Source of the DNA: Ruminococcus albus 7 = DSM 20455
GTDB lineage: Bacteria > Bacillota > Clostridia > Oscillospirales > Ruminococcaceae
DNA length: 32,000 nt
Assembly: GCF_000179635.2 (NCBI RefSeq)
Contig: NC_014833.1
Span: 2,790,001 to 2,822,000, forward strand
Direction of reading: 5' to 3'
The position numbers and the translations under genes were made by a program. Below, piece by piece: positions 1 to 32,000 of this stretch. The notes under the pieces are model-generated. The model was not told the DNA's origin and did no database searches. It saw only the letters and a program-made list of their open reading frames with translations. The first letter of the stretch is position 1. Every line of letters begins with the position of its first letter.

Positions 1-48
1 TTTTATTCAATAGCCGAATAGTAAATTATAGTATTTTATTAGCACTCT

Positions 49-76
49 AAAAGTGCGTAAATACGCTGTTTTAAGC
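49..76 (+). repeat. 28-bp imperfectly palindromic junction motif, copy 1 (AAAAGTGCGTAAATACGCTGTTTTAAGC)
   Basis: Read directly. The same 28-mer recurs at 1653-1680 with one C/T mismatch. Related copies are at 22432-22458 and 30845-30871. Confidence 0.8.
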
Positions 77-185
77 ACTTTAAATTGTTCGGTAGCATTT
101 TTTCAATACCTGGTATGTGAATGAAGTAGCCATAAACATATAAAAAGTTAGCAAGAATTGTTATCATGTTCTATTTTAAACATAT

Positions 186-231
186 AAAAAGCCTGCTATC
201 ATTTGTTATCTTTTTGATAGCAGGCTTTGTA
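186..231 (-). terminator. Rho-independent terminator after the serine recombinase gene
   Basis: 10-bp stem GCCTGCTATC (191-200) / GATAGCAGGC (216-225). The A-run at 186-190 gives a T-run on the minus strand. It lies directly after the stop at 232. Confidence 0.7.
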
Positions 232-978
232 TTATTCTATTCCGTATTCGGCAAACAGTTCAGACTTGTATTTATAGTAACTGTTTCTTGCAACTCCAAC
301 ACCTTGACCATTTATCATAGCTATTGTATCAATATCATTCAGTGTACCATTCCCAAAAGCCTTGTGATACTTTACAATCATTTCTTTAACAGCTATTGAC
401 TTCTTTGTTGTTACCGTCTGTCCGTTCTGTCTGCCTATCTTTTTCCCCTTTGCTTTAGCCTCTCTGATACCCTCGCTTGTTCTGCCGTGTAAATCCTGAA
501 CTTCTTTTTCGCTTTGTTCAAATGCAAGCCTAATTTGTTTTTCTGCTAACTTAGTGATGTAAATAGCTACTTCTGACATAATGCCATTTATCAATCTGTC
601 TGTATCATCATCATTTGTATTCACTTTAATTGATAACTTGTTCTCACCTAAAACCGACTTAAAACTATCTGTGTTTATTGTCTGTTCTTTGAGAAATACA
701 AGGTTAATACCTTTGTTGTATAGTTCCATGTATGTGTTAAATCCTTCTTCTGCATTTCTACTCATTCTGCTAACACTATCAAATACAATCGTATCTCCTG
801 CATGAACTATTTTAAGCAGCTTAATCCACTCTGGTCTGTTGCTCTTTGTTCCTGTGTATACCTCTGCTTTAATATCTGCTGTCGGGTATGCTCTTTTGAT
901 GTTAGTAATCTGTCTGTCAATACTTTGTTTTGCTGTTGATATTCTGCAATAGCCATAAACCTTATTATTTTCTTTCAT
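232..978 (-). CDS. Small serine recombinase (resolvase/invertase family)
   Basis: 248 aa. The N-terminus YGYCRISTAKQSIDRQ contains the catalytic Ser motif of resolvase-type recombinases, and the size fits a catalytic domain plus C-terminal HTH. GGAG RBS upstream of the ATG. Confidence 0.85.
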   Translation of the reverse strand: MKENNKVYGYCRISTAKQSIDRQITNIKRAYPTADIKAEVYTGTKSNRPEWIKLLKIVHAGDTIVFDSVSRMSRNAEEGFNTYMELYNKGINLVFLKEQTINTDSFKSVLGENKLSIKVNTNDDDTDRLINGIMSEVAIYITKLAEKQIRLAFEQSEKEVQDLHGRTSEGIREAKAKGKKIGRQNGQTVTTKKSIAVKEMIVKYHKAFGNGTLNDIDTIAMINGQGVGVARNSYYKYKSELFAEYGIE

Positions 979-1154
979 GTTTGAACACTCCTTTTGTATT
1001 ATTTTAAACGTTCGCTTATTTTGATACTGTGATTATAACATCATTCAAACCAAATGTCAATAGGTTTTGATACTTTTTTCTTTAACGTTCAAAATAATAC
1101 TATCTATTTACCGAAACAAAAAAGGCTCACTAATAAATAGCAAGCCTTTACGTA

Positions 1155-1580
1155 TCATATATAGTTACAATACTTTTGCAGTTCCTTGTTCACTCTCAAT
1201 GCAAGCTGATAATCTTTACTGTCAGCACCAAGCACAACAACATAATCAGTATAATCCAAGCAATCATCACTTATTGTCTTTATCTGCTTAACAATAACGC
1301 TATCCCAATCAAGCAATAATATTGTTTCCATTCTGGTCTTTATAGTCAAGTGTGTTTCTCTGACTTTAACAATCGGGTTGATAACACGACTTGTAAGCCA
1401 CGAAATAAAACTGTCCTCTCCGTCTGACTTGCCTATATCTATTACAAGTTCTGCACCAACACCACGCTTTAGTCTGTCCATGTCCGTCAAATCCCAACTA
1501 TCATCTTTACGAAAGTCAAAAGCTGGGTCTGCAAGTTTAAAAATCTCTTTTACTTCTTCGATAGAATTAACATTGTTCAT
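1155..1580 (-). CDS. Hypothetical acidic protein, 141 aa, co-oriented upstream of the recombinase
   Basis: Clean ORF with an AGAGG RBS 8 nt before the ATG. I recognise no family motif. Confidence 0.6.
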   Translation of the reverse strand: MNNVNSIEEVKEIFKLADPAFDFRKDDSWDLTDMDRLKRGVGAELVIDIGKSDGEDSFISWLTSRVINPIVKVRETHLTIKTRMETILLLDWDSVIVKQIKTISDDCLDYTDYVVVLGADSKDYQLALRVNKELQKYCNYI

Positions 1581-1617
1581 TTGTGTATACCTCTTTTACA
1601 TAATATTCGCAATCATG

Positions 1618-1641
1618 TGTCAATGTCAACTAAAATGTCAA
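1618..1641 (-). promoter_or_regulatory. Three TTGACA boxes (minus-strand reading) upstream of the 141-aa ORF; candidate promoter/operator
   Basis: TGTCAA at 1618-1623, 1624-1629 and 1636-1641 on the plus strand, which reads TTGACA x3 on the coding strand, 40-60 nt upstream of the start at 1580. Confidence 0.4.
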
Positions 1642-1652
1642 CCTTGTTTTAT

Positions 1653-1680
1653 AAAAGTGCGTAAATACGTTGTTTTAAGC
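1653..1680 (+). repeat. 28-bp junction motif, copy 2 (AAAAGTGCGTAAATACGTTGTTTTAAGC)
   Basis: Direct repeat of 49-76 with 27/28 identity. Confidence 0.8.
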
Positions 1681-1746
1681 TAATTCACATTACAGCGTAA
1701 ATGTAAAGGGGTATATTGAATATTTTATATTAATATTTTAAAATTT

Positions 1747-2454
1747 TTATCTGTTGCGGTTAGGTGTAAGAAATCCCGCAGGCGGCTCACTGTCATCTTC
1801 GTAATCGGGCGCTTCTTCGGAAATATCTTCCTCCTCAGCATCCTCGGTGCGTGTGTACCAGTCTTCGCGTATCTCCTCGATGATCGCTTTCAGCTCATCA
1901 ACACCCTCGCCCGTTACCGCCGAGAATGGTATACAATGTATATCCTCAAAGTACGGTATCTCATCTTTGAAAGCTTCCATACGCTCCTTGCGTGCGGTAG
2001 GTTTCAGCTTGTCAGCCTTGGTCAGCACGATAACAAAGGGTATCTCATTGTCGATGAGGTAGTTTATCATCTGAATATCGTCCTTGCTGGGGGCATGGCG
2101 CATATCTATCAGCTGGAACACCAGTTCAAGGTCGCGGTCAAAGTCAGCCAGATAGCCGCCAATAAGGTCGCCCCAGCCTTTTTTCTCTCCCTTGGATACA
2201 TTAGCGTAGCCATAACCGGGAAGATCAACAAAATAAACGTCCTCCACCGAGAAGAAATTAATTGTGACCGTCTTGCCGGGAACAGAGCTGACCCTTGCCA
2301 TATTCTTTCGGTTGAATATCTTGTTTATCAGCGAGCTTTTGCCCACATTCGACCTGCCCGAGAAAGCGAATTCGGGTCTGTCGGACTCGGGTATCTGTGA
2401 AAGCTTGCCGTATGAGGTGATAAATTCTGCCTTATTGAAATTCAGCGGTTTCAT
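1747..2454 (-). CDS. engB: Ribosome-biogenesis GTPase EngB/YsxC (YihA)
   Basis: G1 motif GRSNVGKSSLIN, DLPGYGYA and TKADK. Start set at MKPLNFNKAEF (ATG 2454, GGAG RBS) rather than the ORF-track start at 2514. Lies next to lon, as in Bacillus lonA-ysxC. Acidic C-terminal tail. Confidence 0.9.
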   Translation of the reverse strand: MKPLNFNKAEFITSYGKLSQIPESDRPEFAFSGRSNVGKSSLINKIFNRKNMARVSSVPGKTVTINFFSVEDVYFVDLPGYGYANVSKGEKKGWGDLIGGYLADFDRDLELVFQLIDMRHAPSKDDIQMINYLIDNEIPFVIVLTKADKLKPTARKERMEAFKDEIPYFEDIHCIPFSAVTGEGVDELKAIIEEIREDWYTRTEDAEEEDISEEAPDYEDDSEPPAGFLTPNRNR

Positions 2455-2539
2455 CTCATTCACTCCTGTCATATCATCTCGCAAAAAGAGGGCAGCCACG
2501 GTCAACTCAGTCACCGTTCAGCCCTCCCATGCATATATC

Positions 2540-2941
2540 TTATCCTATCCACCACTCGGGTGTAAGGTCCCCGAGGGTCATTATCCGCCCTGCTTCGTAG
2601 TCCATCATTATCTCGATATCCTTGTAGCCTTCGGGCATCAGCTGTACCATAAGTTCCCTGCACGCACCGCATGGCGCACCCTTTGACGGGTTCGGGGATA
2701 TGCACAGCACCTTGGCGATCTCCTGCTCGCCGTTGGTTATCATGTTGAATATGGCATTCCTCTCAGCACATATCCCAAGGGTCGAACAGGTGTCGATGCA
2801 CACGCCTGTGTATATCTTTCCTGATTTCGACAACACAGCCGCAGACACTTCACCGCAGGTAACGTAATCGGATATCTTACGCGCACCAATGACAGCTTCT
2901 GCCGCATCGTGCATATCTTTCCATATCTGTTCCATAGTCAT
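2540..2941 (-). CDS. cdd: Cytidine deaminase (small homotetrameric type)
   Basis: 133 aa with zinc-binding motifs CAERNAI and PCGACRE. The start could instead be the second ATG at 2935. Confidence 0.8.
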   Translation of the reverse strand: MTMEQIWKDMHDAAEAVIGARKISDYVTCGEVSAAVLSKSGKIYTGVCIDTCSTLGICAERNAIFNMITNGEQEIAKVLCISPNPSKGAPCGACRELMVQLMPEGYKDIEIMMDYEAGRIMTLGDLTPEWWIG

Positions 2942-3004
2942 TCTCCGACATAGATATTACACTGTTCCGCGACACACCGTCTCAGGAACAACTATATCAT
3001 CTTC

Positions 3005-5431
3005 TTATATTGTTTTTCTGCTTCTTGCCTTGACCCTCGGCTGAGGATTCCCCATCATATCGGGCAGAACAGCGTTCTCGGGAGGCTTCACCAATGCCGC
3101 ATCAAGCACATCGGATATCCTTTCGGCAAACACGAACTCAAGGCCGTCCTTTACAACGTCGTCTATCTCGTCAAGATCTCCCCTGTTCTTTTCGGGGACT
3201 ATAACAGTCTTGACACCGGCCTTGAAAGCAGCCATTGTCTTTTCACGCAGACCGCCAATGGGCAGCACCTTGCCTGTCAGAGTTATCTCACCTGTCATAG
3301 CAACGTCCGCACGTACCTTTCTGCCACTGAGTGCGGATACTATGGCAGTTATCATCGTAACGCCCGCCGAAGGACCGTCCTTGGGCACAGCGCCCTCGGG
3401 TGCGTGGATATGCATATCTTTCTTCTCGTAGAAATCCTTGTCGATACCGTATTCGTCAGCGATACTGCGGCAGTAGCTTACGGCTATCTTTGCAGATTCT
3501 TTCATTACATCGCCAAGTGAACCTGTCAGTTCCACCTTGCCCTTACCGTCAAGCACAAGAACTTCCAGCGGCATCAGCACACCGCCCACAGCGGTCCATG
3601 CAAGACCGTTTACACAGCCTATCTGATCTTCCTTAGCCGCATCATCGGGCAGGTACTTTATATGACCCAGATAATCGGGGATATTCTTGGCACTGAATGC
3701 GACCTTCTTAACATCGTTCTCGACGATCTCTCTTGCAGCCTTTCTGCACAGAGAACCTATGGTCCTTTCGAGGGTTCTCACACCTGCTTCACGGGTATAG
3801 CCGTCTATCAGCTGATAGATACCATCATTGGTCAGCTTCATCATAGACGAAGTCAGACCATGCTTTTCAAGCTGCTTCTTCACCAGATGCTTTTTTGCGA
3901 TATTGAATTTTTCCTCACGGGTATAGCTTGAAAGCTCGATAACTTCCATTCTGTCCAGCAGTGGTGCAGCAACGGTATCCAGAGTATTTGCAGTGGTTAT
4001 AAAAAGCACGTTGCTGAGATCGTAGGGTATCTCGGTATAGTGATCGCGGAAAGCATTGTTCTGCTCACTGTCAAGTACTTCCAGCATAGCCGATGAAGGG
4101 TCACCCCTGAAATCGTTGCTCATCTTGTCGATCTCATCAAGGAGCATAACAGGGTTGCATGATCCTGCCAGCTTCATGGCATTGATGATACGTCCGGGCA
4201 TAGCACCGACGTATGTCTTTCTGTGACCTCTGATATCGCTCTCATCCTTGACGCCGCCAAGGGATACACGCACAAACTTACGGTTCAGCGCCCTTGCAAC
4301 TGATTTCGCAACTGAGGTCTTACCAACACCGGGAGGTCCCACAAGGCAGAGTATCTGACCCTTGATATCAGGAGTAAGCTCCCTTACAGCCAGATTTTCC
4401 AGTATTCTCTCCTTGACTCTTTTCAGACCATAGTGATCCTTGTCAAGGACAGCCTGAGCCTTCTTGACGTCAGCAGTATCCTTTGTGAATACTCCCCAAG
4501 GCAGACCGATGACCGTATCAAGATAACCTCTGATGACAACAGCCTCCTGAGAAGAACCTGCCATACGTGAAAGTCTTCTGACTTCATCGTTCAGCTTCTC
4601 CTTGACCTCATCGGGAGCTTTCATTTCCTCTATCTTGTCATAGTACTTCTGTATCTCGCCCTCGTCCGAACCGTCGAAGCCGCCTTCGCCCAGTTCATTC
4701 TGCAGAGCCTTTATCTGCTCGCGGATATAGTACTCCCGCTGATTATCCTCTATCTGGCTCTGTACCTGCTCGTGTATCTCCTTTTCAAGAGAGAGCACAT
4801 CTATCTCTCTTGCAAGGATAGTCATCATCAGCACAAGCTTCTCCCCTGCAGACTGTGCTTCAAGCAAAGCCTGCCTGTCCATAAATGACAGGGGAATATT
4901 GAAAGCGACAGCTTCAAACAGGTCAGCCGCATTTTTAGCACCCATTACAGCAGTATATATCTCCTGAGGCATCTTGGGCATGAGCCTTGCATATTCCTCA
5001 AAAGCCTTGCGCACCTCACGCTCCACAGCTTCAAGCTCATGGTTATACAGCTTGTCCTTGGAATAATTCGGCAAAGGCTTGATCACAGCCTCATAGCAGT
5101 CATCATGGACGATCATCTCTGAAAGTCTTGCCTTGCGGACACCTCTCACCATGCATCTGCAAACACCGCCGGGGCTCTTTATCACCTGACGGATATTGGC
5201 GATAGTTCCTATCCTGAACATATCCTTTTTCTCGGGGGATTCAACATTTATATCCTTCTGCGCACACAGGAAAACATCACCGCTGAAATCATTCCTTGCG
5301 TTATGCAGACTTTGTATAGACATTTCCCTGCCCACGTCGAAATTGACGCTCATTCCGGGAAAAACGACCAGATCTCTGGTAGGTATCATCGGCATCAGAG
5401 TGCCGTTCTTTATATCAGTACGCTTTTCCAT
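3005..5431 (-). CDS. lon: ATP-dependent Lon protease
   Basis: Lon N-domain (LPMIPTRDLVVFPGM), Walker A GPPGVGKTS, Walker B LLDEIDK and protease motif PKDGPSAG. Start set at MEKRTDIK (ATG 5431, AAGGAG RBS). The 58-codon upstream extension in the ORF track is unsupported. Confidence 0.95.
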   Translation of the reverse strand: MEKRTDIKNGTLMPMIPTRDLVVFPGMSVNFDVGREMSIQSLHNARNDFSGDVFLCAQKDINVESPEKKDMFRIGTIANIRQVIKSPGGVCRCMVRGVRKARLSEMIVHDDCYEAVIKPLPNYSKDKLYNHELEAVEREVRKAFEEYARLMPKMPQEIYTAVMGAKNAADLFEAVAFNIPLSFMDRQALLEAQSAGEKLVLMMTILAREIDVLSLEKEIHEQVQSQIEDNQREYYIREQIKALQNELGEGGFDGSDEGEIQKYYDKIEEMKAPDEVKEKLNDEVRRLSRMAGSSQEAVVIRGYLDTVIGLPWGVFTKDTADVKKAQAVLDKDHYGLKRVKERILENLAVRELTPDIKGQILCLVGPPGVGKTSVAKSVARALNRKFVRVSLGGVKDESDIRGHRKTYVGAMPGRIINAMKLAGSCNPVMLLDEIDKMSNDFRGDPSSAMLEVLDSEQNNAFRDHYTEIPYDLSNVLFITTANTLDTVAAPLLDRMEVIELSSYTREEKFNIAKKHLVKKQLEKHGLTSSMMKLTNDGIYQLIDGYTREAGVRTLERTIGSLCRKAAREIVENDVKKVAFSAKNIPDYLGHIKYLPDDAAKEDQIGCVNGLAWTAVGGVLMPLEVLVLDGKGKVELTGSLGDVMKESAKIAVSYCRSIADEYGIDKDFYEKKDMHIHAPEGAVPKDGPSAGVTMITAIVSALSGRKVRADVAMTGEITLTGKVLPIGGLREKTMAAFKAGVKTVIVPEKNRGDLDEIDDVVKDGLEFVFAERISDVLDAALVKPPENAVLPDMMGNPQPRVKARSRKTI

Positions 5432-5610
5432 AAAAGCTCCTTTCTTCCGATCATGGAGTAAAAACTTCGATGATAATATTATAACATAAGATGCACTAAA
5501 AGTAAAGACACCAGGAATCAAAAGTGTTAATTTTCTTACATCGGCTCCCCATCCGGATCTTTCCGCACATAAAGAAAATACAGGAGCTGAAGCGTATGCT
5601 CTCACCCCTG

Positions 5611-5641
5611 TAAAAAACAGAGGTACCCCGAAGGATACCTC
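5611..5641 (-). terminator. Terminator after rpsR
   Basis: On the minus strand: GAGGTATCC-TTCG-GGGTACCTC hairpin (5620-5641) followed by a T-run (A-run 5612-5617 on plus). Confidence 0.7.
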
Positions 5642-5652
5642 ATATTATCATA

Positions 5653-5898
5653 TTAGTCTGCAACGTAAGGCAGCAGAGCAACGTGTCTTGCTCTCTTGAT
5701 AGCCTTAGTCAGCTCTCTCTGATGATAAGCGCAAGTGCCTGTTACACGGCGGGGCAGGATCTTAGCCCTTTCTGTCATGCACTTTCTGAGCTTTGCGATA
5801 TCCTTGTAATCGATCTTTTCAGCTCTGTCAACACAGAACATACAAACCTTCTTGCGGCCTCTCTTAACAGGTCTGCCGCCAGTTCTTTCCTTCTCCAT
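5653..5898 (-). CDS. rpsR: 30S ribosomal protein S18
   Basis: 81 aa with the typical S18 sequence (KKVCMFC...IDYKD...LPRRVTG...HQREL) in the rpsF-ssb-rpsR context. Confidence 0.95.
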
Positions 5899-5952
5899 GG
5901 TATGATCTTCCCTCCTCGTTAGGAATTATCAAAATTCGTATTAATGATCTTA

Positions 5953-6555
5953 TCAGAATGGTACGCCGTCGTCTGAAAGTACATCTTCAAACTCCGACAG
6001 ATCACCGATGTTCAGCGCGTCATTAGACGGTGCCTGATTATTGTTATTGTTGAAACTGTTCTGATTGCCGCCGTTATTTCCGCCGAAACCACCGCCGAAG
6101 TTTCCTCCGTTATTGAAGTTATTTCCTCCAAATCCGCCGTTTCCGCCATTTGAGTAGCCGCCGTTGTTACCGTAACCGCCGTTATTGAAACCGCCGTTGC
6201 CGTAATTCTGTGAATAATTGCCGCCGCCCTGCTGAGCCTTTTCGCCAGTGAACGATGCATTCTCCACATAGACCTCGGTCACATAATGCTTAGTGCCGTT
6301 CTTGTCCTCATAGGTCCTGCTCCTGAGTGTTCCCTCAAGTGCTATCAGTCTGCCCTTACCGAAATACTTTCCGATAAATTCCGCAGTCTGTCTCCATGCG
6401 ACGCAGGTAATGAAATCAGATTGGTACTGACCGCTCTGATCCTTGAAATTCCTGTCCACAGCAACGTTGAAAGTCAGTGCAGATACACCGTTCGGTGTCT
6501 GTCTTACTTCAAGATCCTGTGTGATCCTACCCATTAAAATAACTCTGTTCAGCAT
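5953..6555 (-). CDS. ssb: Single-stranded DNA-binding protein
   Basis: OB-fold N-terminus MLNRVILMGRITQDLEVR, a long Gly/Asn-rich linker and the acidic tip DDGVPF. Start set at ATG 6555. Confidence 0.9.
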   Translation of the reverse strand: MLNRVILMGRITQDLEVRQTPNGVSALTFNVAVDRNFKDQSGQYQSDFITCVAWRQTAEFIGKYFGKGRLIALEGTLRSRTYEDKNGTKHYVTEVYVENASFTGEKAQQGGGNYSQNYGNGGFNNGGYGNNGGYSNGGNGGFGGNNFNNGGNFGGGFGGNNGGNQNSFNNNNNQAPSNDALNIGDLSEFEDVLSDDGVPF

Positions 6556-6627
6556 AACCCTAGTTCCTTTCAATAAAAATACTCATTCCATCAAACTGCT
6601 GATACTTCTGAATTTTAGTCCCGTCAC

Positions 6628-6918
6628 TTACTTAGTTGTGACAAGGAAACGTATAACGCCGTCAGTGATGCCCAGTACTCTCTCCAGCTCTGCGGGGAAT
6701 TCGGTCTTGCTGTTGAAAGACCACAGTACATAAGTACCCTCTGTTTCGTAGTTGATAGCATAAGCCAGCTTGCGCTTGCCCCATACGTTCAGCTCTACGT
6801 TTTCAGCGTTAGCCTTGATCATATCGTCGAACTTTGTTGTCAGCGCGTTAACGCCTTCCTCATCGAGCTTCTGGCTGAAGATAACCATTGCCTCGTAGTT
6901 CTCATTGATCTTTGCCAT
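6628..6918 (-). CDS. rpsF: 30S ribosomal protein S6
   Basis: Sequence MAKINENYEAMVIF...WGKRKLAYAI. Start at ATG 6918 with an AGGAGGTG RBS; the ORF-track extension was dropped. Confidence 0.9.
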   Translation of the reverse strand: MAKINENYEAMVIFSQKLDEEGVNALTTKFDDMIKANAENVELNVWGKRKLAYAINYETEGTYVLWSFNSKTEFPAELERVLGITDGVIRFLVTTK

Positions 6919-7046
6919 TTTAGTACACCTCCTTTTGGATTTCGCCTGCATATATAATGCAAGCAAGGATTAACTCATATATTATAACACCGTCCGCACG
7001 ATATGTCAAGCATCGTACGAACGGTATTTGTAAACTTTTTATTAAT

Positions 7047-8012
7047 TCAAAGAATCTTGCCCAGCAGCACCAACGCGCCTGTCAGACACATCATATATAT
7101 CATCATACCAAGCAGCATATCAGCATAGGAGATCCCTCCCTTGTTCATTATACGGTAGTTGATGACAGTCCGATCCTCGTCCTCGGACTCATGATAGATC
7201 TTCGTTATATCCTTTTTAGCCTGTCTGTAATAGATATAGTTAGCGAAAAGGCCTGCCAGTATCCCCAGCGTAACTCTTATATAGTACGCTGCCTGCTGCA
7301 GCATCCTGAAATACTCAGACTTTACATTTATGCCGAAATTGATCTTTATACCGTATTCACCTGAGCAGAGATATTCTATCATAGCAGGCAGGTTGAGCGC
7401 TGCCATAAGCACTGCCACGATTATACCCACCTTTCTCATTTTACGGTACATAAAATAAAGTTCAGGCCAGAGGAAGGCAAAAAAATTCACCGAGAGCTTT
7501 CTGTCGGTCTTGCCGAACTTTATAAAGCTGGGCAGGAATCCAAGAGGGTTGGGTCCCACATATCTTGCAAGATCCCCAAGCTTTACACCGCCTATATCCG
7601 AATCCTGATTCAGCCTTACCGGAGTTATATTGATACCCGGTATAGTTGTATTCATCGGATCGGTATCCGACTTCTGAGTGCCGTCTGCCTCATCATTGAA
7701 AGGTCTTGGCGCACCCATATTCACAAGTGGTGTACCGCACTGCTCGCAGTAACGCAGGCTCGGATCATTCTCCGCACCGCACCTTATACACCGCTTCACC
7801 TCAGATGCCTGCGTTACTGTCACTTCTTCAGCAGGGGCATCAGGCATCCAGCCTATATTTTTATCATGGAGCTCACTGTTTATACATTTGCCGTTTTCGA
7901 CATAGCAGCTCCTGTGATATGGTGTGCCGCAATCAGGGCATACCACGATGTCATCTTCATCGGTGAACCGCTTTCCGCAGCATATGCATTTTGAACCTGT
8001 ATAATTTGCCAT
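7047..8012 (-). CDS. Zinc-ribbon membrane protein (DUF2628-like C-terminal TM region)
   Basis: Two CxxC...CxxC zinc ribbons (CICCGK...CPDCG; CIRCGA...CEQCG), then TM helices with FFAFLWPELYFMYRKM. Confidence 0.6.
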   Translation of the reverse strand: MANYTGSKCICCGKRFTDEDDIVVCPDCGTPYHRSCYVENGKCINSELHDKNIGWMPDAPAEEVTVTQASEVKRCIRCGAENDPSLRYCEQCGTPLVNMGAPRPFNDEADGTQKSDTDPMNTTIPGINITPVRLNQDSDIGGVKLGDLARYVGPNPLGFLPSFIKFGKTDRKLSVNFFAFLWPELYFMYRKMRKVGIIVAVLMAALNLPAMIEYLCSGEYGIKINFGINVKSEYFRMLQQAAYYIRVTLGILAGLFANYIYYRQAKKDITKIYHESEDEDRTVINYRIMNKGGISYADMLLGMMIYMMCLTGALVLLGKIL

Positions 8013-8408
8013 CTTTCCTATCCTTTCGGTGTTCCGTCACAGATACATACAAAACTCATAGTATCACTGACAACTACTTTTCAATATATTATACCACACT
8101 CCCTCAAAAATTGCAATACACGGTTTAAATAAACTTCCTGAATCTTCCAAAGCGGCGTTCTTTGTATATCAAAGTGAACAAGTGTACTAAAAATCGTGCT
8201 GATAATGTCGAAGTATATACTAAAATTCTAAAAAATCTGCTTTGTTCAGGGTTTAATTCGTTAGATTTGTGTGTTGTAATTTCATCTGAAGTGAGATATA
8301 ATATATTTTGTATGACATATTCATACAAATAAGGTGATATAATTATAAAAAAAATATTACATATATCAGACGGAGATATACTCCTCCGCTGAAAAGAGGA
8401 ATATTGAT

Positions 8409-9905
8409 ATGAAAAAGAAAAAAGACAGATCAGGGGCTTCTGAGGAACTAAAGGATATGATCTCTCATGCCATGGTGAACAAGAAAAACGGCGAAGCTGA
8501 TGACGAATTGCTGTCAAGCATCGCCAAAGCCAAGAAAAACAAAGAAGCACACGCATCAGACAGCGGTACAAATAACACCAAGGGCAAAAAAGACCGTGAG
8601 ATACATAATGATGATACAGAATACAAGGAAAGACGATTTCCATTGAGATTTCCCCGCAGATGGAGCCTGCGAAAGAAAACAGGCGTCACGCTGGGTATAA
8701 TCTTTCTGGTGCTCGTGCTGGTCATGGCACTCATCGTATTTCTTTTCTTCCACTACACAGGGATGCTGAAGGAACGCGATAATTCAAAAAGGACTGCCAA
8801 GCCGCCTGTAGACAGCCGTGACTTAGTTGATGAGGAGGATACCTTCGACCCTGCAGCCAAGGAAAAAGAGCTGCGTGATATGCTTTCAAAGAAATCAAAG
8901 AAGATATCCAATGAAAAGGTAATGAATGTTCTGCTTATAGGCGAGGATATACGTGATACTGCCGAACAGGACAGAGGCAACACCGATGTTATGATGCTCA
9001 TTTCCCTGAATAAGGAGCACAAGACCATCACACTCACATCGCTGATGAGAGATACCTGGGTATTTATGGATCAGCCCAATATCGCCAACAAACTGAACCA
9101 GGCTTACTGGTACGGCGGTGCAGAGTATCTTTCCAAAGTCGTAGAGGATTATTTCAGCGTAAAGATCGACCGTACAGTAAAGGTGAACTTCCAGCAGTTC
9201 ATAGATATCGCTGACGCTGTGGGCGGACTTGATTTTGAAGTCAGCTACACTGAGGCAGTTGCAATGCGTGACCCCATGGACGAGCAGAACCACTATCTGC
9301 ATAATCCCCAGGGAACCGACTATGTCGACCTCAAACAGTACGGCAAGGACGAATCGGTGAACTATTACGATGTTGACGGAAAGTTCAGTACACATATAGA
9401 ATACCAGTCCGAGAAGGACAATACCATAAATATGCACCTTAACGGTAATCAGGCACTTGCTTATGCCCGTGTGAGGTACGGATGCGGCGATGACTACGGC
9501 AGGACAATGCGTCAGCGTGAAGCTATCAAGGAAATGGTCACCAAGGCGAAAAAACTGAATCTTATAGAGCTGGACGCCCTGATGAACAAGGTGCTCCCCG
9601 AAGTTGAGACCGACCTCACCGAAGGCGAGATCGCTGAGTTATTGCTAAACGCATTTGATTATATGAGTTATGATCTTCAGCAGCTTCGTCTGCCTGTTGA
9701 TGATTACTTCAACATGGGATTTGTAGACAACCAGAGCTGCCTTTTACTGAACACATGGCAGTTCCAGGCAAATGCAGCTATGCTGAGATATATGGTATAC
9801 GGCGACTGCACCACCGTGGAGGAAGCAAGGGAACAGTATCAGAAAGAGATAGATGACGGCACGTTCTATGAAAAGAACGACTTCCAGCCGCCGCAGATAT
9901 GGTAA
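8409..9905 (+). CDS. LytR-CpsA-Psr (LCP) family cell-wall polymer transferase
   Basis: Lys-rich cytoplasmic N-terminus, one TM helix, and the LCP core VMNVLLIGEDIRD...RGNTDVMMLISLN...SLMRDTWV...RVRYG. Confidence 0.8.
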   Translation: MKKKKDRSGASEELKDMISHAMVNKKNGEADDELLSSIAKAKKNKEAHASDSGTNNTKGKKDREIHNDDTEYKERRFPLRFPRRWSLRKKTGVTLGIIFLVLVLVMALIVFLFFHYTGMLKERDNSKRTAKPPVDSRDLVDEEDTFDPAAKEKELRDMLSKKSKKISNEKVMNVLLIGEDIRDTAEQDRGNTDVMMLISLNKEHKTITLTSLMRDTWVFMDQPNIANKLNQAYWYGGAEYLSKVVEDYFSVKIDRTVKVNFQQFIDIADAVGGLDFEVSYTEAVAMRDPMDEQNHYLHNPQGTDYVDLKQYGKDESVNYYDVDGKFSTHIEYQSEKDNTINMHLNGNQALAYARVRYGCGDDYGRTMRQREAIKEMVTKAKKLNLIELDALMNKVLPEVETDLTEGEIAELLLNAFDYMSYDLQQLRLPVDDYFNMGFVDNQSCLLLNTWQFQANAAMLRYMVYGDCTTVEEAREQYQKEIDDGTFYEKNDFQPPQIW

Positions 9906-9920
9906 ATAAACAGTAACTCA

Positions 9921-9960
9921 CGGCGCTCTTGCTTTTATGGCAGGAGCGCCGCTGTTGTAT
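9921..9960 (+). terminator. Terminator after the LCP gene
   Basis: 12-bp stem CGGCGCTCTTGC / GCAGGAGCGCCG (one G-U pair) followed by a T-rich tract. Confidence 0.6.
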
Positions 9961-10305
9961 TGCTGTTATCTTATAGCGGTAAATAAAAGAATAATTGAGC
10001 GCTGAGTCATATATATCAGCAACAGCTATATATCTGAAGTTTCCAAAAGCATCGTATCGAAGATGTTGTTATTCAATTGTCAAGAAGCAGATGACCTCTG
10101 TACAGTATAACACGTCGCTTCGTATCCTCGTAGTCATAGTCAGCGTCAGCCTGCCATCGTGCGTACAGTAGTCGATATATGTAAACGGCACTTATGGGGT
10201 GCCGGGAATTTTTTTGCATAAAAAAGGGCATTTTGAAGATCTTTATTTCTTATCGAATGGCGATAGGCGGGTCTGCCTGATGAACATACCCTTCTATATA
10301 CAGCG

Positions 10306-10347
10306 AAAAACTGCAAAAAGTTGTACGTTTTTGTACAACTTTTGCAG
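10306..10347 (-). terminator. Orphan terminator-like hairpin in a gene-free gap
   Basis: Stem CTGCAAAAAGTTGTAC (10311-10326) / GTACAACTTTTGCAG (10333-10347) with one bulge. The A-run at 10306-10310 gives a T-run only on the minus strand. No minus-strand gene lies upstream of it. Confidence 0.35.
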
Positions 10348-10489
10348 AAATATGTCCGGGTTAAATATAAAATCATTTGTTTGTACAACGTGTGGATGCA
10401 GGGTATGTATGAACTGCACAGTAAATATGGAATGGTTTATGAATTGCTTAACGTGTTCTCTGCCCTATGTTGAAGCTTCTGTCCCCGAG

Positions 10490-10518
10490 TTGACAAAACA
10501 TAAGAAAAATGTTAAAAT
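10490..10518 (+). promoter_or_regulatory. Sigma-A type promoter for the GT2 gene
   Basis: TTGACA (10490-10495), 17-nt spacer, TAAAAT (10513-10518). Confidence 0.6.
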
Positions 10519-10550
10519 AGACTATATATGACACCTCGGAGGTGTGGAGA

Positions 10551-11384
10551 ATGGAGAGAAATGGTGTCAGGCTGCCTGATTACAGTGTGCTCATGTCGGT
10601 ATACAAGGGCGAAAAGCCCGAGTATCTGAAAGAGTGTATAGACAGTATGCTGGGACAGACTTTTTTGACCAACGATTTTGTGCTGGTATGCGACGGTCCC
10701 CTGACAGATGAACTGGACAGAGTCATCGGTGAGTATGAGGAGAAATATGAGTTTTTCCGCGTACTGCGCCTGAAGGAAAACATGGGTGTTGGCTACTGCG
10801 CCAATGAAGGTCTGAAAAAGTGCAGGAACGAATACATCGTGAAAATGGATTCGGACGATATTGCTTTGCCTGAACGCTGTGAATACTCGATGTACCTGAT
10901 GGCAAAACACCCCGGTATCGACATACTGGGTGCCTATATAAGCGAATTCGACAGTGATACGAACGAAGAGATAGCTGTAAGGAAAACACCCTCGGGAAAT
11001 GCTGCTATCAGGAAGTATGCAAGACGGAGGAACCCCTTCAACAATCCCACACTGGTATATAAAAAATCGTGGGTGGATAAGATAGGCGGCTATTCAACAG
11101 TAAGGCGCTGCGAGGACTACGATTTTGTAGTGCGTATGCTGGCTGCAGGTGCCGTGGGAAGAAACATACCCAAGGTACTCGTGAGATACCGCGTCAGCGG
11201 CAGCAACTATGACAGACGGCGCAACTGGGCGAATACAAAGAGCTTCATCGCGGTGAGATGGAAGATACACCGTTCGGGTTTTTCAGGACTCTGGGACTTT
11301 ATAGTGACCACTGCCGCACAGCTTGTCATGTTTGTGCTGCCATCGTCACTTACCGGAAGATTTTACAAAAAACTTCTCCGATAA
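10551..11384 (+). CDS. Family 2 glycosyltransferase (cell-envelope polysaccharide type)
   Basis: YSVLMSVYKGEKPEYLKECIDSMLGQT...VCDGP...MDSDD (DxD) is a typical GT2 N-terminal fold. Start at ATG 10551, 6 nt after GGAGGTG. Confidence 0.8.
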   Translation: MERNGVRLPDYSVLMSVYKGEKPEYLKECIDSMLGQTFLTNDFVLVCDGPLTDELDRVIGEYEEKYEFFRVLRLKENMGVGYCANEGLKKCRNEYIVKMDSDDIALPERCEYSMYLMAKHPGIDILGAYISEFDSDTNEEIAVRKTPSGNAAIRKYARRRNPFNNPTLVYKKSWVDKIGGYSTVRRCEDYDFVVRMLAAGAVGRNIPKVLVRYRVSGSNYDRRRNWANTKSFIAVRWKIHRSGFSGLWDFIVTTAAQLVMFVLPSSLTGRFYKKLLR

Positions 11385-11584
11385 GGGATATATTGAATTT
11401 TTACAGTTCTTACAGAAATAATACAAATTGTTTCACAACTAGTACAGTTCTGTAAAATCCCTTGACTTTGAGAAGAAAAGTTGGTAATATAATTGTTGTG
11501 TCCCCAAAGCATATTCAGGGGATGCAAGGTAAGGAAAGCAAACGGCAGGGATACTGCCGATACAAAATAGTAAGGAGGTTCGGT

Positions 11585-13528
11585 ATGGAACCGAGTGTAA
11601 AGCTGTGCATGGGCTGCATGAACGAGCTGGCTGAGGACGGCAGATGTCATTATTGCAGCTATACGGATGATATCCCGCATCTGCAGGCTTATTTAGCACC
11701 GAAAACTGTGCTGGACAACAGATACGTTATAGGCAAGATGCTCTCATACAACGGAGAGGGTGCTTCATATATCTGCTACGATATGGTAGGCAAATGCAAA
11801 TGTGTCTGTCGTGAATATATGCCCGATACGCTGTGCGAAAGAGCCTCGGACGGGCTGAGCATAAATGTCAACAAGGACTGTCTGGCGAAGTACAAGACCT
11901 TCATGTCGGAATTTGCCGATATGAACAAGGTGCTTTCAAGGATGCGCAACCTGACACATATCGTTACCGCGAAGGATATGTTCGCGGAGAACAATACGAC
12001 TTATGTGATACTGGAATACGTCGAAGGCGTTTCACTGAAAAAGTTCTTACAGTCAAACACGGGATTCCTGACCTGGGATCAGGTGAAGAAACTGTTCGTG
12101 CCCCTGTTCACAACACTTAATATAATACACAATGCAGGGATAATCCACAGAGGTATCTCCCCTGAGAATATAATAGTTACTACCGACGGTGAACTGAAGC
12201 TGACGGGCTTCTGTATCAGCTCAATAAGGACTTCAAACACCGGAATGATGCCGGAGTTCTATTCGGGATATACTGCTCCCGAGCAGTACTCCTCATTACA
12301 GTGGCAGGGTACCTGGACTGATGTATACGCTGTGGCTGCGGTTATATACCGTATACTCACGGGCAATATGCCCCTCGATGCCAACACCAGGATACACAAC
12401 GATACCCTTATGGAAGCTAACAGGCTCAATCCGCGCATACCGCTGCATATATCCGATGCCCTGGCACAGGCTATGGCTGTAAGGGGCGAGGAAAGGACCA
12501 AGACTGTCACCGAGCTTGTTTCGGGACTGTTTGAGCAGCCATCAAGGATAGAGCATCCCAAGGGTTCTACACAGACTATCCCGATCCAGCACATCCCGCG
12601 TGAAGAAAGACGTTACCGCGACGAAGAAGATGAGGACACAAAGTACGAGAGCAGCAAGCCTGCAAAAAAGAGCAGCAAACTTGCTACGGTAGTCGGACTG
12701 TGCGTGCTGGGTGTACTGCTGGTCATAGGTATATACCTTATGACTCAGCTTTTCGCTCCGCCCGAAGATAACACAAATGCCGCATCACTTCCGGCATCGG
12801 AAGATATATCGGGAAACAACAGCGAAGAAGAGGACAACTACGAATACGGCACTGCCACCAGCGCTTCTCCCGTAAAGCCCGATGACGACGATACAGAGTA
12901 CGGCAAGGGCTCGATAATGCCTAACCTTGTAGGTCTTTACTATACCGAGGTCGAGAAGAAAATGGGCGATGAATTCACCCTGAAGCCCAAGTATTATTAC
13001 TCTGACGATGACGATCGCGGATACGTAAAGACACAGAGCATCCCCGAGGGTACCGACTATGACCCCAAGAGGAAGAACGAACTGGTGCTTGATGTATGCG
13101 CAGGACCTTCCGTTATACCTGTGCCCGACTGCACAAACTATTCAAAGAGCGATTATCTCAGCCTGCTCGACAGCCTGAACATAAAGTACAGCGTCGGTGA
13201 GGACTACAGCAGGACGGTTCCTTACGGTCTGGTAATAAAGACCAGTATACCTGCAGGCGGCTGGATAAATATTGAAAAGGGCGATATACTCACAGTAGTA
13301 GTCAGCCTGGGCAAGCCGCCCGAGACTACCACCAAGGCAAAATCACCTGATGACAGCGGTAATGACTCTTCCAAGTCAGATCAGATAGGCGTTGATACAC
13401 AGGATCCATGGGCTCCCCACACAGATCCGCCTGTAAACTCTGATGACACATCAAACGCCGATCAGCCCGTAAATACGGATGATCAGAACGGCGGTGACAA
13501 TGGCAACGGAGGAGTAGTATTCTACTGA
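11585..13528 (+). CDS. Zn-ribbon / Ser-Thr kinase-like (predicted pseudokinase) / TM / 2x PASTA membrane protein
   Basis: CMGC...CHYC ribbon; Hanks-type kinase fold (IIHRGISPENIIV, TAPEQ); TM helix LATVVGLCVLGVLLVIGIYL; two PASTA-like repeats (MPNLVGLYYTE...; VPDCTNYSKSDY...). Start at ATG 11585 (AAGGAGG RBS). Confidence 0.8.
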   Translation: MEPSVKLCMGCMNELAEDGRCHYCSYTDDIPHLQAYLAPKTVLDNRYVIGKMLSYNGEGASYICYDMVGKCKCVCREYMPDTLCERASDGLSINVNKDCLAKYKTFMSEFADMNKVLSRMRNLTHIVTAKDMFAENNTTYVILEYVEGVSLKKFLQSNTGFLTWDQVKKLFVPLFTTLNIIHNAGIIHRGISPENIIVTTDGELKLTGFCISSIRTSNTGMMPEFYSGYTAPEQYSSLQWQGTWTDVYAVAAVIYRILTGNMPLDANTRIHNDTLMEANRLNPRIPLHISDALAQAMAVRGEERTKTVTELVSGLFEQPSRIEHPKGSTQTIPIQHIPREERRYRDEEDEDTKYESSKPAKKSSKLATVVGLCVLGVLLVIGIYLMTQLFAPPEDNTNAASLPASEDISGNNSEEEDNYEYGTATSASPVKPDDDDTEYGKGSIMPNLVGLYYTEVEKKMGDEFTLKPKYYYSDDDDRGYVKTQSIPEGTDYDPKRKNELVLDVCAGPSVIPVPDCTNYSKSDYLSLLDSLNIKYSVGEDYSRTVPYGLVIKTSIPAGGWINIEKGDILTVVVSLGKPPETTTKAKSPDDSGNDSSKSDQIGVDTQDPWAPHTDPPVNSDDTSNADQPVNTDDQNGGDNGNGGVVFY

Positions 13529-13712
13529 TATCAAACGTTTTCGGAATAATGCATCAAATAATGAACTTCAACTTAAACGTTTTTGAAAAAATGTGAAAAC
13601 GTGCGCAAAGCCCTTGACAATCCGAGGGCTTTGTGTTATTCTTAGATTTGGAAAATGAGAAGTAAAAGGGCGGATACAAGTCGATTCGCCTATGTTTTTT
13701 GGAGGTATAAAT

Positions 13713-14675
13713 ATGGCAAAGAAAATCGGTGTTCTCACAAGCGGCGGCGATGCGCCCGGAATGAACGCTGCTGTTAGAGCAGTATGCAGAACAGCTCTTC
13801 AGAGAGGCATGGAAGTTGTAGGTATAGAGCGCGGATACAACGGTCTGCTGAACGGCGAGATCGTTGAGATGAATGCAAGGACTGTATCCGGTATCATCCA
13901 GAGAGGCGGTACTTGCCTATATACAGCCAGATGCCCTGAGTTCAAGACTAAAGAGGGCGTTGCAAAGGGTGCTGAGAAGTGCCGTGAGATCGGTCTGGAC
14001 GGCATCGTTGTTATCGGCGGTGACGGATCCTTCAGAGGCGCAGCTGACCTTTCTTCAATGGGTATCCCCTGCATAGGTCTTCCCGGAACTATCGACAACG
14101 ATATATCCTGCACTGAGTATACCATCGGTTATGATACCGCTATGAACACCGCTATGGAAATGATCGACAAGATCAAGGATACTGCACAGTCCCACGACAG
14201 ATGCTCTGTTGTTGAGGTAATGGGCAGAAATGCAGGTTACATAGCTGTAAACGTTGGTGTTGCTGTAGGTGCTGAGGCTGTTATCACTCCTGAGAAGGAC
14301 TATGACCTTGACGCTATCTGCACCAAGATCCAGAATACAATGAAGAGCGGCAAGAACCACTTCGTTGTAGTTGTAGCTGAGGGCGTTGGCAAGACCGATG
14401 AGATCACTAAGATCATCAGCGAGAAGACAGGCGTTGAAACAAGAGCTACTATCCTCGGTCACGTTCAGAGAGGCGGCTCCCCTACCGTTCGTGACAGAGT
14501 TGTTGCAACACAGATGGGTCACCACGCTGTTGAACTGCTCGAGAAGGGTATCGGCAACAGAGTTGTCGGCATGAAGGATAACCACGTATATGACGTTGAT
14601 ATCCAGGAAGCACTGTCCATGAAGAAGCCTTTCGAGGAAGAACTTTACGGTATACTGAACGAAACTGCATTCTGA
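13713..14675 (+). CDS. pfkA: ATP-dependent 6-phosphofructokinase
   Basis: MAKKIGVLTSGGDAPGMNAA, IGGDGS, PGTIDND and MGR motifs. Start at ATG 13713 (GGAGG RBS). Confidence 0.95.
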   Translation: MAKKIGVLTSGGDAPGMNAAVRAVCRTALQRGMEVVGIERGYNGLLNGEIVEMNARTVSGIIQRGGTCLYTARCPEFKTKEGVAKGAEKCREIGLDGIVVIGGDGSFRGAADLSSMGIPCIGLPGTIDNDISCTEYTIGYDTAMNTAMEMIDKIKDTAQSHDRCSVVEVMGRNAGYIAVNVGVAVGAEAVITPEKDYDLDAICTKIQNTMKSGKNHFVVVVAEGVGKTDEITKIISEKTGVETRATILGHVQRGGSPTVRDRVVATQMGHHAVELLEKGIGNRVVGMKDNHVYDVDIQEALSMKKPFEEELYGILNETAF

Positions 14676-14710
14676 TATGCGGCTGTACCAAATATATATG
14701 CGATAAATCT

Positions 14711-14746
14711 GAGAGCGTTCTTTTTAAAAGAACGCTCTTGTTTTGT
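14711..14746 (+). terminator. Terminator after pfkA
   Basis: AGAGCGTTCTTTT / AAAAGAACGCTCT palindrome followed by TGTTTTG. Confidence 0.75.
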
Positions 14747-14942
14747 AAATTTACTGTGAACTATATTTACGAAATGCGAAATCGTTTACGAAAAACTATC
14801 GTCCCGGTATTGGACATTTTGCATTATTCTGTCTTACAAAACAAAGCAGTATCACCATATTCATATAAGCCATTTATGCCTGAAGTACTTTTTTCACTGC
14901 AAATAAATATAAATTAAAACTATTACGCAAACAATGCAGTCA

Positions 14943-14971
14943 TTGACAAAACTTCGCGAAAACGTTATAAT
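14943..14971 (+). promoter_or_regulatory. Consensus sigma-A promoter in the pfkA-prfB gap
   Basis: TTGACA (14943-14948), 17-nt spacer, TATAAT (14966-14971). Confidence 0.6.
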
Positions 14972-15057
14972 TAATTTGTACTTGGGGAAGTATATTTTAT
15001 AAAGGCGGGGATAAGTCATAGTGCAGGGAATAGCACGGACGCATTCCAGAAAACAGG

Positions 15058-15090
15058 CGGCTGCAGCGCATTTACGCTGCGGTCGTTTTT
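15058..15090 (+). terminator. Intrinsic terminator-like hairpin ~120 nt upstream of prfB
   Basis: 11-bp stem 15058-15068 / 15075-15085 (two G-U pairs), 6-nt loop, then TTTTT at 15086-15090. Confidence 0.5.
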
Positions 15091-15207
15091 CGGCTGTAAA
15101 AAAGATATCTGAAATATCGGTAAAAATATTGCGTGAGGACTTTACAAACACGAGAAAATGTTATATAATATATGTGTATGTATTTTTGAATGTAAGGAGT
15201 TAATATA

Positions 15208-16344
15208 ATGGCAGTTGTTTTTTTAGAGAACCTTAGATCCGAGCTTGAAGCCTGCCGCCCTATGATCAGGGAGCTGCATGATGTATATGACATCGAGAAT
15301 GCAGCTGAGAAGATCGAGGAGCTTCATGAAAAGGCAGCAGAACCCGGATTCTGGGATGACCCCGAGAAATCACAGGTGGTATTGCAGCAGACAAGAAATC
15401 TTGAAGGCAAGGTAGAGCGCTACAACAAGTTCAACGGTGCTGCCGATGATATCGAAGTAATGATAGAAATGGCTGCCGAGGAGGACGAGGACACTCAGGC
15501 TGAGCTGGTAGAAGAGATAAAGGCTGAGCTGGATAAGCTGAAAGCCGATCTTGATGCGGCTTCACTTGAGACCCTGCTGACCGGTGAGTACGATCACAGC
15601 AACGCGATACTGAACTTCCATGCCGGTGCAGGCGGAACTGAGGCTCAGGACTGGACAGAGATGCTCATAAGAATGTACACCAAATGGGCTGACTCACATG
15701 GTTTCAGTGCGAAGATAATGGATATACTCGAAGGCGGCGATGCAGGTATCAAGAGCTGCTCGATGTTCATTGAGGGCGAGAACGCTTACGGCTACCTCAA
15801 GAGCGAATCCGGCATACACAGACTTGTACGTATATCGCCTTTTGACAGCTCAGGAAGCAGACACACCTCATTCTCTGCAGTTGAAGTAATGCCTGAGCTC
15901 GATGACACTATCGAAGTTGAGATAAGACCCGAAGATATCGAGATGGAAGTTTACCGTGCCAGCGGTGCAGGCGGACAGCACATCAACAAGACATCCTCTG
16001 CGGTAAGACTGATACACAAGCCTACAGGTATCGTTACTGCCTGCCAGACTCAGCGTTCCCAGTTCCAGAACAAGGACTACGCTATGAAGATGCTAAAGGC
16101 AAAGCTGATCGAGATCAAGGAGAGAGAACATCTGGAAAAGATCGAAGATATCAAGGGTGTGCAGAAGGAGATCGCATGGGGCTCACAGATCCGTTCCTAT
16201 GTATTCATGCCCTATACCCTGGTAAAAGATCTGCGTACAGGCTTTGAGTACAACAACGTCAAGGCTGTCATGGACGGTGATCTCGACGGTTTCATCAACG
16301 CCTACCTGAAAGCACTCTCACTGGGCAAGATAGAAAAGAACTGA
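15208..16344 (+). CDS. prfB: Peptide chain release factor 2
   Basis: SPF tripeptide (RISPFDS), GGQ motif (SGAGGQHINK) and PGFWDDPEKSQ. It is a single uninterrupted ORF with an AAGGAG RBS. Confidence 0.95.
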   Translation: MAVVFLENLRSELEACRPMIRELHDVYDIENAAEKIEELHEKAAEPGFWDDPEKSQVVLQQTRNLEGKVERYNKFNGAADDIEVMIEMAAEEDEDTQAELVEEIKAELDKLKADLDAASLETLLTGEYDHSNAILNFHAGAGGTEAQDWTEMLIRMYTKWADSHGFSAKIMDILEGGDAGIKSCSMFIEGENAYGYLKSESGIHRLVRISPFDSSGSRHTSFSAVEVMPELDDTIEVEIRPEDIEMEVYRASGAGGQHINKTSSAVRLIHKPTGIVTACQTQRSQFQNKDYAMKMLKAKLIEIKEREHLEKIEDIKGVQKEIAWGSQIRSYVFMPYTLVKDLRTGFEYNNVKAVMDGDLDGFINAYLKALSLGKIEKN

Positions 16345-16350
16345 TTTAGC

Positions 16351-16647
16351 TGCACGTAAGGGCAGTGTGCATATAGAAGTATATATTATTTATCGGGGGA
16401 TAACTTTTCTGAAGAAAAGTTATCCCCCGAACCCGTCTGCAAAGGCTTTGCCTTTGTAGAATCAAACAGACTTTTAACTCTTTGGGGCATAGGGTATTTT
16501 TTTATAAGGAAAGACAAAAGAAATAGAAGTTTTTGGAATGGGGTTTGGCATCAGTGAAGCTGACGCTTAGGAATAACCCTTTTTCAAAATGGTTTTCCAA
16601 AACTGGCAGCATAAAACTTCTGTATTAGCACACTCCCCTTACGTGCA
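16351..16647. repeat. ~297-bp non-coding element with ~30-nt terminal inverted repeats (MITE-like or structured RNA)
   Basis: Left end TGCACGTAAGGGCAGTGTGCATATAGAAGT (16351-16380). The reverse complement of the right end (16616-16647) reads TGCACGTAAGGGGAGTGTGCTAATACAGAAGT. An internal perfect 15-bp stem/tetraloop lies at 16395-16428. Confidence 0.5.
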
Positions 16648-16664
16648 ACCCTTATTTTTATAAA

Positions 16665-16694
16665 CAAAAAAGCCATGACATTGTCTGCCATGGC
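16665..16694 (-). terminator. Terminator after the DUF624 gene
   Basis: AGCCATG...CATGGCT hairpin (16671-16694), with the A-run at 16665-16670 giving a T-run on the minus strand. Confidence 0.65.
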
Positions 16695-16701
16695 TGATGT
16701 A

Positions 16702-17595
16702 TCACTTTATAGTTTTTTTCCTCTGTTTCTTCTGAACGGGTACTGCCTCTTCCTCGGCTGCCTTGTCTTCAAACAGAGCCTCTTCTTCGTTGTCGGTAGC
16801 ATCTTCGGGATTCTGCTCGCCCAGTTTATCGTAGTAAGGCTGTATAACGTGCTTACGTATAACAGGATAGCAGTTGAAACAAGCTATGAAGGTCACGAAT
16901 GTGAAGGGGAAGAACATTGCAAGTGTCAGACCTGCAGGCATAGTCGAAGGAAGTACCAGCAGCAGATAGCTGAACAGTATTATAATAAGCGAAGACACCA
17001 GTGTGTAGAGTGTCTTTTTCAGCCCTATAGGCACCAGAAACAGTGCGTTGCGGAGTATCTGCTTCATGGTAAGGTTCGTCGAGCACATCATAGGATAGAT
17101 ATAGAAGTGCATCATGAAGAACACAAGCATACACGATAGACAAAGCACATAGGGTACATACATGATACTGTTCTTCTGAGCCATAGTGCTGTACAAGGGC
17201 ACGCCAACAATAAAGCTTACTATGGCGATCGTATCAATATAGCCCATTATAAGTCCCTGCTTCAGGTTGAGTTTGAATGCCTTGCGGAAATCGTGAAGCA
17301 TGAATGTCGGACGTTCCTGAGAATAGTTCCTTACCACCCTTGTCATCGCCGCAGATGCAGGACCCATTATGCCTGATATCAACATCAGAAGCAGCCACTT
17401 CATATTACCGGTCTCTGTTATCATAACCAGCATGACGAAGATAGGTACTATGAACAGGAAGTATATAAAGTTCAGACCCATGAGTTGCCACATATGCCTG
17501 AAGTATACCTCCCAGAATTTGAAAAACGGGCGTTTCTCATGGGGCGTTTTAAGTACACCGCGCCCGGGCGTATCGTAATTTCCGAATAATCCCAT
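16702..17595 (-). CDS. YesL-like (DUF624) integral membrane protein
   Basis: N-terminus FFKFWEVYFRHMWQLMGLNFIYFLF, multiple TM helices and an acidic C-terminal tail. AAGGAG RBS. Confidence 0.7.
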   Translation of the reverse strand: MGLFGNYDTPGRGVLKTPHEKRPFFKFWEVYFRHMWQLMGLNFIYFLFIVPIFVMLVMITETGNMKWLLLMLISGIMGPASAAMTRVVRNYSQERPTFMLHDFRKAFKLNLKQGLIMGYIDTIAIVSFIVGVPLYSTMAQKNSIMYVPYVLCLSCMLVFFMMHFYIYPMMCSTNLTMKQILRNALFLVPIGLKKTLYTLVSSLIIILFSYLLLVLPSTMPAGLTLAMFFPFTFVTFIACFNCYPVIRKHVIQPYYDKLGEQNPEDATDNEEEALFEDKAAEEEAVPVQKKQRKKTIK

Positions 17596-17634
17596 TTTAC
17601 ACTCCTTGATATTAGTCCGATGGGGTATTCCCCG

Positions 17635-18258
17635 TCAGACCAGCTTTTCTATGAATATATGACAGCAGACTGTATCCGCACCTGCTGCCAGTGTCAGCAC
17701 AGCCTCCGCTGCAAGCAGCCTTGCGCCGAACAGTCTTACTGCTTCGGGAAGACTCTGCTCTCCCCTGCCCGATATTATGAGCCGCAGACAGATATTTGAA
17801 AGGTTGAAAGCTTCCCTTGCCGCAGCAGCAAGCGCGAGAGTAGATATCACCGCCCCGGGTATCAGTATACCCGCTGCGTACAGCATATCTCCCCTGCCTG
17901 CCATACTGTACAGCTGTGCTGCCTTATGACCTATGCCCATACCTCTCAGCATGAGCAGCAGCACTTCAAAGGGCTGACCCACCGCACACATACCGGCGGC
18001 AGCAAGTCCAAGTAAAAATACTGTGCTGCCAAGCAGTGAGCCTGCCATCACCCGCCCGAGATCGGTCTGAAAAAGACTTTGTATCTCAGCGGAGCGGAAT
18101 ATAAGTCTGTCTGCCTGAGTATCACGCGAAAGCATGAAGCACATCGTCCCGATGAGCACGCCTGTAAGTGACGCGGCACACATGAACGCGAACACACCTC
18201 CGCCGTATGACGTTTTGCCGTAATCTGTCCTGCAGGGGCTTGTCTGCATATACATCAC
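17635..18258 (-). CDS. Polytopic membrane protein, SpoIIM-like (stage II sporulation protein M family)
   Basis: ~205 aa with about five TM helices. Size and hydrophobicity pattern resemble SpoIIM; I see no diagnostic motif. The start is ambiguous (GTG 18258, ATG 18255 or ATG 18249). Confidence 0.45.
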   Translation of the reverse strand: MMYMQTSPCRTDYGKTSYGGGVFAFMCAASLTGVLIGTMCFMLSRDTQADRLIFRSAEIQSLFQTDLGRVMAGSLLGSTVFLLGLAAAGMCAVGQPFEVLLLMLRGMGIGHKAAQLYSMAGRGDMLYAAGILIPGAVISTLALAAAAREAFNLSNICLRLIISGRGEQSLPEAVRLFGARLLAAEAVLTLAAGADTVCCHIFIEKLV

Positions 18259-18309
18259 CTCTAAGATAATGTATGCACCCCACAGTAGAAAAATTCGGCT
18301 TTCGGTATA

Positions 18310-19113
18310 TTATTCTGCCAGTTCGTAAGCCCTCTTTGTACAAGCCTCACAGCACTCTCTTACAGCCTTGCCGATATCGTTTGCCCTGAGCTTTTCAAGA
18401 CCTGCTATGGTAGTGCCGCCCTTTGAGGACACCATAGTTATCAGCTCATCAAGAGTTCTGCCGCTGTCAGTGATCATCTTAGCGGAGCCGATGAGTGACT
18501 TTGCAAAAAGATCGGTAGCAGCCTTTTCATCAATGCCTACGCTCTTAGCGTAATCAATGAAGCACTGGGCATAGAGATATATGAAAGCAGGTGAAGAACC
18601 GTTTATGGCGATCACCTCTTTCATCTTATCCTTTGGCAGTACGGAATATATTCCGCATGAACCGAATATCCTGCATACCAGTGCGAACTCTTCTTCGGTA
18701 ACACTGTCGGACTTAGCCAGTGCAGTTGCACCCTCACCAAGAAGCAGAGGTGTATTGGGCATTACCATTACTACCTTAGCGCCTTCAATGGTCTTGGCTG
18801 CTATCTTGTCATCTGTAACGCCTGCACATATAGATACTATAACTTTATCCTTCGTTACTTCGTTCTTTATCTTAGCAAGTACTTCATCAAGCTGCTGGGG
18901 CTTTATAGCAAGGAACACACAATCGCACTGTGCTGTGAGCTCAGCTTCGCTGTTAACGCCCTTAACGCCCATAGCTGCTGCTCTTTCAAGGGCTGCCTCG
19001 CTGCAGTCGTAGGCATAAAGCTCTATCTCACTGCTCATGCTGCTGCCGAGGATACCTTTCATTATAGCGCTGCCCATATTGCCTGCGCCGATGAATCCTA
19101 CTTTATAACTCAT
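18310..19113 (-). CDS. proC: Pyrroline-5-carboxylate reductase
   Basis: Rossmann motif VGFIGAGNMGSAI, and a C-terminal SKGGTT...GL motif typical of ProC. Confidence 0.9.
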   Translation of the reverse strand: MSYKVGFIGAGNMGSAIMKGILGSSMSSEIELYAYDCSEAALERAAAMGVKGVNSEAELTAQCDCVFLAIKPQQLDEVLAKIKNEVTKDKVIVSICAGVTDDKIAAKTIEGAKVVMVMPNTPLLLGEGATALAKSDSVTEEEFALVCRIFGSCGIYSVLPKDKMKEVIAINGSSPAFIYLYAQCFIDYAKSVGIDEKAATDLFAKSLIGSAKMITDSGRTLDELITMVSSKGGTTIAGLEKLRANDIGKAVRECCEACTKRAYELAE

Positions 19114-19256
19114 TTAATGACACTCCCATTCAAAAAATAGATAAATATATTATATCACGCTTCACGCTATATTTCAAGTACATTTTATGAAAAATACTAT
19201 ATCCCCCGATACACCGCATCTATCGAACTTACGGTCTTCGGTAACAGTATACATAC

Positions 19257-19288
19257 AAAAAGACACCTCTGCACACAGCAGAAGTGTC
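19257..19288 (-). terminator. Terminator after the hybrid histidine kinase gene
   Basis: GACACCTCTGC (19262-19272) / GCAGAAGTGTC (19278-19288) with one mismatch. The A-run at 19257-19261 gives a T-run on the minus strand. Confidence 0.6.
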
Positions 19289-19294
19289 CTGTTA

Positions 19295-20545
19295 TCATTT
19301 GAGGAGTTTTGCAAGCTCGGAATACAGCATAGCGGGTATAACGGGCTTAGCGATATGGCTGTTCATGCCCGATGCCTTTGACTGCTCGATATCCTCGGGA
19401 TAAGAATTCGCGCTCATGGCTATTATTTTCACCGAGGTGCTGTCAGGACGTCCCAGTGCGCGTATCTTCCCTGCAGCTTCAAGACCATCCATTACAGGCA
19501 TTTTGACATCCATAAGCACAACATCGTAATATCCGGTATCAGATGCCATGAACTTTTTTAGTCCCTCATATCCGTTGCCTGCCGCATCAGTTTCAAAGCC
19601 CACACGCTTCAAAAGCTTTATCTCGAGTATGCGGTTGATGGAATGATCGTCCACCACAAGCGCACGCTTTCCGCTGAAATCATAGCTGTCGGGAGCGCTG
19701 TTCTCACCAGTCCCTGCGGCTGATGCAAGATCGCAGTCGATCTCGACCATAAACTCTGTACCCACGCCTACCTTTGATTTTACGCGGATATCACCGTCCA
19801 TGAGATCAACAAGGTTCCTGACGATAGAAAGTCCCAGACCTGTGCCCTGTATCTCGGCAGTAGCAGAAGTCCTCTCCTGTGTGAAGGGTTTGAACATATT
19901 CGCCGCAAATTCATCGGACATACCTATACCGTTATCCTTTACGGTGAATACCGTCCTTACTTTTCCGTTACCTGCTGCCAGCTGTGAAACGGTCAGCACT
20001 ACCCTGCCCTTTTCAGGTGTGTACTTTACAGCATTTGAAAGCAGGTTCATAAGTATCTGCCTCAGCCTCAGCTTATCGACCATGAGGGTATCGGCAAATA
20101 TATCATGGAATTCAGCCACGAACTCGATGCCCTTCTGTTCGGCAAGGGGGGATATGACAGATGTGATATTTTCAGCCAGTGCTTCAAGAGAATAGGCAGC
20201 GGGATAAAGCGTGAGCTTTCCGCTTTCTATCTTTGCCATATCAAGTACATCCCCAAGTATCTCCAGCTGGAACTCAGCCGATTCCCTTATCCTGGTGAAA
20301 TACTCTTTGACAGTCCTGCCGCTGCATTCCTCCTCGCCCAGCCTTGCCAGACCTATTATGGAATTCATTGGTGTACGTATATCATGGCTTGTGCGGGACA
20401 TAAAGTCCGTCACCGCCTCATAGTTCCTGCGTGCCTTTGAAAGCTCGCCTTTAAGCTCAGCGATCTCTTTCACTGCAGCCAGATACTCTTCCTCGGTATG
20501 CAAGCAAGCACCTCCCATCATAATATTTATACTATTATAACACAT
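19295..20545 (-). CDS. Cytoplasmic hybrid sensor histidine kinase / response regulator (HisKA-HATPase-REC)
   Basis: H-box SHDIRTPMNSIIGL, N/G boxes (LLSNAVKYT, DNGIGM, GTGLGLSI), and a REC domain (LVVDDHSINR...VLMDVKMPVMDG). The real start may be TTG 20503, which lies 5 nt after GGGAGGTG. Confidence 0.85.
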   Translation of the reverse strand: MCYNSINIMMGGACLHTEEEYLAAVKEIAELKGELSKARRNYEAVTDFMSRTSHDIRTPMNSIIGLARLGEEECSGRTVKEYFTRIRESAEFQLEILGDVLDMAKIESGKLTLYPAAYSLEALAENITSVISPLAEQKGIEFVAEFHDIFADTLMVDKLRLRQILMNLLSNAVKYTPEKGRVVLTVSQLAAGNGKVRTVFTVKDNGIGMSDEFAANMFKPFTQERTSATAEIQGTGLGLSIVRNLVDLMDGDIRVKSKVGVGTEFMVEIDCDLASAAGTGENSAPDSYDFSGKRALVVDDHSINRILEIKLLKRVGFETDAAGNGYEGLKKFMASDTGYYDVVLMDVKMPVMDGLEAAGKIRALGRPDSTSVKIIAMSANSYPEDIEQSKASGMNSHIAKPVIPAMLYSELAKLLK

Positions 20546-20725
20546 TATTAAGTAAATGTAAAGAGGAATATTCGTATATATTTCTCAGGATCAGCATTTC
20601 CAAAGATTACGCACTTGTTAAAACTTTGTTTTTTTATAAAATGTTTGCTTAATTATTAAGTGTTTGTATGTTATAATATATTTTAAAATATAGTAATCAT
20701 ATTTTAAAATTTAGGAGGAGTTAAT

Positions 20726-21238
20726 ATGAAAAAAGCATTATCATTAGTTCTTGCACTGGCATTGACAGCAGGCTGTACCATCAGCGCCACCGCGGAAATC
20801 AAAAAGCGGGTATACGGTGATATAAACGGTGACGGTAAAACCGATGTGACCGATATCTCACTGGCTGCGGCTTACATCAAAGGCAAAAAGCCCCTGACCG
20901 AGGAACAGCTGTTCCTGGGTGACCTGAACTACGACGAAAAGCTGAACGTCACCGACCTTGCAAAGCTGGCAAGCTACGTCAAGTGCGTTTCAGCGAATGA
21001 CGATATCATCAGCAAGATAGAGGGATTCATAAAAGACAACGATCTGCCCGCTGTAGTATACATAGGCGAGGATGAAGTCACGGGCAAGTTCGCGGTAACC
21101 GTTCTTATCAACAGTATTTTCCTTGATCCCGAGATCGACCGAAGCAAGTATGACGCGGAAGTGATCGAAAGAATAAAAGCATTCGCCAATGAAAATAGCT
21201 ATGATCCCGAAAAGATTCAGTTCATCACAGCTGAATAA
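20726..21238 (+). CDS. Secreted or lipid-anchored dockerin-domain protein
   Basis: Signal peptide with LTAGC (lipobox-compatible) and an alternative ATA/E signal-peptidase I site. Duplicated dockerin calcium loops (DINGDGKTDVTD, DLNYDEKLNVTD), then ~85 aa of unknown function. Confidence 0.8.
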   Translation: MKKALSLVLALALTAGCTISATAEIKKRVYGDINGDGKTDVTDISLAAAYIKGKKPLTEEQLFLGDLNYDEKLNVTDLAKLASYVKCVSANDDIISKIEGFIKDNDLPAVVYIGEDEVTGKFAVTVLINSIFLDPEIDRSKYDAEVIERIKAFANENSYDPEKIQFITAE

Positions 21239-21426
21239 TATCATATCCTCTGCATACCCTGCAGGGGATTTTTGCTGTATAAAAGCCCGAAGAACCGCTT
21301 TATACTGTGCATTTTCACCTATGAACGAAAAATGAAACAGCAAACGAGAAATCGAGATAAACAAAGAGATTTAAAGAGAATCCAAGAGAATGAGGGATAT
21401 AAATTAAAAATTCGGCGTATTGACTA

Positions 21427-21455
21427 TTGACATTGAGGGGAAGATGTTGTATAAT
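21427..21455 (+). promoter_or_regulatory. Consensus sigma-A promoter of the rplM-rpsI operon
   Basis: TTGACA (21427-21432), 17-nt spacer, TATAAT (21450-21455). Confidence 0.7.
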
Positions 21456-21562
21456 AGCTAATGTTGCGAGTCCTGAGGGCGTGTCTTGCGTGCGTCCTGA
21501 GGCATTAACCCGGACACGGCTCAGCCGTTTGTCCCACGATATTTATTCAAGGAGGATACGAT
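21456..21562 (+). promoter_or_regulatory. ~100-nt structured 5' leader of rplM (possible L13-type ribosomal-protein leader)
   Basis: Duplicated TTGCG..GTCCTGAGG (21464-21478, 21486-21502) and a bulged 9-bp hairpin at 21512-21534 ahead of the AAGGAGG RBS. The class was not verified. Confidence 0.3.
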
Positions 21563-21991
21563 ATGTCTACTTATATGCCCAAGGCTGCGGACATCACCCG
21601 CAAGTGGTATATCATCGACGCTGAGGGTCAGTCCCTCGGTAGAGTTGCCGCTAAGGCAGCTACTATTCTTCGTGGTAAGCATAAGCCTACTTATGCACCT
21701 CACGCTGACTGCGGCGACCACGTAATCATCATCAACAGCGACAAGGCTGTTCTCACCGGTAAGAAGCTCACTCAGAAGAAGTTCTACCACCACACCGGTT
21801 GGATAGGCGGTCTGAAGGAGATCGGCTATGACAAGCTGATGGCTGAGCAGTCTGACAGAGCTATGACAATTGCTGTTGAGGGTATGCTCCCCAACAATAC
21901 ACTTGGCAGAGCTGCTGCAAAGAGACTCAGAGTTTACAAGGGTGCTGAGCATAACAATGCTGCACAGAAGCCCGAAAAGTACGAGCTGTAA
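21563..21991 (+). CDS. rplM: 50S ribosomal protein L13
   Basis: 142 aa, [16 protein letters not shown]...LRGKHKPTY... is typical of L13. Confidence 0.95.
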
Positions 21992-22007
21992 GAAAGGAGC
22001 AATCAGA

Positions 22008-22409
22008 ATGTACGAATCCAAGCAGCCATATTTCTATGGCACAGGCAGAAGAAAGCACTCTGTTGCCCGCGTTCGTGTTTACGAGGGTACAGGTAAGGTT
22101 ACTATCAACGGCAGAGATATCGACGATTATTTCGGTCTTGAGACTCTCAAGCTGATCGTTCGTCAGCCTTTTGCTGTTACTGATACTGTTGACAAGTACG
22201 ACATCGTTTGCACTGTTACAGGCGGCGGTGTTACAGGTCAGGCAGGCGCAATCAGACATGGTCTTTCCAGAGCTCTGCTCCAGGCTAGCGATGAGTTCAG
22301 ACCTCTCCTCAAGAAGGAAGGCTTCCTCACTCGTGACCCCAGAATGAAGGAAAGAAAGAAGTACGGTCTGAAGGCTGCAAGACGTGCGCCTCAGTTCTCA
22401 AAGAGATAA
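22008..22409 (+). CDS. rpsI: 30S ribosomal protein S9
   Basis: [13 protein letters not shown]...[14 protein letters not shown]...[18 protein letters not shown]. Start at ATG 22008 (AAGGAG RBS), not the ORF-track start at 21870. Confidence 0.95.
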
Positions 22410-22431
22410 TTTTATCCCTGTTGGGAGTGTT

Positions 22432-22458
22432 CAAAAACACGTATTTACGCTGTTTTAT
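22432..22458 (+). repeat. Junction motif, copy 3 (TCAAAAACACGTATTTACGCTGTTTTA)
   Basis: Shares CGTATTTACGC exactly with 30855-30865, and TACGCTGTTTTA with copies 1 and 2. It lies 23 nt after the rpsI stop. Confidence 0.7.
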
Positions 22459-22498
22459 TCGGTTTGGGTTTATCTGAAATACGGTAAAATTCGGACGG

Positions 22499-22529
22499 TA
22501 ACTAACACGTAACTAACGGGTAACTAACA
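22499..22529 (+). repeat. Three tandem GTAACTAAC 9-mers with 11-bp phasing (candidate integrase arm-type sites / attL)
   Basis: Copies start at 22499, 22510 and 22521. GGTAACTAACAC recurs at 30762-30773. Confidence 0.65.
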
Positions 22530-22537
22530 AAAAAATC

Positions 22538-22572
22538 AAGGCATTCATCGGTTGATGGATGCCTTATTTTTA
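22538..22572. terminator. Bidirectional terminator
   Basis: AAGGCATTCATC (22538-22549) / GATGGATGCCTT (22554-22565), with an A-run to the left and a T-run to the right. A second 13-bp perfect hairpin lies at 22578-22611. Confidence 0.7.
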
Positions 22573-22620
22573 TATGAATAGCCGTCAAGAAATGTTTATC
22601 TTGACGGCTATCTTCGTTTA

Positions 22621-23664
22621 CTAAATAATAAGTGAAGAAATAAATCTATCCATATATGGTCTATACAGTTTTATGAAGTTCCTCATTTTATTATCAAATG
22701 TTATGCAATTTGTTATTTTGGGAATTGCTGAAACATGATCAAGACATCCCATCCAAAAGAAGTCAAATATATCATTTTTTTGAAATTTTTGTCCGTTAAG
22801 TAACCATTGAGATAGTAAAACTTGACTTGTGTATTCTTTTTGTGCCTTTGTGAATTTTGGATCAAAGACCTCAGATAATTCTTCAAATATTTTTTGTATG
22901 TTTAATGGAGCATCTGATATTACTTTTACAATCTTGGACATTTCTGGACTGTTTCCTTTATACCTTGTCGCTTGTTCAAATGCTTGATCAAATATTGTAC
23001 TAATATCAACTGGTTTTCCTTGACGATAGTATTCACATACCCACTCAATCAGTATATCTATCTTCAAACAAGCATCACGAATACAATCAATGAAAAAATT
23101 CTTAACAATTCTCTGCGGGTCATTTTTTTCATAACCTTCTTCATATGCTTGTTGTAGCAGTTTGCGGTAATTGTTGTTATTCTTTATTAGTCGTTCATAC
23201 ACAAACCTAAGTGCATATAACTGTTCATTTTGAGGTATATCTTTTTTTGAGGTTATACTCGTATAAGTGTAGATCGTTAGGATTTCATATAGAAAGAAAT
23301 GAGAAAATGCTAACTCACATTGCATTTTGGCATTAGTAATCTTATTAATATAAAGTAATGTACTTTTAGTGTTATCAAATATAGTTTGTAAATCTAATAA
23401 GTCCTTTGAAACATCATAAGTAGGAGTATTGTTCCAAATCTTGACTTTTTTATCTGCAAGAAAAGAAATTATAGATTTTATCGTTTTAGGTGAATCCTTA
23501 AAATGTACTACCATTTCCATGTATGCACTTGATGGTAACGCTATATCGCTTATTTTTTCGCATACACTTCGCAATTTGCTTATATCGATATTTGGTGGAA
23601 TAGGTTGTCCTAATTTTTCATTGCCATAAAAGTAATATAAAGCGTTTGCATCCAGAAATAACAT
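22621..23664 (-). CDS. Hypothetical 347-aa protein, PIN-like nuclease motifs split by a ~240-aa helical insert
   Basis: MLFLDANALYYF (D5), YMEM (E50), NDIFDFFWMGCL (D298/D301) and ITFDNKMRNF (D324). AAGGGAG RBS. Very AT-rich. The family was not recognised. Confidence 0.55.
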   Translation of the reverse strand: MLFLDANALYYFYGNEKLGQPIPPNIDISKLRSVCEKISDIALPSSAYMEMVVHFKDSPKTIKSIISFLADKKVKIWNNTPTYDVSKDLLDLQTIFDNTKSTLLYINKITNAKMQCELAFSHFFLYEILTIYTYTSITSKKDIPQNEQLYALRFVYERLIKNNNNYRKLLQQAYEEGYEKNDPQRIVKNFFIDCIRDACLKIDILIEWVCEYYRQGKPVDISTIFDQAFEQATRYKGNSPEMSKIVKVISDAPLNIQKIFEELSEVFDPKFTKAQKEYTSQVLLSQWLLNGQKFQKNDIFDFFWMGCLDHVSAIPKITNCITFDNKMRNFIKLYRPYMDRFISSLII

Positions 23665-23686
23665 ATTATACTCCCTTTCTTCCTCT

Positions 23687-23719
23687 ATACCGCTGAGAGA
23701 ATAAATCCCTCAGCGGTAT
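23687..23719. other. 11-bp-stem hairpin between the integrase stop and the 347-aa ORF start
   Basis: ATACCGCTGAG (23687-23697) / CTCAGCGGTAT (23709-23719). No T-run on either strand. Confidence 0.4.
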
Positions 23720-23727
23720 CTTTATGC

Positions 23728-24777
23728 CTATATCCTATTGATAGCCTCCAACAGCTCCTGCACATTAACGTGCGTATAGACCTTCTCGGTCAGTGACATT
23801 GCACCCGAATGACCGACGATCTTCTTTATCAGCGTAGGCGATACCTCTTTCTCGGTCATCATCGAGATGCAGGTGTGACGAGTATCGTGCGGCTTGTGGG
23901 AGCAGCCGATCAGCTCCATAACAGGTGTCCAGTAGGAATCGTAGTAGTTGCGGTAGATGAACTGCTTGCCGTCGGGAGTATGGAGCAGATATTCGTTGCC
24001 GTCCTCGTACCACTTCTTGAAGAACGGATAAGTCCTGTCGTGTATCGGTACAACACGGATACCGCTTTCGGTTTTACTTTCCACAACCTTGAAGCAATGC
24101 TCCTCGATGTTGACGTTCTCACGTTTCAGGTCGAGCAGCTCGGACACACGAACTCCGCTGTATATCAGCATGAGGACGATCTGAGCGTAGATGTTGCTTT
24201 CCTGCACCCACAGAGCATCAATTTCTTCCTTACTGAAAGGAGAGCGGTCTGTCTTGTTCGGGTTCTTGTCCTTGAACTTGATAATATCCACATACTCAGA
24301 GTAGTCTTTCATGCAGATCTCATACTTCATGGCATACTCATACATCTGGCTGAAAAGCACTTTCAGCTTGCGGAGCGTCGGATAGTTCTTACCGCAGTTG
24401 TCTACAACACCCTGCAAGTCAGTCAGCTTCAAATCCTTGAACACTCTGTCGTGCAGGGGTTCACAGGTATTATATGACGCTTTGTAGGCTTTGGCGTTGC
24501 TGTCCGAGATCGTGGGGAACTTCTCCGCCGACCACTTCTCAAAGACTTCGGCAAAAGTGATTTTGGAGGCTTCAATGTCATAAGGATTCTTATTGTAGTC
24601 CATGAGCATTTCAAGCCCTTTAGCCCTGGTCGGCGCATAGCCGATAGTGATGTACTGCTGTTTACGCTTGCCTGTCTTTGTGTCAATATCCCAGCCCACC
24701 GTCTTGCGGACAATGTAGGGATTACGCCTGTTGCCCGACAGCTTGTATACAGTGCCAACACCGTTAGCTAACTTCAT
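23728..24777 (-). CDS. int: Tyrosine site-specific integrase (phage-integrase family with N-terminal arm-binding domain)
   Basis: 349 aa. Catalytic signature R (GVRVSELL), HxxR (HDTRHTCISMM) and H...Y (GHSGAMSLTEKVYTHV). The N-terminus VYKLSGNRRNPYIVR is arm-binding-like. Confidence 0.9.
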   Translation of the reverse strand: MKLANGVGTVYKLSGNRRNPYIVRKTVGWDIDTKTGKRKQQYITIGYAPTRAKGLEMLMDYNKNPYDIEASKITFAEVFEKWSAEKFPTISDSNAKAYKASYNTCEPLHDRVFKDLKLTDLQGVVDNCGKNYPTLRKLKVLFSQMYEYAMKYEICMKDYSEYVDIIKFKDKNPNKTDRSPFSKEEIDALWVQESNIYAQIVLMLIYSGVRVSELLDLKRENVNIEEHCFKVVESKTESGIRVVPIHDRTYPFFKKWYEDGNEYLLHTPDGKQFIYRNYYDSYWTPVMELIGCSHKPHDTRHTCISMMTEKEVSPTLIKKIVGHSGAMSLTEKVYTHVNVQELLEAINRI

Positions 24778-25540
24778 TCTGCTTCTCCTCCTTCAGCCGT
24801 ACTACCTCACGGCAGGTGTCAACGATCTCGGAAATGCGGTCGATCTGAGTTTTCAGCTCGTCAAGGGGCATTGGTGCTTCTTCCTGTTCGTCCTTGTTGA
24901 CGGTGAACTTCTTAAAATCGCTGATTATGGACGATGTAAAGCCCTTGACTGTCATTATCAGATAGTTTTCAAATTGCAGATATTCGCTTATGGACATATA
25001 GCACATTGTCTTTCCTGCCTTTTTGAGAGCAATTACATATCCCTCGGAGAATAACTGCAACAACTCAGGCGGCATATCATACACAGGCTGTCCCTCGTCC
25101 GTCTGAGAAAGAATGAAGTAATCGCTCCACACATCACGAGAAGCCTTGATCTCCAGTGTGTAACCGAGGTTAGCAAGCACCGTTGACAGCACGTTCTGAT
25201 TACGCTTGCCAACAAATGTGGCGGTATCGAGCAGCACCGCCTGCGATTTCAGGCTATCAAAGCTGTCCCCCATAAGGTGATTGAACTTCTGTAATGCTTC
25301 ATAATAATCATCGTCATAACTGTCCGCATAGACAACTATATCCTCGACAGGCACATCATAGAACTCAGCAAGCATATTGATATAGCTGTTTGTGATAGTA
25401 GCCTTGCCGTGTTCGATACCGTTGTAATGTGTACGTGAAGCACCGAGAGCTTCTGCAAGCTGATTCTGCGACAAACCACGCTCGGTACGCAGAGCAACTA
25501 TCTTTTCTCTTGTTTTCTCCTGATCTATTGCTGTCTTCAT
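24764..25540 (-). CDS. XRE-family HTH regulator with a ~180-aa C-terminal domain of unknown function
   Basis: HTH LRTERGLSQNQLAEALGASRTHYNGIEHG. Its stop overlaps the integrase start by 14 nt. Start set at ATG 25540 after GGAGGG (ORF-track start 25552). Confidence 0.8.
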   Translation of the reverse strand: MKTAIDQEKTREKIVALRTERGLSQNQLAEALGASRTHYNGIEHGKATITNSYINMLAEFYDVPVEDIVVYADSYDDDYYEALQKFNHLMGDSFDSLKSQAVLLDTATFVGKRNQNVLSTVLANLGYTLEIKASRDVWSDYFILSQTDEGQPVYDMPPELLQLFSEGYVIALKKAGKTMCYMSISEYLQFENYLIMTVKGFTSSIISDFKKFTVNKDEQEEAPMPLDELKTQIDRISEIVDTCREVVRLKEEKQNEVS

Positions 25541-25552
25541 TTTGCCCTCCAC

Positions 25553-25711
25553 TATTTATGAATAAATTGTTAATGTACTATTTTTATCAAGACAATTGAA
25601 ATGTCTGGAAGTGTATGGTACAATTATATCAGAATCGCAGAGAGATGTCAAGAGGCACCCTGAGATTTTTTCACACGATTAGAGATAGATATATAATCGG
25701 AAGGAGACCAA
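25553..25711. promoter_or_regulatory. Divergent control region of the island
   Basis: Rightward TTGAAA (25596-25601), 17-nt spacer, TACAAT (25619-25624), plus a second TTCACA-16-TATAAT nearer the ORF. AATTGT/ACAATT inverted repeats are possible operators. Confidence 0.45.
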
Positions 25712-25966
25712 ATGAATAATACTTCTAATTCTCTGCCGGCTTTTACAGGCAGAAACGTACCGATCAAGGAGATCGCACAGGCAACAGGCAAAGACCCGCA
25801 GTACATCAGAATCGGCTTACAGAAAGGCATATTCCGTTTCGGATATGCTTTCAAAAAAGAAGGTTCAAGTGAATACAACTATCTTTGCCCTGACAAGAAA
25901 GTATGGGAGGACTTAGGCTATTTCAGAGCAGAAACGGAGGTCAGCGATGCAGGAAATGATGAATGA
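25712..25966 (+). CDS. Small DNA-binding protein, Cro/excisionase-like (putative)
   Basis: 84 aa. VPIKEIAQATGKDPQYIRIGLQKG looks like a helix-turn-helix. GGAAGGAG RBS. Divergent from the XRE gene and overlaps the primase ORF start. Confidence 0.5.
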   Translation: MNNTSNSLPAFTGRNVPIKEIAQATGKDPQYIRIGLQKGIFRFGYAFKKEGSSEYNYLCPDKKVWEDLGYFRAETEVSDAGNDE

Positions 25967-27623
25967 TGCTGCGGAGCTGATTACGGTGGCGAACAACGGG
26001 GATGATCTCCCCGTTGTACCTGATGAGGAGGTACAGTCCGAAGAACAGGAGAAGTCTGAGCTTGATAAGCTGAAAGAAGAACTGTCAGCGGTAACGTATG
26101 ACGATATACTTAACAGCACTGCGCCCTATGAAAAGATACTTACCTTGCCTAATGAGTTTGCAATATCGCAGTATATCACGGCATTCAGACAAGTAGCCAA
26201 GAAATTCAAGCTGACGGCGGACTTTGACAGCCTTGTTGCTCCGTATAAGGACAAGGCTCTGCGTCAGCTCAAAGAGGCAGAGCATCAGGAAAAGAAAGAG
26301 GATAAAAGCAAATATCCAAAGTGGTGGGACGGAACACAGGTCAATGAGGATGTATTCTGCACCGAACTTCTCACACAGCACACACTGTACTGCATCAATG
26401 GGCTGTTCTATGATATTGACGGCGAGTTCCTTATCTCGGAGCTGAGCAAGGTCATATACGAGCGTATCAAGCCTTATGTAGTGAAGAATGTCGCAGACCG
26501 TACCAAACGTCTGGTGGAAGCCATGAAGATAAAGTGCTACCGTCCTGCACCTGAGCCTAACGAACACACTATACATCTGAAAAACGGCACACTTCATCTG
26601 GCACAGGGACACTTTGTATTCTCTCAGGGAAAGCAGTTTACAATGAACCGCCTGGGCATTGAATACCGTTCCGATGCACCGAAGCCTGAACGCTGGCTCA
26701 AGTTTGTGCAGGAGCTATTGAACGAACAGGACGTTATGACCTTGCAGGAGTATATGGGGTATCTGCTGATACCGTCCACAAGAGCACAGAAAATGCTGAT
26801 GATCTCAGGCAACGGCGGCGAAGGAAAGTCCCGTGTCGGCAAGGTGCTTTTCGAGATCATGGGATATAAGAATTCCGTAAGCGGAAGTGTATCAGGTCTG
26901 GACAACGGAGCTGCTGCCCGATTCAATAAGGTCAAGCTCCTCGGAAAGCTCTGCATGATAGATGATGATATGGATATGTCTGCACTTGAAAAGACAGAGT
27001 TCCTCAAACAGCTTATCACAGCGGAGATACCTATGGAGATCGAGCCGAAAGGCAGTCCTTCTTTTCAGGCGTTATTGTACACAAGAGTAATCGCATTCGG
27101 CAACAATCCGATCTCTGCACTTTATGATCGCAGTGAAGGCTTCTTCCGCAGGCAGATGATACTTGTTGCAAAGCCCGTTCCGAAAGACCGTACAGCAGAC
27201 AAACATCTGACCGAAAAACTGCTTGCAGAAAAAGAAGGAATATTCCGTTGGTGCCTTGAAGGATTGGAACGACTTATCGCCAATGATTTTGAGTTTACGA
27301 TCAGCGATCAGGCGAAAGAAAACCTCAAACGCAGCGAGCGTGAATGCAACAATATCATTCCATTTATGGAGAGCGAGCATGACTTCAAGTTTGACGCTTC
27401 GGGGCAGATACATTCTCAGGAATTATACTGGGCATATCAGAGTTGGTGCAGGCTCAACAGCCTTGATGAATTATCAAGAAGAACCTTCTCCGGCTATCTG
27501 AAATCTCATGCAGATGATTACGGTATTACCTATTCCGAAAATGCTGTCAACGAACAAGGCAGGAGAGCCAGAGGATTCCTTGGAATGAGATACACTTATC
27601 GTCCCCCGACGATCATGTACTGA
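25947..27623 (+). CDS. P4/D5-family primase-helicase (phage/plasmid primase C-terminal NTPase)
   Basis: WLKFVQELL...LQEYMGYLLIP...MLMISGNGGEGKSRVGKV (Walker A) and CMIDDDMDM (Walker B). This is the layout typical of P4-type replicases on islands and satellites. Confidence 0.8.
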   Translation: MQEMMNDAAELITVANNGDDLPVVPDEEVQSEEQEKSELDKLKEELSAVTYDDILNSTAPYEKILTLPNEFAISQYITAFRQVAKKFKLTADFDSLVAPYKDKALRQLKEAEHQEKKEDKSKYPKWWDGTQVNEDVFCTELLTQHTLYCINGLFYDIDGEFLISELSKVIYERIKPYVVKNVADRTKRLVEAMKIKCYRPAPEPNEHTIHLKNGTLHLAQGHFVFSQGKQFTMNRLGIEYRSDAPKPERWLKFVQELLNEQDVMTLQEYMGYLLIPSTRAQKMLMISGNGGEGKSRVGKVLFEIMGYKNSVSGSVSGLDNGAAARFNKVKLLGKLCMIDDDMDMSALEKTEFLKQLITAEIPMEIEPKGSPSFQALLYTRVIAFGNNPISALYDRSEGFFRRQMILVAKPVPKDRTADKHLTEKLLAEKEGIFRWCLEGLERLIANDFEFTISDQAKENLKRSERECNNIIPFMESEHDFKFDASGQIHSQELYWAYQSWCRLNSLDELSRRTFSGYLKSHADDYGITYSENAVNEQGRRARGFLGMRYTYRPPTIMY

Positions 27624-27632
27624 GCAACAATT

Positions 27633-27809
27633 TTACACGGTTCGATACACACTTTTATACACACCTGAAAAGAAAGAATATCGAGGCTTACACACATACA
27701 CAGATATTCTGTTTCTTTGATACGGGAAAGCCACAGAAATATTTTTTCTTTTTTGATGATAAAACTTCGGTCAGTTCTGCCGTTGCGTGTGAAGTGTGTA
27801 ATCGTGTAA
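27633..27809. repeat. Iteron-like (A)TACACAC repeats flanking an AT-rich core; candidate replication origin
   Basis: Forward copies at 27645-27652, 27657-27664 and 27689-27703. Inverted copies lie within 27786-27809 (GCGTGTGAAGTGTGTAATCGTGTAA). AT-rich tract at 27741-27765. It lies immediately 3' of the replicase gene. Confidence 0.45.
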
Positions 27810-27934
27810 ATTGAATAGCTGTCAGAAAAGAAAAATGACAAGTTTGACAGGCACAGAAATGCCCGGAATTCTCTTTTGAAAAAGAGAAAAATGAAGCCAC
27901 GTCCACAGGTGCGTATGGAAGAGTAGCAAGCACG

Positions 27935-27972
27935 GTATTGTGTGGGTACAAAAACTGAAAACCACACAATAC
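27935..27972. repeat. Perfect 11-bp inverted repeat upstream of mobC (candidate oriT or operator)
   Basis: GTATTGTGTGG (27935-27945) / CCACACAATAC (27962-27972) with a 16-nt spacer. Confidence 0.4.
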
Positions 27973-28034
27973 AAAGCTTGTGAGAGGGACACCCCTCAGA
28001 CCCCGATTTTTAGTATACGAAAGAGAGGATTTCT

Positions 28035-28397
28035 ATGAGAAAAAGTGAGAAGAAAAAGCAGGTAATAAAGCGTGACCGCTACCTGAAAATACGAGTAACC
28101 GAAGAGGAGCTTGAAGCATTCAAACGTAAGTTTAAAAACAGTGGAATGCGAACATTTTCCGGCTTCGTCAGAGCAATGATATTTGAAGGCTATATCGTTC
28201 ATTTCAATGAAGAGGAACTACGTGAAATATACCACCTGGTAGCTAACATTTCCAACAACATCAGTCAGATCATTCTTCACGTCAGCCGAGACGATGATTC
28301 TTTCGACAGCGACATTGCTGAAATCAAAGAGAAGATGGCGCAGATATGGCAGCCGCTGAACTTTTTTACGTGTAAAGTTTTGCAGCTGAGACACTGA
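28035..28397 (+). CDS. mobC: MobC-family relaxosome accessory protein
   Basis: RDRYLKIRVTEEELEAFKRK...SGFVRAMI... and VANISNNISQI, matching the MobC pattern (...R.t..E...l...A......iGnNlNQia). Confidence 0.7.
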   Translation: MRKSEKKKQVIKRDRYLKIRVTEEELEAFKRKFKNSGMRTFSGFVRAMIFEGYIVHFNEEELREIYHLVANISNNISQIILHVSRDDDSFDSDIAEIKEKMAQIWQPLNFFTCKVLQLRH

Positions 28398-28542
28398 CAG
28401 AATACAATGCGCATTGCACTGGATTTTATCTTCTTTTTGCTGCGCTCTTCACAAAAATAATTACAATCATTCCGCATAGCTGGACTCTTGAATATCTGTC
28501 CGCTATAATAGATTCACAACAATAATTTATGGAGGCGATTTT

Positions 28543-28755
28543 ATGTTTAGAATACCCGAACTCGCAATGCCGAGAACTCGCACAGTCACTACCATCTGCA
28601 ACGGCAAGAAAGAGATATGGGACGATCGTGAGGAAGCACAGAATTTCTTTCTCAGACAGATGATGACTACCGAGGGTGAGGAACGTGACCGAGCAGAGTG
28701 CGTTTACATTCAGCTCATTCATGGGCTGGAGGAGTGTTCGGACGAGGATGAATAA
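28543..28755 (+). CDS. Hypothetical 70-aa acidic protein
   Basis: GGAGG RBS 7 nt before the ATG, followed by a strong terminator. No family recognised. Confidence 0.5.
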   Translation: MFRIPELAMPRTRTVTTICNGKKEIWDDREEAQNFFLRQMMTTEGEERDRAECVYIQLIHGLEECSDEDE

Positions 28756-28770
28756 GAGAATATAATTATG

Positions 28771-28805
28771 AACTCTCAACTGCTAATAGGTTGAGAGTTT
28801 TTCTA
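28771..28805 (+). terminator. Rho-independent terminator
   Basis: AACTCTCAAC (28771-28780) / GTTGAGAGTT (28790-28799) followed by a T-run. Confidence 0.8.
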
Positions 28806-28880
28806 TAATCAACTTTATCTAATTGACTAAATAGACAAAATGTGATATAATTATAGAAAAAATACTGGAGAGGTGTTACT

Positions 28881-30698
28881 ATGAAAGAAAACAAAGAATT
28901 AAGAATTGTCGATAGTAAAGTTCATTCTCTTTCTGAAATATTTTCAGCAAGCTACACTGTTGACTTCTATCAGCGTGAATACGTATGGCAGAAAAAGCAG
29001 ATAGAAGACCTTATTTCAGATCTGACAATCGAATTTCTCAAGAACTGGAAACCTGAGCACGATACAACTGTTACCGGAGAATACGATCCTTACTACATGG
29101 GCGAAGTTGTCCTTTCTGTAAAACCCGGTAATGTTAATTCGGTAATTGATGGTCAGCAGAGAATAACGACTTTTACCCTGCTATTGATGTACATTATTAA
29201 AAGATTTGAGAATACTCCTGATTTTCCTAAAAGTGATATGGAGAGACTGGTTTATAAAAATGAGCGTGGAGCTTGGAAGTTTACTCTTGGAATAGACGAA
29301 CGAAATAAATGTATGAAAGCTCTCTACGAAAAAGGCAGTTATTCACCTCCAGATGGTGAGAATATGTCTGTATCCATAAAAAACTTAGTCGATAGATATA
29401 ATGATATCGGAGAATGCTGGGATGATAGAATAAACGAATCCAACATTAATTGCTTTGTATATTGGCTTATGGGAAATGTAATGTTTTCAAAAGTCTGGAC
29501 TAATAGCGATGAGTTTGCCTATGTGATATTTGAAACTATGAATGACCGTGGCTTATCGCTTACTCAGATAGAAATGCTCCGCAGTTATCTGCTTGCCAAT
29601 ATAAATGATGAAAATCGCCAGGACTCTATGGAATTGTACGATCAGGTCATATCAGAACTGGCAACTGTAAAGCTAAGTTCAAAATCAAAAGCTGAGTTTG
29701 AGTTTTTCAAGATTTTTTTCAGAGGACATTATGCAGATAACCTTTCTCAAAGCGCTGATTCAAATTCCGATTTCATCGTGATCGGTCAACAATTTCATCG
29801 TTGGGTTAGAGATAAAAGCAAAGACCTCGGTTTAAATACATCAGGGGATTATGTGGACTTTATTAACAAGATAGCATTTTTCGCCCGAAAGTATATCTAC
29901 ATTATGAAGAAAATAGAGAACAGAAAAGACAGCGTTACAGACTATCTTTATCTGATAGTAAATAGCGATTATGGCTTTACTCTTCAGTCTGCTCTTCTGT
30001 TGTCAGCTATTTCATATAATGATACTGATGCTATTGTAGATGAGAAAATCAAGATTGTATCAAAATATCTGACGAAAGTGCTCTCGTGGCGTGTATGGAG
30101 ACACACAAGTATAGCTCAGAGTTCTATGGAGGATAAGATTTACAAACTTTGCAAACAGCTCCGAGGAAAGAATATCGATGAAATTAAAGAAATTCTTGCA
30201 ACTGAACCTATCGAAATCCCCGAACTTAGTACTCCGCCAACTCTTAACATGATGAATAAACCTAAGATCAGAGTGCTGTTATCGCTTATTACAGAAATAG
30301 TAGCAAGAGAATCAAATGAGTCTGATTATATGCTGAACAAGGAGAATATCGAGGTTGAGCATATATGGGCAGACCATTATGAATGGTTCAGTGAAATATT
30401 CCCTAATGAGGCTGACTTTAATACATATAGAAATAATATCGGTGGTCTGCTTGTACTACCAAAAAGCTTCAACGCTTCGTATGGCGATATGAAATACAAA
30501 GATAAGGTAGAGTTGTATTTCAGCCAAAACATTCTTGCTCAGTCATTGTGTGAAAAGAAATATACTAACAGCCCTGGTTTCAAGAACTTCATAGAGAAAA
30601 GTAACCTTGATATACACTCGTATGACGATTACACTCGTGATTCTATTACAGAACGAGCAGAATTATATAGGCAGATATTACTGTGGAATTGGAAATAA
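28881..30698 (+). CDS. DUF262/DUF1524 two-domain nuclease, GmrSD-like (type IV restriction family)
   Basis: N-terminus FYQREYVWQKKQIEDL...VIDGQQRITTF (DUF262 DGQQR motif, codons at 29148-29162). C-terminus IEVEHIWADH...NIGGLLVLPKSFNASYGDMKYKDK (His-Me/HNH-like DUF1524). GGAGAGGTG RBS. AT-rich. Confidence 0.75.
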   Translation: MKENKELRIVDSKVHSLSEIFSASYTVDFYQREYVWQKKQIEDLISDLTIEFLKNWKPEHDTTVTGEYDPYYMGEVVLSVKPGNVNSVIDGQQRITTFTLLLMYIIKRFENTPDFPKSDMERLVYKNERGAWKFTLGIDERNKCMKALYEKGSYSPPDGENMSVSIKNLVDRYNDIGECWDDRINESNINCFVYWLMGNVMFSKVWTNSDEFAYVIFETMNDRGLSLTQIEMLRSYLLANINDENRQDSMELYDQVISELATVKLSSKSKAEFEFFKIFFRGHYADNLSQSADSNSDFIVIGQQFHRWVRDKSKDLGLNTSGDYVDFINKIAFFARKYIYIMKKIENRKDSVTDYLYLIVNSDYGFTLQSALLLSAISYNDTDAIVDEKIKIVSKYLTKVLSWRVWRHTSIAQSSMEDKIYKLCKQLRGKNIDEIKEILATEPIEIPELSTPPTLNMMNKPKIRVLLSLITEIVARESNESDYMLNKENIEVEHIWADHYEWFSEIFPNEADFNTYRNNIGGLLVLPKSFNASYGDMKYKDKVELYFSQNILAQSLCEKKYTNSPGFKNFIEKSNLDIHSYDDYTRDSITERAELYRQILLWNWK

Positions 30699-30762
30699 GC
30701 TATAAGTTGTCTGCTTATTCAGCAACAATAAAATAGCCCTGCATTGTCACAAAACAAGCAGG

Positions 30763-30782
30763 GTAACTAACACACAACTAAC
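30763..30782 (+). repeat. Two phased 9-mers, GTAACTAAC and ACAACTAAC (candidate arm sites / attR)
   Basis: Starts at 30763 and 30774 (11-bp phasing). They match the triplet at 22499-22529. Confidence 0.6.
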
Positions 30783-30844
30783 AAAACAGCCTCAAAACAA
30801 CGCAATAGCGTAATTGCACTTTATCTAAGAGATAATCAGACACC

Positions 30845-30871
30845 TCAAAACTTGCGTATTTACGCACTTTG
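30845..30871 (+). repeat. Junction motif, copy 4 (TCAAAACTTGCGTATTTACGCACTTTG)
   Basis: The reverse complement reads AAAGTGCGTAAATACGC, identical to the core of copies 1 and 2. The same-strand 11-mer CGTATTTACGC is shared with 22441-22451. Confidence 0.7.
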
Positions 30872-30875
30872 CGAG

Positions 30876-30916
30876 TGGTCAAATGCTCTTTGGTCAACTA
30901 TTGGTCAAATGGTCAC
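30876..30916 (+). repeat. Four TGGTCA(A/C) boxes next to the second integrase (candidate arm-type sites)
   Basis: Boxes at 30876-30882, 30891-30897, 30902-30908 and 30910-30916. Confidence 0.5.
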
Positions 30917-30945
30917 CTCCCTGTTCGCGCAGGGAGGTTTTTATT
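30916..30945 (+). terminator. Terminator-like hairpin
   Basis: CCTCCCTG (30916-30923) / CAGGGAGG (30930-30937) followed by TTTTT. Confidence 0.6.
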
Positions 30946-30950
30946 TGCCT

Positions 30951-32000
30951 TTACGCAAGGCACAGCTCGATCTGCTCGGCAGTTCGGGCTTTTGTTTTTC
31001 GCAGAACATCGGCATAGATGTCAGCGGTGACGTTCACATCACAGTGACCGAGATGCTCGGACACAACTTTCAGGTCGATACCGCTGTTCAGGAGCATTGT
31101 TGCGTTGCAGTGACGGAGCTGATGCAGTGTCATATCCTCGAATTCCGTTCCTTTGGTGAAGCGTTTGAGGGACTGATATACCGAATTGCGGTCACGGTAG
31201 TTCCCTCTTGCAGACACGAATACCATTTCAGGGTGAGCGAAATCATCACCGAGGGCGAGTTTCAGCTTCTCGATGTAGTCCTTCTGAGCGAGAAGGACTT
31301 TTTTCAGCTCCTGTCCCATACCGATGATGCGGATACTGCTCTCGGTCTTAGGATCGGTCAGTTCGTGCTTTCCGCCTATATCGGTCAGCGTATGGTTTAT
31401 GGAGATAGTGTTGTTCTCGAAGTCAATGTCCTCCCACGCAAGTCCGAGACACTCACCCGAACGCATACCCGTGTACAGCAGCACCTTTATGATACGCTTG
31501 AAATCCTCGTCCCACGGCTTGCTTTCAAGGTAAGCCATGAACCTTTTGAGCTTGTCCTCCTCCAAAGCCTTATTCTTGCGGCTTTTCTTCCGCTTTGGCA
31601 GTACCACGTTACGGCAGGGAGTATCACGGATAAAGCCCTGCTCTGCTCCTCTGCGGAAGATGCTCTGTACAATGACGTACAGCTTCTTGACAGTCGCAGG
31701 GTTCAGGTCATAGGACTGCATTATCTGCGTCAGCCTGGGAGCGTTGATGTCCTTGACTTTTATGTTACCGAGAACAGGCTCGATGTGGTTTTTGTACTGC
31801 CCCCAATAGGTGTAGACGGTACTCTCTTTCAGCTCCTGGGGAGCGTAGTTTGTGAAATACCAGTCGGCAAGCTCGGAAAAACGCATATTCTCGTTGAGCA
31901 GAGAATAACCCTTGCAGTGTCTCTCGAACTCAAAAGCGTACTCCTGAGCCAGCTTCTCGGCTTTCTTTTCAGTCACCCCGACAGGCGGAGTGAAAGTGGT
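30951..32000 (-). CDS. int: Tyrosine site-specific integrase of a second element (5' end outside the window)
   Basis: R (TGMRSGECLGL), HxxR (HQLRHCNATML) and H...Y (LGHCDVNVTADIYADV). The ORF-track start at 31976 is a GTG, and the frame stays open to position 32000, so the N-terminus is probably truncated by the window. Confidence 0.85.
   Translation of the reverse strand, partial: TTFTPPVGVTEKKAEKLAQEYAFEFERHCKGYSLLNENMRFSELADWYFTNYAPQELKESTVYTYWGQYKNHIEPVLGNIKVKDINAPRLTQIMQSYDLNPATVKKLYVIVQSIFRRGAEQGFIRDTPCRNVVLPKRKKSRKNKALEEDKLKRFMAYLESKPWDEDFKRIIKVLLYTGMRSGECLGLAWEDIDFENNTISINHTLTDIGGKHELTDPKTESSIRIIGMGQELKKVLLAQKDYIEKLKLALGDDFAHPEMVFVSARGNYRDRNSVYQSLKRFTKGTEFEDMTLHQLRHCNATMLLNSGIDLKVVSEHLGHCDVNVTADIYADVLRKTKARTAEQIELCLA

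Follow-up and report, generated by a model that had tools for sequence, protein, structure and literature searches.

A mobile island of 8.4 kb is inserted at the extreme 3' end of rpsI in a rumen Ruminococcus; it occupies positions 22411-30836 of the window (the whole stretch of 32,000 nucleotides analyzed here) and is one member of a family of site-specific integrative elements of 8.4–13 kb found in rumen Ruminococcus. The reading that we favor, to which we give an even chance, is that of a self-replicating integrative element that carries an oriT and a relaxosome accessory protein, lacks a relaxase in the manner of iOriT islands and mobilizable genomic islands (MGIs), and is mobilized in trans by a conjugative helper.

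A preliminary description of this DNA had placed an integrative island just downstream of rpsI, and comparison with related genomes bore this out, since L001, L003 and L006 carry an empty rpsI-panB site. Other relatives carry a second element alone (L002, L008) or both elements in tandem, as in the window (L004). The target gene, rpsI (22008..22409, + strand), encodes ribosomal protein S9, as indicated by its translation and by the Pfam Ribosomal_S9 match of an identical protein, and its final codons and stop codon form part of the attachment core. The attL core, TTCTCAAAGAGATAAT (22395..22410, + strand), and the attR core, TTATCTAAGAGATAAT (30821-30836, + strand), match at 14 of 16 positions and share the exact block AAGAGATAAT, which occurs twice in the window (22401-22410 and 30827-30836) versus 0.15 copies expected. 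Divergence from the empty site of L001 and from L002 begins immediately after TAA, and the core is common to all junctions compared. The ends of the island, initially placed at 22432 and 30871, are thus the two copies of the stop-codon core; this 3' end of rpsI, AAGAGATAAT, served as the crossover core, and the comparison showed that Int1 recombined the island into the last codons of the gene at this core. The island also carries an intrinsic terminator (22538..22565, + strand), with an equivalent hairpin in all family members, while the native rpsI terminator, visible in the empty site, is displaced, showing that the island supplies a substitute.

The arms flanking the core are well defined. 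The P' arm (22411..22530, + strand) contains the palindrome CGTATTTACGC (22440-22450) and, as detected by TRF, three GTAACTAAC direct repeats (22498-22528) with a spacing of 11 nt, and is conserved in seven relatives (L009, L011, L012, L014, L015, L017 and L019). The P arm (30763-30782, + strand) reads GTAACTAAC ACA CAACTAAC, and its arrangement with attR recurs in L011, L012, L014, L015, L019, L072 and L073; arm repeats are kept at both ends in at least six genomes. The matching repeats reported at both ends are indeed non-random, with four exact copies of GTAACTAAC versus 0.23 expected and four of CGTATTTACGC versus 0.01 expected, but neither is the att repeat. Instead of marking the ends, the GTAACTAAC arrays are internal to the element, with copies on each arm, and are probably arm-type sites of Int1; Int1 gave no domain match supporting arm binding. 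As for CGTATTTACGC, the empty site called for in the preliminary description was found, but this repeat is not located at the junction: the right-hand copy (30855) is within the second element and adjoins rpsI in L002, where the island is missing. Further copies are found at window positions 55 and 1659, and CGTATTTACGC is a palindrome common to several unrelated elements.

A second element had been described as following in tandem, and this is borne out: it is a separate integrative mobilizable element (IME), which L002 and L008 carry at this site without the island. Element 2 (30837..32000, - strand) begins with a left arm composed of GCGTATTTACGC (30854-30865) and three TGGTCAA repeats, followed by a terminator (30915-30938) and the integrase Int2 (30951 to beyond 32000, - strand; 394 aa in relatives). 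An identical arm directly follows rpsI in L002 and L008, and in L004 and L002 Int2 is followed by a Mob_Pre relaxase. This arrangement raises the possibility that the island is a passive passenger in cis, moving only as a composite with the MOBV element 2 or with a same-site ICE through the outer att sites, in a CIME-like accretion-mobilization. The relaxase of element 2, the element-2-like arm that also follows the island in L014, the core shared by all junctions and the tandem accretions documented at rpsI in streptococci (PMC5357655) are all in keeping with such a scheme, which we nevertheless consider improbable. Most family members (L011, L012, L015 and L019) have no adjoining element 2, yet are near-identical across species; Int1 shares only 21% identity with Int2, and therefore cross-recognition of the arms is unlikely; and a pure passenger would have no use for the int, two arms, rep, origin and nikA cassette that the island retains.

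ORFs, domain matches and profile matches confirmed the gene order and strands proposed earlier. The tyrosine integrase Int1 (23728..24777, - strand; PF00589, E 3e-19; phrog_1, E 2e-51) has intact catalytic motifs and is followed by an XRE-family repressor of 262 aa (24764..25552, - strand; HTH_3, E 3e-11), whose 170-aa C-terminal domain gave no domain match. Back-to-back divergent promoters (25623..25697), of which the leftward one matches the consensus at 12/12 positions with a TG and the rightward one at 11/12, separate the repressor from orf84 (25712..25966, + strand; 84 aa; phrog_6058, E 1.5e-14), the first gene of the rightward operon, which overlaps rep. Orf84 matched nothing in Pfam or the PDB and is possibly an Xis or a regulator; in L085 its relative comes after a separate Cro-like gene.

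The same core, comprising int, the XRE repressor, orf84, the SF3 helicase Rep, the iteron origin, a hairpin, a NikA-like protein and orf70, is present at rpsI in seven or more genomes from different species of Ruminococcus/Oscillospiraceae. Core proteins are 87–99% identical within the family (NikA, 48–94%), and six other species carry Int1 at this site with 95–99% identity. Between hosts, Int1 (95–99%) and Rep (87–96%) are far closer than RpsI (79–83%) or RplM (66–73%). These values bear on whether the island could be a decayed remnant that has lost its mobility and become a domesticated defence island. Relaxase and packaging genes are missing, metagenome and viral collections yielded neither an excised circle nor an attP junction, and decayed copies exist elsewhere, such as the Rep-only remnant L016; however, every core ORF is intact, including the integrase catalytic motifs, as are both att arms, cargo turnover is confined to two defined bays, and Int1 and XRE are 94–99% identical across species whose RpsI differs by approximately 20%. 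We thus regard immobility as the least probable of the explanations considered.

Rep (25947..27623, + strand; 558 aa) carries D5_N, an SF3 helicase (DUF5906) and a Pox_D5 C-terminal domain, as identified by Pfam and PHROG, and also matches TIGR01613 primase_Cterm (E 1e-38). The designation P4/D5 primase-helicase holds for the helicase, but no recognizable primase domain is present, and the N-terminal 200 aa gave no domain match. The sole solved relative, PDB 7ola, annotated as 'DNA primase' and presumably a SaPI primase-helicase, aligns to residues 248-534 only. The predicted iterons are present in a replication origin (27634..27810) with five TACAC copies (27634-27701), an AT-rich spacer and two to three inverted GTGTA copies, two of them at 27796 and 27804. 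Seven copies in 207 nt compare with 0.45 expected, a number reached in 0/5000 shuffles, and in nine relatives the iteron columns are invariant while the spacers vary.

The described succession of int, long XRE repressor, divergent small gene, rep and origin is correct, and it is also that of PICI/SaPI elements and StCIs (PMC10085698; PMC13376191), which likewise measure 7–20 kb, have no structural genes, carry defence cargo and end in short direct repeats. The island might consequently be a phage satellite of this type, whose cargo would meanwhile block phages. Its Stl-like XRE protein would be inactivated by a helper-phage protein, leading to excision and to replication through Rep and the iterons, and it would spread in helper capsids through a cos/pac mimic in place of its own terS, or as free amplified DNA like the StCIs of S. 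thermophilus. StCIs themselves are devoid of packaging genes, encode RM and Abi systems, and receive no typing other than type C/D PICI (PMC13376191), type C calls being acknowledged as ambiguous (PMC10085698). An origin just 3' of rep and accessory genes at both ends fit PICI criteria, and 7ola is the only solved Rep relative. The PICI-type layout, the PHROG matches of orf84, orf70 and Rep, and a nikA-orf70 cassette found in a prophage-like region all count on this side, and the layout, the orf84 and orf70 matches and the prophage-like cassette count against our favored reading. Searches of Pfam and PHROG revealed, however, no terS, ppi, cpm, capsid or other packaging or hijack gene, and no candidate helper phage was identified. 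True phages have Rep proteins with at most 28% identity, and no phage in the collection shares island DNA, the only matches being four unannotated human-faecal scaffolds; one of these, L086, was examined and contains chromosomal rpsI. Unlike PICIs, the island has a conjugation-type accessory gene and a Rep without a primase domain, and relatives carry relaxases. Of the 'satellite/IME architecture' first suggested, the IME side is the one favored, and the satellite side is a minority possibility, albeit more credible than a passenger or a remnant.

The balance leans towards conjugative transfer. The mobilization cassette begins with a conserved hairpin (GCAAGC/GTATTGTGTGG ... CCACACAATAC/GCTTGT), a second small hairpin and ACCCCGA (27926..28006, + strand). 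The first has a DNA fold of -19.9 kcal/mol (z -5.2), with 95.9% of cells paired versus at most 53% in slid controls and three pairs with compensatory changes. We propose this region as a candidate oriT and as the 5' edge of a portable cassette; alternatively, the hairpin may have a role in regulation or in ssDNA initiation. It matched neither known oriTs nor plasmids and shows no resemblance to the sequence upstream of mob in the neighboring MOBV element. Downstream lie a NikA/MobC-like ribbon-helix-helix relaxosome accessory protein (28035..28397, + strand; PF21983, E 5e-13), with weak matches to MbpA, Bacteroides MobA and Tn5252 Orf10 and homologues labelled MobC in source annotations, and orf70 (28543..28755, + strand; phrog_34775, E 2e-19), a small acidic and highly conserved protein with 793 homologues, its own promoter-like site (28481-28509) and a terminator hairpin (28771-28803). 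Its AF2 model (pLDDT 73) gave no fold match. Judged by sequence comparison, the hairpin-nikA-orf70 block is portable: it recurs on a different island backbone in the same genome with 79% nucleotide identity, homology starting at 27924, at the hairpin, and it is also the block found in the prophage-like region. In L074-L077 and L089 the gene that comes after the cassette encodes an SSB. As initially described, the island has no capsid, terminase, relaxase or T4SS genes. In more distant relatives, however, the cassette includes a PF03432 relaxase: in L018, whose Rep is 68% identical, the same architecture precedes nikA-relaxase, the hairpin being followed by nikA and then the relaxase, and L087 carries nikA-relaxase-orf70 adjoining a relaxase-less copy. 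In L086, a Mob_Pre relaxase is found at rpsI together with an integrase resembling Int1 (63%), XRE and a gene like orf84. We favor conjugative hitch-hiking over a satellite because the distant relatives L018 (Rep/orf84) and L086 (int/XRE/orf84) carry relaxases, because the nikA-orf70 copy of L087 has one, and because the island's NikA gene is accompanied by a conserved oriT-like hairpin. No cognate helper was identified in the same genome.

Variation is concentrated in two bays, attL-int and orf70-attR, and the suggestion of defence-type cargo at both ends gains support from relatives, whose bays hold recognized anti-phage defence systems (restriction, Thoeris-like TIR, AbiL, AbiJ, kinase and GmrSD genes). 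The left bay holds a 347-aa orphan (22621..23664, - strand), a candidate defence gene with a weakly PIN/VapC-like N-terminus, only seven homologues and no match in Pfam, PHROG, PADLOC or NCBIfam. The top Foldseek matches of its AF2 model (pLDDT 51) are VapC/PIN proteins with E about 0.4, so that the original 'PIN-like' label is weakly supported; one homologue adjoins PDC-S30, SMEK and PDDEXK genes. The right bay encodes a putative GmrSD-type (DUF262+DUF1524) type IV restriction enzyme (28881..30698, + strand; GmrSD_N, E 2e-29; GmrSD_C, E 4e-11) with its own promoter-like site (28823-28851). Like GmrSD enzymes it has both domains in canonical order and the DGQQR motif; among its PADLOC matches (HEC-06/Orf5/SspE/mREase_IV), the best models are HEC-06/Orf5-type candidates and not the curated mREase_IV.

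As described, the streptococcal rpsI IMEs, such as IMESag-rpsI (PMC5090054; PMC5357655), resemble the island in size (approximately 10 kb), in integration at the rpsI 3' end by tyrosine integrases of several unrelated families, and in tandem accretion, where integrases are 21–69% identical (PMC5357655). IMESag-rpsI, however, has a MOBV relaxase of its own (MobSag) and an oriT of the pMV158 type, a description that suits element 2 and not the relaxase-less island. Closer precedents (Ares-Arroyo et al. 2026 preprint, 10.64898/2026.01.13.699239) are MGIVchHai6, which has the accessory protein MobI, and the iOriTs, which were defined in six nosocomial species of Proteobacteria by the oriT families that they have in common with identified helpers. 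Like these, the island is delimited by att sites, has an integrase, a presumed oriT and defence genes clustered near it, and has no relaxase or mating-pore genes; as in the Vibrio MGI, its accessory protein would recruit the relaxase of a helper. It differs in that its oriT is a predicted one, whereas those of iOriTs are shared with identified helpers, in having its own SF3 helicase, iteron origin and phage-like repressor switch, and in its host, a rumen Firmicute.

In the favored reading, the XRE protein would keep the island silent until a helper signal relieves repression; the island would then excise, and Rep would amplify the circle from the iterons. The hairpin, acting as oriT, would be bound by NikA and nicked in trans by a PF03432-type relaxase from a conjugative or mobilizable element in the same cell, through whose mating pore the island would be transferred. 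In the recipient, the island would re-integrate at rpsI or recombine with the att site of an element already present, which could give rise to tandem arrays such as that in the window. Hitch-hiking islands are already known, and the rpsI island is an unusual variant, not a new kind: as part of the reading as a whole, and with the same balanced confidence, it may represent a relaxase-less integrative mobilizable element that has retained a replication module of plasmid or satellite type.

Contigs that share the left flank of the window, retrieved from public assemblies by look-up of the exact RpsI protein, carry four different right flanks. Three of them (L001, L003 and L006) provide the empty site that the preliminary description had proposed to seek in related genomes, with rpsI followed by its own terminator and then by panBCD. 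In two others (L002 and L008) a separate integrative element, element 2, lies directly after rpsI. L004 and L010 carry the island and element 2 in tandem, L004 (assembly GCA_000621285.1) being the same as the window protein for protein across the tandem region, and in L009 a left end resembling that of the island is coupled to another cargo gene. In all compared contigs, divergence from the window starts right after the stop codon of rpsI (22008-22409).

The end of rpsI, AAGAGATAAT, recurs at 30827-30836 as an exact copy of 10 bases; taken together with the TTATCT that precedes it, this right core matches the rpsI end at 14 of 16 positions. The window holds two exact copies of AAGAGATAAT versus 0.15 expected. 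Past 30836, the sequence is identical at every base to the element 2 left end found beside rpsI in L002. Since the core is repeated, the compared contigs diverge after the rpsI stop codon and the sequence beyond 30836 is an element 2 end, we place the island at 22411-30836, with the crossover within the rpsI 3' end, rather than at 22432-30871 as first described. The repeat CGTATTTACGC, previously taken as a matching end repeat, had to be discarded as att core: its right copy (30855) lies in element 2 and is also seen in L002, where the island is absent, its left copy (22440) sits 31 nt inside the island, and further copies are found at window positions 55 and 1659 and in other elements. The GTAACTAAC arrays are indeed present on both arms, as had been noted, although they are internal to the island and do not mark its ends. 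Three repeats with a spacing of 11 nt lie on the left, and one exact GTAACTAAC plus one degenerate CAACTAAC lie ~45 nt from the right core. Their geometry is that of arm-type integrase sites, making them candidate arm sites for the island integrase, Int1; a low-threshold Pfam search of the Int1 N-terminus detected no arm-binding domain.

A terminator at 22538-22565 stands in for the displaced rpsI terminator. Upon excision, the circle would carry the predicted attP junction ...GCACTTTATCTAAGAGATAATTTTATCCCTGTTGGG..., and the chromosome would be restored to ...CAGTTCTCAAAGAGATAATCAGACACC.... A strict attP-junction pattern gave 0 matches in metagenome and viral collections, and the 2 matches to a relaxed pattern both corresponded to attR in hosts with a native flank similar to the P' arm. 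The tyrosine integrase, the attL/attR core with its arms, and the empty or otherwise occupied sites provide the island with its own site-specific integration and excision module, as expected of an integrative and mobilizable element (IME). In L011, which carries a related island at rpsI, the host rpsI-end-like sequence GTTCTCGAAGAGATAAGTTCATTATCGGC... that lies past attR recurs ~140 nt downstream (17487-17680), and may be the scar of another insertion or a small duplication.

The palindrome GCGTA-TT-TACGC occurs in four exact copies in the window (22440, 30855, 55 and 1659) versus 0.01 expected, and was also found in L002 (10422 and 16226), L074 (634), L076 (2644), L011 (17462), L012 (19304) and L073 (10529). 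It often lies within a longer palindrome, AAAAC-N-GCGTATTTACGC-N-GTTTT, and adjoins the ends of at least four unrelated integrative elements: those of the Int1 type, those of the type of the element 2 integrase (Int2), a third tyrosine-integrase type, and a serine-recombinase element. A shared factor, from the host or from a helper, may act at it. A 1.6-kb low-GC segment downstream of a GTPase gene is bordered by direct repeats of 30 nt, AAAAGTGCGTAAATACG[C/T]TGTTTTAAGC (47-77 and 1651-1681), which contain the CGTATTTACG palindrome, and encodes a small serine recombinase with a Resolvase domain and a 141-aa ORF (232-978 and 1155-1580, both on the minus strand). This segment looks like another small integrated element.

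A scan with Rep, the island helicase protein, covering one genome per species, revealed this core at the rpsI site of six or more additional Ruminococcus/Oscillospiraceae genomes (L011, L012, L014, L015, L017 and L019), and fragments of it in others. Island sizes range from 8.4 kb to ~13 kb, and each member conserves the left arm (palindrome, three GTAACTAAC repeats and terminator) and the right arm (two repeats and the GCACTTTATC-core). Int1, the XRE-family protein and Rep are 95-99%, 94-99% and 87-96% identical to the window copies, far more alike than host RpsI (79-83%) and RplM (66-73%), which argues for recent horizontal spread of the family between species. In four loci (L015, L019, L072 and L073), host sequence past attR starts with TTTTATCCCTAT.GGGA and resembles the left arm of the island, so that the direct repeat there extends to ~30 bp. 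The island is real, well delimited and recently mobile, and its family is new in rumen Ruminococcus. That it might instead be a decayed, immobile remnant is very improbable, given that most family members are intact.

Two further groups of Rep relatives were recorded. In R. flavefaciens YAD2003 (L016, 9620-11542), a decayed copy lies after the native rpsI terminator and consists of the 3' end of the small gene orf84 and Rep residues 45-558 (86% identical); int, XRE, nikA and orf70 are absent from it. Rep relatives of ~43% identity occur in Faecalibacterium and others (L022-L062), several per Faecalibacterium genome, with at least five loci in strain UT1. In the Faecalibacterium type, a separate DnaG zinc-ribbon gene precedes nearly all of them and a distant tyrosine integrase follows about one third; they form a different element family, abundant in the human gut.

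Gene content was established from an ORF listing and family scans, and the gene order agrees with the one initially read from the sequence. A 347-aa protein without family match (22621-23664), the tyrosine integrase Int1 (23728-24777; PF00589, E 3e-19) and a 262-aa XRE-family protein (24764-25552) are encoded on the minus strand. They are followed on the plus strand by orf84 (84 aa, 25712-25966; phrog_6058), Rep (558 aa, 25947-27623), the iterons, a NikA-like ribbon-helix-helix protein, earlier called MobC (28035-28397; PF21983, E 5e-13), orf70 (70 aa, 28543-28755; phrog_34775) and a GmrSD_N+GmrSD_C protein (28881-30698). No capsid, terminase, relaxase or T4SS family was matched by the window ORFs, also in line with the preliminary description, and no Rfam family was matched. 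Rep, which had been called a primase-helicase, carries D5_N, DUF5906 (SF3 helicase) and Pox_D5 C-terminal domains (TIGR01613, E 1e-38); the helicase part of that name holds, whereas a primase domain is undetectable. Its only solved relative, 7ola ('DNA primase'), aligns over residues 248-534, and the first 200 residues had no match in a low-threshold Pfam search, which likewise returned nothing for orf84, orf70, the XRE C-terminus, or the Rep and Int1 N-termini.

The XRE gene and orf84 are separated by back-to-back promoters, predicted from consensus match (leftward, 12/12 with an extended TG; rightward, 11/12), in a repressor-switch layout. Directly 3' of rep, five TACAC motifs, an AT-rich stretch and two to three inverted GTGTA motifs form the iteron cluster expected from the first reading. 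Seven copies lie within 207 nt versus 0.45 expected, the highest density anywhere in the window, and none of 5000 shuffles was as dense. Across nine aligned relatives, the motif columns do not vary, and the spacers fall into two variant groups. This arrangement fits a Rep-dependent replication origin.

Cargo is modular and occupies two variable bays, mostly filled with defence genes, in keeping with the defence-type cargo suggested for both ends. Between attL and int, the left bay holds an HNH protein of type PDC-M68A (L009), a D12 methylase and an HNH nuclease (L011, L078), PDC-M50A with a ThsB-like TIR (L012, L014), AbiLi/AbiLii (L017), an unknown protein of ~360 aa (L015, L019) or, in the window, the 347-aa orphan. 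Between orf70 and attR, the right bay holds an AlwI-type RM system, AbiJ and TIR proteins (L012, L014), a type IIG RM and a PD-T4-6 kinase (L015), a Z1/AIPR/DUF4420/HATPase cluster (L075), Mrr (L078), IS66 (L011), a sigma factor with dockerin proteins (L019) or, in the window, GmrSD. The G+C content of cargo genes is 0.30-0.37 versus 0.44-0.47 for the core. The right-bay protein of the window can be assigned to the GmrSD type IV enzymes on the basis of its DUF262 domain (PF03235, E 2e-29), DGQQR motif and DUF1524 domain (PF07510, E 4e-11).

The 347-aa orphan has only seven homologues, and elsewhere a homologue is encoded after a PDC-S30 candidate defence gene, with SMEK and PDDEXK genes as neighbours. 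Its description as PIN-like is plausible but unproven: in a poor AlphaFold (AF2) model (pLDDT 51), the best Foldseek matches of the first ~80 residues are VapC/PIN structures, with a weak E of ~0.4, whereas no Pfam match was obtained and a profile search of PDB sequences was empty. Candidate acidic residues (D5, E58, D298 and D324) were picked by eye from the alignment, D298 being the sole one marked invariant.

Within the family, the 90-nt stretch upstream of nikA is near-invariant and is predicted to fold into a long hairpin and a short one (-19.9 kcal/mol, z -5.2). A structured site is thus conserved next to a relaxosome accessory gene. In ten sequences, stem cells are paired in 95.9% of cases versus at most 53% with slid partners, and three stem pairs are changed on both sides; because these sequences are related to each other, covariation gives modest support for a conserved structure. 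The PF21983 domain and the place beside this hairpin identify the NikA-like protein, by sequence criteria, as a NikA/MobC-class relaxosome accessory protein. orf70 has 793 homologues, all unnamed, and is very widespread and conserved; a decent model predicts a beta-hairpin and two helices, for which no fold match was found.

The hairpin (27926-28006), nikA and orf70 also occur together outside this family. In the same genome as L004, a different island backbone (L074; GCA_000621285.1, contig JHYT01000032.1) with another integrase, a DnaG zinc-ribbon protein, HTH_17 and an AAA_25 helicase carries the same cassette, and nucleotide homology with the window runs from 27924, at the hairpin 5' edge, through nikA and orf70 to 28773 (79% identity). 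L074 (724-12332) is the third island of its genome, with an SSB gene and a HATPase_c_3/Z1/DUF4420/AIPR cluster after the cassette; an SSB gene follows the cassette in several contexts. With compensatory stem changes, the cassette is also found in a prophage-like region (L081-L084). There, at ~3000-12300, a large serine recombinase, a GH25 lysin and a D12 methylase are encoded, and the cassette lies between integrase and lysis genes. The plasmid collection yielded no match to the cassette.

The relaxase partner of the NikA-like gene, absent from the island, is present in two related loci. In L018, whose Rep and orf84 are 68% and 80% identical to those of the window, the hairpin architecture leads into a NikA/MobC-like gene that overlaps the gene of a 460-aa PF03432 relaxase (E 8e-34). 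L087, from Ruminococcus albus, holds nikA, a PF03432 relaxase and orf70, with a relaxase-less hairpin-nikA-orf70 copy 6 kb away. At rpsI in a third locus, L086, an Int1-like integrase (63%), an XRE gene and an orf84-like gene are combined with a DUF3987 primase-helicase and a Mob_Pre relaxase. These three loci link both the cassette and the integration module with relaxases at the level of sequence; tblastn with the L018 and L087 relaxases revealed no relaxase remnant in the window. The NikA region is a portable cassette, probably a mobilisation module that lost its relaxase.

Immediately after the island, as the preliminary description had reported for a second integrase element, element 2 begins at 30837. 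It is a separate rpsI-targeting IME (window 30837-32000; L002 10403-20402) that encodes Int2 (394 aa; minus strand, from 30951 and running off the window), a Mob_Pre relaxase, a DnaG zinc-ribbon protein, a DUF3987 helicase and a type IIG RM. Int1 and Int2 are 21% identical. In streptococci, the rpsI 3' end is the target of three tyrosine-integrase families, and integrases in tandem accretions there are only 21-69% identical (PMC5357655). Element 2 resembles IMESag-rpsI, including a GTGCG/T motif after a hairpin upstream of mob; its candidate MOBV oriT, GCACAAACTCTGTCTTGTGCG/TAATTC, is intergenic, on the mob strand and just upstream of mob. Candidate arm sites of element 2 are three TGGTCAA repeats (30876-30910). 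Mobilisation of the island through a copy of this MOBV oriT was considered and is unsupported: shared 9-13-mers are at chance level only, and the oriT-like GTGCG/T site of element 2 is located elsewhere. Transfer in cis together with element 2 is improbable as well, since most family members are intact and have no element 2 beside them. In L047 (7912-11628; MAG UBA3730), Int2 and a truncated Mob_Pre abut Rep residues 393-558, then nikA and orf70, an arrangement that is either a recombinant of both element types or a mis-assembly.

The satellite/IME architecture first proposed stands as regards layout and integration, and fails on the relaxase of an IME and the packaging functions of a phage-inducible chromosomal island (PICI). 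The island has int, a divergent switch, rep with an adjacent iteron ori and no phage structural or lysis genes, as in PICIs/SaPIs, and a satellite of the PICI/StCI kind would account for this layout; StCIs also do without packaging genes (PMC13376191), and a mimic of a helper cos or pac site remains compatible. We consider such a satellite rather unlikely, however, as no terS, ppi, cpm or rpp family match was obtained, leaving out the packaging module that defines PICIs, neither a hijack gene in the island nor a helper was found, and a conjugation-type gene is present. Island DNA showed no similarity to characterised phages in the phage collection, where only four unannotated human-faecal scaffolds match. 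Among them, L086 was studied in detail; it includes chromosomal rpsI and is therefore not evidence of encapsidation. L085 and L086 (MT838910.1 and MT836114.1), human-faecal GenBank records labelled 'UNVERIFIED: Bacteriophage sp.', are both integrative element fragments, not phages; the start of MT836114.1 lies within rpsI, and this record also encodes a HEPN protein.

Unlike IMEs as defined by Guedon/Coluzzi, the island has no relaxase of its own, with no relaxase domain in any ORF. Its candidate oriT is the conserved, covarying hairpin upstream of nikA, with an architecture like that upstream of nikA and relaxase in L018; similar hairpins adjoin PF03432 relaxases in other Ruminococcus genomes. 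With att sites and integrase, and without relaxase or mating-pore genes, its gene content is that of iOriT elements. Vibrio MGIs, which use the accessory protein MobI, follow the same logic (10.64898/2026.01.13.699239). We give an even chance to the reading of the island as a relaxase-less element mobilised in trans, in the manner of iOriT elements and MGIs. It would be derepressed and excised, then amplified by Rep, and a relaxase acting in trans would nick the hairpin for export via the pore of a helper. The island is a variant of known hitch-hiking islands and needs no new category.

Such relaxase-less islands have only recently been recognised, chiefly in Proteobacteria, and this one offers a comparatively defined example, with att core, candidate arm sites, origin, candidate oriT and two bays. 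It extends the streptococcal rpsI hotspot and its tandem accretion to rumen Ruminococcus. The bays constitute a natural catalogue of defence genes, and point to the 347-aa orphan, and to the 360-aa proteins in the left bays of relatives, as defence candidates. Two loose ends are of most interest: the portable hairpin-nikA-orf70 cassette, and the palindrome common to unrelated elements. In rumen Clostridia, cassette carriers would include two island backbones in one genome, a prophage-like element and other defence islands. Tentatively, the cassette could have been copied onto unrelated integrated replicons so that a relaxase and a pore from elsewhere nick and export them, with the CGTATTTACG palindrome as a shared-factor site coordinating recombination. 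If this is true, satellite-like islands, and possibly prophages, would spread by conjugation, and mobilisation in trans by a nikA-orf70 cassette would blur the boundary between phage satellites and conjugative hitchers.

Follow-up and report, generated by a model that had tools for sequence, protein, structure and literature searches.

Members of the PIN superfamily hold their catalytic acids at defined places in the fold, namely after strand S1, after strand S2, at the N-terminus of the crossover helix H4, and after strand S4 (PMC5499597). The VapC toxins (Pfam PIN, PF01850; for instance the structures 4xgq, 5wz4, and 3tnd) are contiguous domains of around 130 residues that are paired with VapB. 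In the FEN-like PIN nucleases a helical arch, which bears an essential lysine, is inserted in the core (PMC5499597). Helical inserts are also found in the DUF4935 or PIN_12 proteins (PF16289), an uncharacterized and usually monocistronic group of around 350 residues that harbors a VapC-class PIN domain (PMC5499597, Matelska et al. 2017). In these proteins the first 200 or so residues contain the complete PIN domain, and the C-terminal region that comes after it is of alpha/beta type (PMC5499597). The members of PIN_12 include DS-5B and the integron cassette defense system called Cosus (Brc24).

The closest described system to the gene that we deal with here is DS-3, which was reported in the DefensePredictor study (bioRxiv 10.1101/2025.01.08.631726, January 2025; Science 2026, PMC13092281). 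DS-3 is a 340-residue protein from E. coli (WP_022645725.1, working id PIN8) and is a one-protein anti-phage system, cloned alone and with no cognate antitoxin (PMC13092281). Its PIN domain is assigned by HHpred to two separate segments, residues 1-75 and 276-327 (PMC13092281 supplement). The protein protects E. coli 10^3- to 10^5-fold against the phages T4, RB69, and Candy, and this defense is abolished by either the D7A or the E42A substitution (PMC13092281). Expressed in logs, the drop in plating is about 3.5 for T4, 5.6 for RB69, and 4.7 for Candy (PMC13092281 supplement). A search of the literature on split or bipartite PIN domains found nothing beyond DefensePredictor, and a functional-metagenomics paper on defense in the gut mentions no PIN system.

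The window analyzed here is a stretch of 32,000 nucleotides from Ruminococcus albus 7 = DSM 20455 (NC_014833.1:2790001-2822000). Toward its right-hand side lies a gene whose product we refer to as a split-PIN protein, and which the first-pass annotation had described as an orphan, as not recognizable as a named system, and as a candidate new defense effector. The part of this description that concerns defense gains weight, in that the protein is a full-length homolog of the validated DS-3. The part that concerns novelty does not hold, for the split-PIN architecture is already published as that of DS-3. The split-PIN defense architecture is therefore already known, and the gene in the window adds a distant member from the Clostridia.

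The gene and the rpsI element

The features of the region are as follows, with coordinates counted from the first nucleotide of the window.

22395-22532, unstranded: putative attL region, made up of a segment over the rpsI stop codon (22395-22455) and then three GTAACTAAC repeats (22498-22532)
22538-22565, unstranded: hairpin preceded by an A-run and followed by a T-run, terminator-like both ways
22578-22611, unstranded: second hairpin, of 13 pairs, 10 nt past the split-PIN stop codon
22621-23664, minus strand: split-PIN gene of the DS-3 family (open reading frame; full-length DS-3 homology; AF2 pLDDT 90.9)
22621-22794, minus strand: C-terminal PIN half, residues 291-347 (predicted secondary structure, conservation, Pfam on spliced cores)
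22795-23412, minus strand: all-helical insert, residues 85-290 or thereabouts, with about 8 helices (AF2 secondary structure, alignment)
23413-23664, minus strand: N-terminal PIN half, residues 1-84 (predicted secondary structure, conservation)
23671-23678, minus strand: Shine-Dalgarno-like AAAGGGAG, 6 nt 5' of the split-PIN ATG, read from the sequence
23687-23719, minus strand: stable hairpin without a T-run, in the gap between the integrase stop codon and the split-PIN gene
23728-24777, minus strand: tyrosine integrase (Pfam Phage_integrase, E 3.1e-19)
24764-25552, minus strand: XRE-family HTH regulator (Pfam HTH_3, E 2.9e-11), overlapping the integrase gene
25947-27623, plus strand: D5-like primase-helicase, a replication module (DUF5906, D5_N, Pox_D5)
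28035-28397, plus strand: NikA-like or MobC-like relaxosome accessory protein (domain match)
28881-30698, plus strand: GmrSD type IV restriction enzyme (Pfam GmrSD_N, E 2.2e-29; GmrSD_C, E 3.5e-11)
30751-30870, unstranded: putative attR region, or junction with a second element, made up of GTAACTAAC repeats (30763-30786) and then a degenerate copy of the rpsI end (30821-30870)

The split-PIN open reading frame at 22621-23664 was found on the minus strand, where it starts with ATG and encodes 347 residues plus a stop codon, in agreement with the earlier description. The residue numbers given there for the acidic motifs are also exact: D5 lies in MLFLDANALYYF, E50 in YMEM, D298 and D301 in NDIFDFFWMGCL, and D324 in NCITFDNKMRNF. 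The gene had been called AT-rich on the strength of two base counts, and both are reproduced, with 14 G+C in the 60 nt at 22621-22680 and 36 in the 60 nt at 13741-13800; its overall GC content is around 30%, against around 45-47% in the surroundings. The distance from the stop codon of the integrase, the nearer member of the XRE-integrase pair, to the split-PIN start codon was measured at 63 nt, as had been claimed. The hairpin in this gap, which had been noted as a stem of 11 bp without a T-run, is real and indeed has no T-run, and its stem folds as 14 bp, with a dG of -24.5 kcal/mol and a z-score of -6.3. It is also present in a related locus, L001. At the other end of the gene, the bidirectional terminator that had been proposed corresponds to the hairpin at 22538-22565, which has an A-run on one side and a T-run on the other, and can for this reason terminate transcription in both directions, that of rpsI arriving from the left and that of the split-PIN gene arriving from the right.

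The split-PIN gene comes after rplM and rpsI, the latter of which ends at 22409. The att-like repeats delimit an integrative and probably mobilizable element of around 8.4 kb, inserted at the 3' end of rpsI, with the GTAACTAAC repeats at 22498-22532 possibly representing integrase arm sites. Neither tRNA genes nor Rfam families were detected within the window, which excludes a tRNA as the att site. The gene had been placed inside an element, in a cargo slot next to att, and this placement is borne out by the repeats at 22395-22532 and 30751-30870, with the gene lying between attL and the integrase. At the opposite end of the element from the split-PIN gene, GmrSD represents a second defense gene. 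The element also contains an open reading frame of 84 residues. Directly past the right-hand att copy there is a second integrase (30951-31976), with no cargo gene in between. As this integrase directly adjoins the att copy, the arrangement suggests that two elements lie in tandem at the rpsI att site.

The predicted interrupted PIN core

An AF2 model built from 8 close homologs reached a pLDDT of 51, and an alignment of 56 sequences was used instead, giving a pLDDT of 90.9 and a pTM of 0.90. The order of secondary structure elements in this model begins with a strand (residues 2-4), helices, a second strand (41-44), helices (45-54 and 59-71), and a third strand (75-77). The chain then consists entirely of helices from 86 to 289, and continues with a helix (297-309), a strand (319-321), and C-terminal helices. 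The N-terminal half thus comprises strand 1 followed by D5, helices, strand 2 followed by E50, helices, and strand 3. The C-terminal half has K296, N297, and D298 through D301 where the crossover helix begins, and then strand 4 followed by D324 and the terminal helices. Since D5 follows the strand at 2-4, E50 follows the strand at 41-44, D298 starts the helix at 297-309, and D324 follows the strand at 319-321, the four acids sit, according to the AF2 secondary structure, at the catalytic positions that define the superfamily. With the acids at the S1, S2, H4, and S4 places, the insert must lie between S3 and H4. The model therefore supports a PIN topology for the protein in the window, with a core into which an all-helical segment is inserted after strand 3 and ahead of the crossover helix.

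The Foldseek comparison that had been proposed for an AlphaFold model returned VapC toxins as the top PDB matches, with 4xgq (probability 1.00) followed by 5wz4, 3zvk, 7by3, 5k8j, 5x3t, and 3tnd. These matches are weak, the best having an E-value of 0.066, a target TM score of 0.46, and an rmsd of around 11 Å; the high rmsd arises because the large insert breaks up the alignment. No viral structure was matched by the model in Foldseek. A further line of evidence comes from Pfam, where PIN is matched by 11 of the 56 full-length members (best 2.2e-5) and PIN_12 by 4. When residues 85-290 were removed computationally, giving 44 insert-deleted cores, PIN was matched by 16 of the 44 (E <= 0.1, best 1.8e-6) and PIN_12, weakly, by 10, with each unrelated Pfam family being matched by at most one core. 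One of the spliced cores spans positions 2-114 of the 120 in the PIN model, and so crosses the splice junction. Member P0099, the only one with a listed bit score, attains 22.4 against the PF01850 cutoff of 23.6. The protein in the window itself does not match PF01850, either at full length or when spliced, and PDB sequences compared with the full-length and insert-deleted family profiles yielded no PIN or VapC protein. The PIN-like catalytic motifs that were read from the sequence at the outset are thus supported by acids that are conserved at around 20% identity, by VapC proteins as the top folds of the model, and by the 16 of 44 cores that Pfam recognizes as PIN.

In the model, the split-PIN protein resembles VapC in the order of its core fold and in its four acidic positions. 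It differs from VapC in having an insert of around 210 residues and no antitoxin, and the split-PIN family adds the conserved residues K113, E117, Y178, K296, and N297. The insert had been described as helical and as splitting the domain, and both of these properties are seen in the model of pLDDT 90.9, whereas its length is around 210 residues (about 85-295) and not the 240 or so first suggested. Foldseek found no counterpart of the insert among PDB or viral structures. Its conserved residues are K113, E117, Y178, K188, Q275, Y278, and W287, with K113 and E117 both found on the first long helix. Mean column entropy is around 2.35 in the PIN halves and 2.5-2.7 at the two ends of the insert (99-138 and 273-295), and rises to 3.0-3.1 in the center (139-272), which is the most variable part and takes most of the insertions and deletions. 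This contrast between conserved end helices and a variable center fits an arrangement in which the base of the insert would pack against, or contribute to, the active site, and the fast-evolving tip would provide a specificity or sensor surface.

In some respects the insert recalls the FEN/XPG nucleases, in which a PIN-like core is likewise broken by a helical insertion with a conserved basic residue, but this is an analogy only. The FEN/XPG proteins belong to another structural group, have more acidic residues, and carry an H3TH DNA-binding domain, and Foldseek gave no match between the model and a FEN/XPG fold.

The family and its relation to DS-3

The label of orphan cannot be maintained, as an exhaustive HMMER search with the protein in the window retrieves relatives in 97 clusters at 50% identity (E <= 0.001), 48 of them at E <= 1e-10; a word-indexed search with the same protein returns just 7 close relatives. 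Nearly all members are 340-380 residues in length and align end to end. In the alignment of 56 sequences, which has a mean column identity of around 20%, E50, E117, and N297 are invariant, and D5, N7, Y10, G14, K113, Y178, K296, D298, D301, and D324 are conserved in at least 90%. D5 is present in 54 of the 56 members, with gaps in the remaining two, and E50 in 56 of 56. The protein in the window has no match in Pfam, NCBIfam, PHROGs, or PDB sequences, and tblastn against collections of phages and plasmids gave no match. A check with DefenseFinder and PADLOC had been suggested; its PADLOC part was run and produced no model match for the protein, with 0 families of PADLOC-DB v2 (2023), a database older than DS-3, matching at E <= 10.

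The relationship with DS-3 emerges from profile comparisons. Alignment of the family with DS-3 by hhalign gives a probability of 99.6% and an E-value of 1.2e-23 over 317 columns (family 3-348, DS-3 4-331), and because the alignment runs from end to end the homology includes the insert. With the family HMM, DS-3 attains 119.7 bits over its full length (hmmsearch), and a phmmer search with DS-3 matches 23 of the proteins retrieved by the window query, the best at 3.7e-22. A direct BLASTP comparison of the two proteins sees only a 20-residue block around KNDIFDF (E 4e-4), and for this reason the evidence for the link comes from profile methods, at around 17% identity. The motifs that DS-3 has in common with the family are IIDTNILY, SLIEVI, KISREAEF, RNGY, RKLRKNDIFDF, and LTLDKGF. 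Residue by residue, in the N-terminal half and the insert, D5 of the window protein corresponds to D7 of DS-3, E50 to E42, K113 to K104, E117 to E108, and Y178 to Y170. At the C-terminal end, K296, N297, and D298 correspond to K292, N293, and D294, D301 to D297, and D324 to D315.

Both systems therefore consist of a single gene for a protein of around 340 residues, in which a PIN domain is split between the N- and C-termini by a long helical region and is accompanied by no antitoxin. They share all of the conserved residues, including the KNDIFDF motif and the D5 and E50 that equate to the mutated D7 and E42. They differ in sequence, at around 17% identity, and in setting, with gut and rumen Clostridia as hosts instead of E. 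coli and with a location in a small integrative element, in its slot between att and the integrase. At the level of sequence profiles, the gene in the window can be assigned as a remote but firm relative of DS-3 from gut Clostridia.

PIN_12, a domain that occurs in single-gene or small anti-phage systems, was considered as a possible home for the family and was rejected. The best listed match scores 19.6 bits where the cutoff is 32 and covers positions 1-87 of the 172 in the model, and hhalign of the PIN_12 member DS-5B with the family finds 42 N-terminal columns at a probability of 1.3%. In contrast to DUF4935, the last two catalytic motifs of the split-PIN family are found at the extreme C-terminus (residues 296-324). 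As the family falls below the PF16289 cutoff, matches that model in its N-terminal half only, and reaches 1.3% with DS-5B, these sequence comparisons set it apart as a family of its own in the VapC-like group.

Validation of DS-3 is confined to E. coli, and the family now extends to gut and rumen Clostridia at around 17% identity. An alignment of this diversity separates constrained from free positions. It draws attention to residues beyond the two that have been mutated, namely D298, D301, D324, K296, N297, K113, E117, and Y178, and it marks the hypervariable segment 139-272 as a candidate specificity region.

Neighborhoods, proposed action, and alternatives

The 22 loci that come from named genomes all belong to bacteria of the gut or rumen, and most of these are Clostridia (Ruminococcus, Oscillospiraceae, Lachnospiraceae, Roseburia, Waltera, Butyrivibrio, and Christensenellaceae), with one Bacteroidaceae record. 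In each of 23 loci examined the homolog is AT-rich in comparison with its flanks, by a mean of 11 GC points. The mobile genes found as neighbors encompass integrases, a serine recombinase, phage portal and terminase genes, RepA_N, and TnpV. The defense genes include AbiLi, MkoC, pAgo/Aga, AriA, type IV and type I restriction-modification systems, HEPN/Toprim, Mrr, SMEK, and ThsB-TIR. Some homologs adjoin housekeeping genes (laccase, decarboxylase, and NrdD among them). No partner or neighbor gene is conserved across the 23 loci, and 4 of them have an integrase as the gene immediately upstream. Upstream of P0005, one of the homologs, a 324-residue gene was discarded as a candidate partner, since it lacks any domain match, does not encode an integrase, and is missing at the other loci. 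On the genomic evidence, the split-PIN gene acts alone.

The related locus L001 has a homolog that is 92% identical and occupies the same rpsI site. Protein identity between the window and L001 is 92% for the split-PIN protein, 71% for the integrase, 29% for the XRE regulator, and 86% for ribosomal protein L13, and over one segment of 200 nt the split-PIN genes have the same DNA sequence (100% identity). Because the identity of the split-PIN protein exceeds that of both the integrase and L13, the gene seems, from these comparisons, to have been swapped horizontally and recently between elements that are otherwise diverged. At the far end of the L001 element, the place of GmrSD is taken by ThsB-TIR and an AlwI-type restriction-modification system. 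An apparent break in identity within rpsI between the two loci is not real and comes from a run of masked N in the L001 sequence. The gene thus travels with small integrative elements as a cassette that can be exchanged, together with GmrSD, Thoeris-like TIR, or restriction-modification genes, and this behavior helps to annotate defense genes of the gut microbiome for which current defense databases return nothing.

Taking these observations together, we consider it likely that the gene in the window encodes a single-polypeptide anti-phage PIN nuclease of the DS-3 family, carried as cargo by the rpsI element of around 8.4 kb. In such a protein, one VapC-like PIN active site would be built from both ends of the chain, with D5 and E50 provided by the N-terminal half, and D298, D301, and D324, plus N297 and K296, provided by the C-terminal half. 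Since there is no antitoxin, the enzyme would most likely be silenced by its own insert, or would be limited to a substrate that occurs only during infection. Upon infection, cleavage of RNA would then bring phage production to a stop. The target of VapC relatives is tRNA or rRNA, and by analogy with them the nuclease is most likely an RNase. We infer that the Clostridia homolog defends, that its substrate is RNA, and that the insert either senses infection or is autoinhibitory. A more elaborate version of this scheme, which we regard as speculative and rather improbable as a whole, would make the insert more than a passive spacer, namely a new autoinhibitory domain that senses phage and also takes part in catalysis, with K113/E117, Y178, Q275, Y278, and W287 lining the PIN active site in the manner of the FEN arch. 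The DS-3 family would in that case be gated, structure-specific nucleases in which segment 139-272 reads the phage trigger, and the att-integrase slot of elements that target rpsI would be a hotspot for the swapping of such genes.

Three other roles were weighed, each of which is less likely than that of a DS-3-type anti-phage nuclease. The one that fares best, though it is still unlikely, is that of the toxin in a VapBC-like type II toxin-antitoxin system, which would stabilize the element by addiction and would have an unrecognized antitoxin. The predicted PIN/VapC fold with its catalytic residues would suit such a toxin, as would the location of the gene on a mobile element beside an XRE-family HTH protein and an integrase, and some lineages have a small co-oriented upstream open reading frame (70 residues in L014 and L016; 122 residues, DUF7336, in L025 and L026). 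However, there is no neighbor that persists through the 23 loci, the upstream gene in the window is the integrase, and the 63-nt gap contains nothing of antitoxin size. The XRE regulator, at 29% identity between the window and L001 against 92% for the split-PIN protein, has not co-evolved with it, and DS-3 works as one protein without a cognate antitoxin.

A second and less probable role is that of an exclusion or competition factor, directed not against phages but against plasmids or rival elements of the rpsI site. Two elements that are apparently in tandem at the same att site, and a gene that seems to have moved between elements in recent times, would both be in keeping with competition of this kind, and many defense nucleases also act on plasmids. 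Against this, the experimental data available for the family concern phage defense alone, and nothing at the present loci indicates the targeting of plasmids.

The least probable role is that of a structure-specific DNA nuclease serving the life cycle of the element (its replication, its excision, or the processing of transfer intermediates), with the insert as a FEN-type arch: the lysine-carrying arch of the FEN-like nucleases, the invariant pair of K113 and E117 in the first long insert helix (K113 at least 90%), the co-orientation of the gene with the integrase that it adjoins in 4 of 23 loci, and the D5-type primase-helicase encoded by the element speak for it, but the fold matches are of the VapC class and not the FEN class, 19 of the 23 homologs are not beside an integrase, the second integrase at 30951-31976 is separated from its att copy by no such gene, the GC content and identity pattern of the split-PIN gene are unlike those of the rest of the element, and DS-3 gives phage defense by itself.

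Probable exchange of the split-PIN gene between elements

The split-PIN gene, which encodes a distant member of the DS-3 family, has a close homolog in L001, a locus that also carries an element at the rpsI site. When window positions 22185-23741 are compared with L001 positions 9924-11481, the two split-PIN proteins are found to be 92% identical, and one 200-nt stretch of DNA is 100% identical. In contrast, protein identity is 71% for the integrases, 29% for the XRE proteins and 86% for the L13 proteins of the hosts. This disparity, drawn from sequence comparison, implies that the split-PIN gene alone would have been exchanged horizontally, and recently, between elements. Between the integrase stop codon and the split-PIN ribosome-binding site lies a very stable hairpin (window 23687-23719, -24.5 kcal/mol), which is also kept in L001. 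Its role could lie in processing, stabilisation or attenuation, or it could be an inverted repeat to which a protein binds.

Organization of the rpsI-site elements

The distal part of the window element and its surroundings, and the related L001 element, contain the following features.

Window 28035-28779 region: NikA-like relaxosome accessory gene
Window 28881-30698, + strand: GmrSD type IV restriction enzyme (GmrSD_N plus GmrSD_C)
Window 30951-31976, - strand: second tyrosine integrase
L001, within 490-4562: D12-class methyltransferase, AlwI-type restriction enzyme and ThsB-like TIR protein

The GmrSD gene falls within an AT-rich stretch (window 27500-31000, GC 0.36-0.41) and is located at the opposite end of the ~8.4-kb element from the split-PIN gene, such that both ends bear a defence gene. 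In the L001 element the position of GmrSD is taken by the methyltransferase, AlwI-type enzyme and TIR protein, and the distal end looks like a variable slot for defence cargo.

The second integrase comes directly after a degenerate copy of the att segment from the rpsI end (together window 30751-31976), which suggests that a pair of integrative elements is arranged in tandem at one shared site. Its short GGTCAAAT-like repeats (window 30876-30915) are unlike those of the first element, which are GTAACTAAC repeats.

Whereas L001 harbors both a NikA-like relaxosome accessory gene and a relaxase, no recognisable relaxase is present in the window element despite its NikA-like gene. The relaxase may be supplied in trans, or mobilisation may have been lost.

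Neighbours of homologs and the rest of the window

In L002 (2913-7821) two proteins are encoded after the family homolog P0005: one of 910 aa with a SMEK_N domain, and one of the AAA-ATPase_like/PDDEXK_9 type. The tables of the DefensePredictor study (PMC13092281) include a validated system with the working identifier SMEK (DS-27). In L013 (3610-6666), from a metagenome-derived Eubacteriales genome, a protein of 1018 aa that matches Pfam RdRP (RNA-dependent RNA polymerase), which is unusual for bacteria, is encoded two genes upstream of the family member. Two lineages have a short ORF 12-28 nt upstream of the homolog and in the same orientation, and these ORFs could represent lineage-specific partners or regulators.

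L014 740-952 and L016 3548-3760, co-oriented with homolog: 70-aa ORF
L025 9602-9973 and L026 1755-2123, co-oriented with homolog: 122-aa ORF, DUF7336

Elsewhere in the window, a gene adjoining rplM suggests that the host is Ruminococcus-like and bears a cellulosome, in line with the taxonomy of the closest homologs.

Window 20726-21238, + strand: small, apparently secreted protein carrying a type I dockerin domain

Further AT-rich patches (GC 0.33-0.39) lie outside the element at window 1-2000, 8001-8500 and 14501-15000.
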